DNA of 64,000 bases from Eubacteriales bacterium (GTDB taxonomy: Bacteria; Bacillota; Clostridia; Oscillospirales; QAKW01). The notes beneath the pieces were generated by a model. That model had not been told where the DNA came from and made no database searches. It worked only from the letters and a program-made list of their open reading frames with translations. The stretch spans positions 12,280 through 76,279 of the forward strand of contig JAZTXG010000013.1 of NCBI GenBank assembly GCA_045636365.1, given 5' to 3'. The position numbers and the translations under genes are program-made. Below, one piece after another: positions 1 to 64,000 of this stretch (the stretch's first letter is position 1; every line of letters starts with the position of its first letter).

Positions 1-543
1 GGAGAAGATATCCAAGATCCCGCCGCGGCGGGCAAAGCTGCCCCGCCCTTCCACCAGCTCGAAGCAGGAATAGCCCTGCTCGGTCAGCCAGTCGGCAAGC
101 TCGTTGATATCGTATTCCGCGCCTACCTTTAAAGAAAGGGTGGCGGCTTGGGCGGTTTGCTCCGGCGGGGCAATAGGCATCAGCAGCGCCGAAAGGGGCG
201 CTAAAATCAGTTTATAATCCCCCTGCCGCAGCTTGCGTATGGTTTCTGCCTGCTCGCTTTCCCGCTCGCGGGAGCGGGCAGAATAGGTATCGAAAACCAG
301 ATCCCGCTCCGGCAGATAATAGACTTTATCCCCCAAAAGGGCGCGCAGATCCGCGAGAATTTCAGCCACCCCCGCCTCTTCGCGGAGGATGAAAATTCCC
401 TTATCATTCGATTGTTTCAAAAGATGGGCGGCGGCCAACAGGCTTGCTTTGCCCAGCATCCCGCTGAGCGCGGCAGGCTTATCGCCGCCGGCGGGGAGCC
501 CTTGCAGGGCGGGCTCCTGCGCCAGAAGAGATAAAAGATTCAT
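1..543 (-). CDS. mfd: Transcription-repair coupling factor Mfd, N-terminal part (runs off the window edge)
   Basis: Own reverse translation from ATG (rc of 541-543): MNLLSLLAQEPALQGLP...YYLPERDLVFDTYSARSRE...ELVEGRGSFARRGGILDIFS. This resembles the Mfd N-terminus. It lies directly downstream of pth, the usual Firmicute order. It is absent from the ORF track because it has no in-window stop. Confidence 0.6.
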   Translation of the reverse strand, partial: MNLLSLLAQEPALQGLPAGGDKPAALSGMLGKASLLAAAHLLKQSNDKGIFILREEAGVAEILADLRALLGDKVYYLPERDLVFDTYSARSRERESEQAETIRKLRQGDYKLILAPLSALLMPIAPPEQTAQAATLSLKVGAEYDINELADWLTEQGYSCFELVEGRGSFARRGGILDIFS

Positions 544-548
544 CGATT

Positions 549-1139
549 TCACCTATTGAATCGGTTTTGCGCTTTGGCCAGATCCCGCTCCAAAAGCAGG
601 CGGATGGCGCCGGGAACGCTTTCTAAGGCGGGCTTTAGTTTTTCCAGATCGTCCTTGGTGAATTTGCTCAAGACCCAATCCGCCAGATCATAATCGGGAT
701 GCGGCTTTTGGCCCACGCCGATCTTGATCCGCATCAAGTTTTGGTTGCCCAGCACCCGAAGAATGTCCTTGAGGCCGTTATGCCCGCCGTCGCTCCCCTT
801 ATCGCGGATGCGCAGGCGGCCGACCTCCATCGAAATATCGTCGGCAATGACGATGATGTTCTCGGGCGGGATCTTATAATAAGACCCCACTTCGTTGACC
901 GCCCGCCCCGAAAGGTTCATAAAGGTCAGGGGCCGAACAAAGATCAGCTCCATGCCGTTATGGGTGGCTTTGGTCATGGTGGCGGATTTTTGGTTGCCGA
1001 AGGGCTTGGCGCCGAAGTCCTCTTCTAAAATATCCAGCGCCATAAAGCCGATATTATGCCGCGTCTGAACATATTTGGCGCCGGGATTCCCCAGCCCCAC
1101 AATCAGCCAGCGTTCTTTTTTAAACTTATCAAAGAGCAT
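549..1139 (-). CDS. pth: Peptidyl-tRNA hydrolase
   Basis: 196 aa. Motifs LIVGLGNPG..Y..TRHNIGF and GSDGGHNGLK are typical of Pth. Confidence 0.92.
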   Translation of the reverse strand: MLFDKFKKERWLIVGLGNPGAKYVQTRHNIGFMALDILEEDFGAKPFGNQKSATMTKATHNGMELIFVRPLTFMNLSGRAVNEVGSYYKIPPENIIVIADDISMEVGRLRIRDKGSDGGHNGLKDILRVLGNQNLMRIKIGVGQKPHPDYDLADWVLSKFTKDDLEKLKPALESVPGAIRLLLERDLAKAQNRFNR

Positions 1140-1273
1140 TTATTTTTTCAACTCCATTCTAAATAATAAGTTTAGCATAATTAAAATGAAAATTCAATGG
1201 AGATTTATATATTGATTTTTAGCGAAATAAATTATATAATGGTCTTAACTATCGATTAAAGGAACAAAGACAG

Positions 1274-2182
1274 ATGAAATATCAGTTTGAAGATACCAGA
1301 ATGCAGACCGTCGCGGTACCTGCGCGGGTGGTGGATGGCCTGATCGGCATCGCCACCGCGGCGCAATTAAAGGTGCTGCTCTTTTTGCTGCGCTATGATA
1401 AGCTGGCGCACGATAGCGCGTCCATTGCCGCCTTTTGCAATTTGAAGGAAGAGGATGTGGATGCGGCGGTGGATTTTTGGATCAAGGAGCGGGTCTTTGC
1501 CAAGGAGCAGGGCAAGCTGCGGCTGGTCTCGGCGGTCAAAACAGTGCAGCCCAAGGAGCTGCCGCGGGTGCAGCCTACCATTGTTCTGGAGGAGACCGAC
1601 GAAGATTTCCGCGGTCTGATCGGCGAGGTGCAGCGCATCTCGGGCAAGATGATCAATTCCACCATGGTCTCTCTGCTCTATAATATGAGCCAAAACCTGC
1701 ATTTTTCCAATGAGATGATTTTGCAGCTGGTCGCCTATTGCATCAGCATCGATAAATTTACATATCGGTATCTGGAAACGGTGGCGATCGATTGGTACGA
1801 CAGCGGCATCAATACCTTTGAGCTGGCGGAAGAAAAGATCCGCACCTTGGAAAATAACCGCAAGCTGGAGCTGCGGCTGGCGCGCGCCTTTGGCATTGCC
1901 ACCGCATTTTCGGCAAAGCAGCGGGAAGCTATCGCCCAATGGAATGGTTGGGGCTTGACCGAAGAACTCATCTTGGAAGCCTATAACCGCTGCATGGATA
2001 ATAAGGGGCAGATGAGCTTTGCCTATATCGGCAAGATTTTGGAAGAATGGAATAAAATGGGCTGGAAAAAGCCGAGCGATATTCAGGATCTGACCAAGCA
2101 GACCACCGGCAGAGTGCAGCATGAGGGGCTTTCGGATCTGGAGCAATTAGCCATCGCGCGGATGCAGCAAGGAGATAAATAA
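1274..2182 (+). CDS. DnaD-domain replication initiation / membrane attachment protein
   Basis: 302 aa with two DnaD/DnaB_2-like C-terminal repeats (YLETVAIDWYDSGINTFE; AYIGKILEEWNKMGWKKP). Overlaps the next gene (ATGA), forming a dnaD/dnaI-type pair. Confidence 0.75.
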   Translation: MKYQFEDTRMQTVAVPARVVDGLIGIATAAQLKVLLFLLRYDKLAHDSASIAAFCNLKEEDVDAAVDFWIKERVFAKEQGKLRLVSAVKTVQPKELPRVQPTIVLEETDEDFRGLIGEVQRISGKMINSTMVSLLYNMSQNLHFSNEMILQLVAYCISIDKFTYRYLETVAIDWYDSGINTFELAEEKIRTLENNRKLELRLARAFGIATAFSAKQREAIAQWNGWGLTEELILEAYNRCMDNKGQMSFAYIGKILEEWNKMGWKKPSDIQDLTKQTTGRVQHEGLSDLEQLAIARMQQGDK

Positions 2183-3126
2183 TGAGCATAAAAGATAGAT
2201 TATGGCAAGAATTTACATTGCGCCACGCCGAAGCCATCTGGCAGGCGGAGGAGCGCCGCGAGCGCATTTATAAGGAAAACCCTGCCCTTGCCGAGATGGA
2301 GCGCAAGCTTTCGGAATGTGGCTCCCGCTATTGTATGGCGATGGTGAGCGGCGGCGATGTTGCCGCTCTGAAAGAAGAGATGGATCAACTGCAGGTGCAA
2401 AGGGATGCCTTTTTGGCGAGCATCGGCGCGGATTTCGAGCCCCATTTTCAATGCCCCCATTGCCAAGATACCGGTATGGCGGAGGATGGAATGTGCGAAT
2501 GCTTCCGGCGCGAGCTGATCGCGGAAAATTTTCGCCGCTCCAATCTGGACCGTTCCCTTGCGCACCAGACCTTTGAAAATTTTGATCTTTCGTTATATAG
2601 CGATGAGCCGCAAAACGGGCGGTTTTCTCCGCGGCAAAATATGCAGATGATCTTGAACCTCTGCAAGGAATTTGCATCGGATTTTGAGCATCAGGCAAAG
2701 AATCTGCTCTTCACCGGCGCCACCGGATTGGGCAAGACCTATCTTTCCACCGCCATTGCCAAGGCGCTGCTGGAGCAGGGCAAGAGCGTCATCTATATCA
2801 GCGCGCCGGAATTTGCGCGGCGGATCGAAGCCATTCGGTTTAAGGACGAAGAAGGAGAATTGGAGCAGTTTTTTGGTTGCGATCTTCTGATCATCGACGA
2901 TCTGGGGACCGAAAGCCGCACCGGCTATACCATGGCAACCTTGGCGGATATGATCGATCAGCGGCTGCGCGCCGATAAGAAGATCATCTTTTCCACCAAT
3001 CTGAATTTAGACGGCATCCAAAAGGCCTACGATGAGCGGATCGTTTCCCGCCTGCTGGGGCATTTTGCCTATTGCCATTTCTATGGCGAGGATCTGCGGA
3101 TCAAAGCCTTTAAAGAGGGAAGATAA
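2182..3126 (+). CDS. DnaC/DnaI-like helicase-loader ATPase
   Basis: 314 aa. Cys cluster CPHCQDTG..CEC, Walker A GATGLGKTYL, Walker B LLIIDDLG. Confidence 0.78.
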   Translation: MSIKDRLWQEFTLRHAEAIWQAEERRERIYKENPALAEMERKLSECGSRYCMAMVSGGDVAALKEEMDQLQVQRDAFLASIGADFEPHFQCPHCQDTGMAEDGMCECFRRELIAENFRRSNLDRSLAHQTFENFDLSLYSDEPQNGRFSPRQNMQMILNLCKEFASDFEHQAKNLLFTGATGLGKTYLSTAIAKALLEQGKSVIYISAPEFARRIEAIRFKDEEGELEQFFGCDLLIIDDLGTESRTGYTMATLADMIDQRLRADKKIIFSTNLNLDGIQKAYDERIVSRLLGHFAYCHFYGEDLRIKAFKEGR

Positions 3127-3872
3127 TGGAAAATTTTGCAGCGTTTGATCAATTGGATGATCTGCAGCTGGGCGGCTGGTGCCTTTGGCAAAACAGCCGC
3201 TTTTTCCGTTTCGGTACCGATGGGGTGTTGCTGGCGGATTTCGCCCGCCTGACCCCTAAGGAAAAGCTGATGGACCTCTGCAGCGGGACAGGGATTGTAC
3301 CCTTTTTGCTGCTGGCGCGGGGGGATTGCCGAGAGGCCGATGCGCTGGAGCTGCAGCCCTATCTCTGCCGCTTAATGGAGCGGAGCGCGGAGTATAACCA
3401 TTGCACCGATCGGGTGAAAATCATCGAAGGGGATCTTTGCAAGATTAAGGAATTGGCGCAGGGCGGATGCTATGATGTGGTCACCGTCAATCCGCCCTAT
3501 GAGCCGCTGGGCAGGGGTGTTTTGGGGAGCAATCCCCATCGGGAATTGGCGCGGCGCGAGGTTGCTTGCAATCTGGAGCAAATTCTTTCTGCGGCGGCGT
3601 ACCTGCTCAAGCCCCAAGGGCGGCTGGTGATGGTGCATCGCCCCTTCCGCCTGCCCGAATTGATGGAATTGATGCGAAAATATCGGTTAGCGCCCTCCCG
3701 CATGCAGTTGGTGCAGGGGCACGCCGAGGAGCGACCCGCGTTGGTCTTGATGGAAGGCATCTATCAGAGCAAGCGGGAGCTGGTGGTGGAACCCAATTTT
3801 ATTCTTCATCGGCAGGATGGAGAGATGACCGACGCATTATTAAAGATTTATCGAAGGGAGCGAAAGGAATGA
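3126..3872 (+). CDS. SAM-dependent methyltransferase, tRNA (adenine-N6) TrmN6/YfiC-like
   Basis: 248 aa. SAM-binding motif DLCSGTG and catalytic NPPY (VTVNPPYEP). Confidence 0.7.
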   Translation: MENFAAFDQLDDLQLGGWCLWQNSRFFRFGTDGVLLADFARLTPKEKLMDLCSGTGIVPFLLLARGDCREADALELQPYLCRLMERSAEYNHCTDRVKIIEGDLCKIKELAQGGCYDVVTVNPPYEPLGRGVLGSNPHRELARREVACNLEQILSAAAYLLKPQGRLVMVHRPFRLPELMELMRKYRLAPSRMQLVQGHAEERPALVLMEGIYQSKRELVVEPNFILHRQDGEMTDALLKIYRRERKE

Positions 3873-4705
3873 ACGAGCCTGTTTTATATTTGGTGGGGAC
3901 CCCCATCGGCAATCTGGGCGATCTTTCGCCCCGCTGCAAAGAAATCTTGGAAACGGTGGATTTCATCGCCGCCGAAGATACCCGCAATACCTTGAAATTA
4001 TTGAACCATCTCGGCATCAAAAAGCCGATGATCAGTTATTTTGAGCATAATAAGCGAGAGCGGGGGATGGAGATTCTCTCCCGCATCCGCGAGGGCAAGA
4101 CCTGCGCTCTGGTCACCGATGCGGGGATGCCCGGCATCAGCGATCCGGGGGAGGATCTGGTGCAGTTGCTCTATGAAGAGGGGTATACCGTTTCGGTGGT
4201 GCCCGGCCCTTGCGCGCTGATTGCCGCACTGGTGCTTTCGGGATTGCCCACAGGGCGGTTTTCCTTCCAAGGCTTTTTATCCACCACCAAAAAGAACCGC
4301 CGCGAGCATTTGGAGGGAATCCGCTATGCCAAGGAAACGCTGATCTTCTATGAGGCGCCCCAAAAACTGCGTGGCACCTTGCAGGATCTTTTGGAACTGA
4401 TGGGGGATCGCCGCATCGCCCTTTGCCGCGAACTGACCAAGCTGCACGAAACGGTGCAGCGGGGCAGCATCTCCGAGATGATCGCTTTTTATGAGCAAAA
4501 CGATCCCCGCGGCGAATATGTCTTGGTGTTGGAAGGGGCAAAGGAAGAAGCCCCCCAAGAGGTCTTTTGGGAAAAGCTTTCTCCCGCCGCCCATGTGGAC
4601 TATTATGTCCAGACCGGGATGACAAAAAAAGAGGCTATCAAGGCGGCCGCGAATGATAGAGGGGTTGCAAAAAGCGAAATATACAACGAAGTGATGAAAA
4701 AATAA
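3869..4705 (+). CDS. rsmI: 16S rRNA (cytidine1402-2'-O)-methyltransferase
   Basis: In-frame ATG at 3869 gives MNEPVLYLVGTPIGNLGDLSPR..EDTR, the canonical RsmI N-terminus. It overlaps the upstream stop by 4 nt. The longer 3566 start in the track is a Gly/Ala/Arg-rich artefact. Confidence 0.9.
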   Translation: MNEPVLYLVGTPIGNLGDLSPRCKEILETVDFIAAEDTRNTLKLLNHLGIKKPMISYFEHNKRERGMEILSRIREGKTCALVTDAGMPGISDPGEDLVQLLYEEGYTVSVVPGPCALIAALVLSGLPTGRFSFQGFLSTTKKNRREHLEGIRYAKETLIFYEAPQKLRGTLQDLLELMGDRRIALCRELTKLHETVQRGSISEMIAFYEQNDPRGEYVLVLEGAKEEAPQEVFWEKLSPAAHVDYYVQTGMTKKEAIKAAANDRGVAKSEIYNEVMKK

Positions 4706-4736
4706 AAAAAGAACCTGCGAGGCAGGTTCTTTTTTT
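4704..4736. terminator. Bidirectional rho-independent terminator between rsmI and cysS
   Basis: Stem gaacctgc/gcaggttc (4711-4729), flanked by an A-run and a T-run. Confidence 0.7.
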
Positions 4737-4737
4737 A

Positions 4738-6135
4738 TTACTGTTTCATCAAAATTTTTACGCCTTCCTTTGTGTCTTCTAATGCTACGCCCATGGCAGT
4801 CAGTTGGGCGCGGATCTCGTCGGCGCGGGCGAAATCCTTGGCGGCGCGGGCGGCGGTACGCTCTTCCACCAGCGCTTTGATTTCTTCGGGGATCTCCACA
4901 TCTTGCTCGCCCTGAATGATATTCAGAACGTTTGTCAATTCGTCAAACATGGCTTTGAGCTGATTGAGAAATGCGAGAGAATGGGTATCCGCCAGCTGGG
5001 TATTGATCCAGCGCGCCAGATCGAAGATGGTGCTCAAGGCATCGGCGGTGTTGAGATCGTCGTCCATCTTTTCGATGAATTTCTCCTTGAAGGCGGTCAG
5101 TTCGGAAAGCAATGCCTCTTCTTCGGCGGTCAGCTTGCCGCTTGCGGTTTTGAGGGCGTATTCCAGATTATTCTTGGTGGTATACAGCCGCTGCAGGCCC
5201 GCCTTGGCGGCTTCCAGAACATCCTTGCTGTAGTTGATGGGGCTGCGGTAATGGGAAGAGAGCATAAACAGGCGGATGGTTTCGTAGCCATAGGCTGCGG
5301 CGGCATCCCGCACAGTGAAGAAGTTGCCTGCCGATTTACTCATCTTGCGGTTATCCACATTGATATGACCGTTATGCAGCCAATAATGGGCAAAGTCGCA
5401 GCCGTTGGCGGCTTCGCTTTGGGCGATTTCGTTTTCGTGGTGTGGGAAGATCAGGTCCACACCGCCGCAATGGATATCGATGGTCTTACCGAGGAACTTG
5501 CAGGCCATCGCCGAGCATTCAATGTGCCAGCCGGGGCGACCCAAGCCCCAAGGAGATTGCCACGCAGGCTCGCCTTTTTTTGCCGCCTTCCAGACGGCGA
5601 AATCCATCGGATCCTTCTTCATATCGTTGACATCGATCCGCGCGCCGCTTTCCAGCTGATCCATCGGCAGATGGGAGAGTTTGCCGTAGCCTTCAAATTT
5701 CTTGGTGGAATAGAAAACATCCCCGCCCGATTCATAGGCATAGCCCTTTTCGATCAGGCTTTCGATGATCTTGATGATATCGTCGATGCAATGGGTGGCG
5801 CGGGGATGGATGGTGGCGCGAACCACACCCAAGCCTTGCGCGTCGGTGAAGTATTCATCGATATAGCGGTCGCCCAGCTCGGCAAGGGTGATCCCTTCTT
5901 CGTTGGATTTTTTGATCATCTTATCGTCTACATCGGTGAAGTTTTGGACAAATTTGACCTTATAACCGCGGTATTCAAAATAGCGGCGAAGCACATCGAA
6001 GGTGATGAAGGGGCGAGCATTACCGATATGGAAAAAGTTATAAACGGTGGGCCCGCAGGCATACATCAGCACCTTGCCGGGGGTGATGGGAACAAATTCT
6101 TCTTTGGTTCGGGTTAAAGTATTGTATAATTTCAT
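4738..6135 (-). CDS. cysS: Cysteine--tRNA ligase
   Basis: 465 aa. Class I motifs HIGNARP (HIGH) and KMSKS are present. Confidence 0.95.
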   Translation of the reverse strand: MKLYNTLTRTKEEFVPITPGKVLMYACGPTVYNFFHIGNARPFITFDVLRRYFEYRGYKVKFVQNFTDVDDKMIKKSNEEGITLAELGDRYIDEYFTDAQGLGVVRATIHPRATHCIDDIIKIIESLIEKGYAYESGGDVFYSTKKFEGYGKLSHLPMDQLESGARIDVNDMKKDPMDFAVWKAAKKGEPAWQSPWGLGRPGWHIECSAMACKFLGKTIDIHCGGVDLIFPHHENEIAQSEAANGCDFAHYWLHNGHINVDNRKMSKSAGNFFTVRDAAAAYGYETIRLFMLSSHYRSPINYSKDVLEAAKAGLQRLYTTKNNLEYALKTASGKLTAEEEALLSELTAFKEKFIEKMDDDLNTADALSTIFDLARWINTQLADTHSLAFLNQLKAMFDELTNVLNIIQGEQDVEIPEEIKALVEERTAARAAKDFARADEIRAQLTAMGVALEDTKEGVKILMKQ

Positions 6136-6768
6136 TTATTTTTCCTCCAATTTCTTCTCTAATTCCTTGATCTTTTTGGAAAGGCGCGCCAGCTCCTGCG
6201 CCACAGGGTCGGGGATATGGACCTGATCCAAAGGATCGCTCTCCACCCGCTTGCCGTTCTGCCGAATCACCTTGGCGGGAACCCCCACCGCGGTGGAATG
6301 GGGCGGGATGGCTTCCAGCACCACCGCATTGGCAGCGATCTTGCTATGGCTGCCGATGGTGAAGGGGCCTAAGATCTTTGCACCGCTGCCTACCATCACA
6401 TAGTCTTCCAAGGTGGGGTGGCGCTTGCCGTTCTCTTTGCCGGTACCGCCCAAGGTCACACCCTGATAGAGCAGGCAGTAATCGCCGATGACCGTGGTCT
6501 CACCGATGACAATGCCGGTGCCGTGGTCGATGCAGAGCCCCTTGCCGATCTTGGCGGCGGGATGGATCTCCACACCGGTGCGGAATTTGGCATATTGGGA
6601 GACCCAGCGGGCCAGAAAATAGCGTTTATGGCGGTAGAGCCAATGGGATAGGCGGTAGAAAAGCACCGCATGAAAGCCGTTATAGAGCAAAAAGATCTCG
6701 GCTTTGCTGCGGGCGGCGGGGTCGCGCTCTTTAAAAGCGTTCAGATCCTCGCGAATTTTCTTAAACAT
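6136..6768 (-). CDS. cysE: Serine O-acetyltransferase
   Basis: Hexapeptide-repeat acetyltransferase (IHPAAKIGKG..IDHGTGIVIGETTVIGD). Start chosen at MFKKIRED, which has GGAGG 5 nt upstream. Confidence 0.9.
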   Translation of the reverse strand: MFKKIREDLNAFKERDPAARSKAEIFLLYNGFHAVLFYRLSHWLYRHKRYFLARWVSQYAKFRTGVEIHPAAKIGKGLCIDHGTGIVIGETTVIGDYCLLYQGVTLGGTGKENGKRHPTLEDYVMVGSGAKILGPFTIGSHSKIAANAVVLEAIPPHSTAVGVPAKVIRQNGKRVESDPLDQVHIPDPVAQELARLSKKIKELEKKLEEK

Positions 6769-6784
6769 AAAAACCTCCAAATAA

Positions 6785-6990
6785 ATAAAAAAGCCTTCGC
6801 TGCCTTTTTAGGCAGCGAAGGCGTAGAATTTACGCGGTTCCACTTCGCATTTATCACTCATCAGCCGATAACGGCGGCCTGCCGCTCCCCACTATCGCAA
6901 GGAGAAACTACCGCAAAACGCACGCTTCAAAAGAGTTCTCTATCGGGCTTGCAGCCGATGGCACCGATTCTCTGGAAAAAGAAGGCTCTT
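6785..6990 (-). promoter_or_regulatory. T-box leader upstream of cysE-cysS (candidate Cys specifier UGC)
   Basis: On the minus strand: an AGAGA stem-I element (ccagagaatcggtgcc), gaagcgUGCg in the candidate specifier region, T-box core gaaGTGGAACCGCG, then terminator gccttcgctgcc-taaaaa-ggcagcgaaggc followed by ttttttatt. Confidence 0.75.
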
Positions 6991-7176
6991 CCTACTATTT
7001 TTGCGGGAAGGATAAAATCCTTTAAATATTATAAAGGAAACGGTTTAAAAATGCAAGTATTTTAAAAAATTCTGTTTTTTTCAAAAATCTTCACACTTTT
7101 TTCATACCTTTGCGTTAAAATATGGTATACTATGGATATTAAGGGAAATTCAAATCCGCCTCAAAGGAGAACATGA

Positions 7177-8508
7177 ATGGATCAAAATAACAATTATAAT
7201 CATATCCCCGAGGGTGCGCCGACAGCGGAGCAACCGATTTACCATTATACTCGACCCGAGCAGAATGTTGCTCCCGAACCGCCGCAGTATGAACCGCCGC
7301 GGTATGAAGCGCCGCAGCCGCCTCAAAAGGAGCCCGAAAAGCCGCTGACCAAAAAAGCGCTCATTCCCCTGCTGGCAGGGGTGGCCGCCCTCTCTTTGGT
7401 GCTGGGTTTAGCGGGTGGTGCGATCGGCGCGCGTCTTTGGAATAAGGAAGAGATTATCCCCGAAGGCACAGCGGTGGTCTATCAAACCACCAAACTGAAG
7501 GATGCCGACGGCAAGACTGCGAAAGACACCCTGACCATTCCCGAGGTGGCAGAACTTGTGAAGAACAGCGTGGTGGAGATCACCACCGAGCAGATCGTCA
7601 CCGGCTCCTTTATGCAGCAGTATGTCAGCGAAGGGGCGGGCAGCGGTGTCCTCATCACCGCCGATGGCTATATTGTCACCAACCATCATGTCATCGATGG
7701 CGCTACCAATATCAACGTTCGCCTTGCCGATGGCAAGGAGCATAAAGCCAAGCTGATCGGCAGCGATGCCAAAACCGATCTGGCGGTCATCAAGATCGAT
7801 GCCAAGGAATTAAAACCGGCCGCCGTCGGCGCATCTTCCGAGCTGTTGGTGGGCGAAGAGGTGGTCGCGGTGGGCAACCCGCTGGGCAAGCTGGGCGGCA
7901 CGGTCACCCAAGGCATCATCAGCGCTTTGGATCGCGAGATCACCATTGATAATACAACGATGCGGCTGCTGCAGACCGATACCGCCATCAACCCCGGCAA
8001 TTCCGGCGGCGGAATGTTTAATACCAGCGGTCAGTTGGTGGGTATCATCAACGCCAAATCCGCCGGCGAAGAGATCGAAGGTTTGGGCTTTGCCATCCCC
8101 ATCGATACTGCCAAGGCGGTGGTCGAGGATCTGATCGGCCATGGCTATGTGACCGGGCGGGTCGATCCCGGCTTTGTCTTTGTCGAGATCAATGATACCA
8201 TGACCGCGATGATGTATCGCGTCAATGAGCTGGGGCTTTATATTTCCTCGGTTGGCGAAGGGTCTGACGCGGAAAAAGCAGGCTTTAAGTCCGGCGACTA
8301 TGTCCTTAAAATCGAGGGCAAGGAGATCTCCACCGAGGCGGAGGCCAACGCAGCGATCGATGGCAAAAAAGTGGGCGAAACTCTGACTGTCGTCGTCAAA
8401 CGCAACGGGCAGGAAAAATCCATCACCCTGACCCTTTCGGAGTATGCACCCAAAGAGGAAGAGAAGCAGACCTCGGCATCTCCCTTTGATAATCCGTTTT
8501 TTAACTAA
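7177..8508 (+). CDS. HtrA/DegP-family serine protease with C-terminal PDZ, membrane anchored
   Basis: 443 aa. Pro-rich N-terminus, one TM segment, catalytic triad context TNHHVI / DLAVIKI / GNSGGG, and a PDZ-like C-terminus. Confidence 0.9.
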   Translation: MDQNNNYNHIPEGAPTAEQPIYHYTRPEQNVAPEPPQYEPPRYEAPQPPQKEPEKPLTKKALIPLLAGVAALSLVLGLAGGAIGARLWNKEEIIPEGTAVVYQTTKLKDADGKTAKDTLTIPEVAELVKNSVVEITTEQIVTGSFMQQYVSEGAGSGVLITADGYIVTNHHVIDGATNINVRLADGKEHKAKLIGSDAKTDLAVIKIDAKELKPAAVGASSELLVGEEVVAVGNPLGKLGGTVTQGIISALDREITIDNTTMRLLQTDTAINPGNSGGGMFNTSGQLVGIINAKSAGEEIEGLGFAIPIDTAKAVVEDLIGHGYVTGRVDPGFVFVEINDTMTAMMYRVNELGLYISSVGEGSDAEKAGFKSGDYVLKIEGKEISTEAEANAAIDGKKVGETLTVVVKRNGQEKSITLTLSEYAPKEEEKQTSASPFDNPFFN

Positions 8509-8547
8509 AAAAACCCCGCGCTGCATTTGCACCGGGGGAATATTTTT

Positions 8548-9045
8548 TTAAATTTCGTCTTCGGGCGGGGCAATGCGGGCCAGCGAATAGTTGGAATAAT
8601 CGGGGTCGTCGGTCACCTCGCGCAAAACGCGGATGAAGGGCGGAAAAGTAATCTCTTCGTCTTCATTCTGCAGCTCCACTTCCATAATTGCCTGGCGATT
8701 CCAAAAGGGGAAGATATCGATCTCAAAAAGGTGGTCGCCGTAGGGGAGGCAATAGCGCATCTTATGAATGGTCTGGCGGCGGGGGTCGCGGGTGGCTAAG
8801 CGGCGATTATATTCATCCTCGGTCAGTTGGCGTTCCAATTCCAGCCGCTTGACAGAAGAAATCGTTCGCTTGGCGGTCTCAATATAGGAAACCTGCCCCT
8901 TTTCTTCCAGACGCCGCACCCGCACCGTTCCTTCGGTGGAGCTCAGATAGGTCTGGGAGATCTTTTGGATTCTGCAAAGGGTGGCTAAATTGAGCAGATC
9001 CGGCCGCGTGATCAGAAATTTACGTTCGATCTCATAAGGCACCAT
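8548..9045 (-). CDS. CYTH-domain protein (triphosphate tunnel metalloenzyme)
   Basis: N-terminal EIERKFL signature of CYTH/CyaB-ThTPase. ATG at 9045 has GGAGG 5 nt upstream. Confidence 0.75.
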   Translation of the reverse strand: MVPYEIERKFLITRPDLLNLATLCRIQKISQTYLSSTEGTVRVRRLEEKGQVSYIETAKRTISSVKRLELERQLTEDEYNRRLATRDPRRQTIHKMRYCLPYGDHLFEIDIFPFWNRQAIMEVELQNEDEEITFPPFIRVLREVTDDPDYSNYSLARIAPPEDEI

Positions 9046-9165
9046 ATACACCTCCTTTTAAATTATATTATATAGAAAATTATGAGAAATGCAAGAAAAA
9101 TTGACAATATTTGTGTTAAAATGGTATTATAATAGCAAGAATTTCGAAAAAAAGGGGGCGGAATA

Positions 9166-10299
9166 ATGAAAATCACCATTCCTTCGGGCATCTCCGCCCT
9201 CTTGGAACGATTGGAGCAGGCGGGATATGAAGCCTATCTGGTGGGCGGCTGCGTACGAGATGCCTATATGGGCATTGCTCCGCAGGATTATGACATCACC
9301 ACCTCGGCGCTCCCCGAGCAGACCAAAGAGGTGTTCCGCGATGCGCGGGTGATCGAGACCGGGCTGGCCCACGGCACCCTGACGGTGCTGACCGATTGCG
9401 GTCCGGTGGAGATCACCACCTATCGGCAGGACGGCGATTATTCCGACCACCGCCACCCCGACGCGGTCTATTTCACCCGCTCGCTGAAAGAGGACCTTGC
9501 CCGCCGCGATTTCACCATCAACGCCATGGCGATGGATCGGCGGCAGAATTTGGTAGACCTTTTTGGCGGCAGGGCGGATATTGATGCCAAAATCATTCGT
9601 TGCGTGGGGGAAGCGGAGCGGCGGTTTGAAGAGGATGCTTTGCGGATTATGCGGGGGCTGCGGTTTGCCGCGCGCTTCGGCTTTTCCTTGGAGGCACAGA
9701 CCCATCGGGCAATGCAGAGCAAAAAAGACCTCTTGAAAACCGTCGCGGCGGAGCGGATCTTTGCCGAACTTTGCGGGCTATTAAAGGGGGCCTATGCTGC
9801 CGATTTGATGGAGAAGTATCAGGATATGGTGCGGGTGATTCTGCCCGAAATGCAAGCGTGCCATCGGCTGGCATTGCTGCCGCCCGATTCCGCTATGCGG
9901 CTGGCAGCTTTATTGGAAAAGGATTCCGCCGCGGCAGCGTTGGCGCGCTTGAAGGCACCCAATGCTTTTAAGCGGACGGTGTTGATGCTGCTGGAACATC
10001 AAGAAATCCCGCAGCCCGAGGCGGAGCGGGAATTGTACCGCTTAGCGATTGCCTTGGGCGCTGAAAATTTGCAAATCCTTTATGCTTGGCGGGGCTGGGC
10101 AATGGCACCGCTGACCGCATTTTTGGCAAAGAACCCCTGCCTGAATATCTGCACCCTTGCCATCGACGGCAAGGAACTGATGGCATTGGGGTTGCAAGGC
10201 ACCGCCATCGGCGAAGCCCAAAAATACCTGCTGGAGCTGGTGGCGGAAGGGTTGCCAAACGAAAAAGAAAACTTAATCAATGCAATCAAAAACCGATGA
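9166..10299 (+). CDS. cca: CCA-adding tRNA nucleotidyltransferase (short form)
   Basis: 377 aa. Motifs YLVGGCVRD, DYDITT and RRDFTINAM are characteristic of class II nucleotidyltransferases. Confidence 0.85.
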   Translation: MKITIPSGISALLERLEQAGYEAYLVGGCVRDAYMGIAPQDYDITTSALPEQTKEVFRDARVIETGLAHGTLTVLTDCGPVEITTYRQDGDYSDHRHPDAVYFTRSLKEDLARRDFTINAMAMDRRQNLVDLFGGRADIDAKIIRCVGEAERRFEEDALRIMRGLRFAARFGFSLEAQTHRAMQSKKDLLKTVAAERIFAELCGLLKGAYAADLMEKYQDMVRVILPEMQACHRLALLPPDSAMRLAALLEKDSAAAALARLKAPNAFKRTVLMLLEHQEIPQPEAERELYRLAIALGAENLQILYAWRGWAMAPLTAFLAKNPCLNICTLAIDGKELMALGLQGTAIGEAQKYLLELVAEGLPNEKENLINAIKNR

Positions 10300-10308
10300 T
10301 GCATCGCA

Positions 10309-10617
10309 TCATCGGTTTTTGTTTTTTGCAAATTCAATTAAATCATTTAATTGTTCATCGGTCCAGCCGCGTGTGATATACAATAATTCTTCTTGCTTTT
10401 CGGAATTTTCAGGTTCAAAAAGTAAAAATTCATAGGGAGTAATATCTAAATATTCACAAATTCCGAAAAATTGTGCCATAGAAGGATAGGCATAGCCATT
10501 TTCAATGTTGTAAATATAGTTCTTGGTCATATGTAATTCCAAACTCATTGTTTTGGCATCGACCCCTTTTTTAAAACGCAATTGGCGTAATCTTTTGCGA
10601 AAAAGTTGATTTCTCAT
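10309..10617 (-). CDS. XRE-family helix-turn-helix transcriptional regulator (102 aa)
   Basis: Internal ATG (rc of 10615-10617) gives MRNQLFRKRLRQLRFKKGVDAKTMSLELHMTKNYIYNIENG..., a classic HTH_3. The 311-aa track ORF extends through the upstream repeat array and is rejected. Confidence 0.8.
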   Translation of the reverse strand: MRNQLFRKRLRQLRFKKGVDAKTMSLELHMTKNYIYNIENGYAYPSMAQFFGICEYLDITPYEFLLFEPENSEKQEELLYITRGWTDEQLNDLIEFAKNKNR

Positions 10618-10672
10618 TTTATAAATCCCCTTTCTTTTGAAAAATGTACGAACACCATTCCTTGGAGTATCC

Positions 10673-10851
10673 GTACCAAATGAATTGGTACAGAGCGTTT
10701 CGTTGGTATGGATTGCCGAGTTGCTGTGCCAAATGAATTGGTACAGAATGTTACTTGGTATGGAAGGATGGATTGTTGTGCCAAATGAATTGGTACAGAG
10801 TGTCGCATTGGTGTGAAACGATAGATTACTGTACCAAATGAATTGGTACAG
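10673..10851. repeat. Four tandem 52-53-bp repeats, each with the palindromic core GT(A/G)CCAAATGAATTGGTACAG
   Basis: Core copies start at 10673, 10726, 10778 and 10831. Each has the inverted repeat GTACCAA-n5-TTGGTAC. The spacers share a ttggt(a/g)tg element. Confidence 0.9.
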
Positions 10852-10864
10852 TAAGCAGATGGGA

Positions 10865-11437
10865 TTAGACGGTTTGTTTATTGAATGTTTCCCGGTCTTT
10901 TTGGATTTGCTTTTGGTAGCGGTCTTCTTCGGAATAGATGCAGCCGCAATATTTTTGCATATAGAGTTCCAGCTCCCTTGCCTTTGCCTGCCCTTCGCGG
11001 AAGCGGGGGGCAAAATCATAGTAGCGGAATTCCACACCGTATTTTTTGGCGGCCTTTTCGCCGATTTGGCGGATGAGGTCGTGGTTCTGATAGGGGGAGA
11101 CGGTGAGGGTGGTGGAAAATGCCTGAAAGCCCTGCTCCTTGGCGGTGCGGGCGGTTTCGTCCAACCGCACCGCGTAGCAATAGGCGCAGCGGTTTTGGAT
11201 ATCGTGGCTGACCGCTTGGGTGAATTTTTGCAGCCCGTATTCATCGCGGATGATCAGCGGAAGATCGATGGTTTTGGCATATTCAATTAAGGTATCGCGG
11301 CGGGCTTTATATTCTTGATAGGGATGGATATTGGGGTTATACCAAAATCCGGTGGGGGTGATGCCCTCTTCGGCGAGCTGCTCTAGGCAGGAAACCGAGC
11401 AGGGGGCGCAGCAGATATGTAAAAGAAGCTCGTTCAT
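10865..11437 (-). CDS. queH: Epoxyqueuosine reductase QueH (DUF208)
   Basis: N-terminus MNELLLHICCAPCS plus downstream Cys motifs (CAYCY, YCGCIYSE). GGAGG lies 9 nt upstream of the ATG at 11437. Confidence 0.8.
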   Translation of the reverse strand: MNELLLHICCAPCSVSCLEQLAEEGITPTGFWYNPNIHPYQEYKARRDTLIEYAKTIDLPLIIRDEYGLQKFTQAVSHDIQNRCAYCYAVRLDETARTAKEQGFQAFSTTLTVSPYQNHDLIRQIGEKAAKKYGVEFRYYDFAPRFREGQAKARELELYMQKYCGCIYSEEDRYQKQIQKDRETFNKQTV

Positions 11438-11569
11438 TGATTCTAAACCTCCGATTTGTTTCAATAATTTTAGCATAGATTGGATGGGATTTCAATATTG
11501 ACAAACAGAAAAACCATTGATATAATGAATCCATATTGTCAATGGCAACGAAGGAGAGGATCCTTCATC

Positions 11570-11795
11570 CAAGCGCAAAGCAGAGAATCGGCGGGTGGTG
11601 CGAGCCGATGAGCGGGCGGGTGAAACGGTCTATGGCTCCGGAGCCGGAATGTTCGATAGGTAGGGCATTCCCGAAGCCGCCGCGTTAAGGCGTTGGAGGG
11701 GCGTTTTTTATAAAGGCGCAACTTGAGTGGTACCGCGGAATGTTTCGTCTCAAGGCAATGCTATGCCTTGGGGCGTGTTCTTTTTGAAAGGAGAA
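11570..11795 (+). promoter_or_regulatory. T-box leader upstream of metY-metA
   Basis: Stem-I element cAGAGAatcggcgGGTGGTGCGAGccgat, T-box core cttgAGTGGTACCGCGG (about 11722-11738), then hairpin ccaaggca/tgccttgg followed by ttcttttt. ggAAUGu lies in the candidate specifier region. Confidence 0.75.
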
Positions 11796-11800
11796 CTAAA

Positions 11801-13084
11801 ATGAGCAATTTCAAGATTGAAACCAAATGTGTGCAGGGTGGTTATACCCCCGGCAATGGGGAGCCCCGCCAGGTGCCCATCATTCAAAGCACCACCTTTA
11901 AATATGCGTCCAGCGACGATATGGGCAAGCTTTTTGATTTGGAAGCCAGCGGCTATTTCTATTCCCGCTTGCAGAATCCCACCTGTGATACGGTGGCAGC
12001 CAAGATCTGCGAAATGGAGGGTGGCTCTGCCGCGATGCTGACCGGCTCGGGTCAGGCGGCATCCTTCTTCTCTGTTTTTAATATTGCAGGAATCGGTGAC
12101 CATGTGGTTGCCAGCGCAGCCATCTATGGCGGCACCTATAACCTTTTTGCTGTCACCATGAAGCGGATGGGGATTGAATTCACCTTCGTTTCCCCCGATT
12201 GCTCCGATGAGGAATTGGAAGCGGCCTTCCGCCCCAATACCAAGGCGGTCTTTGGCGAGACCATCGCCAACCCTGCCCTGAATGTTTTGGATATCGAGCG
12301 GTTTGCCAATGCCGCCCATGCCCATGGGGTTCCCCTCATTATCGATAACACCTTTGCCACTCCCGTCAACTGCCGTCCCATCGAATGGGGTGCCGATATC
12401 GTCACCCATTCCACCACCAAATATATGGATGGTCATGGTTCTGCGGTGGGCGGTTGCATTGTGGATGCCGGCAAATTTGATTGGACCAAATATCCCGAGA
12501 AATTCCCCGGTCTTTGCACCCCCGATGATAGCTATCATGGGGTCACCTATACCGAGCGGTTTGGTCTGGAAGGGGCTTTTATTACCAAAGCCACCGCGCA
12601 GCTGATGCGGGATTTAGGCTGTGTGCAATCCCCCCAGAGCGCATATCTTTTGAATCTGGGTTTGGAGAGCCTGCATGTGCGGATGGAGCGCCATTGCGCC
12701 AATGCCCAAAAGATTGCGGAATATTTGAGTGACCACGAAAAAATCGGCTGGGTGCGCTACCCCGGTCTGCCCGGCGATGCCGAATATGAGCGGGCGCAGA
12801 AATACCTGCCCAACGGCAGCTGCGGCGTTATCAGCTTCGGGGTCAAGGGCGGCAAGGAAGCAGCTGCCAAATTTATGGCGGGCTTAAAGATTGCTGCCAT
12901 CGAAACCCATGTGGCGGATGCCAGAAGCTGCTGCCTCCATCCCGCCACCGCCACCCATCGCCAGATGAGCGAAGAGGAACTGGTCGCCTGCGGCATTTCC
13001 GGCGATCTGGTGCGCTTTTCGGTTGGTCTGGAGAATGCCGACGATCTCATCGCCGATATTGAAAATGCCTTGAAGGCAGTTTGA
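11801..13084 (+). CDS. metY: O-acetylhomoserine sulfhydrylase (PLP-dependent)
   Basis: ATG at 11801 follows AAAGGAG. MSNFKIETKCVQGGY... and the HSTTKYMDGHG lysine motif are typical of the Cys/Met-metabolism PLP family. Confidence 0.9.
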   Translation: MSNFKIETKCVQGGYTPGNGEPRQVPIIQSTTFKYASSDDMGKLFDLEASGYFYSRLQNPTCDTVAAKICEMEGGSAAMLTGSGQAASFFSVFNIAGIGDHVVASAAIYGGTYNLFAVTMKRMGIEFTFVSPDCSDEELEAAFRPNTKAVFGETIANPALNVLDIERFANAAHAHGVPLIIDNTFATPVNCRPIEWGADIVTHSTTKYMDGHGSAVGGCIVDAGKFDWTKYPEKFPGLCTPDDSYHGVTYTERFGLEGAFITKATAQLMRDLGCVQSPQSAYLLNLGLESLHVRMERHCANAQKIAEYLSDHEKIGWVRYPGLPGDAEYERAQKYLPNGSCGVISFGVKGGKEAAAKFMAGLKIAAIETHVADARSCCLHPATATHRQMSEEELVACGISGDLVRFSVGLENADDLIADIENALKAV

Positions 13085-13117
13085 TTTTTATCAAGAAAAT
13101 GAAAGGAGGGAATCCCC

Positions 13118-14035
13118 ATGCCCATTAAAATTCCAAACGGTCTGCCGGCGGCAGAAACCTTGCGAAAAGAGAATATTTTCGTTATGACCGAGCAGAGAGC
13201 GACCACCCAGGAGATTCGCCCCCTGCAGATTCTGCTTTTGAATCTGATGCCCAAAAAAATCGAGACCGAGACCCAGCTTTCCCGCCTTTTGGGAAATACT
13301 CCCTTGCAGGTGGAATTGGAGCTGATCCATACCAAGAGCCACCAATCTAAAAACACCTCGCCCGAGCATATGCTCGCCTTCTATAAGACCTTCGACGATG
13401 TGAAGCACCGCAATTTCGACGGTATGATCATCACCGGCGCGCCGGTGGAGCAGATGCCCTTTGAGCAGGTGGAATATTGGGAAGAACTCTGCGAGATTAT
13501 GGAATGGAGCAAGACCCATGTCCAAAGCACCTTCCATATCTGCTGGGGCGCGCAGGCGGGGCTTTATTACCATTTTGGAATCGATAAAGAGCCGCTGCCC
13601 GAAAAAATGTTTGGTATCTTCCCCCATAAGGTGGATTATAAGCGGTCGATTTTGTTCCGCGGGTTTGACGATACCTTTATGGTCCCTCATTCGCGGCATA
13701 CAACGGTACGGCGGGAGCTGATTGAAGCGGAGCCTGCCTTGAAAATTCTGGCTTCCTCCGAAGAGGCGGGGGTCTACGCCATTACCACCAAAAAAGGGCG
13801 GCAAATTTTTATCACCGGCCATTCGGAATACGATGCGCTGACCTTGGATGCGGAATATCGCCGCGATCTTTCCCAAGGGAAACCCATCCAAATTCCCCAA
13901 AATTATTACCCCGGCGACGACCCGAAAAAGAAGCCCAAGGTCTCTTGGCGCAGCTGCGCCAATTTGCTCTACAGTAATTGGCTGAACTACTTTGTATATC
14001 AGACCACACCTTACGATTTGAGCAAGTTAAAATAG
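13118..14035 (+). CDS. metA: Homoserine O-acyltransferase (MetA family)
   Basis: 305 aa. [11 protein letters not shown]..., [10 protein letters not shown] and HICWGAQA match MetA. Confidence 0.9.
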
Positions 14036-14040
14036 CATAA

Positions 14041-14075
14041 AAAACAGCGGTTTTTGATAAAACCGCTGTTTTTTG
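14041..14075 (+). terminator. Rho-independent terminator after metA
   Basis: Stem aacagcggtt/aaccgctgtt followed by tttttt. Confidence 0.8.
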
Positions 14076-14200
14076 ATAGCTGCATCAAAAGAACGCAAAA
14101 ATTCAAAGAAATTTATGCAAAGAACACAAAAAAATAAAGGAAATTATATTTAATATATTTTATAATAATTATAGAAAATTATAAGATGGGGTGAAATACT

Positions 14201-15964
14201 GTGTACAAACGAATCGTGGGATCCATTTTGATCGGAGCGATGGCGCTTTCGATGCTCGCCGGCTGTAAGGCCGCTGACGAGGATGCCCTTTTGGACTATG
14301 GCGGAAGCGGGCAGTTCGGGCAGGACGATGAAACCGATAATAATGGACTGAATGATTTTGATGCAAACCAAGGAGAAGCAAATTCCAATGACTCCGATGA
14401 TTCTGCGGATGATGAAAATCAAAGCGGCGGGCAGAGCAATACGCCTGCGGGCAATCAAGGCTCCGATACCGATAAGCCGAATGGCGGTCAAAATCAGAAT
14501 GGCCCCTCGGGCGGGAGCAACCAAGAAAGCTCCAGCGGTGAATTGAAAGAGACCTTCAACGGCGGCAAGCCCATCAGCGTTGCCGCAGGGGAGACGGTCT
14601 GGTACGGCCCCGCCTCCCCCGCCCAAAAGGAGCAGCTGACCTTTACCGATAAATCGGGCAATGAAACCAAGGTAAGTGCCGACCAGCTGCAAAAGGTCGA
14701 GGCCTTCAATAACGGCTATGTCATTTATTCCTATAAAGCGGCGGCCGCGGGCAGTGTTACCCTGCAGATTCCTGAAGCATATAAAGATTTGTTCCTCGCC
14801 TCTAAGGATGCGATGAATATAAATGCTTATTACACCCATTGGGATAATGTGAAAGACCGCAATCTTTATGTGGAAAGTCTGGATAAATCCTCCAAGCAGA
14901 TTGGGCCCGACGGCAAGCTTGAAAATGCCGAGCAGAGCACCGCGATGCACGCCATCCCCGTCAAGAAAGGCGACACGCTGACCATCGCGCCGGTCGCAGC
15001 ATCGGCTCTGGTGCAGGGCTGCGGCTACGATGCGAAGATGAAACCTGTCGAGGTCTTTAACGGCTACGATATGAAGGAAGCTTTTGTCTTCCCCCAAGGA
15101 AAGCGGGCATATACATATACCGTGCCTGCGGGCGTGTCGTTTGTTCGTTTTAATGTTCCCGAAGAAGAACGGGATACCTTCCTGGTGATAAAGAATAAAG
15201 AGTTCGACCAGAACTATTACACCCGCATCACTAAGGTGAAAGCGGATGATGTAGGCGATCCTCTTTTTGAAAAAGAATGTCTGTTTGTGGGCGATTCCCT
15301 CTGCGCGGCATCGCAGGACGATAAGGTCGATGGTCTGCGCGGCTGGGCGCGGCGAGTCAAGGAACTCTCCGGTGCCATCAGCACCAATGCCGGCCGTGGC
15401 GGTTCGGCAATGTCGACCTGCCGCATGAGCAATAAAGACGCCACCGAATATCACACCATCTATAAGCAAATAACAAGATTTCCGGGTACCGCCTATGATT
15501 ATATCCTGATCGAGGGCGGCACCAACGACGCTTGGGAGACTGCCCCGATCGGCAAGGTCTCGAAAGGGTTTGACCCCATCGAGTTTGATATGACCACCTA
15601 TGCCGGCGGCTTGGAGATGGCGATCTACACCGCCATTACCGAATACGGCGATACCGCGGCGATCGGCTATCTGATGACCTTCCAGATGCCCCGCAATAAG
15701 CACGGTGTTGTCGCCACCGGGATGAACGATTACTACACTGTGGGCAAAGAGATCTGCAAAAAGTGGAACATCTCTTATTTCGATATGTATAACCATACCG
15801 AGATCAATAAGAAATTGAACCCGGAAGGTACCGAGCACGTGCCGGACGGCACCCACGCCGATGCCAGTGGCTACGATATTTTAGGCCCCTACATTACCGA
15901 TTATATGCGTTCGATGACTCCTGTGACCCAAAAGGTGCGGGATGAATTGGCAGCTATTAAATAA
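14201..15964 (+). CDS. Lipoprotein with low-complexity linker, beta-sandwich-like module and C-terminal SGNH/GDSL hydrolase domain
   Basis: GTG start. Lipobox MLAGC, a D/N/S/G-rich linker, and SGNH blocks FVGDSLCAA, NAGRGGSAMS, LIEGGTNDAW and DGTHADASGY. Confidence 0.8.
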   Translation: MYKRIVGSILIGAMALSMLAGCKAADEDALLDYGGSGQFGQDDETDNNGLNDFDANQGEANSNDSDDSADDENQSGGQSNTPAGNQGSDTDKPNGGQNQNGPSGGSNQESSSGELKETFNGGKPISVAAGETVWYGPASPAQKEQLTFTDKSGNETKVSADQLQKVEAFNNGYVIYSYKAAAAGSVTLQIPEAYKDLFLASKDAMNINAYYTHWDNVKDRNLYVESLDKSSKQIGPDGKLENAEQSTAMHAIPVKKGDTLTIAPVAASALVQGCGYDAKMKPVEVFNGYDMKEAFVFPQGKRAYTYTVPAGVSFVRFNVPEEERDTFLVIKNKEFDQNYYTRITKVKADDVGDPLFEKECLFVGDSLCAASQDDKVDGLRGWARRVKELSGAISTNAGRGGSAMSTCRMSNKDATEYHTIYKQITRFPGTAYDYILIEGGTNDAWETAPIGKVSKGFDPIEFDMTTYAGGLEMAIYTAITEYGDTAAIGYLMTFQMPRNKHGVVATGMNDYYTVGKEICKKWNISYFDMYNHTEINKKLNPEGTEHVPDGTHADASGYDILGPYITDYMRSMTPVTQKVRDELAAIK

Positions 15965-15978
15965 AGGAGAACCAAACG

Positions 15979-18900
15979 ATGAACAGAAAAGCAATTTCAA
16001 TTTTGGCAATTCTTGCAATGCTCTGCACAATGTTTGTTTTCGCGATGCCTACCACCGCGGAGACGACAGAGCTGGCATTGGACTTTCCCAAGTATGCGGA
16101 CCACGCTGCTCACCCCAACCAAAAAGAGTGGCTCATCAAAGACGCTGCAGACTGGAAAGCAATGATGGCAACCGCCGATGCGACGGCGGAAGGTGGGGAA
16201 TATTTCAAAGGCGTCACCTTCCACTTGACCGGCGATGTTGATTTTTCCGATACCGAATGGCTGGCTCCGATGGGCGATGGAAGATATTTCAGCGGTACCA
16301 TCAACGGCCACGGCTATGGCTTTAATGACCTGAAAATTTATGAAGGCGACCAATTTGATGCCACCTATGCGGCGGCGGATACAGACGGCGGAACCGGTAT
16401 GTTCCAGCTGTTGGGCGACTGTAGCTTTATTGATTTCGGTGTCAACAGCGGCAGCGTTGTCCGCGCTGTCGGCGGCGCCAGAACTGCTCCCACCACCTTC
16501 GGCGGTCTGAAAGATGGCTATAAACCCACCTTTACCCGCGTCTGGTCCGGCATGACCTTGCGCCATACCGGCACCGGTTTTGTTTCTGCTTTGGCGATCC
16601 CTGCCGATGGTGATTATTCGAATGATATCGCAGTAAACGGCTTTGTCTTCGACGGCAAGATCTCCACAACTAAAAGAACCACCTATTCCGTGATCGGCTG
16701 GGGGCAAGCAGATACCCGGACAATGGGAGGCACCCTTAAATATACCAACATTATTACCGATGCGCAGCTGTATACCAACGATGCTACCCCGAAGTATCCG
16801 CAACTGAACGGAGCAAACTCCTTGGCTGCGAGCGCGAAGAACGTTCCCGGAGAGGCGATTGCCACCGCGTACTATAGCACACTGTTCGGTTCCATCTCTA
16901 CTTCGCAGATAAATAAATCTGTCTTTGAGAATCTCTATACCGTTTCTTATCCGAATGTTACAGCATATATGGGCAGAGGAGGCGAGACCCGCACCGCTGA
17001 CCCCACAATGATGGCAAACTCCGCCCTCGAAGCAGCATGGACTGCCAATAAGAATCCTTCGAAAAAGGTAGAAGCGGTCTACTTTACCTTGAAGAACGGC
17101 AAGATCCGCCCGGTTGCTGAAAATACCAATATGATCGTCAAGGTCACCCTGACCGGAGATGTCGATCGGGAATATTTCCTCAACGCCAACACCGAATACG
17201 ATCTGGCAGCAACCTTCGGCAAGAAGAATCTCCAGACCTTTGCAATCAAAGAAGGCTCTTTGAGCAGCATCAGCGGCGATAAGCTCTCTTTGGGTAAAGA
17301 GGATGTTGTCATCGAAGTGACTGCCGACTGCACCCATACCGGCAGCACTGTCACCAAGGGTGCGAACGCAAATGAGCATACCAGAGTCTGCGCGCTCTGC
17401 GGTTATGATAAAGTAGAGACCTGCGCGGCGCTGCAAAACTGCACCATTAACGCCATCACCGAAGAGCAACTTGCCAAAGGTGAAGCGGCGACCCATAGCG
17501 GTACCTGCGATTCTTGCGGTGAATCGTTCACCATACCTTGCGCAGTAACCTATGTCCAATCCGCAGAGAAAAATGCAGACGCGTATTGGGATTATTCCGC
17601 TTGCCCCTGCGGCAGAGAAAATGTGTCCCATAGCGGCACTGCGCTCGTCTCCGGCGGCGACGCTACCGGCGATAATAAGATTGACCTGCTGGACGCGGTC
17701 CAGATTTTGAAGAAAGCCGTTCAACAGGATGTGAACATCAAGCTGCGCAATGCGGATGTGGATGGCGATAACGCGATCCAACCGATGGACGCCCTGCTGG
17801 CGATTCGCATCTGGTTCGGCAATAGAAATGCTATCACAACAGCAGAGGCGACAGAACAGCGCCTCAATGCGAACCTTTATGATTCCAACGCAGTATCCCA
17901 TAAAAACTTGAAGATGGATGGTACCGAAGGGAATGTGGCCGGCTATGTGGTCACCGATCCCATCGCAGTCCATGCGGGCGAGAAGCTCTCCTTCGGTCCG
18001 GTCCGCTTGAGCGCTCCGGTCATGGGCTACTTCTACGATGCAGAGGGCAACCCCCTGCAGTTGATCAACCATACCAACGTAAAGATAGAATATACCTTTG
18101 AAGAGGGTAAGGCGCTGGTCAGCATCGATGTCCCCGCAAATGCAGAAACTGTCCGTTTCCAGATGGCAACGGAAGAAAAAGAACAGTTCTATCTCCGCGT
18201 CAATACCGCGATCACAGGGATGGACTATGAAAACCGTTTTGAAGGCAAGGTTGAAAATCCCTTAAAGAACAGAACCTTCCTGACCGTCGGCGACTCTCTC
18301 TGCGCCGCTGCCAACGATGCCTATGTCGGCAACGACGAAATTGGTTATATTAAGGGCTGGGCGCGCCGTATCCGCGATACCTTCGGCGCAAAGGTGACCA
18401 ACTCCGCCAAAGGCGGCTCGACTCTTTCTACTGCAGCTTGGAAGGCAGAGGCGGCCGGCGGTTCTAATACACATTATATTTTCGGCCAGCTGAACCAGCA
18501 TAGCGGGGTAAAGAACTTCGATTATATCCTGCTGGAGGGCGGCGTCAACGATCACAGAATTCATAATACGTTGAGTCAGACGCAACCTTCTAAATATTTG
18601 GAGGCACCGATTGGAGAAATTGTGGAAGATTCCTACGATCCTGCCGACTTTGCTCCCGAAAACACCCTGGCGGGCGGTATGGAGCGGCTGATCTATAAGG
18701 CGATTAAAGATCACGGCGACACCGCGGCCCTTGGCTATATTGCTCTTTATAGAATGTCTACCAGCACAAGCGGTTTCGATAATGCCAAAGGCCATCTGGA
18801 TATGGCAAAGCGGATCTGCGATAAATGGGGCATCCCGTATGTAGATTTCTATAATGAGCCGATCGAGGGCTTTAATCCGGCTGCAGGCGTGCACACTTCC

Positions 18901-19044
18901 GATGATTGCCATGCACTTGCCGAGGGTTACGATCTGATGCAACCTCGAATCAATGAACTTTGCCTCGAAATGAGACCCGTCTCGAAGGAAATCTACGACA
19001 TAGTTCAGCAAACAGAATTGGTGAATACAGAATTAGTGGGTTAA
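15979..19044 (+). CDS. Secreted multidomain protein: N-terminal domain, Cys-rich module, internal dockerin, ~110-aa module, SGNH hydrolase
   Basis: 1021 aa. Signal peptide MNRKAISILAILAMLCTMFVFAMPTTAE and the GTINGHGYGF motif. Ten Cys between 17329 and about 17630. SGNH blocks TVGDSLCAAA, LLEGGVNDH and DDCHALAEGY. Confidence 0.8.
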   Translation: MNRKAISILAILAMLCTMFVFAMPTTAETTELALDFPKYADHAAHPNQKEWLIKDAADWKAMMATADATAEGGEYFKGVTFHLTGDVDFSDTEWLAPMGDGRYFSGTINGHGYGFNDLKIYEGDQFDATYAAADTDGGTGMFQLLGDCSFIDFGVNSGSVVRAVGGARTAPTTFGGLKDGYKPTFTRVWSGMTLRHTGTGFVSALAIPADGDYSNDIAVNGFVFDGKISTTKRTTYSVIGWGQADTRTMGGTLKYTNIITDAQLYTNDATPKYPQLNGANSLAASAKNVPGEAIATAYYSTLFGSISTSQINKSVFENLYTVSYPNVTAYMGRGGETRTADPTMMANSALEAAWTANKNPSKKVEAVYFTLKNGKIRPVAENTNMIVKVTLTGDVDREYFLNANTEYDLAATFGKKNLQTFAIKEGSLSSISGDKLSLGKEDVVIEVTADCTHTGSTVTKGANANEHTRVCALCGYDKVETCAALQNCTINAITEEQLAKGEAATHSGTCDSCGESFTIPCAVTYVQSAEKNADAYWDYSACPCGRENVSHSGTALVSGGDATGDNKIDLLDAVQILKKAVQQDVNIKLRNADVDGDNAIQPMDALLAIRIWFGNRNAITTAEATEQRLNANLYDSNAVSHKNLKMDGTEGNVAGYVVTDPIAVHAGEKLSFGPVRLSAPVMGYFYDAEGNPLQLINHTNVKIEYTFEEGKALVSIDVPANAETVRFQMATEEKEQFYLRVNTAITGMDYENRFEGKVENPLKNRTFLTVGDSLCAAANDAYVGNDEIGYIKGWARRIRDTFGAKVTNSAKGGSTLSTAAWKAEAAGGSNTHYIFGQLNQHSGVKNFDYILLEGGVNDHRIHNTLSQTQPSKYLEAPIGEIVEDSYDPADFAPENTLAGGMERLIYKAIKDHGDTAALGYIALYRMSTSTSGFDNAKGHLDMAKRICDKWGIPYVDFYNEPIEGFNPAAGVHTSDDCHALAEGYDLMQPRINELCLEMRPVSKEIYDIVQQTELVNTELVG
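17656..17820 (+). other. Type-I-like dockerin module (internal) of the 15979-19044 protein
   Basis: Two Ca-binding-type repeats: GDATGDNKIDLLDAVQILK and ADVDGDNAIQPMDALLAIR. Confidence 0.7.
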
Positions 19045-19052
19045 ACACTCGA

Positions 19053-19083
19053 GCAAGGGGGAGGCTTCCCGCCTCCCCCTTGC
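19053..19083 (+). other. GC-rich stem-loop after the 15979-19044 gene (weak or no U-tract)
   Basis: Stem gcaagggggaggc/gcctcccccttgc with a 5-nt loop. The downstream sequence ccggactatttt is not a clean U-run. Confidence 0.6.
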
Positions 19084-19105
19084 CGGACTATTTTAGGATA
19101 AAACG

Positions 19106-20158
19106 ATGAACTATTTTAAATTTAGAAATGCGACCTGCCAAAATCTGAAGATGGACGGCTCCTTTGGAGAAAGCAACCGATTCATCCTCAGCGAGGTGCT
19201 CGCGATCGAGGAGGGCGATCGGATCACCTTTGGTCCGATGCGGCCGGCGCAGCCTGTGATGGGCTATTTCTACGATGCAGAGGGCAACCCCCTGCAGTTG
19301 ATTAACCATACCAATGTCGAAATCCTCCATACCTTCAAGGAAGGCATGGTGATGGCGAGCATCCTTGCTCCCAAGGCGGCGGCAGTTCGATTGCAGCTGA
19401 CCATCGCGGAAAAGGATTTGTTCCTTATATATATAAATGAAGAGATCTGCTCGGAAGAGCTCCCGAATGAAAAGTGGCTGGGTAATCCGCTGAAGGGAAG
19501 AAATCTTCTGACCATCGGCGATTCCCTCTGCGCTGCGGCAAAGGATGCCATGGTCGATGGGTTGCGGGGCTGGGCGCGCCGCATCCACGATCAATATGAA
19601 GCCAATGTCTTTAACGCCGGCATCGGCGGGACAGCGCTTTCCGATTGCCGCATGGGCAGAGAAAAATCCACCGAGTATCATCAGATCTTCAAGCAGATCA
19701 ACCGCTTTAAAGGCTTTGAATATGATTATATCCTGCTGGAGGGCGGCGGAAACGATTCCTGGGATAAGGCGCCGATCGGCGCGGTCAGCGCGTCTTTCGA
19801 TCCCAAGGATTTCGATTTGACCACCTATGCAGGCGGCTTGGAAATGATGTTCTATACCGCTGTCAAAGAGTATGGTGATACCGCCGCGCTGGGGTATATG
19901 AGCATCTTTAAAACACCTCATTTCTTCCGTACCCTCTTCATCGGCGATTATTTCGAAGTGGGTAAGAAAATCTGCGAAAAATGGGGGATGCCCTATCTGG
20001 ATATCTATAACGATGTGGAATTTGATACAATCAAATACACCGTCGACGGAATCCACGCCAACGCCGAGGGCTACGATGTTTTGGCACCCTATATTAACTC
20101 CTTTATGCCGAAGCTTCGCCCCATTTCCCAAGAAATTTACGCGAAAATTCATTCGTAA
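19106..20158 (+). CDS. Leaderless (predicted cytoplasmic) minimal paralog: ~110-aa module + SGNH hydrolase
   Basis: 350 aa with no signal peptide. MNYFKFRNATCQNLKMDG... aligns to the internal NLKMDG junction of the large paralogs. SGNH blocks TIGDSLCAAA, LLEGGGNDSW and DGIHANAEGY. Confidence 0.75.
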   Translation: MNYFKFRNATCQNLKMDGSFGESNRFILSEVLAIEEGDRITFGPMRPAQPVMGYFYDAEGNPLQLINHTNVEILHTFKEGMVMASILAPKAAAVRLQLTIAEKDLFLIYINEEICSEELPNEKWLGNPLKGRNLLTIGDSLCAAAKDAMVDGLRGWARRIHDQYEANVFNAGIGGTALSDCRMGREKSTEYHQIFKQINRFKGFEYDYILLEGGGNDSWDKAPIGAVSASFDPKDFDLTTYAGGLEMMFYTAVKEYGDTAALGYMSIFKTPHFFRTLFIGDYFEVGKKICEKWGMPYLDIYNDVEFDTIKYTVDGIHANAEGYDVLAPYINSFMPKLRPISQEIYAKIHS

Positions 20159-20199
20159 GTGAATTTATATAAAAATATTTTTAAAGGAGAACCAATAAA

Positions 20200-23100
20200 A
20201 TGAAGAGAAGAGTGATTTCCCTTCTGGCAATTCTTGCGATGCTTTGCTCTATGGTTGTCTTCGCGATGCCGACTACTGTAGTAGCGGCTTCAGTCGATGA
20301 TGGCCCCCTTGCTTCAATTATGGATGATATTGCTTTGGGTGCCACAGAACTTGGTAAACTTTCTGCAAATGCAGATGAGGAAGCAATCATTAAAGCGGCA
20401 AAATTGGATAAGGACAACATTGAGTGGAAGGACTTTGAATGGAATGTCAATGACTTCCCCCGCTATGCTTATCATAAAATATATGAAGCCGCGGGCTATC
20501 CTTTAGACCAATGGTCTATTTCCAAGCAAGAAGACTGGGAAGCCATGCGTGAAGTGGCCGATTCGGTCAACGGTACCCGCGAAAATAAAGGTGAGGATGC
20601 CAAAAAGGATCCTGAAACCGGCGAGTATCAGGATTATTTTATCGGTACTGTTTTCCATCTGACCAATGATATTCAGTTCTCTTATCCGAACTTTACCTAT
20701 CTTGCCGAGTCAACCGGAGCGAAAGATCCGTATACCGGTGCGGAAGTTCGGTCGATGGGGTTTAGCGCCTATAACAATGGCGGCGGCTTTGCCGGTACCA
20801 TCAATGGCCATGGCTATAGTTTTAAAGATATCAAGGTCATCGCGCTCAAGAAGTGGATCCAAAAAAAGGATGCCAGCGGTGCGTATGTAAATGAATTTTA
20901 CGAGAATGAAGAACTGTATTGCGGTTTGTTCCATCGTCTCTCCAATTGTACTTTTATCGATTTCGGTTTGGAAGGCGGCGCTTTTTATCAAAATACCGGC
21001 GGCGGTGTCAATAATATTTCCAGCTTTGGTAATGTCATCTCCGGTAAGACCCCGACCTTCACTCGCGTATGGTCTTCGGCTACCATCGCGACCAATTCCG
21101 GCGGTCAGTTGACCGGTTTGGTTGGTTCTTTCGCCGATCAATACATTACTGTTAATGTCAACGGCTTTGTCTTTGATGGTACATTTATAAAGGCCGCGGA
21201 TCAGTCTCAACCGAGATTCTTCGCTCTCTATGGTTCTACCAGCCCCTATGTTGCCGATGATAACAAGTTCTATAATGTCATCACCGACTTTAGTTCTCTT
21301 GACGGTAAATATGATATTTTGACTTCTGTAGCAACGCCTGCTACTTCCCATAGCAACACAGCGGCGCTCTTTGCTCTTTCTTCGGAAGAAGCTGCTATAT
21401 CAGCGACCGAAAATGTCTATGCAGTCAAGCGCAAAGAAAACGGCATCGATGCCGGCTATGCTGTTGGTTCTGTTCTGAGTGATTCAAAGGCATCCAAGGC
21501 TTTGCTGACCGATATGTCGGCTGCAGAAGCGGCTTGGACCATCAACCGGAATCCTTCCAAATCCGAAAAACCGGTCTACTTCAAACTGAATGAGAATGGC
21601 AAGGTTCGCCCCATTCCCGAAGGAAAATCCGATGGTATGATCGTCGGAATCACCGTAGAAATCGAAGATATCACCAAGAATGTTTGCGTCAATCCGGGCG
21701 ACACTGTTGACCTGAAAGCAGCGCTTGGCTATAGGGGCGATGTTGAATTTGTGGTAAGTAGCGGTGATTGCACCATCATCGATGGCACCACTGCCATTGT
21801 CAACGGTAACGCTACGGTAAAGATGATCAACCCTTGCGTCGAGCATGACTTTAGATATGTTAAAGGCGATAAAGAGCATACCGCCACCTGCTCTATATGT
21901 AATCATAAAGTAACAGAGGCTTGCGTACTGACCGACTGCACACCCAATCCGTTTGAATGGAATGCATATACCCATAACGGTACTTGCGTGTGTGGCAATG
22001 CATTCTCTGAAGTCTGCGATTATGTATATACAAAGACCGATGATGGTTATAAGTATGTATGTTCCTGCGACCGCGAAGAGGTCGCTCCTGCACCGATGGT
22101 TCCCGGCGATGTCAAGGTTAGCGTCGACGGCAAGGTCGACGGCAAGGTCGACCTAACCGATGCCATTGCATTGCTGAAAAATGTAGTAAACGAGAACGCT
22201 GCCATCAACGTGCGCAATGCCGATGTGGATGGAGATAATGACCCCGGCATCCAGGATGTGCGCAAGATCATCCTCTTTTTCCTGAAAGATAAGAAGACCA
22301 TCGATGCGTTTGAAGCTATCCAGCAGCGGGTCAATGAAGAAAACTTCTATAACGAAAAAAATATTGAGTTTGGCAACCTGAAGATGGACGGCGAAGACGG
22401 TACCAACCTGCGTTATATCCGCACCAACCTTATTCCTGTCAGCAAAGGCAATAAGATCGTCTTTGGTCCCGTGCGCAAGGCGCAGGCGGTTCTGGGTCAT
22501 TTCTATGATGCAGACGGTAAAGCCATCGAGCTGATCAATGTCAACAACGAAAGACTTAATGCCGGAGAGAACGCGGAGTATACCTTTAACGCGGAAGTTC
22601 TTGGAAAAGACGTTGAAGTTATCGATAACGGAAAAAGCGCTGTTATCGATGATCTTTTGCCCAAGGTGGTCGACGGTTTGGAAATGGTAAGCATTGTCGC
22701 CCCCGAAGGCGCCGCTTATGTTCGCTTGCAAGCAAACGCCAAAGAAGAAGACCAATTCTATATCCGCATCAACAATGAGTTCTCCTTGGCGGATTATCAG
22801 TGCCGCACCAACGGCGATGCCAATACCCTCACAAATGAGGAAAGAGGTCAGTTGTTCCTGACCGTTGGCGACTCTTTGTGCGCCGCTGCCAGAGATACCC
22901 TGGCTGACATCTATCCCAAAAAGGGTTGGGAAGGCCGTATCAACATAAATTTCGGCGCTCAGACAGTCGATTCCAGCCAGGGCGGTACAACTATTTCCAC
23001 AGCAAAATATTATGTGGAGGAGGATCCGGAAAATGATACTGATGGAAACGACAACGTGAAATATTGTATCGTAAACCAGATCACAATGCACCGCAACGGT

Positions 23101-23679
23101 CTACCCTTTGAGTATGTCCTCATCGAGGGCGGTGCAAACGATGCTGCCTATGCAAAGAAGAGCTCGGATAAACTCGCATACGATACTAAAATCGGCTATT
23201 ATGAGAACGATGATCCCAGTGGTAAGCAAATCTTCAACCCCAACTCCTATCATCCCAAGGATTTTGCTCCCGCAAATACCTTTATCGGCGGCTTGGAGCG
23301 AGCAATCTATACCACCATCAAAACCTATGGCGATACAGCCGCGATCGGTTATCTGCTCCCCTATCCGATGCCCAAGAGTGATCAATTTGAATATACAGAC
23401 AATTATTTCCAGTTTGTTGATGAAGTCTGCCAAAAGTGGAAAATTCCCTATCTGGATCTGTACTACGAAAATCTGAATAATTTTAATACTGAAGATTATA
23501 CAATAAATAAACCATTAACCGGGCCCGACTATATCCATGCCGATGGCGAAGGATATGATATCATGCAAAAGTATATCGATCCCTTTGTTCAGAACGAGAT
23601 GAGACCTGTAGATCAGGAAATCTACCTTGAGATTCAGCAATATATAGATATCCCGCAGAATCTTAATATTAATTCTTAA
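20200..23679 (+). CDS. Secreted multidomain protein (1159 aa): N-terminal domain, Cys-rich module, internal dockerin, ~110-aa module, SGNH hydrolase
   Basis: Signal peptide MKRRVISLLAILAMLCSMVVFAMPTT and motif GTINGHGYSF. Dockerin at 22105-22283 (VDGKVDGKVDLTDAIALLK / ADVDGDNDPGIQDVRKI). SGNH blocks TVGDSLCAAA, LIEGGANDAA and DYIHADGEGY. Confidence 0.8.
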   Translation: MKRRVISLLAILAMLCSMVVFAMPTTVVAASVDDGPLASIMDDIALGATELGKLSANADEEAIIKAAKLDKDNIEWKDFEWNVNDFPRYAYHKIYEAAGYPLDQWSISKQEDWEAMREVADSVNGTRENKGEDAKKDPETGEYQDYFIGTVFHLTNDIQFSYPNFTYLAESTGAKDPYTGAEVRSMGFSAYNNGGGFAGTINGHGYSFKDIKVIALKKWIQKKDASGAYVNEFYENEELYCGLFHRLSNCTFIDFGLEGGAFYQNTGGGVNNISSFGNVISGKTPTFTRVWSSATIATNSGGQLTGLVGSFADQYITVNVNGFVFDGTFIKAADQSQPRFFALYGSTSPYVADDNKFYNVITDFSSLDGKYDILTSVATPATSHSNTAALFALSSEEAAISATENVYAVKRKENGIDAGYAVGSVLSDSKASKALLTDMSAAEAAWTINRNPSKSEKPVYFKLNENGKVRPIPEGKSDGMIVGITVEIEDITKNVCVNPGDTVDLKAALGYRGDVEFVVSSGDCTIIDGTTAIVNGNATVKMINPCVEHDFRYVKGDKEHTATCSICNHKVTEACVLTDCTPNPFEWNAYTHNGTCVCGNAFSEVCDYVYTKTDDGYKYVCSCDREEVAPAPMVPGDVKVSVDGKVDGKVDLTDAIALLKNVVNENAAINVRNADVDGDNDPGIQDVRKIILFFLKDKKTIDAFEAIQQRVNEENFYNEKNIEFGNLKMDGEDGTNLRYIRTNLIPVSKGNKIVFGPVRKAQAVLGHFYDADGKAIELINVNNERLNAGENAEYTFNAEVLGKDVEVIDNGKSAVIDDLLPKVVDGLEMVSIVAPEGAAYVRLQANAKEEDQFYIRINNEFSLADYQCRTNGDANTLTNEERGQLFLTVGDSLCAAARDTLADIYPKKGWEGRININFGAQTVDSSQGGTTISTAKYYVEEDPENDTDGNDNVKYCIVNQITMHRNGLPFEYVLIEGGANDAAYAKKSSDKLAYDTKIGYYENDDPSGKQIFNPNSYHPKDFAPANTFIGGLERAIYTTIKTYGDTAAIGYLLPYPMPKSDQFEYTDNYFQFVDEVCQKWKIPYLDLYYENLNNFNTEDYTINKPLTGPDYIHADGEGYDIMQKYIDPFVQNEMRPVDQEIYLEIQQYIDIPQNLNINS

Positions 23680-23696
23680 TACGAAGAATTAAATCA

Positions 23697-23729
23697 ATAA
23701 AATGGAGGCGCAAGCCTCCATTTTATTTT
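23697..23729 (+). terminator. Rho-independent terminator
   Basis: Stem aatggaggc-gcaa-gcctccatt followed by ttattttg. Nearly identical to the one at 27067-27099. Confidence 0.8.
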
Positions 23730-23875
23730 GCAGCAAAACATTTGAATATTTTTTAGGAGCGATGCCACATCGCCCCCAAAAAAATTACGCTACGACTTGA
23801 TTTTGAAAAGAAACTATGGTATCATTAAATTAACTGTAAATATGTAGATAGTTTTTTAAAAGGAGAATCAACAAC

Positions 23876-26800
23876 ATGAAAAGAAGAGCTATTTCTCTTT
23901 TGGCAATTCTTGCGATGCTTTGCACCATGGTTGTCTTCGCGATGCCTACCACCGTGGCGGCTGCGGAGACCTATCCCCAGTATAAGGATCACGTGTCTGC
24001 AATGGCGAACGGTCACGATGGAAAGAACTGGTCCATTTCCGAGCCTGAAGACTGGTTGAAAATGATCGAAACCGCCGGTGCGACGGCAGTAGGTGAGACC
24101 TATTTTGATGGGGTCACCTTCCACTTGACAGGGAATATTAACTTTTATGGTGTGGAAATGCTGCAATTAGGTACTGCTGAAGCAGATACAGATAAAACAG
24201 CCTATCCAAGATATTTTGGCGGTACCATCAACGGTCACGGCTACGGCTTTGATAATATTTTAATCAAAAATGTAGAAAGTACCACGTCCGGCTTGATCAA
24301 TCGGCTGGGTAACTGTTCGTTCATTGATTTCGGCGTTAATAGCGGCGATATCAACCGCAACAGTGGTAACGCAAGCACCAGCGTATCCACCTTTGGTGCG
24401 GTGTCGGCAGGCTGTACGGTGAATTTTACCCGCGTATGGTCCGGCGCAAATATCCGTTCCCTTGCCGATGGGCACGCTTCCGCTCTTGTCGGCGCTCCGG
24501 GAGGAGATGTCGAAGCAACCATCAATGTAAACGGCTTTGTATTTGACGGATTGCTCGCCTCCGATAGAGAAGTATCAACGGATCCCTTGAAAAACGTTTA
24601 TGGCGTTGTCGGAAGCCATTCGAATGAGATCACCGGTGCCCATAGCTACCGGAATATTCTTGTCGATGGCATTGCAAGTAACCCGAAGAAAAAAAGTGGT
24701 CATATCAATGCCGGCGCCAGCGATTATGTGGATCACGCGGAGCCTGCTCCTCTCTTCGGAATGTTCCGATTCGCGGCAAAAAAACCCGCTGTATTTGAAA
24801 ACGTATACGGCATCACCGGCAAACGTGAAGGCTTCCAAAAAGTTTCCATACCCTATTTCATAGGAACAGCAGCCCAGAGCGACGATGCTCTTTTGAAGAC
24901 TGATGCTTTGGAAGCGGCTTGGTTGATTAACAGCGCGCAAACCGGCGAAGGACCGGATGCGGTTTACTATGCTTTGACCGACGAGGGTAAAATTCGCCCC
25001 ATTGCCGAAGGAAAATCCGAGGGCAAGATCGTCGGGATCACGGTAGAAATCGAAGATATCACCAAGATTGTTGGTGTCAAGCCCGGAAGCACAGTCGATT
25101 TGAAAGCAAAGCTTGGCTATACGAGCGATGTTTCCTTTACTCCTGTTGCAGGGGATTGCGAAATCAATGGCACTTCGGTCACTGTCGGCACCGACGATGT
25201 CACTGTGAAGATGACCAATAGATGCGTCCATGATTTTGATTATACAAAAGGCGATAAAAAACATACCGCCATCTGCTCTATATGCAATCATCAGGTGACT
25301 GAGAATTGCAAACTGAGCAACTGCACAATCAATCCTATCAATTGGAATGCATATACCCACACCGGTACTTGCGCGTGTGGCAATGCGTTCTCTGAAGTCT
25401 GCGATTGTGTATATACAAAGACCGAGGGCGGTTATAAGTATGTATGTTCCATCTGCGGCCGTACCGATGATGCTTCTGCGCCGATGGTTGCCGGCGATGC
25501 CAAGGGCAACGGCGGGGTCGACCTGACCGATGCCATTGCGTTGCTGAAAAAGGTAGTAAACGATAACGCTGCCATCAACGAGCGCAACTCCGATGTGGAT
25601 GGGGATAATGATTGCACGGTCCAAGATGTGCGCAAGATCATCCTCTATTTTATGGGGGTTCAAAAGACCGTAGATGAGTTTGACGCTCTCCAGGAGCGGG
25701 TCAATGAAGAAAACTTCTATAACGAAGAAAATATTGGGTTCGGTAACCTGAAGATGGACGGTAGCGATGGTACCAACGAGCGCTATGTCCGCACCAACTA
25801 TATTTCGGTCAGCAAGGGCAATAAGGTCGTCTTTGGTCCCGTCCGTAAGGCGCAGGCAGTTCTGGGTCATTTCTATGATGCCGACGGTAATGCCATTGAG
25901 CTGATCAATGTCAACAACGAAAGACTCGAGACGAAGTTTTCTTTTAAGGCGACAATTCAAGAAAAAGACGTTGAAATTCAGCCGGATGGATCTGTCGTAG
26001 GTGAGCTTGCGGAAAAAGAAGTCGATGGATTGGCAATGGTCAGCATTACCGCTCCCGAAGGCGCTGCGTATGTTCGCCTGCAGGCAAATGCCAAAGAAGA
26101 GGAGCAGTTCTATATCCGCATCAATAATGAGTTCTCCTTGGCGGATTATCAATGTCGGACCGCCGGCGATGCCAATGCTCTTACAAATATTGAGAAAGAT
26201 CAGCAGTTCCTCGTTGTCGGTGACTCTTTGTGTTCCGCCGCTGCAGACCCGACTGATAAAGGTTGGAGAGGCCGTATCGTCAGAGATTATGGTGTTGTTA
26301 CGTCCTACTCTGCCCAGGGTGGTTCGGCACTTTCTACCGTCAGATTTTTAAAAGCGAATGATGACTCAAACCTCGATACAGAAGGTAGTGATGTCAACCC
26401 GCGGCAGTGTATCGTAAACCAGGTCAACGAGTGGCGCGATTCCGGCCGTCCGTTTGAGTATATCCTCCTGGAGGGCGGCGGTAACGATGCTTCGCAGGAT
26501 GCCAAAGTCGGCTATTGGTTGAATGACGATCCTAATACCGGTGTCAAACTGTTCAACCCCACTTCCTATAATCCCAAGGATTTTGCTCCGGAAGATACCT
26601 TTGTAGGCGGCTTGGAGCGGGCGATCTATTCCGCCATCAAGACCTATGGCGACACCGCCGCCATCGGCTTCATGAGCATTTATGATGGTCCCTATTATGG
26701 AACCAAAGGTACGTTTGCCGATATGGGCAACTACTTCCAATATGCCAAGGAAATCTGCGATAAATGGAGTGTTCCCTATCTGGATCTGTTTTCGATCTTG

Positions 26801-27058
26801 ACCGAGGATAAGTTTAATTCCAGACCCATGACGGAAGGAAAAGCGAACTATGATCCTACCGGTCTTACCACAGACGGTATCCACGCCAACGGCGATGGAT
26901 ACGATGTGATGCAAGAGTATATCGGGCCCTTTGTCACAGGAATCGTGCCTGAGGAAATGAAGGCCGAGATTCCGGAGACGATGAGACCGGTAGACCAGGA
27001 AATTTTCCTCGAAATTCAGAAATATGATGATCTCGATAAGGTTATCGGAATGAAATAA
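23876..27058 (+). CDS. Secreted multidomain protein (1060 aa), close paralog of 20200-23679
   Basis: Signal peptide MKRRAISLLAILAMLCTMVVFAMPTT and motif GTINGHGYGF. Dockerin at 25493-25657 (GDAKGNGGVDLTDAIALLK / SDVDGDNDCTVQDVRKI). SGNH blocks VVGDSLCSAA, LLEGGGNDAS and DGIHANGDGY. Confidence 0.8.
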   Translation: MKRRAISLLAILAMLCTMVVFAMPTTVAAAETYPQYKDHVSAMANGHDGKNWSISEPEDWLKMIETAGATAVGETYFDGVTFHLTGNINFYGVEMLQLGTAEADTDKTAYPRYFGGTINGHGYGFDNILIKNVESTTSGLINRLGNCSFIDFGVNSGDINRNSGNASTSVSTFGAVSAGCTVNFTRVWSGANIRSLADGHASALVGAPGGDVEATINVNGFVFDGLLASDREVSTDPLKNVYGVVGSHSNEITGAHSYRNILVDGIASNPKKKSGHINAGASDYVDHAEPAPLFGMFRFAAKKPAVFENVYGITGKREGFQKVSIPYFIGTAAQSDDALLKTDALEAAWLINSAQTGEGPDAVYYALTDEGKIRPIAEGKSEGKIVGITVEIEDITKIVGVKPGSTVDLKAKLGYTSDVSFTPVAGDCEINGTSVTVGTDDVTVKMTNRCVHDFDYTKGDKKHTAICSICNHQVTENCKLSNCTINPINWNAYTHTGTCACGNAFSEVCDCVYTKTEGGYKYVCSICGRTDDASAPMVAGDAKGNGGVDLTDAIALLKKVVNDNAAINERNSDVDGDNDCTVQDVRKIILYFMGVQKTVDEFDALQERVNEENFYNEENIGFGNLKMDGSDGTNERYVRTNYISVSKGNKVVFGPVRKAQAVLGHFYDADGNAIELINVNNERLETKFSFKATIQEKDVEIQPDGSVVGELAEKEVDGLAMVSITAPEGAAYVRLQANAKEEEQFYIRINNEFSLADYQCRTAGDANALTNIEKDQQFLVVGDSLCSAAADPTDKGWRGRIVRDYGVVTSYSAQGGSALSTVRFLKANDDSNLDTEGSDVNPRQCIVNQVNEWRDSGRPFEYILLEGGGNDASQDAKVGYWLNDDPNTGVKLFNPTSYNPKDFAPEDTFVGGLERAIYSAIKTYGDTAAIGFMSIYDGPYYGTKGTFADMGNYFQYAKEICDKWSVPYLDLFSILTEDKFNSRPMTEGKANYDPTGLTTDGIHANGDGYDVMQEYIGPFVTGIVPEEMKAEIPETMRPVDQEIFLEIQKYDDLDKVIGMK

Positions 27059-27066
27059 TTAAACCC

Positions 27067-27099
27067 ATAAAATGGAGGCGTAAGCCTCCATTTTATTTA
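27067..27099 (+). terminator. Rho-independent terminator (duplicate of 23697-23729)
   Basis: Stem aatggaggc-gtaa-gcctccatt followed by ttatttatt. Confidence 0.8.
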
Positions 27100-27173
27100 T
27101 TATAGGGCGATTGATCTTTTGATAAAATTGTGGTATAATTTCTTCAAGTGTATAAATGGAAAGGGAAAGAACA

Positions 27174-28226
27174 ATGAATTATTATTGCAAGGAAACATGT
27201 ATCGGCCAATATCTGAAGATGGACGGTGCCGTTGAAAAAAGCGATCGTTTTCTTTTGACCCAAGCAATTGCGGTAGAGCAGGGCGATCAGATCTTTTTCG
27301 GGCCGGTTCGCCTCGGGCAGCCGGTGATGGGTGCGTTTTATGACGCTCAAGGGCAGTTGATTGAATTGTTTAATCATACAAAGGTGGAGGTTCGCCAACC
27401 CTTTAAGCAGGGAATGGTGATGGCTTGCATTACCGCCCCCGCATCCGCAGCCGCGGTTCGGCTGGAGTTGACCCCTGCGGAAAAGGATGTATTCTGCATC
27501 TATATCAATGAAGAACAGATCCCCGAAGATACCTTTACCAACCCCTTAGACGGAAGAACGGTTCTGAACATCGGCGATTCCCTTTGCGCAGCAAACAACG
27601 ATCCTGAAGTGGATGGGATGCGGGGATGGTCCCGCCGCCTTCACCAAACCTATGGCGCGCAGGTCACCAATTCCGCCATCCCCGGCGCAGCGGTTTCGGA
27701 TATTCGCTTGAAGCAAGGGCATCGTGCAGTCAAGTGCATCCTCAATCAGATGTTGCCGCATACCGATGCGCATTTTGAATATATCTTGCTGGAGGGCGGC
27801 GGCAATGATGGAAGCTATGAGGCACCGCTGGGTGAGATCAGCGAGAGCTTTGACCCTGCCACCTTCGATCTTTCCACCTTTGCAGGCGGTTTGGAATTGA
27901 TGATCTATCAAGCGGTCAAGGACCATGGCGATACTGCTGCGATTGGTTATATGAGCGTGTATAAGATGCCGCTTCATAATACCATGTACAGAACCGGCAA
28001 GTATTTTGAGCTGGGCGGGCAGATCTGCAAAAAATGGGGCATCGAGTATCTGGACCTTTATAATGATCTGGAGTTTGATACCAAAGAATATACCATTCAG
28101 ATGAAGACCGGAGAACCGGATTTTGTCCATGCGGATACTCGAGGCTACGAAATTATGCAACCGCATATCAGCGAATTTATGCTGAAGATCCGTCCGATTC
28201 CCTTTGAGATATATCAGAAGGTTTAA
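27174..28226 (+). CDS. Leaderless minimal paralog: ~110-aa module + SGNH hydrolase
   Basis: Start placed at MNYYCKETCIGQYLKMDG, which aligns with the MNYFKF... start of 19106. An extended -10 (tgtggtataat) lies upstream at about 27131-27141. SGNH blocks NIGDSLCAAN, LLEGGGNDGS and DFVHADTRGY. Confidence 0.75.
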   Translation: MNYYCKETCIGQYLKMDGAVEKSDRFLLTQAIAVEQGDQIFFGPVRLGQPVMGAFYDAQGQLIELFNHTKVEVRQPFKQGMVMACITAPASAAAVRLELTPAEKDVFCIYINEEQIPEDTFTNPLDGRTVLNIGDSLCAANNDPEVDGMRGWSRRLHQTYGAQVTNSAIPGAAVSDIRLKQGHRAVKCILNQMLPHTDAHFEYILLEGGGNDGSYEAPLGEISESFDPATFDLSTFAGGLELMIYQAVKDHGDTAAIGYMSVYKMPLHNTMYRTGKYFELGGQICKKWGIEYLDLYNDLEFDTKEYTIQMKTGEPDFVHADTRGYEIMQPHISEFMLKIRPIPFEIYQKV

Positions 28227-28266
28227 TAGGCACTGTTTGAGATTTTGAGGAAAGGGGGACCTAAGG

Positions 28267-28971
28267 TTGAAAAAGGATTTTTGGCAAGGGTTGAAAGCCG
28301 GTTTGCCGGTGGGGCTGGGTTATTTTTCGGTCTCCTTTGCCTTTGGCGTGGCGGCGGTGCAGAGCGGGCTGACGGTTCTGAGCGCGGTATTGATCTCGCT
28401 GACCAATCTCACCTCGGCAGGGCAGCTGGCGGGGCTTTCGGTCATCGCGGCGGCAGGCAGCCTGCTTGAGATGGCAGCCACTCAGTTTGTCATCAACCTG
28501 CGGTATGCGCTGATGTCCACCTCCCTTTCCCAAAAATTAGACCATAGCGTCACGATGCTTGAGCGAATGATTTTATCCTTCGGTGTGACCGATGAGAATT
28601 TTGCCATCGCGGTCAATAAGGAAGGTACCGTTACCGCGCCCTATTTCTATGGGCTGATGACCCTGCCCATCCTTTGCTGGACCGGCGGCACCTTCTTTGG
28701 CGCGGCGGCGGGCGAGATTTTGCCCGCAGCGGTGCTTTCGGCGCTGGGGGTGGCAATCTACGGAATGTTTGTCGCCATTGTTTTGCCGGTGGCAAAAAAG
28801 AGCCTGGCGGTGGCGCTGGTGGCGCTTTTGGCGATGGCGCTTTCCTGCTGCTTTGCTTGGGTGCCGTTTTTGAATCCGGTGTCGAGCGGGTTTGCCATCA
28901 TCATCAGCGCGGTGGTCGCCGCGGCGGCGGGCGCGTTCTTCTTCCCTGTGCGAGAGGAGGATGAGCAATGA
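28267..28971 (+). CDS. azlC: AzlC-family branched-chain amino acid exporter subunit
   Basis: TTG start after AAGGGGGA. 234-aa polytopic protein with N-terminus GLKAGLPVGLGYFSVSFAFG, typical of AzlC. Followed by an overlapping small azlD-like gene. Confidence 0.8.
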   Translation: MKKDFWQGLKAGLPVGLGYFSVSFAFGVAAVQSGLTVLSAVLISLTNLTSAGQLAGLSVIAAAGSLLEMAATQFVINLRYALMSTSLSQKLDHSVTMLERMILSFGVTDENFAIAVNKEGTVTAPYFYGLMTLPILCWTGGTFFGAAAGEILPAAVLSALGVAIYGMFVAIVLPVAKKSLAVALVALLAMALSCCFAWVPFLNPVSSGFAIIISAVVAAAAGAFFFPVREEDEQ

Positions 28972-29276
28972 GGTTATTTTTCTATGTTCTGGTGATGGCG
29001 GGGGTGACCTACCTGATTCGGATGCTGCCGATGATCATCTTCAAAAAGAAGATCCAAAACCGCTTGATCCGTTCTTTCCTGTATTATATTCCCTACGCAG
29101 TGTTGGCGGCGATGACTTTCCCCGCCATTCTGGAATCCACCGCATCGCCCCTCTCGGCGGCGGTGGGCTTGCTGGCGGCGCTGGTGATCGCTTATCTCGA
29201 TTGGGGGCTGTTGCCCACCGCGCTTTTCGCCTGCGCGGGAGTATTTCTCTGCGAGTTGCTGATGAAATTCATATAA
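28968..29276 (+). CDS. azlD: AzlD-family small membrane subunit
   Basis: 102 aa with 3-4 TM segments. Start overlaps the azlC stop by 4 nt. Confidence 0.75.
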   Translation: MRLFFYVLVMAGVTYLIRMLPMIIFKKKIQNRLIRSFLYYIPYAVLAAMTFPAILESTASPLSAAVGLLAALVIAYLDWGLLPTALFACAGVFLCELLMKFI

Positions 29277-29309
29277 AAAGCAGATGGGCAAAGCCCATCT
29301 GCTTTTTTG

Positions 29310-29915
29310 TTATTTGTCCTCTTTATCAAATGCGGGGTTGATGCGGTAGTAGTTCTTGCTGTCCAGATGCCTGCGGACTTGCCCCAGGGCTTCGCCGAAG
29401 CGTTGGAAATGGTTAATTTCGCGCTGCCGCAGGAACTTGATGGGATCCCGAACATCGGGGTCGCGGATCAGCCGCAGCAGGTTATCATAGGTGGTCCTTG
29501 CCTTTTGCTCGGCGCCCATATCTTCAAAAAGATCGGTGATGGGGTCGCCTTTGGATTGGAACACCGTCGCGCTGAAAGGCTCGCCGCTGGCCGCCTGAGG
29601 CCAGATGCCGGCGGTATGGTCCACATAGTAATCGGCAAAGCCCTGCGCCTGAATTTCATCGGCGGAAAGACCGCGCAGCAGCTGGCGAACGATGGTGGAA
29701 ACGATTTCCATATGGGCAAGTTCCTCGGTGCCGATGTCTGTCAGCGTGGCGGCAACTTCGCTATAGGGCATGGCGTACCGCTGGGAGAGATAGCGCAGGG
29801 ATGCGCCGATCTCGCCATCGGGGCCGCCGAATTGGCTCATAATGACTTTCGCCAATTTGGCATCGGGCTTTTTAATGTCGACAGGGTATTGCAACCGTTT
29901 TTGATAAGTCCACAT
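29310..29915 (-). CDS. cotJC: Spore coat protein CotJC (manganese-catalase family)
   Basis: MWTYQKRLQYPV...GGPDGEIGASLRYLSQRY...EELAHMEIV is the CotJC/Mn-catalase signature. Confidence 0.88.
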   Translation of the reverse strand: MWTYQKRLQYPVDIKKPDAKLAKVIMSQFGGPDGEIGASLRYLSQRYAMPYSEVAATLTDIGTEELAHMEIVSTIVRQLLRGLSADEIQAQGFADYYVDHTAGIWPQAASGEPFSATVFQSKGDPITDLFEDMGAEQKARTTYDNLLRLIRDPDVRDPIKFLRQREINHFQRFGEALGQVRRHLDSKNYYRINPAFDKEDK

Positions 29916-29918
29916 CGA

Positions 29919-30170
29919 TTATTTCCCTCCTTCCCAGGGCCAAGGGCCTTCCGCCCACGCCCAGTGGTCGCCCATCGCGCCGTTTTCGGGGCTCAGGGGG
30001 CCGTATTTGGATTGATATGCGTCCATGGCTTCGCGATAAAGCTTGGCTTTTTGGCGATAGAATTCCAGCGCCTCGCGGCTATTGGGATGGGTGTTCAAAA
30101 AGAGGCGGGCATCATCCAAGGCAAAGCCGTTGGTATAGACCGCGTTCATGGCTCGTTCTCGGTCGGTCAT
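29919..30170 (-). CDS. cotJB: Spore coat protein CotJB
   Basis: 83 aa. Motif FALDDARLFLNTHPN..ALEFY is typical of CotJB. Lies between cotJA and cotJC. Confidence 0.85.
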   Translation of the reverse strand: MTDRERAMNAVYTNGFALDDARLFLNTHPNSREALEFYRQKAKLYREAMDAYQSKYGPLSPENGAMGDHWAWAEGPWPWEGGK

Positions 30171-30415
30171 TGATGCGCACCTCCTTCAAAGGGCAGGTCC
30201 AACTGCCGAAAGAGTGTCCCGCGGTGCAGCGCTTCGTCCGCAGGGTAAAGGGACGCCCAAGGCTGGGAAAGCACATACGCCATCGCCAGAACCTGATTGC
30301 CTGCGTCCATCGGCGGTTGGGCAGGGTGCGGCGGAGGGCATTGGGGCTTGGGCGGAAGATCCGATTGATATCGGAGCGGCGGGCTCAAAAGGTCCCGCAG
30401 ATCAAAATCATCCAT
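30167..30415 (-). CDS. cotJA: Spore coat-associated protein CotJA
   Basis: Start at MDDFD, with AGGAGA 8 nt upstream. Motif LAMAYVLSQPW..LY...AL.RGTLFRQLDLPF. Confidence 0.8.
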   Translation of the reverse strand: MDDFDLRDLLSPPLRYQSDLPPKPQCPPPHPAQPPMDAGNQVLAMAYVLSQPWASLYPADEALHRGTLFRQLDLPFEGGAHQ

Positions 30416-30705
30416 AGTGGTTTCTCCTTTCGTTTTTTCCGGAGTGTTGAACACTCTTTTTATTCTACGAAATTTCGGGGAAAAGGTGCGAAAAATCCTG
30501 TTTACATTCGGTTTTAAATATGATATAATATCCGCAAAGCATATCTGCGATAATTATTGACAACGACATTGCGGATATTATAAGATGTCCAATTTTCTCG
30601 CCTGCGTGGCAGGCAACCGAAAATGATGGACAATTATATCAAAATGCGTTGCATTTATGATATAATATTAGAAGAATAAAATCTCTTTGAAAGGAGTTTT
30701 GCAAT

Positions 30706-31005
30706 ATGGCAGCTCAAAAAGAAAAATTGCCCTTTACTATGTATAAAGGATATCCTCTGGTCCGCAGCGGAAATAATATTTACTATGGAGATCCCAAGGA
30801 TCCTTATGTGATCTTTATCAGTATTCTGGCGACCGACGGTTCCGCCGAGGAGATCCCCACCAAGGTTTCGGTGGAATTGCTTTCCACCGACGAGAGTGTT
30901 TCCATCTTTGAGCGTTCTCAGAAGCGCGGCGAGAAATCCAGCCTCTATGAAGCGCTGGATATCGGCCAGATCTGGCTGCAGCGCGCGCTTTCCAAGAAAG
31001 GCTGA
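30706..31005 (+). CDS. Hypothetical protein (99 aa)
   Basis: AAAGGAG RBS. No family recognised. Confidence 0.55.
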   Translation: MAAQKEKLPFTMYKGYPLVRSGNNIYYGDPKDPYVIFISILATDGSAEEIPTKVSVELLSTDESVSIFERSQKRGEKSSLYEALDIGQIWLQRALSKKG

Positions 31006-31010
31006 TTGCG

Positions 31011-31541
31011 ATGAGCTTGATCTTTAAACTGCTGGGTGCCATTTTAAATGGCAGCGCATTTAAGATTTTGCTGGTGATCGGGCTTACGTGGCTGGGGCTG
31101 AATATGATCTGCTGGGTGCTGGGCGGCATCGGCCTGCGTTCGCTGGGGCGCAAGGCAGGGGTTTATCCCCTTTATACCGCCTGCTATCCCAATGGGCAGA
31201 TCTATTATACCCTGCGGCTGACTCATAAGGAGCGGCTCGCCCGCCGCACCGCCTGGCTGATCTGGTGGTCGCTGGTGTTGGTGGCGCTTAGTTTGGCTTG
31301 CTTGATCTGGGCGGCAGTCTTTCATCTGCAGGCGATCCACCCTCTTTGGGGGATGCTTTTGGTGATGGTCGCTGCCTTGGCGCTGATGATCGCGTTGATC
31401 TTCTATATAGGGATGCGGATGCTGGAATTTCAGGCGCTCCATAAGCTTCTGAAAAATAAAGCGGTCTTGACCGTCTGCGCCATCGGAACCATCTTTGCGG
31501 TTCCTCTGCAGCGCATTTTCTTATTCATAAAAAGTCGATAA
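31011..31541 (+). CDS. Hypothetical membrane protein (176 aa, ~4-5 TM)
   Basis: Hydrophobic segments are readable. Followed by the terminator hairpin aaacagtaaattttt/aaaaatttactgttt (31550-31586). Confidence 0.55.
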   Translation: MSLIFKLLGAILNGSAFKILLVIGLTWLGLNMICWVLGGIGLRSLGRKAGVYPLYTACYPNGQIYYTLRLTHKERLARRTAWLIWWSLVLVALSLACLIWAAVFHLQAIHPLWGMLLVMVAALALMIALIFYIGMRMLEFQALHKLLKNKAVLTVCAIGTIFAVPLQRIFLFIKSR

Positions 31542-31655
31542 AAGAAGAAAAACAGTAAATTTTTAAAAAATTTACTGTTTTTTTGTTTTTAAATGTTGAC
31601 AGAGCAACAAAAAAATATTATTATAGAAAAAGCGCAAGAAAGGGTGGAGAACGAT

Positions 31656-32108
31656 ATGGATATGGTACGTAGATATGAAGCCTTTGCAGGCTCGATTGCG
31701 AAGATTTATCGCAGTATTCAAAAAATTGAAAACGAAGAGATGAAGAAATATGATCTGAAGGGCGCCTTTGCCCAATACCTTGTTGTGATGGATCGGTACC
31801 CCGAAGGGATCACCCCCACCGAGCTTTATGATGTTACCGGCAAGGATAAGGCGATCGTCTCCCGCGCGGTCTCGGAAATGATCGAGAAAGGGTTGATCAC
31901 CAAGCCCAATGTTCCGGGATACCGTGTTCCCTTATTTCTGACCGAGAAGGGGAAGGAAGCGGCAAAATATGTCAGCGAACGCGCCACTCTGGTGGTGAAA
32001 AAGGCGGCGGTCCATATCGGCGAAAAGCAGCTGGACGGCTTTTATAAGCGGCTGGAAATGTTGGGCGATAACCTGCACGAATTGAGCAAAAGCGGCGTGG
32101 AAGAATAA
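31656..32108 (+). CDS. MarR-family transcriptional regulator
   Basis: Start at MDMVRRYE, after AAGGGTGGAG. Winged-HTH region ITPTELYDVTGKDKAIVSRAVSEMIEKGLI. Confidence 0.75.
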   Translation: MDMVRRYEAFAGSIAKIYRSIQKIENEEMKKYDLKGAFAQYLVVMDRYPEGITPTELYDVTGKDKAIVSRAVSEMIEKGLITKPNVPGYRVPLFLTEKGKEAAKYVSERATLVVKKAAVHIGEKQLDGFYKRLEMLGDNLHELSKSGVEE

Positions 32109-32151
32109 AAAAATGACCTCATAAATGAGGTCATTTTTTGTTTTTGTTTCA

Positions 32152-32397
32152 TTATGCAGTGTAGCCGGCGATGTTCATAGCGATGACGCAGATGCAGATC
32201 AATACAGACAGCAAAATGGTGATCTTATTCAGAACAGCATCGCGGGAACGATTCTTATTTTTGCTGAAATAGCTATCAGCATCGGAACCGCCTGCCATAG
32301 CGCCCAAGCCCTGAGACTTGCCCTGCTGGATCGATACACATACAATGATTGCGACAGCCAAAACCAAAATCGCAGAACCAAAGATATATAAAGCCAT
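32152..32397 (-). CDS. secG: Preprotein translocase subunit SecG
   Basis: About 81 aa with two TM segments and a central QQGKSQGLGAMAGG motif. Confidence 0.8.
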   Translation of the reverse strand: MALYIFGSAILVLAVAIIVCVSIQQGKSQGLGAMAGGSDADSYFSKNKNRSRDAVLNKITILLSVLICICVIAMNIAGYTA

Positions 32398-32694
32398 TAT
32401 TTTTCCCAACCTTTCGTCTATTAAAATTCCATATAAGCGTAGTCTATTTTATCATAAGAAACGTAAAAAAGCAAGCCCTAATTTTATTGTTGACAAGGAA
32501 ACAAAATAATCTGAGGCAACCTTGTCGAAAAAAGGTTATAAACAGGGAAAATGACGGTAAAATGCGGAAAATCGGTGCAAAAGTGCCGAGTTTTTCACAT
32601 TATGCACAGAGTTGTGAACAACTTTTATGTAAACAAGCGGATAAATTATGTAAACAAAGCGCTGAAAAAAGCTAAAATTTTTTCGAAAAAACTC

Positions 32695-32723
32695 TTTACA
32701 AAACGCAACTTCTCCATTATAAT
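32695..32723 (+). promoter_or_regulatory. Sigma-A-type promoter for tRNA-Thr
   Basis: TTTACA (32695-32700), 17 nt spacer, TATAAT (32718-32723), about 30 nt upstream of the tRNA. Confidence 0.55.
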
Positions 32724-32753
32724 GAATAGGCACATTTCAAGAAAATCAAATAT

Positions 32754-32829
32754 GCTGCTATAGCTCAGTCGGTAGAGTGCATCCTTGGTAAGGATGAGGT
32801 CACCAGTTCAAATCTGGTTAGCAGCTCCA
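32754..32829 (+). tRNA. tRNA-Thr (anticodon GGU), CCA encoded
   Basis: Hand-folded cloverleaf: acceptor gctgcta/tagcagc, anticodon arm catcc-ttGGTaa-ggatg, T-arm caccagttcaaatctggt. Confidence 0.9.
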
Positions 32830-33011
32830 TATTGAAGGATCGCTCCAATTGGGGCGGTTTTTCTTTTTTTACGAAGGCTGGTGACCTCATCCCACGCGAA
32901 GCGTGCATTTAGATCCGTCGCTTTGCCGAAGGCAAATGCGATCACCAGTTCAAATCTGGTTAGCAGCTCCATATTGAAGGATCGCTCCAATCGGGGCGGT
33001 TTTTCTTTTTT
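32801..33011 (+). repeat. Direct duplication (69-70 nt, 1 mismatch) of the tRNA-Thr 3' end plus its downstream terminator: 32801-32870 and 32943-33011
   Basis: Both copies read caccagttcaaatctggttagcagctccatattgaaggatcgctccaat(t/c)ggggcggtttttctttttt. The intervening 72 nt carries an inverted 15-mer (32878-32892) complementary to tRNA positions 32792-32806. Confidence 0.9.
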
Positions 33012-33121
33012 AAAATTTCATTTCCTCCGGTTCCATTATATACCGCTATACATTTTGTTTTCTTGGTGTTATAATGAGGTTGTCATAGCTAAGACGAATC
33101 TATTTAAGGAGGATTTTAATT

Positions 33122-33181
33122 ATGTGTTTTAATATTTTGAGTCAGATTTTCGAATTTGTTCTCAGCTGTTTTGGCTGTTAA
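33122..33181 (+). CDS. Candidate 19-aa hydrophobic Cys-rich micropeptide MCFNILSQIFEFVLSCFGC
   Basis: AAGGAGG lies 8 nt upstream of the ATG. An extended -10 (tgttataat) sits at 33067-33075. Hairpin gaggctccgg-taat-ccggagcctc (33188-33211) lies 7 nt after the stop. Confidence 0.45.
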   Translation: MCFNILSQIFEFVLSCFGC

Positions 33182-33324
33182 ATTATATGAGGCTCCGGTA
33201 ATCCGGAGCCTCTACATATTTATAGAGCAATATTTTTAGGTATAAAAGAAGTTAGTTGATTTTATTTTCATTTAGTAGTATAATCTTCATAATATAGTAA
33301 ATATCCAAAACGGGGGCGGAAATT

Positions 33325-34674
33325 ATGCTTGAAAAGATTTTTAAGTTAATAGAGGATAACAAGGCTCTAATTCTTGCGGCTGAAAGCGACATCAAGGGTA
33401 TGCCGGAGCTTGCTTTCCAAGAATGGAAAACGCACGCTTATATGAAGGAGCGTTTTGAAAAGCTGGGGTATTCGCTGTTTGAACCCGGTGATATTCCGGG
33501 CTTTTATACCGATGTTGAAACGGGCAGACCGGGCCCTAAAATTGCTGTTTTCGGTGAGCTTGACGCGTTGCCTTGCCCCAACCATCCCTTGGCTGATAAG
33601 GCGACCGGCGCGGCGCACGCTTGCGGGCACAACTGCCAGTGTGCTGCTCTTTTAGGGCTTGCGGCGGCTTTGAGAAATGAAGAGGTACTCGAAGGACTTT
33701 GTGGTTCGATTCGGCTGATTGCTGTCCCTGCAGAAGAGGGTGTCGATGCCGCAATGCGCGAAAAACTAAGAGAGAATAACACTGTTCGATATTTTTCCGG
33801 CAAACCCGAATTTCTTTATCGCGGCTATTTGGATGGCGTGGATATCGCAATGATGATTCACGCGAGTTCTAAAACAAAAGGGATGTCTTGCCCTGATGGT
33901 TCAAACGGTAATATGCGCAAGAAAACTACCTTTATAGGAAAGGCTGCCCATGCGGGGGGTGAACCGCATAATGGGGTAAACGCTCTTTATGCCGCAACCA
34001 CCGCTCTTTCTGCGGCGAATGCGCTGCGTGAGACTTTTAAGGAAAAGGACGCAGTCCGTATGCACCCCATTCTTTCTAATGCGGGAAGTGCGGTCAATAC
34101 GATTCCCCACGAAGTGGTATGCGAGAATATGATTCGCGGTGCCGATTACCGTGTGATCTCCGATATCAGCCGAAAGGTGAACCGCGCGTTTGCGGGCGCG
34201 GCGGCATCGATGGGATGCCGAATCGTATTTGATGATATTTGCGGCTCCGCACCGCGGTATAACGACCGCAATCTTAAAGATATATTTTATAAGGTGGCAG
34301 GCGAAATTTTCCCTATCGAAGATATAGATTTTCAAGCAGAGTGGGGAAAGGCATGCAGTGATATGGGGGATATCTCTAATGTTATACCGTCCATTCATCC
34401 CTTTATCGGTGGTGCGAGCGGGGTGGCACACAGCGAAAACTTTATGATAACCGACCCGTATGTCGCATGTGTGAATGCGGCAAAGGTGCTGGGCGGGGTG
34501 CTGACCGTTCTGCTCTCGGACGACGGTAAAGAGGCAAGGAAAGTCATTGCTGAAAGCAAAGTGCCGTTTGAATCGAAAGAAGCATTTTTTGAGGTCAAGG
34601 ATTCTTTGAATTTTCAAGGTGAAGGTGTAATTTATAACGAGGATGGGACCGCAACCTTAAAATATTGCCGTTAA
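33325..34674 (+). CDS. M20-family metallo-amidohydrolase/peptidase (AbgB/amidohydrolase-like)
   Basis: 449 aa with motif AHACGHNCQ. Promoter TTGATT-17-TATAAT upstream (about 33285-33313). Confidence 0.75.
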   Translation: MLEKIFKLIEDNKALILAAESDIKGMPELAFQEWKTHAYMKERFEKLGYSLFEPGDIPGFYTDVETGRPGPKIAVFGELDALPCPNHPLADKATGAAHACGHNCQCAALLGLAAALRNEEVLEGLCGSIRLIAVPAEEGVDAAMREKLRENNTVRYFSGKPEFLYRGYLDGVDIAMMIHASSKTKGMSCPDGSNGNMRKKTTFIGKAAHAGGEPHNGVNALYAATTALSAANALRETFKEKDAVRMHPILSNAGSAVNTIPHEVVCENMIRGADYRVISDISRKVNRAFAGAAASMGCRIVFDDICGSAPRYNDRNLKDIFYKVAGEIFPIEDIDFQAEWGKACSDMGDISNVIPSIHPFIGGASGVAHSENFMITDPYVACVNAAKVLGGVLTVLLSDDGKEARKVIAESKVPFESKEAFFEVKDSLNFQGEGVIYNEDGTATLKYCR

Positions 34675-34714
34675 ATATAAATGAGGCTCCGAAAAATCGG
34701 AGCCTCTTCTATAT

Positions 34715-35059
34715 TCATAATAATATACAAAGTAATACTCCCGCAAGGATGCAGCAACCGCCGATGATGAGCTTGGTTTTGTTTAGTTTCGGCGCTTTCT
34801 TGCGGTTTCTTTTTTCAATTTCGGTTGTGTCTTTTTCTAGGGTTTTGAGGATTTCTAATTCTTTATAGCAATATATCGCGCTGCCGATTATATATAAACC
34901 GAATAAAAAGAAAAGTGGCATTACAGTAATCAGCGCCAGAATACTACTTTCGTTAAAAAGTGCAATATAGGAAAAAACCATTACCCAACAGACTGCAAAA
35001 ATGGAAATAAAAGTATCTAATATTTCGATGGTGGACATCTTTTGTGTTTTTTTAGACAT
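34715..35059 (-). CDS. Hypothetical small membrane protein (114 aa)
   Basis: Start at MSKKTQKM, with GGAGGAT upstream. Three to four hydrophobic segments. Confidence 0.5.
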   Translation of the reverse strand: MSKKTQKMSTIEILDTFISIFAVCWVMVFSYIALFNESSILALITVMPLFFLFGLYIIGSAIYCYKELEILKTLEKDTTEIEKRNRKKAPKLNKTKLIIGGCCILAGVLLCILL

Positions 35060-35156
35060 TATTATGGATCCTCCAAGTTTTTTACTTATTATAACATAGA
35101 TCATTGCGTGGCGCAATGAAAAATCAAAAGAAAATCCGGCTCATCAGAGCCGGATT

Positions 35157-35309
35157 TTAAAGTTTGAGGTCTTCACTCCATCCTCGGGTGATTTTGACAT
35201 CGTCGTCCTGCGGGATAGTCACTTTGGCTTCCTTGGTCTTATGATCCGGTTGAAGCATCGGTAACGTGTAGTAATAGGGGACAATATCTTTCTTTTCTTT
35301 GGATTTCAT
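35157..35309 (-). CDS. Hypothetical small protein (50 aa), below the ORF-track cutoff
   Basis: Own translation: MKSKEKKDIVPYYYTLPMLQPDHKTKEAKVTIPQDDDVKITRGWSEDLKL. GGAGGA lies 7 nt upstream. Terminator aaaatccggctc-atca-gagccggatttt follows directly. Confidence 0.45.
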   Translation of the reverse strand: MKSKEKKDIVPYYYTLPMLQPDHKTKEAKVTIPQDDDVKITRGWSEDLKL

Positions 35310-35369
35310 TTTGAGTTCCTCCAAAGATAGTGTATGATGCGCGGGGGCGATAATACGTTGAAATTCTTG

Positions 35370-35627
35370 TCAAATGTGGCCAATATCTACAGTTTCGATT
35401 TTGGTGGTATCTTCGGGGATCAGAGAATCATCAAAATGAATGTTGACATTTTCTTTTTCCAAACGATTTTGCAGAATCGAAACATCAATATCGGTAATTG
35501 CTTTTTCGGTGTCGATGGCTTGGGAAACCGCAGCTCCTGCCGCCTGGCCTGTCAGGATCGCGGGCGGGATGACGCGAAGAACGTCCCAGCCGTATCCTTC
35601 GCCGCTGGCGCAACGGCTACATCGTAA
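35370..35627 (-). pseudogene. Start-less C-terminal fragment of an FAD-dependent oxidoreductase
   Basis: Own translation, open from a stop codon to TGA at 35370-35372, with no Met: LRCSRCASGEGYGWDVLRVIPPAILTGQAAGAAVSQAIDTEKAITDIDVSILQNRLEKENVNIHFDD... The motif R.IP....TGQAAG.A is typical of FAD-oxidoreductase C-termini. Confidence 0.45.
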
Positions 35628-35642
35628 TTAGAATGCAGCATT

Positions 35643-36932
35643 TTAGCAAGCCCCTTTGCGGTTGTTTTTGATGAAATGATAAAGTTTAAACATGAGTGCA
35701 ACGACCATTCCAACGGCGATTGCTACGACCAAATCGAAGATGACGGTAAATAAAAATGTTATGATTGTGATAATAATATCGGGGATATTCTTGGTTTTGA
35801 CGATCTGAACAACTTCGCACCATTCGCTCATATTATAAGCGACAATAAAGAGGATGGCGGCGATGGTGGGCATCGGAATCAACGCGGCATACGGCATTAA
35901 AAAGAGTAATACCAAGAGAAGAACAACCGCGTGGACCATTCCTGCGATAGGGGTTCGACCGCCGTTTTTGATGTTTGCGGCAGTGCGGGCGATGGCGCCG
36001 GTGGCAGGGATGCCGCCAAAGAAGACGGAAGCGATATTGCCAACACCCTGCGCGACTAATTCTGCGTTTGAATTATGCTTAGAATGGACCATTCCATCGG
36101 CAACAACGCAGGAGAGCAAGGATTCGATACCGGCGAGGACGGCGATGGTGATGGCGTCCGGAAAGACGGCGATGATGGTATCGATGCTAAAATCCCAAGC
36201 GGTCGGGTCGATTTTGGGTAAACCTTCCGGAATGGTATAAAGGTCTCCGATGGTATAGACATATTGGTCTAATGCAGGAATAAACGCAACAAGCAAAGCG
36301 CTTGCAACAACAGCGATTAATGACGGCGGAATTCTTTTTTCAATCTTGGGATAAACAATCAAAATCAATAGCGAGAGTGCGCCAATCAATAAGGCTTGCC
36401 AACTAAAGGTGCCGAATGAAGCGATATTTGCCTCGATTTTTTCAATGGCTTCGATGGGTTTTAACCCTTCGGCATAGGTCAAACCAAAAAAGTCTTTGAT
36501 TTGACCGAGAAAGATGGTGACAGCGATGCCGGAAGTAAAACCAACGGTGATGGTGTGCGGAATATATTTGATCAATGTACCGAGCTTGAAGATGCCCATC
36601 AAAATTAAAAGGACACCTGCAAGGACTGTCGCTGTGATCAAACCGCTCATTCCTTGCGCCGCGACAATCCCTGCCACAACGGTGGCGAATGCGGCGGTGG
36701 GGCCGGCAATCTGAACGCGGCTGCCACCCATCAGGGAGACGATAAACCCCGCGGCAATTGCTGTATATACCCCGCAAGCGGGTTCCACACCGGAAGCGAG
36801 CGCCAACGCAATGGAAAGAGGTAAGGCAATGATGGCGACGATGATGCCGGCGATCAGATCATGGGTTAACTGATTTTTATCATAACCTTTTAAGGCATCG
36901 AATATTTTGGGTTTTAAGTAAAAATTCCTCAT
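35643..36932 (-). CDS. SulP-family inorganic anion transporter, no C-terminal STAS domain
   Basis: 429 aa. N-terminus DLIAGIIVAIIALPLSIALALASGV and repeated TM core are typical of SulP. The protein ends right after the last TM. Confidence 0.8.
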   Translation of the reverse strand: MRNFYLKPKIFDALKGYDKNQLTHDLIAGIIVAIIALPLSIALALASGVEPACGVYTAIAAGFIVSLMGGSRVQIAGPTAAFATVVAGIVAAQGMSGLITATVLAGVLLILMGIFKLGTLIKYIPHTITVGFTSGIAVTIFLGQIKDFFGLTYAEGLKPIEAIEKIEANIASFGTFSWQALLIGALSLLILIVYPKIEKRIPPSLIAVVASALLVAFIPALDQYVYTIGDLYTIPEGLPKIDPTAWDFSIDTIIAVFPDAITIAVLAGIESLLSCVVADGMVHSKHNSNAELVAQGVGNIASVFFGGIPATGAIARTAANIKNGGRTPIAGMVHAVVLLLVLLFLMPYAALIPMPTIAAILFIVAYNMSEWCEVVQIVKTKNIPDIIITIITFLFTVIFDLVVAIAVGMVVALMFKLYHFIKNNRKGAC

Positions 36933-36995
36933 AAATCTATCCTTTAAACAAAACAGATAAATAAAGCCGCCAACCCGAGGGCTGACGGCTCTTGG

Positions 36996-37072
36996 TGGTA
37001 CGCCCGACTGGATTCGAACCAGCGGCCTTCAGAGTCGGAGTCTGACGCGCTATCCAACTGCGCTACGGGCGC
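36996..37072 (-). tRNA. tRNA-Arg (anticodon CCG), CCA encoded
   Basis: The reverse complement folds as acceptor gcgcccg/cgggcgt, anticodon arm tcaga-ctCCGac-tctga, T-arm gctggttcgaatccagt. Confidence 0.88.
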
Positions 37073-37213
37073 ATTAACGTTTACTTATTATACTATTACT
37101 TATTTGAAAATGCAACTGTTTTTTCAAAATCAATGGATAGAAATCGAAAAATCTTGCTTTTTATCATTGGGTGTGTTATGATAATTTTATTATATTTGAT
37201 TGGGAGGCCGAAC

Positions 37214-37924
37214 ATGGCAAATTCCGAAATTTTCAAGACTTCTTTTAAAGGATACAATAAAGAAGAGGTTATCGCTTATATTGATAGCCTGAATCGTCAG
37301 GCAACGATGCTTCAAAAAGAATTGGATGAAGTCCATGCTCGCTTGGAGCAGATGGAAGATGAGCAGCGAGAAGATCGCGAAGAGCAGCAGCGTGTAGCGG
37401 CAGATGCGGAAGAGCTTCGCGCCTCTGTCGTCGAAGAGGTGACGGCTGAACTTTACGAGCAATTGCGGGATCAGATCGCCGAAGAATTGCGCCCTTCCAT
37501 TGAAAAGGAAATGCGGCAAAAGGTGGAGATCGAGATGGCGCCGAAATACGAGGCGGTCGCTCGCTCCGAAATCAATCAGCGCATTCAGAGCCAGGCGGAT
37601 GAAATTCAGGAATTACGCAGAAGAGCGCAACTTTATGATGATAACCGCGAAGTCTTGGCCGATCTGATGATTAAGGCAAAAACCGATGCCGAAGCAATCA
37701 TTCAAGATGCGAAGGATCGTGCAAAGGCTTTGCGCGAGGATGCGGAGCAACGGTATCGCTTGCTGATTTCTGATTATAAGGCGTTGAAATCCAATGTTTT
37801 GGCGGAACGAAGAGAAGCGGCAGAACGAATGAGCACTGCATTAAGAGCCTTGGATGATTTTGAAAAACGTTTTTCTTGCATCGATCAGGATATTGCCAAC
37901 TCAATGGCGCACTTAGCTGAATAA
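37214..37924 (+). CDS. DivIVA-domain coiled-coil protein
   Basis: Start after GGGAGG. N-terminus FKTSFKGYNKEEVIAYIDSL is a DivIVA-type motif, followed by a long E/R/Q-rich coiled coil. Confidence 0.65.
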   Translation: MANSEIFKTSFKGYNKEEVIAYIDSLNRQATMLQKELDEVHARLEQMEDEQREDREEQQRVAADAEELRASVVEEVTAELYEQLRDQIAEELRPSIEKEMRQKVEIEMAPKYEAVARSEINQRIQSQADEIQELRRRAQLYDDNREVLADLMIKAKTDAEAIIQDAKDRAKALREDAEQRYRLLISDYKALKSNVLAERREAAERMSTALRALDDFEKRFSCIDQDIANSMAHLAE

Positions 37925-37955
37925 TAAAAACCGGAAGAATTTTTCTTCCGGTTTT

Positions 37956-39209
37956 TTATATATGGCAGCCGGGCAAGGTGCAAAAGGAAGAAACTTCGCC
38001 CGGTTCGTTTGGAACGGTATAGTTCTTCAAATGTCGATGCAGGCAACCGCCGCGAACAATACAATTAAATCCATAGCGATCCCGCAGTTGATCAACGGTT
38101 TGATCTAAGGTCTGCTCCTTGACTCGTTCGTTGTTCAGATCCCAGAGCGTGAGCTGAAGATCGCCGCTATCGGGGGATAGTTTGGAAACGCCCAGCCCAA
38201 TGCATCGGATGGGAACGGAAAGATCGTAATGCTGCTGAAACAGAGCATAACACTCGTTGGCAATTTCTGCGGCATTATTGGTGGGAAGGGAGAGGGCGCG
38301 CTGGCGGGTAATGGTGCGAAAATGCGTATCTCGAATAAACAGTGTGATCAAGGTTCCATGGAGCTGTTTGCGACGCATACGTGAAGAAACCTGCTCTGCC
38401 AAGAGCATCAATTGCATTCGAACATCGTCGGGTGTCACAAGATCTTCTGAGGAAGTGACAGAATTGCTGATGGATTTGACCTCGGGCGGCTCTAATACAT
38501 CGATTCCGATGTGCTCGGATCCGATGGCATATTGGTAAAGTGTGGTTCCCGATTTTCCAAGTAAAAGTTTTAAAAAGTTCGGGTCGGTTTCCGCTAAATT
38601 TCCAATGGTTCGAATTCCGTGTTGATATAATTTTTCTCTGGTAGCTCTTCCCACAAACAGAAGGTCGGAAACAGGAAGAGGATGGACGATGGATTTAAAA
38701 TTATCTTTGGAAATGATGGTGGTTGCGTCCGGTTTGTTTAGATCGCTCCCTAATTTTGCAAAAATTTTATTGTAGGAAACACCGATCGATACGGTCATTC
38801 CCAGTTCTTCTCTGATTTTCTTGCGGATTTCATAGGCGATTTTTGCACCGCATCCAAAAAGACGAGTGCTGCCGGTGACATCCAGCCAGGCTTCGTCGAT
38901 GCCGAAGGGTTCGATTTTATCGGTATATTGACGATAAATTTGATGGACCAGTTTGGAATAATGATGATATGCGGGCATATCGGGTTTAACTAAAATTAAA
39001 TCTTTGCATTTTTGACGCGCTTCCCAAATGGTTTCGCCGGTGCGAACACCGAAGTTCTTTGCTTCTTGGCTTTTGGCTAATATGATTCCGTGGCGCTTTT
39101 CCGGATCGCCGGCCACAGCGAAACATTTTCCGCGCAGAAGCGGGTTTTTGACCGCTTCAACCGAAGCAAAAAAGTTATTTAAATCTGAATGTAAAATGAT
39201 ATGTTCCAA
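37956..39209 (-). CDS. dinB: DNA polymerase IV (Y-family)
   Basis: MEHIILHSDLNNFFASVE..., IDEAWLDVT and SIGVSYNKIFAKLGSD match DinB. Confidence 0.9.
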   Translation of the reverse strand: MEHIILHSDLNNFFASVEAVKNPLLRGKCFAVAGDPEKRHGIILAKSQEAKNFGVRTGETIWEARQKCKDLILVKPDMPAYHHYSKLVHQIYRQYTDKIEPFGIDEAWLDVTGSTRLFGCGAKIAYEIRKKIREELGMTVSIGVSYNKIFAKLGSDLNKPDATTIISKDNFKSIVHPLPVSDLLFVGRATREKLYQHGIRTIGNLAETDPNFLKLLLGKSGTTLYQYAIGSEHIGIDVLEPPEVKSISNSVTSSEDLVTPDDVRMQLMLLAEQVSSRMRRKQLHGTLITLFIRDTHFRTITRQRALSLPTNNAAEIANECYALFQQHYDLSVPIRCIGLGVSKLSPDSGDLQLTLWDLNNERVKEQTLDQTVDQLRDRYGFNCIVRGGCLHRHLKNYTVPNEPGEVSSFCTLPGCHI

Positions 39210-39323
39210 ACTAAAATATCCCCCAAAAAGAACAAATGTTCTATAATAATTATACCATTTAAATATGAAAAGTCAATGAAAATGTTTTGGTAAATCGGGC
39301 ATACTTTTTTGGGGTGATAAAAT

Positions 39324-40922
39324 ATGGTACGTCGGTCAAATTGGTTTTACATTGGGCTTGTCTTGGCGTTTACAAGTGTTTTAATGCGGTGCTTTATTCT
39401 TTGCTTTGGCGAAAATTCTAAAACAGCTCAAAAAACAGTGAGCGGAAGGCAAGGGGCAATCACGCTTTACAGAACCAGAGGGTTGATTTATGATGAGAAT
39501 TTGGAAGAAATTGCCGGAAATCAACCGTGCTTATATGCGGTGATCGATCCGCGGGAATTTCCCAGAGAAAAGATGGATGTTTTGCTTAGAAAAAGCAAAG
39601 GAACCGAGAGCAAAATCAGAGAGAACTTAAAAAAGGAAACGCCATTTATTTTAAAATTGAAAGAGGCCCTTCCTTCGCTGGATGGGGTGACGATTTTTGA
39701 AGGGGAAGATCGTTACAGCGGAATTGCACCTCATTTGCTGGGTTATTTGGACGAGGCGGGTGAGGTTGGCGTTGCCGGCGTTGAAAAGGAATATGATTCA
39801 TTTTTGAATTTGTTTTCATCCGAAGTCACTGTGCATTATTCCGCGGATGCGCTCAACGGATTGATTGCAGGTTTGGGAATAGAAACAAAGGAAGAGGAAG
39901 CGACCGAAAACGGAATTGTTCTTAGCCTGAATAAAGACTTGTGTGTTGCATTGGAACAGTCGATGGATCGATATGTTGATGTTGGTGCGGCGGTGATTTT
40001 GAATTGTAAAAACGGGGAGTTAAAAGCGGTTTGCTCAAATCCGAGTTATGAGGAAGAGCGGATTGCGGAATATTTAGAGTCCAAAGAAGGGGAACTGATT
40101 AATCGTGCATTCAGTGCTCAAACGGTTGGTTCGGTTTTTAAGATTATTGTTGCCGCTTGTGCGCTGGAAGCGGGAATGGAGGATTTTAAATATATCTGCA
40201 ACGGCGGAATTCAGATCAACGATTATACGTTTGCTTGTCATCACAGCAACGGTCATGGAAAAATAGGATTGGAAAAGGCCTTTGCAGAATCTTGTAATGC
40301 GTATTTTATTGCAGTTGGTCAGTTGCTTGGTTATGAAAAGTTGTCTGAAATGGCGCATCGATTTGGCTATGATGAAAAGATTGATGTATTAGGATCGATT
40401 TCTGCATCCAAAGGGACATTTTCGGTCAAGGGAAGTAATATTTCGCTGGCGAATATGAGTATTGGGCAAGGAGAATTAACTTCCTCGCCGCTGCAGGTTG
40501 CGAGAATGACCGCGGTGATTGCAAACGGAGGGGTGCTGCAAGAGGTTCAACTTTTGAAGGGCACATATATTAACGGAAAAATCAAAAAGGCAAAAATAAT
40601 GGGAGAAGGCAAAGAAATTTTGAGCAAAGAAAATGCCGAAAAATTAAGCCGATATTGCATTGAAACGGTGGAAAACGGGACCGGAGAAGAAGCAAAACCG
40701 AGTTATATGAAAGCGGGCGGAAAGACAGCAAGTGCACAAACCGGAATCATAAAAGACGGAAAGGAAAAAATAAACACCTATTTTACCGGCTTTTATCCGG
40801 CGGAAGATCCGCAATATGTCATCACCGTTTTTGCAGAAAACGGAGTTTCCGGCGGAAAAACTTGCGGGCCGGTATTTCGAGAAATGTGTGATTTTATCAG
40901 CGAAAATCACTTGACAGAATAG
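39324..40922 (+). CDS. Class B penicillin-binding protein / transpeptidase (FtsI/SpoVD-like)
   Basis: 532 aa. N-terminal TM, SxxK (GSVFK), SxN (ESCN) and a K(T/S)G-like GGKTASAQTG. Confidence 0.8.
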   Translation: MVRRSNWFYIGLVLAFTSVLMRCFILCFGENSKTAQKTVSGRQGAITLYRTRGLIYDENLEEIAGNQPCLYAVIDPREFPREKMDVLLRKSKGTESKIRENLKKETPFILKLKEALPSLDGVTIFEGEDRYSGIAPHLLGYLDEAGEVGVAGVEKEYDSFLNLFSSEVTVHYSADALNGLIAGLGIETKEEEATENGIVLSLNKDLCVALEQSMDRYVDVGAAVILNCKNGELKAVCSNPSYEEERIAEYLESKEGELINRAFSAQTVGSVFKIIVAACALEAGMEDFKYICNGGIQINDYTFACHHSNGHGKIGLEKAFAESCNAYFIAVGQLLGYEKLSEMAHRFGYDEKIDVLGSISASKGTFSVKGSNISLANMSIGQGELTSSPLQVARMTAVIANGGVLQEVQLLKGTYINGKIKKAKIMGEGKEILSKENAEKLSRYCIETVENGTGEEAKPSYMKAGGKTASAQTGIIKDGKEKINTYFTGFYPAEDPQYVITVFAENGVSGGKTCGPVFREMCDFISENHLTE

Positions 40923-40959
40923 GAAAATATGATATACTAAAAAAGTATGGTGATGACGA

Positions 40960-41165
40960 AAAATCCCGCTTTTTCGGCTGCGTACAGAGAGAAAAGCATT
41001 GGTGAGAGCTTTTTGCAGAGGGGGATGCGGTGGCTGTTTTTCCGAATCATACCGTAAAGTCGGCGTTAACGGCAAAGGAAAGAGTGGCACTTTCGTGCAA
41101 TTAGGGTGGTACCGCGGAGATTGATCCGTCCCTATTTGTCCGAGGTGCTTTTTATATTTTAAAGG
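40960..41165 (+). promoter_or_regulatory. T-box leader upstream of alaS (candidate specifier GCU)
   Basis: Stem-I acAGAGAgaaaagcattGGTGAGAGc, gGCUg in the candidate specifier region, and canonical T-box AATTAGGGTGGTACCGCGG (about 41099-41117). Confidence 0.8.
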
Positions 41166-41179
41166 AGAAGGTTTGTTTT

Positions 41180-43804
41180 ATGAAGTACATGGGTTTGAAT
41201 GAAATCAGAGAAAAGTATCTTTCGTTTTTTGAATCGAAGGATCATTTGCGGTTAAACAGTTTTTCGTTGGTACCGCATAACGATAAATCGTTGCTGCTGA
41301 TCAACTCGGGTATGGCACCGATGAAGAAGTTCTTTACCGGTGAAGTAAAACCGCCGAGAAACAGAGTTACCACCTGCCAGAAATGTATTCGTACTCCCGA
41401 TTTGGAGCGTGTGGGCCATACCGCTCGTCACGGTACTTATTTTGAGATGCTCGGAAACTTTTCTTTTGGTGATTATTTCAAAGAGCAGGCAATCCAATGG
41501 GCGTGGGAGTTTTTGACTGAGACGATGGAGATCCCTGCCGATCTGCTTTGGCCTTCCATTTATGAAAGCGATGATGAAGCTTATGCGATCTGGAAGGATC
41601 AGATTGGCGTTCCCGAAGAGCGTATTGTTCGTTTGGGCAAAGCGGATAACTTTTGGGAACACGGAACCGGTCCTTGCGGTCCTTGCAGCGAGATTTATTT
41701 TGATCGCGGGGAAAAATACGGATGCGGCTCTCCCGATTGCAAACCCGGTTGTGAATGCGATCGTTATATGGAGATCTGGAACAACGTTTTCTCTCAATTT
41801 AATAATATGGGCGACGGCACATATACCGAATTGGAGAATAAAAATATCGATACCGGTATGGGCTTGGAGCGTCTGGCTTGCGTCATTCAGGGTGTCGACA
41901 ATATGTTTGAGGTTGATACCATTCGCAATATTTTGGATCGTGTATGTGAGATTGCCAATGTTACTTATGGTAAGGATGCGAAAAATGATATTTCTATCCG
42001 CGCCATTACCGACCACGCTCGTGCATCTACCTTTATGATTTGCGACGGTGTTATCCCTTCCAATGAAGGCCGCGGATATGTTTTGCGCCGGTTGATTCGT
42101 CGCGCGGCACGTCACGGTAAATTACTTGGTATCGATAAACCATTCTTGCAGGATCTTTGCGATGTTGTTATCCGCGAAAACAAAGCGGGTTACCCCGAAC
42201 TGGTGGAAAAAGAATCCTTAATTAAAAAGGTAATTTCTTATGAAGAGGCCGCATTCTCCAAGACCATCGATCAAGGTCTTTCCATTTTAGAAGAATTGAT
42301 CAAAAAGGGCGGCGTGCTTTCCGGTGCGGATGCATTTAAGCTTTATGATACCTATGGATTCCCTCTGGACCTTACCCGCGACATTCTGGAAGAAAAGGGA
42401 ATGACTGTAGACGAAGAAGGCTTTGCCAAATTGATGGAAGAGCAGCGCAATCTGGCGCGGGATTCCAGAAAGGCATCCGATGGCGAATCCTGGAAGAGCG
42501 ACGAAGTTTCGCTCGATGGTATCGAAAAGACCATCTTCCTCGGCTATGAGAAGGATTCTAACGAAGCTTCCATCCTTGCGTTGATTGCGGATGGTGAGAG
42601 AAAAGATACGGTTTTGGAAGGCGAAAAAGCCATTGTAATCTTGGGCGAAACTGCGTTCTATGGTGAAGGCGGCGGTCAGGTCGGCGATAGCGGTGTTATT
42701 GAAACTGAAAATGCCCGCTTTGTTGTTGAAAATACAACTAAGAATGCAAGCGGTGTATTTATGCATCTGGGCAAATTGGAAAGCGGCGCTTTGAGCGTTG
42801 GCGATAAGGTTTGCGCGACCATTGATACGCAGCGTCGTACTGCGATCCGCAGAAACCATACCGCGGCGCATCTGCTGCAAGCGGCTTTGCGCGAAGTTCT
42901 CGGCAACCATGTCGAGCAGGCGGGCCAGCTGGTGAATGAACGCGCAGTTCGTTTCGATTTTACCCACTTTTCCGCAATGACTGCAGAAGAACTGAATGCG
43001 GTTGAAAAACGCGTGAATGAGATCATTTTGAGCGGTATTGAAGTCTTAAATTACGAGACAAGCATTGAAGAAGCCCGCGAAAAAGGCGCGATGGCTTTGT
43101 TTGGCGAAAAATACGGCGATCGTGTTCGTGTGGTTGAAGTGCCCAATGCTTCGATTGAGCTTTGCGGTGGTACCCATATTCAAAATACCGGTAAAATGGG
43201 CTTGTTTAAGATTGTCGGCGAAAACGGTGTTGCATCGGGTGTTCGTCGAATTGAAGCGGTTACCGGCAGCGGTGTTCTGGACCTTTTGGATCAGTACCAA
43301 AAAGAAATCGGCGAAGCAGCCGCGGCTTTGAAATGCAATTCTGTTCAGAATTTGTTGCCCAAATGCCGTTCCTTGATGGAAGAAGTTAAGACCTTGAATA
43401 ATGCTCTTGCCGCTGCCAATAAAAAGATGGCCGAGCAGCAATCCGGCGCGATGTTTGAAAATGCTCCGGTGGTTGATGGTATTCAGATTGTTACCGCGAC
43501 CTTAAAGGGTGGCGATGTCAAGACCTTGCGTGAATTGGGCGATGATCTGAAGGCAAATCATAATAATTTTGTTGCTGTTTTGGCGAATATCTGCGGCGAA
43601 AAGGGTAATTTACTGGCGGTCAGCAGTAAGGAAGCAATCGATAAGGGCATTCTTGCCGGAAAATTGATTGCTATGGTTGCCGGTGTTACCGGCGGCAAAG
43701 GCGGCGGTAAGCCCGATAGCGCTATGGCGGGTATGGGCGATGTTTCCAAAGCGGCGGATGCTTTGGAGCAGGTAGAGGCGTTTGTTCGTTCGATGATGAA
43801 ATAA
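41180..43804 (+). CDS. alaS: Alanine--tRNA ligase
   Basis: 874 aa. FFESKDH..., WNNVFSQF, the editing-domain HTAAHLL motif and a C-terminal DHHA1-like region. Confidence 0.95.
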   Translation: MKYMGLNEIREKYLSFFESKDHLRLNSFSLVPHNDKSLLLINSGMAPMKKFFTGEVKPPRNRVTTCQKCIRTPDLERVGHTARHGTYFEMLGNFSFGDYFKEQAIQWAWEFLTETMEIPADLLWPSIYESDDEAYAIWKDQIGVPEERIVRLGKADNFWEHGTGPCGPCSEIYFDRGEKYGCGSPDCKPGCECDRYMEIWNNVFSQFNNMGDGTYTELENKNIDTGMGLERLACVIQGVDNMFEVDTIRNILDRVCEIANVTYGKDAKNDISIRAITDHARASTFMICDGVIPSNEGRGYVLRRLIRRAARHGKLLGIDKPFLQDLCDVVIRENKAGYPELVEKESLIKKVISYEEAAFSKTIDQGLSILEELIKKGGVLSGADAFKLYDTYGFPLDLTRDILEEKGMTVDEEGFAKLMEEQRNLARDSRKASDGESWKSDEVSLDGIEKTIFLGYEKDSNEASILALIADGERKDTVLEGEKAIVILGETAFYGEGGGQVGDSGVIETENARFVVENTTKNASGVFMHLGKLESGALSVGDKVCATIDTQRRTAIRRNHTAAHLLQAALREVLGNHVEQAGQLVNERAVRFDFTHFSAMTAEELNAVEKRVNEIILSGIEVLNYETSIEEAREKGAMALFGEKYGDRVRVVEVPNASIELCGGTHIQNTGKMGLFKIVGENGVASGVRRIEAVTGSGVLDLLDQYQKEIGEAAAALKCNSVQNLLPKCRSLMEEVKTLNNALAAANKKMAEQQSGAMFENAPVVDGIQIVTATLKGGDVKTLRELGDDLKANHNNFVAVLANICGEKGNLLAVSSKEAIDKGILAGKLIAMVAGVTGGKGGGKPDSAMAGMGDVSKAADALEQVEAFVRSMMK

Positions 43805-43815
43805 GGAGAAGGAAA

Positions 43816-44157
43816 ATGAACGATTGTATTTTTTGTAAGATTGCTGCAGGGGAGATTCCCAGCAATAAGGTTTATGAAGATGATCAGGTTCTTGCCTTTT
43901 ATGATCTGAATCCTAACGCGAAAGTTCATGTTCTTATTATTCCCAAAGAACATATTGCCAATGTGGCCGAAATTGATGAAACCAATAGTGCGGTAATCGC
44001 CCACATTTTTGAGGTGATTGCAAAGCTGGCCAAGGAATTGAATTTGGATAAAGGGTTCCGTGTTGTAAGCAATTGCAAGGAATATGCAGGTCAAAGTGTT
44101 TTCCATCTTCATTTTCATCTTTTGGGCGGCGAGCAGCTTTCGATGAAAATGTGCTGA
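43816..44157 (+). CDS. HIT-family (histidine triad) protein
   Basis: 113 aa. CIFCKI N-terminus and HLHFHLLGG triad. Confidence 0.88.
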   Translation: MNDCIFCKIAAGEIPSNKVYEDDQVLAFYDLNPNAKVHVLIIPKEHIANVAEIDETNSAVIAHIFEVIAKLAKELNLDKGFRVVSNCKEYAGQSVFHLHFHLLGGEQLSMKMC

Positions 44158-44169
44158 GAGGTGAAAATA

Positions 44170-44709
44170 ATGAATACATATAAACTGAAAGTTGCAGGAT
44201 TAGAGCGGGATTTGCCGATCTGCCCTGTGAATGAACATCTGGATATTGCGGCATTTGTTATTTTCGGCGATGTTGAATTGACCGAGGCGTGCGCGGCGGA
44301 ATTGATTAAAAAAATGCCTCCCCATGATGTTATGATCACCGCGGAATCCAAAGGAATCCCCTTGATTCACGAAATGGCGCGCCAGACCGGGGAAAACCGT
44401 TATGTATTGGCAAGAAAAGCGCCGAAACTCTATATGAAGGATATCTTCACGGTTGAAGTAAACTCCATCACAACCGAGAAAAAGCAGATTCTTTGCATCG
44501 ATGGCGAAGATCGGGATGCAATGAACGGAAAGCGCGTTGTTATTGTGGATGATGTTATTTCCACCGGCGAATCGTTGCTGGCTTTGGAGAAATTGGTCAC
44601 CGAAGCAGGCGGCGAGATTGTCGCTAAGATGGCGATCCTCGCAGAAGGAGATGCTATTGAACGGGATGATATCATCACCTTGGCTCCGTTGCCGTTATTC
44701 TTCAAATAA
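44170..44709 (+). CDS. Purine (adenine/xanthine-type) phosphoribosyltransferase-family protein
   Basis: PRPP-binding loop VVIVDDVISTGES. Confidence 0.7.
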   Translation: MNTYKLKVAGLERDLPICPVNEHLDIAAFVIFGDVELTEACAAELIKKMPPHDVMITAESKGIPLIHEMARQTGENRYVLARKAPKLYMKDIFTVEVNSITTEKKQILCIDGEDRDAMNGKRVVIVDDVISTGESLLALEKLVTEAGGEIVAKMAILAEGDAIERDDIITLAPLPLFFK

Positions 44710-44739
44710 TAAAAAGAGCGATGCTGATGCATCGCTCTT

Positions 44740-46014
44740 TTAAATTGGTTCGCCGATTAAGCCTTCGTTGTCCTTGGCGGTGATTTTAATGATGGTCGGT
44801 GATTTGCTCAAAGCCCCTTTCCAGCGAATAGGGCAATAGTTTGCGGTTGTTCCGTAGATATAGCCATTCTTTTCTTCCTCAGGCATAATTTTTTGCTCCG
44901 TTCCGAGCATTGTTTCCCAGAAATCAAGGCGGTTCTTTTCTTCGATTTCTTCCATTGCCTTAACACGCTCGGCTTTAATGCTTTTGGTCAGCTGGTCGGG
45001 CATTTTTGCAGCTTTAGTCCCTTCGCGCGCAGAATAGGGGAAGATATGAATTTTTGCAAATTTCATTTCATCGGCAAAGCGCAGGCTTTCTTCGAAATCT
45101 TCTTGGGTTTCCCCGGGAAAACCAACGATGATGTCGGTGGTTATAGAGCAATTTTTGAAGGTGGAGCGAAGCAAACGGACTGCTTGGCGATAATCCTCTG
45201 CCGAATAATGGCGATTCATTGCACGCAAAGTTTTGTCGCACCCGCTTTGCAAGGAAAGATGAAAATGAGGGCAAAGGGCGGGGATATCTTTGATTTCGTT
45301 CAAAAATTCCTCCGTTATAATCCGCGGTTCCAACGAGCCTAAGCGGATTCGTTCAATTTCTTTAACGGATGCAACCATCTTGATTGCTTTTTCCAGGCAA
45401 GGAGTGCCATTTTCTTTGCCGTAGGAGCCCAGATGGATACCGGTCAATACAATTTCGCGGTATCCGTTTTTGGAAAGCGCAGAGGCTTCTTTTTTGATGA
45501 TCTCCAACGGTTTGGAGCGAATCTTTCCGCGGGCAAAGGGGATCAAACAATAGGAACAATAGTTTTCGCAACCATCTTCGATTTTTAAAACAGCGCGTGT
45601 CTTTTCGGCAAAGGTTCGGATTTCTTCTTGCTCTAAGGTTCCGCAATTATCCACATCGACGATTTGTTCTCTGTCTTTTAAAAATCGCTCGATGTATGCG
45701 AGGATATCTTTGCGGTTGGACGTTCCGATGATAATATCTGCCCCTTTGAGGGATGCTGCAGCCTGCGGCGCCACTTGGGCAAAACATCCACAAATAATCA
45801 GAATACTATTGGGGTTTAAGCGTTTGGCGCGCGCTGTGATTTGGCGGGATTTTTTATCCGAGATCTGCGTGACGGTGCAGGTGTTTACGACATAGACATC
45901 AGCCGATTGACTGAACGGGACAGTCTGATAGCCGGCATTTTCCAGTTGTTCGCGCATTAATTGGGTATCGTATTGGTTTACTTTGCAACCAAGGGTATAG
46001 TAAGCGGCTTTCAT
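44740..46014 (-). CDS. mtaB: Radical-SAM methylthiotransferase MtaB/MiaB-like
   Basis: Start at [17 protein letters not shown], after AAAGGAG. Radical SAM motif CENYCSYC and a TRAM-like C-terminus. Confidence 0.85.
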
Positions 46015-46142
46015 AACTGCTCCTTTCTTCGTTTTAATGACTTTATATATGATATCAAAAAAAAGATGGTTTTTCAAGGCAGAATTTCAAAAATGGGTAT
46101 TGACTTTTGTGATAGGCGTTGCTATAATAGTAAAGCATTTGA

Positions 46143-46227
46143 GCGAGAGTGGCGGAACTGGCAGACGCGCACGTTTGAGGGGCGTGTGGTTAACACCGTA
46201 CGGGTTCAAGTCCCGTCTTTCGCACCA
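46143..46227 (+). tRNA. tRNA-Leu (anticodon GAG), long variable arm, CCA encoded
   Basis: Acceptor gcgagag/ctttcgc (includes G-U pairs), anticodon arm cacgt-ttGAGgg-gcgtg, T-arm gggttcaagtcccgt. Terminator atccgaac...gttcggat + ttttttt follows. Confidence 0.85.
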
Positions 46228-46287
46228 TGATCCGAACTCAGCAGCTGTTGGGTTCGGATTTTTTTATGTTGAAATTGGAGAAGTAAT

Positions 46288-47043
46288 ATGCAAGAGTATT
46301 TAAATTGCGCTATGGATATCGGGGAGCAGATGCTGATCAATGGGGCAGAGGTTCATCGGGTGGAAGATAGCGTTCGAAGAATGTGTCGGGCATTTGGCTA
46401 TGAACGAATTGATGTTTTTATCATAACAAGCAGTATGGTAGTAACTGTTTTCAAGGGTGAAGAGTTCATAACCCAAACACGGCGGATCGTTGGTTCAACT
46501 ACCGATTTGGAAAAGATCCATCGATTGAACGATCTTTCGCGCAGAATTTGCAATCATTCGTTTAATTCTGCCAAGAAAATCAAAAAGGAAATCGAATTGA
46601 TTTTAAATCAAAAAAATTATCCGCTCTGGTTGGAATGCTTGGCATATGCCATAATATCGGGTGCATTTTCGATATTTTTCGGCGGTAATTTGGCGGATGG
46701 CGGCGTTTCCTTTCTCATCGGCGCTTTGGCTCGCATTTTGATTTATTTTGCCGATCGGGCGCAGATGAACAAAATGTTCATTAAGTTTATCAGTTGCTTT
46801 TTTGCAACAATGCTTGCGATTATTGCGGTTCGTTTTCGGTTGATTTTAGCGGTTGATAAGGTTATAATCGGTAATATTATGACCTTGATTCCGGGAATCG
46901 GCTTGACCAATGCGTTGCGAGACCTCTTTACCGGAGATAGCATTGCAAGTATGTTGCGATTTGTCGAGGCGGTTCTTACTGCGCTGGCGATTGCTGCCGG
47001 ATATTTTGTTGCAACTTTTCTGTTCGGAGGGGCTGTTTTATGA
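46288..47043 (+). CDS. Threonine/serine exporter family protein (ThrE/DUF1212)
   Basis: 251 aa. N-terminus [25 protein letters not shown], then TM segments. Confidence 0.75.
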
Positions 47044-47489
47044 ATGATATATTGATTCAGATTCTTTCCGGATTTTTGGGTTCATTTGCATTTGCTTTTT
47101 TGTTTAATATACGTGGAAAAAAGCTGGTGTTCGCCGGTCTTGGAAGCTTGATCGCTGTTGGTTCTTATATTCTTTTGGCAGAAATAATCGATAGCACCGC
47201 AATTTGCTATTTTATTGTGGCTTCGATGATTTCTGTGTACGCCGAGATTATGGCGCGGGTTTTAAAATCGCCGACAACGACGTTTATTCCTTTAGCATTG
47301 ATTCCCTTAGTGCCCGGAAGCGCGCTTTATTATACAATGGCATATGTTTTTGACGGCGATTGGAACAGTTTTTTGGAAAAGGCAATTTATACAATGAGTT
47401 TAACGGTTGCGCTGGCATTGGGCATCGTACTGATCAGCGCAATAATCAAGATGATAAATGAGGAGAGAAAAAATGCAAGTTGGAATTGA
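47040..47489 (+). CDS. Threonine/serine exporter-like small membrane subunit (DUF3815-type)
   Basis: 149 aa, 4-5 TM, start overlaps the preceding stop by 4 nt. Confidence 0.7.
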   Translation: MNDILIQILSGFLGSFAFAFLFNIRGKKLVFAGLGSLIAVGSYILLAEIIDSTAICYFIVASMISVYAEIMARVLKSPTTTFIPLALIPLVPGSALYYTMAYVFDGDWNSFLEKAIYTMSLTVALALGIVLISAIIKMINEERKNASWN

Positions 47490-47859
47490 AAACAAAATTG
47501 AACTGAATGTTACTGATGAAAAGACGGCCAAGACCGTTGGCAGCGGCACTCTCGACGTTTTTGCCACTCCGGCAATGATTGCCTTGATGGAACAAACTGC
47601 GGCAGAGAGTGTTGAGAGCGAATTGGAGCAGGGGACGACAACGGTTGGCATAAAAATCAATGTCGAACACCTTGCAGCAACCCCGGTCGGGATGAAGGTT
47701 ACTTGCCATAGTACATTGGTGCAGGCAGAGGGAAGAAAGCTTGTTTTTGACATTGAGGCATTTGATGAAGCGGGGATGATTGGAAAGGCTTATCATGAAC
47801 GCTTTATTGTTGATTCCAATCGTTTTATGGATAAGACGCTGAGCAAATTGGGAAAATAA
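47473..47859 (+). CDS. Hotdog-fold thioesterase family protein
   Basis: ATG after AGGAGAG. GSGTLDVFATPAMIALME... resembles the FlK/YiiD-type thioesterase fold. Confidence 0.6.
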   Translation: MQVGIENKIELNVTDEKTAKTVGSGTLDVFATPAMIALMEQTAAESVESELEQGTTTVGIKINVEHLAATPVGMKVTCHSTLVQAEGRKLVFDIEAFDEAGMIGKAYHERFIVDSNRFMDKTLSKLGK

Positions 47860-47945
47860 GATTTCTATAAAAAATATTAAAAAAAGTGTTGACATTTCAT
47901 GCCGGGTTTGATATTATATATGCGTTGTCGATCAGGCAATGAAAT

Positions 47946-48032
47946 GCGGATATGGCGGAATTGGCAGACGCGCTAGATTCAGGTTCTAGTCGGGGCAACT
48001 CGGTGGAGGTTCAAGTCCTCTTATCCGCACCA
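47946..48032 (+). tRNA. tRNA-Leu (anticodon CAG), long variable arm, CCA encoded
   Basis: Acceptor gcggata/tatccgc, anticodon arm ctaga-ttCAGgt-tctag, T-arm ggaggttcaagtcctc. Terminator atccgaagcata...tatgcttcggat + tttttttt follows. Confidence 0.85.
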
Positions 48033-48106
48033 TGATTGATCCGAAGCATAGCAATATGCTTCGGATTTTTTTTATTTACAAAAATAAGGCGCCATGGTAT
48101 GGCGCC

Positions 48107-48673
48107 TTATTTCTTGTAACAGGTTAAGCAAGGTGTTTTTTGAGATTGCAGTGCATCTTCTTCGGTCATCTTGATGGCGTTTTTGCCTGCGTGGGATTCG
48201 TTCTTATGGTATCGTTTGCCCGATGGGGAAGCATATACCGTTTCGAGTGTAGATTCGCCTTCGACGACATTGATATAAATGCTTTTTATAATCCCTTCAG
48301 TTGATACAAAAAGACGAGCGGAACCAACGCGTTGCGCTGTATAGATATTGTGATTTAACGAAAGAATATCGGAATCCGAAGAAACAGTAAAGTCGGTTAA
48401 ATATTTTTCGTCATCGGATATGAATATACCGCCGGATTGGCCTACAGTCAAGGTGTCCCTTGATACATAGATGTCAAAATCATCGATGTTGTTTTTATTG
48501 GTCGGGAATAAAAATGAAAGGGATAAAATTGACAGAAAAAGGAGGAACCCGATAGCTCCAAGAATCCACTTTCTTTTCGTTGGTTGGTCGGAAATTAAGA
48601 GAAAAACAAGCCCGATAGGAAAGAAGAGAATCAATGCTGTAAATATAAATAATGAGTGATTTTTAAAATTCAT
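48107..48673 (-). CDS. Hypothetical membrane-anchored protein with Ig-like (Big_2-like) region and Cys/His C-terminal tail
   Basis: 188 aa. Two N-terminal TM segments. The C-terminus KRYHKNESHAGKN...KTPCLTCYKK is of unassigned family. Confidence 0.55.
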   Translation of the reverse strand: MNFKNHSLFIFTALILFFPIGLVFLLISDQPTKRKWILGAIGFLLFLSILSLSFLFPTNKNNIDDFDIYVSRDTLTVGQSGGIFISDDEKYLTDFTVSSDSDILSLNHNIYTAQRVGSARLFVSTEGIIKSIYINVVEGESTLETVYASPSGKRYHKNESHAGKNAIKMTEEDALQSQKTPCLTCYKK

Positions 48674-48789
48674 AATATTCCTTGAAATATCTCGGTCTAA
48701 TATGCATATGGATTTATGGGTGATAATATGGGGGATTGGATCATTGCAATTATAATGTCGGTAATAATTGCCGTTTTAATTAAAAGACC

Positions 48790-49671
48790 TTAAAACATAT
48801 TTTTGATGGATGCTTCATATTGGGACGGAGTCATCCCTGTTGCTTGCTTAAAGCGTAAAGAAAAGTACTGTACGCTATTATATCCGAGACGCTCGGCGAT
48901 TTGCGTGAAATTGATGTCTCGCTCTCGAATCAATTCTTTGGCGCGATCAATTCTGCAACGGTTATAATAGTCGATGGCGCCAACGCCAAGTCCGTCGCGA
49001 AAGAGCTTTTTCATGGTGGATTCACTCATGGAAAAGGTTTTGCATAAATCGGAAAAACTGAGGCGTTGTTCCACATTTTTTTCTAAATAGTTGCAGATAA
49101 CGGCTAATTTACTGTTTGTTGTATCGTCGACAAAGATGCGTTTGGATAGATTGTTTTCATGGGCAATGTCGCGGATGATATAAATTAACATTTCTTCAAG
49201 ATGCCCTTGAATCAATTGTTCTGCGCCAAAGGGTTGCTCTTCGTTGCGAATTAATTGGATGGTATGCCGTTGGCCCAAGGGGGTGGAAAACGCTGCTTCG
49301 GCTTCAGAGATAATGGTTGCGAGATGGCGTCTGCATTTTGTGGGACACGGGATGGACTTTCCTGCGACAGAATAAAGCGCGGGGGAAACGGAGTGGAACG
49401 ATATAATTACCGAATTGGCGGATCGTTCACCGTTGCAACGCAGGTTATGAAATTCCATGGGGCGATGAAGGAAAAGATGGCCGGCAGGAAGAATGGTTTC
49501 GTGTGCCCCTGCGGTTATCAGAAGCTCTCCTTTGTCGACATAGACTAACTCCCAAAAGTCGTGAAATTCGCCCGAAAATGTAAACTCTTTGGGATATTCA
49601 TAATAATGAATAGACACAATACTTGAAATATCAAGAGACCTTTTCATAGTTGTTTCAATGTGTTTGATCAT
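48790..49671 (-). CDS. AraC-family transcriptional regulator (cupin + HTH_18)
   Basis: C-terminus INFTQIAERLGYNSVQYFSLRFKQATGMTPSQY. Start at MIKHIE, with GGAGG 8 nt upstream. Confidence 0.85.
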   Translation of the reverse strand: MIKHIETTMKRSLDISSIVSIHYYEYPKEFTFSGEFHDFWELVYVDKGELLITAGAHETILPAGHLFLHRPMEFHNLRCNGERSANSVIISFHSVSPALYSVAGKSIPCPTKCRRHLATIISEAEAAFSTPLGQRHTIQLIRNEEQPFGAEQLIQGHLEEMLIYIIRDIAHENNLSKRIFVDDTTNSKLAVICNYLEKNVEQRLSFSDLCKTFSMSESTMKKLFRDGLGVGAIDYYNRCRIDRAKELIRERDINFTQIAERLGYNSVQYFSLRFKQATGMTPSQYEASIKNMF

Positions 49672-49824
49672 TAGATACACCTCCGCTGTTTGATTTACAA
49701 AAATATAATATCATAACAAAAAAGAAAAATCAATAAGACTGAAAATATAAATTTTAAAACGTCACTTTTTTATTCAAATATAAAAGCCGATGCATTTTTG
49801 CATCGGCTTTAAAGTTATCATATT

Positions 49825-51927
49825 TTAGAAAATACTGAAGTTTACTACAAGTGCTGCAAAGACGATGGAGACCATCGAAAGAAGCTTGATCAGAATGTTG
49901 ATTGCAGGGCCGGAGGTATCCTTGAAGGGATCACCGACAGTGTCGCCGACAACGGCCGCTTTATGCTGATCGGAACCTTTGCCACCGTGTTCTCCGCTCT
50001 CAATATATTTCTTGGCATTATCCCAAGCGCCGCCGGAATTGGACATAAAGATGGCCATCAAAAAGCCGGAAACAGTTGCGCCTGCAAGCATTCCGATAAC
50101 ACCGGCATAGCCGAGAATCATACCTACAAGGACAGGGACAACGATTGCTACGATGGTGGGAAGAACCATTTCACGAAGGCTGGATTTGGTGCAAAGGTCG
50201 ACGCAAGAAGCATAGTCGGGCTCTGCCTTGCCTTCCATCAAACCGGTGATTTCTTTGAATTGGCGGCGGACTTCCAAAACAACGGATTGAGCCGCTTTTC
50301 CGACGGATTCCATGGTGAGTGCTGCGAATACAAAGGGCAGGCAAGCACCGATGAAAAGACCGATCAGTACACAGGGGTTCATAATGTTTAAGGCGCCTTC
50401 GGGCAACTCTTGGCCGAGAATGGAAACCACCTTATCTTTATAGGAAGCCATCAGCGCCAAGGCGGTAAGCGCTGCAGAGCCAATGGCAAATCCTTTGCCG
50501 GTCGCGGCGGTGGTGTTGCCAAGGGCGTCCAGAGCGTCGGTGCGCTTGCGAACTTCGGGATCCATACCGGACATTTCTGCAATTCCACCGGCATTATCAG
50601 CGACCGGCCCGTAGGCATCGGTTGCCAGAGTAATGCCGAGAGTAGAAAGCATACCAACCGCTGCAAGCGCAATGCCGTAAAGACCGTTGCTCGCGCTTGC
50701 GCTGCCTCCGGCGATGAAATATGCAATCAGCACGCAGGCTGCGACGATGACAATGGGCATTGCTGTGGAAAGCATTCCGAGGGAAAGACCGCCGATGATC
50801 GTGGTGGCGGAGCCGGTTTCGGCTTTTGCTGCTAATTTCTTAGTGGGTTTATAGGTTTCAGAAGTGTAGTATTCCGTTGCCTTGCCAATCAGAACACCGG
50901 CGATCAAGCCGGCGAGAATGGCAAAATACAAACCGATATTTTCTTTGCCCAAGAGCCAGATGACAAGGGGCAGAGAAAAGATGGCGATCAAGATTGCGCT
51001 GAAGTTTGTTCCGCGGCTGAGAGCGCTCAGCAGGTTTTTCTGGGATGCGCCTTCTTTTGTGCGAACAAAGAAGGTGCCAAAGATGGAACAGAGTATGCCG
51101 ATGGCTGCCATTAACATAGGCAAAAGCATCGCTTTAAAGTCGAGGGTAGGGAAGGCCACAACACCGAGTGCAGCGGCGGATATGATCGAGCCAACGTAGG
51201 ATTCATAGAGATCAGCGCCCATACCGGCAACGTCGCCAACGTTATCGCCTACGTTATCGGCAATGACAGCGGGGTTGCGCGGATCATCTTCGGGGATGCC
51301 GGCTTCAACCTTGCCGACTAAATCGGCACCTACGTCGGCCGCTTTGGTAAAAATACCACCGCCGACACGGGCAAATAACGCCATAGAGGAGGCGCCCATG
51401 CCGAAGGTCAGCATAATTCCGGTGATTTCAGAAGCACTCTCGGGGGGAAATACATATTTTAATAAGAAGAACCAGACAGAGATGTCCAACAAACCGAGGC
51501 CAACAACGGTAAAGCCCATGACCGAACCGGCGGAAAAGGCAACGCGCAGACCGCGGTTTAATCCTTCGCTGCAGGCGTTGGCGGAACGGGCATTGGCAGC
51601 GGTGGCAATTTTCATGCCGACAAATCCGGAAAGGGCAGAAAAGAACCCGCCGCTGATGAATGCAAAGGGGACATACCAGGTCAAAAGCTTAAACGCCGCC
51701 ATAACGAGAAGTACGACGAACATCACAGCGAAGAAGATCGAAACAATGGTGTATTGCCGCTTAAGATAGGCGTTTGCGCCTTTGCGAATCGAAGCGGCGA
51801 TCTTTTTCATTAGATCGTTACCTTCGGAATAATTTAAAACTTTTTTGGCAGTGAAAATTGCATACAGGAGCGCGAAGGCTGCGCTGCAGAAGATGACAAT
51901 TGTCAATACCATTTCGAGACTAAACAT
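49825..51927 (-). CDS. hppA: Membrane-bound proton/sodium-translocating pyrophosphatase
   Basis: 700 aa polytopic protein. Motifs GGGIFTKAADVGADLVGKVE, DNVGDNVGD and GGAWDNAKKY. Confidence 0.93.
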   Translation of the reverse strand: MFSLEMVLTIVIFCSAAFALLYAIFTAKKVLNYSEGNDLMKKIAASIRKGANAYLKRQYTIVSIFFAVMFVVLLVMAAFKLLTWYVPFAFISGGFFSALSGFVGMKIATAANARSANACSEGLNRGLRVAFSAGSVMGFTVVGLGLLDISVWFFLLKYVFPPESASEITGIMLTFGMGASSMALFARVGGGIFTKAADVGADLVGKVEAGIPEDDPRNPAVIADNVGDNVGDVAGMGADLYESYVGSIISAAALGVVAFPTLDFKAMLLPMLMAAIGILCSIFGTFFVRTKEGASQKNLLSALSRGTNFSAILIAIFSLPLVIWLLGKENIGLYFAILAGLIAGVLIGKATEYYTSETYKPTKKLAAKAETGSATTIIGGLSLGMLSTAMPIVIVAACVLIAYFIAGGSASASNGLYGIALAAVGMLSTLGITLATDAYGPVADNAGGIAEMSGMDPEVRKRTDALDALGNTTAATGKGFAIGSAALTALALMASYKDKVVSILGQELPEGALNIMNPCVLIGLFIGACLPFVFAALTMESVGKAAQSVVLEVRRQFKEITGLMEGKAEPDYASCVDLCTKSSLREMVLPTIVAIVVPVLVGMILGYAGVIGMLAGATVSGFLMAIFMSNSGGAWDNAKKYIESGEHGGKGSDQHKAAVVGDTVGDPFKDTSGPAINILIKLLSMVSIVFAALVVNFSIF

Positions 51928-52134
51928 ACTGATTTTCCTTTCATTATGAAATAATACACGTGAATTTAATAATATATTCTATCACTGGAGAACGTAAAAT
52001 TCAAGAAGAATTTGTAAAATATCAAATTTCCCCAAAGTTTAGCAATAAAAGATAAAAAATCAGGGCATAAATGATTGATAATTTTTAAAATTATGGTATA
52101 ATGAACTCAATTTATCATTCGAGGAGCGTTAAAA

Positions 52135-53574
52135 ATGAAATCGGAATTTGAACTGAGTTTGTTGAATGATTTTTATGAGTTTACGATGAGTAACGGTTTT
52201 TTCTGCGAAGGAAAAGGGGAACAAATCGTTTATTTTGATGTCTTCTTTCGCAGAATTCCGGATCGCGGCGGATATGCGATCTGCTGCGGTTTGGACCAAG
52301 TGGTTGACTACATTTCGAATCTTTCTTATTCAGATGAAGTTGTCGAATTTTTGAGAGAAAAAGGGATCTTTTCCGAGGGCTTTTTGGAATACTTGCGCAA
52401 TTTTAAGTTTAGCTGCGATGTATATGCGGTTCCCGAAGGGACACCGGTGTTTCCGGGCGAACCGATCCTTGTTGTTCGCGGACCTGCAATTCAGGCGCAA
52501 TTGCTTGAAACGATGATCCTGCTCACATTGAATCATCAAAGCTTGATCGCGACCAAAGCGTCTCGCATTGTTCGCGCTGCCGATGGACGCGGTGTGAGCG
52601 AATTTGGCGCCCGTCGTGCGCATGGAACAGCGGCTTCTGTGATGGGGGCGCGCGCTGCATATATTGCGGGCTGCGCCGGAACATCCAACACGTTGTGTGA
52701 TAAATTGTATGGTGTTCCGAGCAGCGGAACGATGGCACATAGCTGGGTGCAAAGCTTTCCGAGTGAATATGAAGCGTTTGTCGCTTATGCAAGGAATTAT
52801 CCCAATTCTTGTGTACTTTTGATCGATACTTTTAATGTTTTGAAATCAGGATTGCCCAATGCAATTCGTTGCTTTGATGAGGTCCTTAAACCGATGGGCT
52901 GCCGACCAGTGGCGGTTCGGATCGATTCCGGTGATATTACATATTTATCTAAAAAAATTCGTTCTATTTTGGATGAGGCGGGTTATACCGATTGCAAAAT
53001 TATGGTATCCAATTCTTTGGACGAATATATTATTCGCGATTGCTTGAATCAAGGTGCAAAGATCGATCTTTTTGGTGTGGGCGAGAGATTGATTACCTCC
53101 CGCAGTGAGTCGGTTTTTGGTGGTGTTTATAAGATTGTAGCCGTTGAAGAAGCGGATGGGTCAATTACGCCTAAAATCAAGGTTTCCGAGAATATTGAAA
53201 AGATAACAACTCCTTGTTTTAAGCAGGTTTATCGTCTGTTTTCTAATGACACCGGAAAGGCGATAGCGGATCTTATCACATTGCATGATGAGGAAGTCGA
53301 TCAAACAAAGCCGTATACATTGTTTGATCCGGTCCACACATGGAAGAAACAAGTTGTTTCAAATTATAAAGCAGTTCCGCTCCTTGAATTGATTTTCAAA
53401 AAAGGGGAGTTGGTCTATAAAAAACCGACCACAAAAGAAATCAGAGAGTACTCCTTGGGGCAAATGGATCTTTTGTGGGATGAAGTGAAACGTTTTGAAA
53501 ATCCTCATGAATATTATGTTGATTATTCTCAAAAGCTATGGGATATCAAAAATGAACTCTTAAAGAGCAATTAA
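52135..53574 (+). CDS. pncB: Nicotinate phosphoribosyltransferase
   Basis: 479 aa. LLNDFYEFTM..., EFGARRAHG and SGTMAHSW motifs. Confidence 0.9.
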   Translation: MKSEFELSLLNDFYEFTMSNGFFCEGKGEQIVYFDVFFRRIPDRGGYAICCGLDQVVDYISNLSYSDEVVEFLREKGIFSEGFLEYLRNFKFSCDVYAVPEGTPVFPGEPILVVRGPAIQAQLLETMILLTLNHQSLIATKASRIVRAADGRGVSEFGARRAHGTAASVMGARAAYIAGCAGTSNTLCDKLYGVPSSGTMAHSWVQSFPSEYEAFVAYARNYPNSCVLLIDTFNVLKSGLPNAIRCFDEVLKPMGCRPVAVRIDSGDITYLSKKIRSILDEAGYTDCKIMVSNSLDEYIIRDCLNQGAKIDLFGVGERLITSRSESVFGGVYKIVAVEEADGSITPKIKVSENIEKITTPCFKQVYRLFSNDTGKAIADLITLHDEEVDQTKPYTLFDPVHTWKKQVVSNYKAVPLLELIFKKGELVYKKPTTKEIREYSLGQMDLLWDEVKRFENPHEYYVDYSQKLWDIKNELLKSN

Positions 53575-53882
53575 TCGGGGTATACAAAATAAACAAAATT
53601 GCAGGTGCTAAAATTTTAGTACCTGCAATTTTGTTTATATTGCACAAATCATTATGTAAACTGATATTAAAAACAAGGTTTTTGGCCTCATTTTTAACAA
53701 TTTATTTGTAAATTTTTCAAAATTTTATTGAAATTATATATATAATGTGCTATAATTGCCACGTTAGTATGAGAAAAAATGTCTATAAATTCTTCGTTCA
53801 ATTTTCTTAATGCCTTTTTGTGTATTTTGTCAAAACGAAAAAATCATTTTTCAGTACTGATAATCTTTGTTGGAGGTAGATT

Positions 53883-56800
53883 ATGAAAAACAACAAAAAG
53901 ATGAATTCTTTTTGGCGCTCCCTTCTTGCTATGGCGCTTGTTTTGTCGATGATGGCGACAATGTCGGTTGTTGCGTTTGCAGACGATGAAGAGCCGGAAG
54001 CGACCGATGTTATGGCAGAAGTCGAAGGCGCTGAAACAGAAGAAAAGGTTGAGGACACGGAGCCTTTCGTTCCTGCTGAGACGGTGAATGCCGGTGGAGC
54101 AGAGAATGCAGGCGAAGTATCTGTGGTAGGCTTCTATCGTGACGGCCGCTATGTGGACTATTATTCCAAGTATGCGGATCAAATTGCCGCGATGCCTGAA
54201 ATCAAAGTTCCTGCTGAGTCGTTCACAGGGGTGACCGCTCCCAGTGTGGTTCAACCGGTATTTGAAGGCCGCGATCAGGTGTTGGTGATGTCCGATATCG
54301 GATCCATCACCTATAAGATTACCGTTGCCAAGACCGGTATGTACGCAATGCAGCTTGATTATTTCCAGCTGTTGGGCGATGGCAACGGCAAGGATTATGA
54401 ACTTGCTGTTTATGTCGACGGTAAACTTCCTCATAACGACGCGAGCCGTTTTTCTTTAAAGAGAAACTGGAAAGATGAAGATGAGGAACGCAAGAAGGAT
54501 TCCGGCGGCAATGAGCTGTATTCCAAGCAGATTGAAGATCCCAAGTGGTTGAGCAACTCTTTGCGCGATCCCGATGGTGTGTTTGATGATCCTGCTATGT
54601 TCTATTTAACCGCAGGGGAACACGAAATCAAGATCGCTTTCAATCAAGGTATTCTGGCTCTTGATGGTATTCGTTTCTATAATGACGGTGATGCGATCTC
54701 TTATGCGGATTATATCGCTCAAAATGATGCGAACGGTGCTGTAGATGCCGATACTCATTTCGATCTGGAAACAGAGAATTATGATGATAAGAGTGAATCT
54801 TTGGTTCAGCCTGATTTCGATCGCAGCGACCCGAAGGTGACTCCGTACAGCATCAGCAAGACCACGCTGAATGTTTTGGGCGGCGAAAACTGGAACGGGA
54901 ACGGCCAGCGCGTAAACTGGACGATCAATGTTCCTAAGGATGGTTACTATACCATCGGTGTTCGTTATCGTCAGTCTTATGTTGAGGATACTGTTACATA
55001 TCGCAAGCTTTATATTGATGATAAGGTTCCTTTTGCGGAAGCCGAGACGATCGGATTCCCTTATGGCATCGGCTATCAATATAATATGATTGGCGGAGTT
55101 GATGAAAACGGAAATGATGTTTCCTATAAGTTCTATCTGACTGCCGGTGAACACAAGTTCTCTTTGGAAGGCGTTATTGGTCCGATGGAAGAGGTTACTC
55201 GTATCTCTGAAGATCTTGTTTACCAATTAAACTATATCTATCGTAAGATTATCATCGTAACCGGTCAGAGCCCTGATGTCAATCGCGACTATGAACTGGA
55301 TAGGAAGATCACCGGTTTGATGGATATGTTTGACTCTGTTTATGACGATTTGCTCGGCATTGAAGAAAAGGTCATCAAAATCAACGGTAACCTTGGTTCT
55401 GCTCAGATCATCACTACTTTGAAAAAGCAGTTGAGCGATTTAATTAAAGCTCCCTATGCAATTCCCGAGCAATTATCTACCTTCAAAGATAATATCAGTA
55501 CTTTGAGTACATGGATGTTGGCATTGCGCGATCAGCCGTTGCAGATCGATAAAATGGTTTTCGCGGGCGAAGATGTCGCAGTTCCTTCTCAAACAGCTAA
55601 TTTCTGGGAAAGCACTGCTCATGAGATTCGTGCATTCTGGTCTTCCTTCGTTGATGACTATACAACGGTTGGTTCTGCTGATGAAAATGAACGTTCCCTG
55701 AAGGTTTGGGTTGGTACCGGCCGCGACCAGGCAACTGTGTTGAAGACCCTTTGTGATAACTATTTCACTCCGCAGACAGGGATTTCTGTCAATGTCGGCT
55801 TGGTTCCGCTTTCCATCTTGTCTAAGGCGATCGTTGCGGGCCGTTGCCCCGATATTGCATTGCACGTTTCCCGTGCCGAGCCGATGAACCTTGGTGTTCG
55901 TAATGCGATTTACGATCTTACTCAATTTGAAGATTATGATGAGATCGTTGAGCGCTTCTCTTCTTATGCGATGACTCCCTATACCTTGAGCACTACAGAT
56001 AAGGATGGGAAGATGATCAAAAAGGTATTTGCGCTTCCCGAATCTCAAAACTTTAATATGATGTACTATCGTAAAGATATTTTTGCTGAGTTGGGTATTT
56101 CTGCTCCGAATACCTGGAGTGATTTTGATAACATCCTTCCCTTTATTCAAGCAAACAATATGACGGTTGGTATGGATTCATCGATTTCGAACAGCTCGTT
56201 CTATGTCTTTATTTTGCAAACAGGAAACACTCCCTTTGCAGAGACCGGCGAAAAAACCAACTTTACCGAGCAGTATGCAATCGACGCATTTGAAAAATGG
56301 ACCAGATATTATCTGCAGTATGATTTGCCGACAGACTATAACTGGTACACCTATTTCAGAAACGGTCAAATGCCGCTGGTTATTCAACCTTATTCTCAGA
56401 TCACCTATCTGCAGGAGTCTGCTCCTGAATTGAACGGTCTGTGGGACGTTGCTCCGATTCCCGGAACATTGGATCCCGAAACCGGAATTGTAAATCGTTC
56501 CGAAGAGTCCGGCTCTCTTTCGGCTTGCATGATTGTTGATAAAGCGATTCGTGTCTCTAAGGATCCCGAACAAAAGACGAAGGATGCGTGGGAATTTTTG
56601 AAATGGTGGACTTCTACCGATATTTCTGCTGAATACGGCAACCGTATTGAAATGGCGATCGGTTCGGTAGCGAGATTTACCACTTCCAATATTGAAGCAT
56701 TTGAAAAGATCAGATGGTCTTCTGATGAAGCAACTGCGATTCGTTCTCAGCGTGAGTGGGTACGCGAATTGCCCGAACTTGTTGGTGGCTATTATGTCGG

Positions 56801-56951
56801 ACGTAACGTTGTTAATGCTTTCCGTAATGTTACTAACAATGGTTCCAACCCGCGCGAGAAACTATTCTATTATAATGAAGAAATTAATGGAGAGATCTGG
56901 CGGAAACGTATGGAATATGATCTTTCTGTACCGGAGGAGGCGAGAAAATAA
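53883..56951 (+). CDS. Giant extracellular solute-binding protein (1022 aa): signal peptide, two beta-sandwich CBM-like modules, helical linker, family-1-type SBP domain
   Basis: Signal MKNNKKMNSFWRSLLAMALVLSMMATMSVVAFA. Two repeated modules each end in (F)YLTAGEH(E/K)(I/F).... The C-terminal half (SLKVWVGTGRDQATVLKTLCDNYF...) resembles sugar-type SBPs. Confidence 0.7.
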   Translation: MKNNKKMNSFWRSLLAMALVLSMMATMSVVAFADDEEPEATDVMAEVEGAETEEKVEDTEPFVPAETVNAGGAENAGEVSVVGFYRDGRYVDYYSKYADQIAAMPEIKVPAESFTGVTAPSVVQPVFEGRDQVLVMSDIGSITYKITVAKTGMYAMQLDYFQLLGDGNGKDYELAVYVDGKLPHNDASRFSLKRNWKDEDEERKKDSGGNELYSKQIEDPKWLSNSLRDPDGVFDDPAMFYLTAGEHEIKIAFNQGILALDGIRFYNDGDAISYADYIAQNDANGAVDADTHFDLETENYDDKSESLVQPDFDRSDPKVTPYSISKTTLNVLGGENWNGNGQRVNWTINVPKDGYYTIGVRYRQSYVEDTVTYRKLYIDDKVPFAEAETIGFPYGIGYQYNMIGGVDENGNDVSYKFYLTAGEHKFSLEGVIGPMEEVTRISEDLVYQLNYIYRKIIIVTGQSPDVNRDYELDRKITGLMDMFDSVYDDLLGIEEKVIKINGNLGSAQIITTLKKQLSDLIKAPYAIPEQLSTFKDNISTLSTWMLALRDQPLQIDKMVFAGEDVAVPSQTANFWESTAHEIRAFWSSFVDDYTTVGSADENERSLKVWVGTGRDQATVLKTLCDNYFTPQTGISVNVGLVPLSILSKAIVAGRCPDIALHVSRAEPMNLGVRNAIYDLTQFEDYDEIVERFSSYAMTPYTLSTTDKDGKMIKKVFALPESQNFNMMYYRKDIFAELGISAPNTWSDFDNILPFIQANNMTVGMDSSISNSSFYVFILQTGNTPFAETGEKTNFTEQYAIDAFEKWTRYYLQYDLPTDYNWYTYFRNGQMPLVIQPYSQITYLQESAPELNGLWDVAPIPGTLDPETGIVNRSEESGSLSACMIVDKAIRVSKDPEQKTKDAWEFLKWWTSTDISAEYGNRIEMAIGSVARFTTSNIEAFEKIRWSSDEATAIRSQREWVRELPELVGGYYVGRNVVNAFRNVTNNGSNPREKLFYYNEEINGEIWRKRMEYDLSVPEEARK

Positions 56952-57907
56952 TGGCAGCAAAACAACGTGAAATTGAATTACTGAAAAAGAAAAAACTCAC
57001 CTTCTCTGAGAAAATGGCGCTCACATGGCGGCAGGTCTGGGAAAATAGAATCAACTATGTTTTAATGTTCCCGTTTTTGCTGTTCTTTACATTATTTACA
57101 GTTATTCCGGTTGGCGCGTCAATGGTTCTTTCGTTCACACGTTATGACGTTTTGAACGATCCGGTATTTGTCGGTTGGGATAACTACCTTAGAATGTTCT
57201 TGGAAGATGGCATTTTCTTGATTGCATTGAAGAACACTTTGCAATTCGCTATCATTACCGGACCGGTCGGATATATTCTGTGCTTCGTGTTTGCATGGTT
57301 TATTAACGATCTTCCTCCGTATGCGAGAGCATTCTTTACCGTCGTTTTCTATGCGCCTACTTTGGCAAATGTTTACTTTATCTTCCAATATATATTTAGT
57401 GCGGATATGTATGGTCTGATCAACTCGGTTTTAATGAACCTGGGTCTCTTGGATCAGCCGATTGCATGGTTGACCAATCCGGACTATATGTTGAATATTG
57501 TTATCATTGTCCAATTGTGGTGTTCTCTCGGTACCGGCTTCCTTTCGTTTGTTGCCGGTCTGCAGAACTTGGATCCTTCGCTTGCCGAAGCCGGTGCGAT
57601 CGATGGCGTTCGCAATCGTTTCCAAGAACTGTTTTATATCACATTGCCCCAGATGGGCGGTATGTTGATGTTCGGTGCGGTTATGCAGATCGCTTCCGCT
57701 TTTGCGGTTGGCGGAATTTCTTCTGCAATGTTGGGTAACCCCTCTGTCGACTATGCAGGTCATACTTTGGTCTTGCATATTGCCGACTTTGGTAACACCC
57801 GTTTCGAACTTGGTTATGCATCTGCGATTGCGGTGGTCTTGTTCTTACTGATGATCTTGACAAAGGCTGCAATCAATAAGTTGCTTGCCAAATTCTCACA
57901 TGATTAA
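56951..57907 (+). CDS. Sugar-type ABC transporter permease (MalF-like)
   Basis: 318 aa, 6 TM, EAA loop LAEAGAIDGVRNRFQELFYITLP. ATG overlaps the upstream stop (TAATG). Confidence 0.85.
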   Translation: MAAKQREIELLKKKKLTFSEKMALTWRQVWENRINYVLMFPFLLFFTLFTVIPVGASMVLSFTRYDVLNDPVFVGWDNYLRMFLEDGIFLIALKNTLQFAIITGPVGYILCFVFAWFINDLPPYARAFFTVVFYAPTLANVYFIFQYIFSADMYGLINSVLMNLGLLDQPIAWLTNPDYMLNIVIIVQLWCSLGTGFLSFVAGLQNLDPSLAEAGAIDGVRNRFQELFYITLPQMGGMLMFGAVMQIASAFAVGGISSAMLGNPSVDYAGHTLVLHIADFGNTRFELGYASAIAVVLFLLMILTKAAINKLLAKFSHD

Positions 57908-57927
57908 GGAAAGGAGAGTGAACAATA

Positions 57928-58785
57928 ATGTCTACTAAATTAAGAAGAACCAAAGCCTCTGTTGTTGGCGATATTTCTACCTATGTTTTGCTCGCTCTTT
58001 ACGCTTCCTTTATGTGCCTGCCTTTGCTTTATGCGATTGTGCAGTCCATTAAGCCGTATAACGAACTGTTTATTTTCCCGCCGCGGTTTTTCACAAAGAA
58101 CCCCACGTTGATGAGCTTCAGAAAGTTGTTTGATCTGACTTCTGCTTCTTGGGTTCCTTTTTCCAGATATGTTTTTAACTCGGTTGCCAACACCGTTGTC
58201 GGTACAGTGATTCATATCTTTTCTGCGGCAATGTGTTCTTATCCCTTGGCTAAGAATAAATTCCCCGGAAAGAAGATCATTTTCCAGATCGTTGTTTGGT
58301 CGCTGCTCTTTACCGGCGGTGTTACCGAAATCCCGACATATTTGGTTATGTCTAAATTGAATATCATCGATACTTATTTCGCATTCTGGCTTCCTGAGAT
58401 CAGCGCAACGATGGGTGTCTTCCTGCTGAAGCAAAATATGGCGGAAGTTCCCGATGCAATGGTTGAAGCGGCGCGAATCGATGGGGCAGGGGAATGGAAA
58501 ATTTTGTGGTCTATTATGATGCCTTCGGTAAAACCTGCGTGGTTGACGCTTGCGATCTTCTCTTTCCAGAGAAACTGGAATGCAACCGCGGCTTCCTACA
58601 TTTATACCGAAACATTGAAGACCTTGCCTACTGCGTTGAGTCAGATCACTGCCGAAGGCGGTGTGGCTCGTGCCGGCGAGGCGTATGCAGCATCGGTTTT
58701 GATGATGATCCCGCCGATTATCTTCTTTATCTTTGCGCAGAGCAGTACAGTAAAAACGATGGCACATGCCGGTATTAAGGGTTAA
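57928..58785 (+). CDS. Carbohydrate ABC transporter permease (MalG-like)
   Basis: 285 aa, EAA loop MVEAARIDGAGEWKILWSIMMP. Confidence 0.85.
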   Translation: MSTKLRRTKASVVGDISTYVLLALYASFMCLPLLYAIVQSIKPYNELFIFPPRFFTKNPTLMSFRKLFDLTSASWVPFSRYVFNSVANTVVGTVIHIFSAAMCSYPLAKNKFPGKKIIFQIVVWSLLFTGGVTEIPTYLVMSKLNIIDTYFAFWLPEISATMGVFLLKQNMAEVPDAMVEAARIDGAGEWKILWSIMMPSVKPAWLTLAIFSFQRNWNATAASYIYTETLKTLPTALSQITAEGGVARAGEAYAASVLMMIPPIIFFIFAQSSTVKTMAHAGIKG

Positions 58786-58798
58786 GGAGGTGTGCGAT

Positions 58799-60355
58799 AT
58801 GAGTAAAAAAATGATTAAAATCGGTGCAGCTCTAATGACTGTAATTATGCTTGTGTCGATGTTCACCTTCTCTTCTTCGGCATACATTGCATACAACACT
58901 TATGATTTTAATTTCTACGGTGATGCGATGGCCACCCCCTCTACTTATGCTCCGGAGAAAATTTATTATGGATCCGACATGGGTGTTGGATCTTTCGATA
59001 ACGCAGTGGATCTTTATGTAAGTCCGCAAAATGAAGTGTATGTTTTGGATTATTTTGGAACCGAAAATGAAGCAAGACTTCATATTTTCAATTCCGAGCT
59101 CAAACATATTAAAACCCTTTCTACTCTGAAAGCGAACGGCAAAGATTATACGATGCGTTTGCCGGAGAGTGTTGCGGTTGACCAATATGGTTACATTTAT
59201 ATTTGCGATACCGGCAATAAGCAGGTACTTAAACTTGATAAAGATAAGAGCGGTACGATCGTTCAAACCTTCAGCACTCCGAAAACCGAACTCTTTTCCG
59301 GTGAGTTTAAGCCTTCCAAAGTTGCGATTGCGAAAAATATGTCTCTTTATGTAATTTCTACCGGTACCTTGGATGGTATTATGGAATTTAATAAAGATGG
59401 TGTATTCCTTCGTTATTTCGGTGCTCCCGATGTCGCGCTTACATTGATGGATATGGTAACAATGGCTTGGCGTCGCGTTTATCGGTCCATCATTGGTCAG
59501 CAGGCAAGCAATTTTTTCGTCACTTTTGTTCCTACCGAATTTGTTAATATGGTTGTAGACGATTACGGCTTTGTTTATGCTGTTGTTGCGTCGACCGGTG
59601 GTAACGATAATACGAATCAGCTCAAGAAAATGAACTTCTTGGGCAATAGTGTTTTGGATCCCAATGCTAAGAGTACTCAGAAAATATCAGCTACACTTTC
59701 GGAAACGTACGGTGACCTTGTTCGAAGCGATACACTTGGTAAGAACATTTTCAAAGATGTTGCTGTTGATTCCGATGGGTTCATCACAATGATGGACACA
59801 AACCTTGGTAAAATCTTCGAGTATGACGCTGAAGGAAATATGACAGCAATTTACGGAACCAAGGGCACGCAATTAGGCTTGCTCCAAAAGCCGGCTGCTA
59901 TTGCAAAGCTTGGCAAAAAGACACTGGTTCTCGATAATTATTTTGGCTCGATCACAGTGTTTGATCTGACCGATTATGGAAAGACACTTCATAACGGTAT
60001 CAATCTGTACGACCAAGGTCTTTATGAAGAAGCGGAAGGCTATTGGCAAAAAATTCTGAAGAATAATGCCAACTGCGAATTGGCTCACATCGGTATTGGT
60101 AAGGTTTATTATCAATATGGCCGTTATAAAGACGCATTGGATCACTTTGAGATTGCAAACGATCGAATGAACTATGAAAGTGCATTTGCTTTGTACAGAG
60201 AATCTTTGATCGCAGATCATTTTGATCTGTTGATGACGTCACTGGTCATTTTGATTGTTTTGCTAGTCGTTTGGAAGTTTTTCGGCAAAGCAATCATTAA
60301 AGCTATTAAAGAAAAGAAGCAAGGAGGTGGAGATGATGACACAGATCTTGAATAA
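58799..60355 (+). CDS. Bitopic membrane protein with NHL/beta-propeller-like repeats and a TPR segment
   Basis: ATG after AAGGAGG. N-terminal TM/signal. NHL-like repeats (YGYIYICDTGNKQVLKLD; DGFITMMDTNLGKIFEYD; LVLDNYFGSITVFD). TPR-like EEAEGYWQKILKNNANCELAHIGIGKVYYQYGRYKDAL. C-terminal TM and an acidic tail. Confidence 0.65.
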   Translation: MSKKMIKIGAALMTVIMLVSMFTFSSSAYIAYNTYDFNFYGDAMATPSTYAPEKIYYGSDMGVGSFDNAVDLYVSPQNEVYVLDYFGTENEARLHIFNSELKHIKTLSTLKANGKDYTMRLPESVAVDQYGYIYICDTGNKQVLKLDKDKSGTIVQTFSTPKTELFSGEFKPSKVAIAKNMSLYVISTGTLDGIMEFNKDGVFLRYFGAPDVALTLMDMVTMAWRRVYRSIIGQQASNFFVTFVPTEFVNMVVDDYGFVYAVVASTGGNDNTNQLKKMNFLGNSVLDPNAKSTQKISATLSETYGDLVRSDTLGKNIFKDVAVDSDGFITMMDTNLGKIFEYDAEGNMTAIYGTKGTQLGLLQKPAAIAKLGKKTLVLDNYFGSITVFDLTDYGKTLHNGINLYDQGLYEEAEGYWQKILKNNANCELAHIGIGKVYYQYGRYKDALDHFEIANDRMNYESAFALYRESLIADHFDLLMTSLVILIVLLVVWKFFGKAIIKAIKEKKQGGGDDDTDLE

Positions 60356-61001
60356 TTTAAAGCGCATTTCGAATCGGTTATTCGAGGGCAAAAAGAATCC
60401 TTTTTTGATGCTGTTCCATCCGGGTGAAACCATGGAAGATCTCAAGTATAAGAAAAATGGATCCACATTTTATGCAACATTGCTTTTGATTGCATATAGC
60501 GTATCTGCGATCATCGTTGAAGTTGCCACCGGCTTTATGTACTCCACAATGCGTATTCAGGATTTTAACATCGTCACCGTTCTTTGCACTTCCGGTGCGC
60601 TGGTATTGCTCTTTGTTGTTGGCAACTGGGCATTGTGCACTTTGTTTAGCGGCGAAGGGCGAATGAAAGATGTTTATATCATGACTTGTTATAATCTGAT
60701 TCCGTTGATCTTGTATAACATTTTCGGAACGATTATGTCGCAGTTTATGATTCCTGATGAATATGTGTTTGTCACCATTATCGGAACCTGCTGCTCGCTG
60801 TGGTTTATTTGTCTGATGGTGTATGGCGCTATGGTTATCCATAACTATTCTTTTTGGGGAACTGTCTTGAATTTGATAATGTCTTTGGTAGCTATGGCAA
60901 TTATCTTCTTCTTGATCTTCTTGTTTGTCGTCTTGATGCAGCAACTTTATGTATTCGTTATGACTCTGTATACAGAGTTTCGGATGCGTTTGTATATTTA
61001 A
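60333..61001 (+). CDS. Yip1-domain-like polytopic membrane protein
   Basis: About 222 aa with 5 TM. AAGGAGG at 60321-60327. Overlaps the upstream gene by about 20 nt. Confidence 0.6.
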   Translation: MMTQILNNLKRISNRLFEGKKNPFLMLFHPGETMEDLKYKKNGSTFYATLLLIAYSVSAIIVEVATGFMYSTMRIQDFNIVTVLCTSGALVLLFVVGNWALCTLFSGEGRMKDVYIMTCYNLIPLILYNIFGTIMSQFMIPDEYVFVTIIGTCCSLWFICLMVYGAMVIHNYSFWGTVLNLIMSLVAMAIIFFLIFLFVVLMQQLYVFVMTLYTEFRMRLYI

Positions 61002-61020
61002 GAAAGGAGAAATGAATTAA

Positions 61021-63249
61021 ATGAAGAGAACTATTAGCTTTATTTTATCATTCGTTTTGCTCCTTTCCTGCATTTCGATGATTACATTTGCCACCTCTGC
61101 AGCACCTGCAAAGTTAGAGGTTCCGGGCAACTATGTTTTGGCAGATCAAAATTCCAATATTGCTCTCTATGTTGATAGCAATACCGGAGATTTTGCCATT
61201 ATGAATCAAAAGAGCAAAGCGGTTTGGTATTCTAATCCTGTGGATTGGAAGTCGGATAAAATTGCTCAAGGAGATTCTTATACCGATCTGACATCTAAAA
61301 TGACAGTTCAGTATATTACCAGCAGTTATGCTGAGGGTTCTGTCAACTCCAATCAAGCCGCTGTTATCAGCGAACGTGTGGGGAAAGATTGGATCATTAC
61401 ATTCTATTTTAAAAATGCAAATACCAACTTTTCGATCCCTGTAAAATTGTCCCTGAAAGAGGAATATGTTCATGTTGAGCTGATGATCGACCAGATTGAA
61501 GAAAAAGGCGATACTCGTATTCTCTTTGTGAACTTGTATCCCTATTTCGGAGCCGCCGGTTTGAATGATACCGGTTATGGTTTCGTTCCTGATGGAACCG
61601 GCTCTTTGATGGAGTTTAATCGTGAGCTGCTCAATAACTACCCCTTTGGTAATGATAATGAAGGCTTAATGTATGCTCCGAATCCTACCGAAGTTGCAAC
61701 AAACAGCTATTTCCAAAACTGGAATGAAGCTCTTCGCTTGCCGGTTTACGGTATGGTGAAGAATAATGAAGCTTTTCTTGCTATCATTGAAAGCGGTGCA
61801 GCTGTTACCGAAATCCAAGCAAGTTTGAGCCGGTTGTGGAATAGCTATAACGTTGTGAAGACTTGTGTCAACATTCGCGACGCTCAAGCCCGTAGGACCG
61901 CTACCGGTGATAAGGGTGCGGGCTCCTATTATTCTGAGATCCGCCCCGAAAACTATATTGTTCGGTATTATCCGCTGGATGGTGAGAATGCTTCTTATAT
62001 CGGAATGGCCGAAAGATACCGTGAGTATTTGATCGAAGAAAAGGGAATGACTCCTGTGAAGGATGTTGCTTCCAATGCGCTCAACATCTCTCTTTACGGT
62101 GCGGTCAAAAAACAAAAGCATTTCTTGGGAATTCCTTATACCGGAGCGGAATATTTGACCACTTATTCTGAAGCAGAAGAGCTGGTTGATCGCTTGGTAG
62201 CCGATAAAGTTGATAAAGTATTTATTGATTATTCCGGCTGGACTTCCGGTGGCTTGGATACGACAACGGAACTCACCTTGAAACCCAGCTCTAAGCTTGG
62301 CGGCAAAAAGGCAATCAACAGTTTGATTGATAAGGTAAACGAGATTGATAACTACTCATTGGCTTTCGATTTGGAATTGCATGAGTTCCATAGCCAAACC
62401 AGAGATATCAAGAAGTTTAAGGACGTCTCTCACGGGTTGGATGCTTCTCCGGTAGCCATCTGGAGAGGAAGAATTTCCGCTGCAGGAGCAACAACGAAAT
62501 CAAATATGGGCTATATGTTAATTCATCCTGCTCGTATGCTTGGTTATGCTGATAAGTTTATCAACAGTGCATCTTCGAATGATGTCAAGAGTTATTCCTT
62601 TAATTCTCTGGGCGATTCTCTTTATTGCGCTTATAATATTAATGATGATTCCACGCGCGATAAATCCGAGCATCATATGGAAGATATCTTCAATCGTGCT
62701 CAAGAAGCCACAGATGAAAATGGTATTCTCAACACAACCGGTGGTAACGGCTATGCCGTTCCGTATGTGGATAACATTATGAATGCACCGGTTTATGCAA
62801 GCCATAATATTTTGCTTGCTAAGGAAGTTCCGTTCTATCAAATCGTTTTCCGTGGATATGTTAATCTGGCCGGCAATCCGTTCAACCTGGAGTCTGAGCA
62901 GGATGATTTGCTCTTGAAATTGGCGGAAACCGGTATGAGCTTGTATTATCAGTTGATTGATGCGGAATCTACAGCATTCCATAATACAGATTATACCCAT
63001 TTGTACGCTTGTGCGGTAGACGATCATTATGACGATATGATTGCGACTTATAATCGTATGAAACCGCTTTACGATGCGGTTGCTGATAGCACTATCGTTA
63101 ATTATGAAGTGATTTCTGATGATGTAAAAATCACAACCTTCAGCAATGGAGCCAAGGTTTATGTAAACTATTCGGATGCTGAAGTGAATGTTAATGGTGT
63201 TAAGGTCGCAGCAAAAGACTTTACAGTAGTAGGAGGTGTAGCAGCATGA
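61021..63249 (+). CDS. Secreted 742-aa protein of unknown family (possibly DUF5696-type, from memory)
   Basis: Signal peptide MKRTISFILSFVLLLSCISMITFATSAA. No catalytic motif could be assigned by eye. Confidence 0.6.
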   Translation: MKRTISFILSFVLLLSCISMITFATSAAPAKLEVPGNYVLADQNSNIALYVDSNTGDFAIMNQKSKAVWYSNPVDWKSDKIAQGDSYTDLTSKMTVQYITSSYAEGSVNSNQAAVISERVGKDWIITFYFKNANTNFSIPVKLSLKEEYVHVELMIDQIEEKGDTRILFVNLYPYFGAAGLNDTGYGFVPDGTGSLMEFNRELLNNYPFGNDNEGLMYAPNPTEVATNSYFQNWNEALRLPVYGMVKNNEAFLAIIESGAAVTEIQASLSRLWNSYNVVKTCVNIRDAQARRTATGDKGAGSYYSEIRPENYIVRYYPLDGENASYIGMAERYREYLIEEKGMTPVKDVASNALNISLYGAVKKQKHFLGIPYTGAEYLTTYSEAEELVDRLVADKVDKVFIDYSGWTSGGLDTTTELTLKPSSKLGGKKAINSLIDKVNEIDNYSLAFDLELHEFHSQTRDIKKFKDVSHGLDASPVAIWRGRISAAGATTKSNMGYMLIHPARMLGYADKFINSASSNDVKSYSFNSLGDSLYCAYNINDDSTRDKSEHHMEDIFNRAQEATDENGILNTTGGNGYAVPYVDNIMNAPVYASHNILLAKEVPFYQIVFRGYVNLAGNPFNLESEQDDLLLKLAETGMSLYYQLIDAESTAFHNTDYTHLYACAVDDHYDDMIATYNRMKPLYDAVADSTIVNYEVISDDVKITTFSNGAKVYVNYSDAEVNVNGVKVAAKDFTVVGGVAA

Positions 63250-64000
63250 GCAAAAATGAATTGAACAATGATGCATTAGAAATTCAAGCGAATGTTGATG
63301 ACATCTCTGAAATCGAATCCGCTGCTACTTTTGCGCAATGGAACCCTGAGGAGAATAAGCAGATTGCAACAAAGTTGATTGAGAAAAATCCCGAACGTGC
63401 AAAAGAAATCGTTCGTGAGCGTCTTGCTAAGATGACTCCGGAGCAGATTGAAGCTTTGCGCGTAGCAAAGGCTGCAAAAGAAGAGGCAATGAAGGCTGCA
63501 ACCGAAGCTGCGGAAGAAGAAAAGAAAGTAGAAGAATCGGTGGAAGAAGCAACTGTAGAACCTGCGGAAGAAACTCCGGTTGTCGCTGAGATGCCTGAGG
63601 TTCAGGAGGAGGTTGTACCGGTTGCTGCTGAGATACCCGAGGTTCAGGAAGAGGTTGTTCCCGTTGTCGCTCCTGTTGTTGCGGCACCGAAAAAAGAAGG
63701 AAAGAAAAAGGCAAGTAAGGGTCGCGGCATTTCTTATGAATCCCGTCAGGCGTTTACAGGCTTTATGTTCGTTCTTCCTTGGTTCATCGGATTTTTGCTG
63801 TTCTTTGCAATTCCTTGCTTCCAGTCCCTCCAGTTTTCCTTCTCCAAGGTTGCTGTTTTTGATGGTTATGCATGCTCTTGGATCGGTCTGGAGAACTATG
63901 TCACTCTTCTGACCAGTGGTGCAACATATTTACAAGCTTTGACAAAAACGTTGACCGATTTGGCAGTTAATGTTCCGGTCATCTTGATCTTCAGCTTGTT
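63246..64000 (+). CDS. ABC transporter permease (MalF-like) with ~165-aa acidic N-terminal extension; partial, runs off the window
   Basis: Own translation from an ATG that overlaps the upstream stop (ATGA): MSKNELNNDALEIQ...EMPEVQEEVVPVAAEIPEVQEEVVPV...GRGISYESRQAFTGFMFVLPWFIGFLLFFAIP. Not in the ORF track because it has no in-window stop. Confidence 0.7.
   Translation, partial: MSKNELNNDALEIQANVDDISEIESAATFAQWNPEENKQIATKLIEKNPERAKEIVRERLAKMTPEQIEALRVAKAAKEEAMKAATEAAEEEKKVEESVEEATVEPAEETPVVAEMPEVQEEVVPVAAEIPEVQEEVVPVVAPVVAAPKKEGKKKASKGRGISYESRQAFTGFMFVLPWFIGFLLFFAIPCFQSLQFSFSKVAVFDGYACSWIGLENYVTLLTSGATYLQALTKTLTDLAVNVPVILIFSL

Follow-up and report, generated by a model that had tools for sequence, protein, structure and literature searches.

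Two CUT1-type permease pairs with NHL, Yip1 and DUF5696 envelope proteins in a conserved eight-gene cassette of Bacillota

Importers of the CUT1 type in Firmicutes commonly use an unlinked, shared ATPase, as is the case of AraNPQ, MdxEFG and GanSPQ in B. subtilis, which depend on MsmX, and of the MsmK systems in streptococci. In Bacteroidota, the Sus-like utilisome comprises SusC/D, surface glycan-binding proteins and a surface glycosidase. The B. subtilis protein YknW, a polytopic member of the Yip1 family, is encoded with the ABC transporter YknWXYZ, which needs it and whose assembly it modulates (PMC4887032). That transporter is a MacB/FtsX-type exporter of four components, including a membrane-fusion protein, and protects against the SDP toxin. 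The GH129-like enzymes NagBb, an α-N-acetylgalactosaminidase (5wzn), and DagB of Zobellia, a 3,6-anhydro-D-galactosidase (5opq, 8rzk), differ in their acid/base residue (PMC5698469).

The locus described here lies at the end of the window, a stretch of 64,000 nucleotides from a contig of a Eubacteriales bacterium (GCA_045636365.1). As shown in Table 1, an ORF listing of the window confirmed the seven coupled same-strand genes of the preliminary description, with their coordinates and junctions: a TAATG overlap at 56951 between the genes of the giant solute-binding protein (SBP) and the P1 permease, an overlap of 20-29 nt between the NHL and Yip1 genes, and an ATGA overlap at 63246 joining the DUF5696 stop to the P3 start. 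The ORF of gene 4 has its first ATG at 58766, and gene calls in relatives begin at the site equivalent to 58799, which is the most likely start. The gene count did not stand, since in relatives the operon has an eighth gene past the window end, encoding a MalG-like permease of 332-336 aa (P4). The window region comprises genes 1 to 7 of an eight-gene cassette that is conserved in Bacillota and has the order giant SBP, P1, P2, NHL protein, Yip1, DUF5696, P3 and P4. This order was identical in 62 of the 62 informative loci (non-duplicate loci with enough flank) from Clostridia and Bacilli, in agreement with the earlier view that the operon is noncanonical and tightly coupled and that three envelope proteins separate its permease sets, and everything outside the eight genes varied between loci. 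Among the carriers are Clostridia MAGs as well as Paenibacillus, Cohnella and Gracilibacillus; their DUF5696 proteins can be as little as ~25% identical, and some genomes have the cassette more than once. The preliminary description also had Yip1 and DUF5696 genes accompanying ABC permeases in some Firmicutes, with no assigned function; the 62 loci bear this out, and neither a characterization of this cassette nor any mention of DUF5696 or PF18952 was found in the literature. Neighbourhood analysis had been proposed as the means of telling a conserved association from chance, and it showed clearly that the extra genes are kept with the transporter. That two sugar ABC loci and unrelated envelope genes lie together by chance is ruled out by this analysis and has a negligible probability, considering an order preserved across two Bacillota classes, the NHL and Yip1 parts fused in 27 loci, and two start/stop overlaps.

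Table 1. Features of the cassette region (nucleotide positions in the window; residues for the domains of gene 1)
Feature	Position	Strand	Length, evidence or remark
Intrinsic terminator of upstream NAPRTase gene	53585..53642	+	hairpin fold, then TTTTGTTT
Conserved motif TGCACAAATCATTATGTAAACT	53641..53662	+	between terminator and -35 hexamer
Sigma-70-type promoter TTGAAA-17 nt-TATAAT, extended -10 TG	53728..53756	+	consensus score, conservation
Gene 1, giant SBP	53883..56951	+	1022 aa
Gene 1, signal helix			AF2 model, N-termini
Gene 1, disordered acidic linker	residues 28-88		AF2 model, N-termini
Gene 1, CBM35/6-like beta-sandwiches	residues 104-267, 292-431		profile matches to CBM35 and CBM6, AF2
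Gene 1, four-helix bundle	residues 433-549		AF2
Gene 1, oligosaccharide-type SBP	residues 553-1022		Pfam, Foldseek
Gene 2, P1 permease	56951..57907	+	Pfam BPD_transp_1
Gene 3, P2 permease	57928..58785	+	Pfam BPD_transp_1
Gene 4, bitopic NHL/TPR protein	58799..60355	+	518 aa (most likely start); Pfam NHL + TPR
Gene 5, Yip1-family protein	60327..61001	+	Pfam Yip1
Gene 6, DUF5696 protein	61021..63249	+	742 aa; Pfam DUF5696
Gene 7, P3 permease	63246..64000, runs off window end	+	translation; full-length orthologue

All four permeases are of the CUT1 type, with six TM helices and EAA-type loops. P1 is MalF/UgpA-like (loop AEAGAIDG) and P2 is a MalG/UgpE-like permease (loop EAARIDGAG); the best partial NCBIfam matches were to UgpA/MalF for P1 and P3 and to UgpE/MalG for P2 and P4, and none of them reached its equivalog cut-off. 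The 251 aa of P3 visible in the window, within which no Pfam match was obtained, consist of ~165 acidic, repeat-containing residues followed by a MalF-type first TM helix; this N-terminal extension is cytoplasmic, and a full-length orthologue (locus L009) is a UgpA-like protein of 457 aa with the six helices and the EAA-type loop. The combination that characterizes CUT1 importers, a MalF-like and a MalG-like subunit with an EAA coupling loop, occurs twice in the cassette, and P1-P2 and P3-P4 make up two complete permease heterodimers. P1 and P3, as well as P2 and P4, share only ~25% identity, which indicates that the duplication is old. The cassette resembles the known CUT1 importers in its MalF/UgpA and MalG/UgpE permeases, in the cluster-D fold of its SBP, in the SBP-permease-permease order and in having no ATPase gene in the operon. 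The earlier remark that no ATPase was in view holds for the entire window, in which no ABC ATPase motif was found, and no MsmX-sized ATPase was found within 10 kb in any of 88 loci; however, this absence is not in itself unusual, and we assume that an unlinked shared ATPase serves the cassette. Unlike these importers, the cassette has two permease heterodimers in one operon, with NHL, Yip1 and DUF5696 between the permease pairs in every cassette locus, and an SBP of ~1000 aa that lacks a lipid anchor and includes a helical bundle besides its two CBM35/6-like modules.

In this giant SBP, the Pfam SBP_bac_8 match (E 6e-15) is confined to residues 646-918. Its AF2 model (pLDDT 85) gave, for the C-terminal 430 residues, Foldseek TM-scores of 0.64-0.81 (target-normalised) against oligosaccharide SBPs, and it is this domain that provides the cluster D sugar SBP of a CUT1 importer. 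The signal of gene 1 ends at AFA, followed by DD, and no lipobox was found family-wide in the N-termini of the homologues.

The NHL/TPR protein is predicted to have an N-terminal signal/TM helix (residues 6-24) and a TM helix near the C-terminus (residues 477-495), and its profile matches are to a PknD-sensor-like NHL and to the consensus TPR. The product of gene 5 matches Yip1 at 57.2 bits (cut-off, 28.6) over profile positions 3-172 of 173, and has after residue 50 the five hydrophobic segments (TM prediction) of a Yip1-family protein. Both are one fused protein in 27 loci and separate genes in 33, and the fusions are collinear and consistent in topology: the NHL propeller is extracytoplasmic and the C-terminal TM helix continues into the five-helix membrane domain of Yip1. 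The likeness to YknW lies in a polytopic Yip1-family protein encoded together with an ABC transporter. In the cassette, in contrast, Yip1 accompanies permeases of type I importers, and an NHL propeller is joined to it by coupling or by fusion. Neither an FtsX/MacB domain nor an ATPase or membrane-fusion protein was found in the cassette, for which reason a YknWXYZ-type exporter was rejected; the two have in common only the principle of a Yip1 accessory. The conserved order and the fusion show that the proteins are functionally linked; they do not demonstrate that these assemble physically with the permeases.

The surroundings divide the family. Distant cassettes are flanked by LacI and AraC regulators and by GH38, GH78, GH2, GH26 and GH4 genes, so that the regulator and CAZyme of a Gram-positive polysaccharide utilisation locus are both present, and most of them adjoin an ordinary SBP, which occurs beside none of the window-clade loci. 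The window-clade cassette keeps synteny with genes of housekeeping function (NAPRTase, P-type ATPase, SpoU methylase and EF-G); neither a regulator nor a recognised glycoside hydrolase was found beside these cassettes, nor a cre site at them, and their classification as a polysaccharide utilisation locus was rejected on account of the housekeeping flanks without regulator or CAZyme. The window clade is a derived variant without the ordinary SBP, without both of the conserved DUF5696 Asp residues discussed below, and with an acidic tail on P3. Because of these surroundings, with no glycoside hydrolase or regulator near, its nutritional role is an assumption.

One could read the eight genes as a co-regulated bundle in which two independent CUT1 importers, a surface glycosidase and a propeller act separately on one substrate with no supercomplex, and the distant cassettes, amid regulators, ordinary SBPs and GH genes, do look like typical glycan-utilisation loci. 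We regard this as rather unlikely, since the internal order is invariant in all 62 loci while the surroundings vary, start/stop overlaps occur between the SBP and P1 genes and again between those of DUF5696 and P3, the giant SBP is itself unanchored, and the propeller is fused to a domain of a family that modulates ABC transporter assembly; these features suggest a tighter coupling than co-regulation. By analogy, the module of a transporter, a CBM-bearing binder and a glycosidase-fold surface lipoprotein, reused beside different sets of enzymes (GH38, GH78 or GH26/GH2), is reminiscent of the utilisome. Unlike it, the cassette has ABC importers, without outer membrane, TonB-dependent transporter or SusD fold, and the assembly of its products is putative.

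The protein encoded by gene 6 had been described simply as a 742-aa secreted protein; it is indeed extracytoplasmic, but it is not anonymous, having a GH129/GH101/GH31-like fold and being probably lipid-anchored. It matches Pfam DUF5696 (PF18952) at 501.8 bits (cut-off, 25.6; E 4e-150) over profile positions 16-612 of 612. Its AF2 model (pLDDT 89) has the three-domain fold of GH129, in which a TIM barrel lies between an N-terminal and a C-terminal beta-sandwich, and Foldseek aligned it over ~750 columns to 5opq (E 2e-32) and 5wzn (E 4e-27). The TM-scores to GH129-type structures were 0.67-0.71 (target-normalised) at an identity of 13-15%, and in fold proximity GH129 came first, followed by GH101, GH31 and GH36. 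Profile matches to GH129 or GH129-like families were partial (E 5e-9 to 2e-5), lying in the N-terminal domain and in the barrel's first half; in its second half, profile search gave no GH129 match. The partial matches and the low identity led us to reject membership in GH129; DUF5696 is a family related to, but separate from, GH129. The window protein has a probable lipobox (LLSC17), and a lipobox or signal-anchor is present across many lineages of the family. DUF5696 is thus like NagBb and DagB in its three-domain architecture at full length, and unlike them in being extracytoplasmic, membrane-tethered and always inside an ABC cassette, and, in the window, in having Ala at the two conserved Asp positions of its own family.

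These positions are 537 and 600, where Asp is present in 90 and 93%, respectively, of 147 further family representatives. From their conservation and their position after barrel strands, not from residue alignment, D537 and D600 may be considered the candidate catalytic pair, with a spacing that we take to be GH31/36-like. The GH129 nucleophile is D435 in NagBb and D486 in DagB, and its DUF5696 counterpart is proposed from conservation only. Neither position is Asp in any window-clade member: in ~95 members the replacements are mostly nonpolar or uncharged, with no conserved residue at 600, and H611 is changed to Arg. In some distant loci, D600 is replaced by Thr, Ser or Lys. The window-clade protein is therefore probably non-catalytic, as judged from these replacements, and may bind glycans or have a structural part, as a partner whose translation is coupled to that of P3-P4. 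We found no report of enzymatic activity for any DUF5696 member. It may be asked whether the protein is still an active glycosidase that uses other residues, such as D450, D584 or E602, or a substrate-assisted mechanism, the changes reflecting a new specificity. D450 and D584 are conserved Asp residues in the window clade, D537 is placed as nucleophile by conservation and not by residue mapping, and catalytic residues in a GH129-like fold can change, because DagB and NagBb differ in acid/base (PMC5698469). An active enzyme is nevertheless rather improbable, given that the clade has lost, in all its members, the pair of barrel Asp that is best conserved in the family, that H611 is changed too, and that D450 and D584 vary in the rest of the family; column analysis found no other invariant acidic pair in the window clade.

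Considering all these results, we hypothesize, with a probability of roughly 0.55, that the cassette is an accessory-equipped dual CUT1 ABC glycan importer with an NHL-Yip1 scaffold and, in the window clade, a non-catalytic DUF5696. The NHL-Yip1 unit would act as a membrane scaffold holding extracytoplasmic partners at two translocons, among them the giant SBP, which has no lipid anchor; YknW offers a comparable role in assembly. The CBM modules of this SBP would capture a polymeric or large glycan, DUF5696 would trim it or hand it over, and the products would enter by the two translocons, powered by a shared ATPase like MsmX or MsmK that is encoded elsewhere. The parts of the cassette may form a single complex. 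In the most far-reaching form, all eight proteins would be one machine, in which NHL-Yip1 bridges the translocons and docks the receptor and the GH129-like lipoprotein, and the window-clade pseudo-glycosidase feeds P3-P4 in place of the lost SBP. This form is speculative and we consider it unlikely; if true, it would be a Gram-positive counterpart of the utilisome, with an ABC importer served by a pseudo-glycosidase instead of a periplasmic-binding-protein fold.

The upstream region was compared among eight loci whose DUF5696 is 56-93% identical to the window protein. The terminator hairpin (-32.6 kcal/mol, z = -10.1 on folding) shows compensatory changes in its stem among these eight relatives and is the 5' boundary of the operon. 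The promoter, with 11 of 12 consensus positions, had the top score across 53400-64000, and both hexamers are invariant among relatives. Both elements had been proposed beforehand to delimit the operon start, and the comparison upholds them. The near-consensus promoter, together with the housekeeping synteny, the lack of an adjacent regulator, glycoside hydrolase or cre site, and an NHL ectodomain resembling the PknD sensor propeller, might instead suggest an envelope role other than nutrition for the window-clade cassette, namely the constitutive recycling or sensing of an own or host surface glycan. We consider this very unlikely, given that none of the eight proteins has a signalling output domain and that the distant cassettes sit in catabolic loci. 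Moreover, constitutive expression is not established, because the conserved motif upstream of the promoter may be an operator: most of its positions are invariant in the eight loci, in a surrounding spacer that is variable, and it is a candidate regulator-binding site.

The conserved unit is a fixed module of eight genes. It encodes two complete CUT1 translocons, a giant SBP with CBMs, a propeller-Yip1 membrane protein and a GH129-like protein tethered to the membrane, but no ATPase of its own. The genes encode, in order, the giant SBP, the MalF/UgpA-like permease P1, the MalG/UgpE-like permease P2, an NHL protein, a Yip1 protein, a DUF5696 protein and two further permeases, P3 (MalF/UgpA-like) and P4 (MalG/UgpE-like). 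One genome per GTDB species was scanned with a 10-sequence alignment, which returned at least 595 relatives; the best 80 loci and an additional eight found via homologues were fetched, ORFs were called and iterated HMMs were made for all eight proteins. The order giant SBP-P1-P2-NHL(-Yip1)-DUF5696-P3-P4 was kept on one strand in 62 of the 62 non-duplicate loci with enough flank, always with DUF5696 in the identical slot, and the only departures were ORF-calling artefacts and one frameshifted draft. The exact order was also present where DUF5696 is 44%, 38%, 30% (Paenibacillus spongiae) or 27% (a Clostridiales MAG) identical to that of the window. Carriers include MAGs of Eubacteriales, Oscillospiraceae, Acutalibacteraceae, Ruminococcaceae and Lachnospiraceae, and cultured Paenibacillus, Cohnella, Gracilibacillus, Halalkalibacter, Lederbergia and Thermobacillus. 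The preliminary description had grouped three extra envelope genes with the transporter; since the internal order is the same in every informative locus, these genes are clearly conserved with it and chance juxtaposition is refuted.

Several genomes hold the entire cassette in two divergent versions, namely Paenibacillus cisolokensis (loci L039 and L069), Paenibacillus sp. IITD108 (L030 and L087), one Ruminococcaceae MAG (L037 and L038) and the genome with L068 and L082, which suggests diversification by substrate. At locus L035, from the draft genome of Bacillus sp. JCM 19034, four genes (P1, NHL, P3 and P4) are broken into two ORFs apiece; either the cassette is decaying or the breaks are frameshifts from sequencing. 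In some cassettes of Ruminococcaceae and Oscillospiraceae, P3 and P4 are separated by one to four additional genes (see the table; also loci L067 and L085). Their products are bitopic surface proteins with a signal peptide, an ectodomain (~300 or ~800 aa) and a TM anchor at the C-terminus; up to three tandem paralogues occur, one weak LPXTG match was obtained, and the Pfam search of these proteins gave no domain.

Coordinates of the features discussed (window positions unless a locus handle, L, or residues are indicated)
Feature	Position	Strand	Length	Remark
Array of SGNH/GDSL ORFs	14201-28226	+	587, 1021, 350, 1159, 1060, 356 aa	six successive ORFs
Upstream hairpin	53585-53642
Motif TGCACAAATCATTATGTAAACT	53641-53662
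Promoter TTGAAA-17-TATAAT	53728-53756			TG upstream
Giant SBP gene	53883-56951		1022 aa	ORF map
P1 gene	56951-57907		318 aa	TAATG overlap with SBP gene
P2 gene	57928-58785		285 aa	ORF map
NHL gene	58766 or 58799 to 60355			ORF map
Yip1 gene	60327-61001		224 aa	20-29 nt overlap with NHL gene
DUF5696 gene	61021-63249		742 aa	ORF map
P3 gene	from 63246, past window end			ATGA overlap with DUF5696 gene
P3 N-terminal extension	63246-63740		~165 aa
Giant SBP model, signal helix
Giant SBP model, disordered acidic linker	residues 28-88
Giant SBP model, beta-sandwiches	residues 104-267, 292-431
Giant SBP model, four-long-helix bundle	residues 433-549
Giant SBP model, SBP fold	residues 553-1022
Small gene after P4	L001:14692-14856, L002:14560-14724, L003:14431-14598	-	54-55 aa	called ORF
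P3-P4 insertions	L037:13185-19241; L042:13205-17020; L048:13314-15825; L060:13404-16576
Broken ORFs	L035:~5859-14300

The gene map drawn earlier was reproduced by the ORF map and Pfam in coordinates, sizes and junction overlaps. Pfam placed BPD_transp_1 in P1 and P2, NHL and TPR in gene 4, Yip1 in gene 5 and DUF5696 in gene 6 (E 4e-150), and confined SBP_bac_8 to residues 646-918 of the giant SBP; neither the giant SBP nor the Yip1 protein nor DUF5696 is represented by an NCBIfam model. An exact look-up of the window's DUF5696 protein returned no identical record. Two homologues on long contigs, 87% and 63% identical, have the same NAPRTase upstream and the same seven genes, and in both the NHL gene is called from the counterpart of 58799, giving 518 aa. 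They continue into a full P3 (417-455 aa) and the fourth permease, P4 (332-334 aa), where the operon stops, and are followed by housekeeping genes for a P-type ATPase, a SpoU methylase and EF-G. Therefore, the seven genes are coupled as proposed, but the unit consists of eight. Right after P4, relatives of the window clade (DUF5696 at least 39% identical to that of the window) with 44-87% identity carry a small opposite-strand gene lacking a Pfam match, whose place in the source organism would be just past the window end.

The promoter and hairpin proposed for the operon start also held. The promoter is the top match in the region, with hexamers identical in eight relatives; the hairpin folds with -32.6 kcal/mol (z = -10) and its stem shows compensatory substitutions among relatives. 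A rule-based terminator scan did not pick it up, owing to its stem and loop definitions, and folding confirms it. Between the NAPRTase terminator and the -35 hexamer lies the motif TGCACAAATCATTATGTAAACT, largely invariant in eight loci (DUF5696 56-93% identical to the window's) next to a variable spacer, and as such a candidate operator or activator site. The promoter region contained no cre-like site, and the Rfam scan of the leader gave no family, only chance hairpin matches on the terminator.

The permeases P1 to P4 are all 6-TM proteins of CUT1 type with EAA-type loops. P1 and P3 are only ~25% identical, as are P2 and P4, so the divergence of the two permease pairs is ancient; on the same values, we rejected the idea that a single transporter was recently duplicated in tandem. 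The visible part of P3 begins with ~165 acidic residues rich in Ala, Glu, Pro and Val, followed by a MalF-type first TM helix; this cytoplasmic extension contains PEVQEEVVPV twice. It varies within the window clade, where P3 measures 339-498 aa, whereas P3 of distant clades is ~300 aa long and lacks it. No Walker A or LSGGQ motif was found in the 64-kb window, in agreement with the preliminary description; within 10 kb, an ABC-ATPase-like ORF was present at 2 of 88 loci and an MsmX-sized ATPase at none of the 88. The absence stands, but it is ordinary for CUT1 operons, as such systems of Firmicutes commonly depend on a shared ATPase encoded elsewhere in the genome (MsmX/MsmK type), and an enzyme of this kind may energise both translocons here. 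BPD_transp_1 permeases paired with SBPs are importers, for which reason an exporter or secretion role was set aside.

The AF2 model of the giant SBP (pLDDT 85) combines several domains, listed in the table. Its SBP part resembles oligosaccharide binders (those of sophoro-oligosaccharide, cycloalternan and cycloisomaltooligosaccharide, MalE, CbpB and MnBP), while the profile of its N-terminal half matches the CBM35 of cycloisomalto-oligosaccharide glucanotransferase (E 4e-9) and, more weakly, further CBM35 and CBM6 modules. A lipobox was seen in none of the ~60 homologues inspected, which mostly have an Ala-X-Ala signal-peptidase site or a signal-anchor-like N-terminus. TPRs follow the NHL ectodomain, which is similar to the sensor propeller of PknD. 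At 27 loci NHL and Yip1 are fused into a single ORF of 685-717 aa, against 33 loci where they are separate ORFs. The fused proteins are collinear with the two separate ones: an N-terminal TM helix leads to the external propeller, after which come one further TM helix and the five Yip1 helices. The Yip1 protein YknW modulates assembly of the YknXYZ ABC pump (PMC4887032), a precedent by which NHL-Yip1 could act as a membrane scaffold holding the unanchored giant SBP and placing DUF5696. The CBMs would then capture a large glycan, DUF5696 would trim it or pass it on, and the products would enter via the two translocons. That the eight genes are instead a co-regulated bundle, whose products never assemble physically, we consider rather unlikely.

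DUF5696 is a large family, with 4,104 clusters at 50% identity (E 1e-30 or better). The AF2 model of the window's protein (pLDDT 89, pTM 0.90) matches over its full length the GH129-like DagB (5opq, 8rzk; E 2e-32) and GH129 NagBb (5wzn; E 4e-27), followed by GH101 (~1e-19) and GH31/GH36 (~1e-13). By sequence profile, GH129 chains were matched from the N-terminal domain through the first half of the barrel, and no GH129 match was obtained in the PDB for its second half; a search with a 134-aa DagB fragment as query found no GH129-like sequences. A lipobox of PROSITE type (LLSC17) is present in the window's protein; other clades have a lipobox or an N-terminal signal anchor. Previously described as a plain secreted protein, it is indeed extracytoplasmic, but its identity is corrected to DUF5696 with a GH129-like fold.

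Residue columns were compared in 193 family members and 147 further representatives. D537 (motif LYSD[FY]) and D600 are Asp in 90% and 93%, respectively, of the 147; they lie 63 residues apart, both in loops after barrel strands, a spacing that presumably resembles that between nucleophile and acid/base in GH31 and GH36. Position 537 is Ala, rarely Thr, in every member of the window clade (~95 sequences) and position 600 has no conserved residue there, the window having A537 and A600; H611 is Arg in much of the clade, window included. At some distant loci, too, D600 is replaced by Thr, Ser or Lys. DagB requires D486 (= NagBb D435) plus E517, E531 and D202 (PMC5698469). Elsewhere the protein is well conserved in the window clade, with R546, N576, Y578, Q607 and E636 among the residues kept, which indicates a maintained protein. 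Judging from these columns, the ancestral active-site chemistry has probably been lost in the window-clade DUF5696; we give limited weight to the possibility that it still catalyses through other residues.

The surroundings of the cassette differ among clades. In a census of 93 ORFs flanking ~30 distant loci, we counted 17 ordinary SBPs, seven LacI-type and four AraC regulators, three GH38, three GH78 and two GH2 proteins; the P. spongiae flank has GH4, GH2 and GH26 besides. Such varied flanks, which include enzymes for mannan, rhamnosides and alpha-mannosides, point to a general-purpose platform that serves different glycans. DUF4838, likewise uncharacterised, recurs beside the cassette together with GH38, GH78 and GH2 genes (6 of the 93 ORFs) and may act in the same pathways. 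An ordinary SBP of 430-500 aa on the same strand, within ~320 bp of the cassette and either 5' of the giant SBP or 3' of P4, was present at 37 of 46 distant loci versus 0 of 15 window-clade loci. In most distant clades, the giant and the ordinary SBP may correspond to the two permease pairs; the window clade appears to have lost the ordinary SBP as well as both conserved Asp of DUF5696 and to have gained the acidic P3 tail. In this clade, no extracytoplasmic protein other than DUF5696 is translationally coupled to P3-P4, for which it may be the binding partner. The full form of this proposal, a single supercomplex with a pseudo-glycosidase in place of an SBP, is improbable by our own estimate (about 15%). 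The housekeeping surroundings of the window clade would fit a non-nutritional envelope role, but a signalling domain is absent, and we hold this role to be very doubtful.

We class the cassette as an ABC glycan importer whose conserved accessory architecture is undescribed; the window clade is a further derived form of it. It has permeases, the SBP fold and the missing ATPase gene in common with ordinary CUT1 importers. GH129 and GH129-like glycosidases share the fold of DUF5696 but differ in family, location and genomic context; YknWXYZ shares the Yip1 accessory principle but belongs to a different transporter class, and the Bacteroidota utilisome is similar by analogy only. In the literature covered, to which subscription journals contributed little, we found no mention of DUF5696, PF18952 or the cassette, and nothing relevant on Yip1 with ABC, SBP or GH. 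A large family without assigned function thereby gains a testable context, a glycosidase fold tied to a dual ABC importer, within a recurrent, re-usable glycan-uptake module of gut and soil Firmicutes. For ABC-transporter biology, it raises the questions of why two translocons are needed, what a Yip1-propeller scaffold does in an importer and whether a type I importer can be fed by a fold other than that of an SBP. Genetics are feasible in the cultivable carriers Paenibacillus, Cohnella and Gracilibacillus, and the window clade, which appears to be a natural loss-of-Asp variant, offers with the Asp-bearing clades a ready-made experiment.

Elsewhere in the window, each ORF of the array listed first in the table has a C-terminal SGNH/GDSL hydrolase domain, and together they form a paralogous array of putative esterases, mostly very large.
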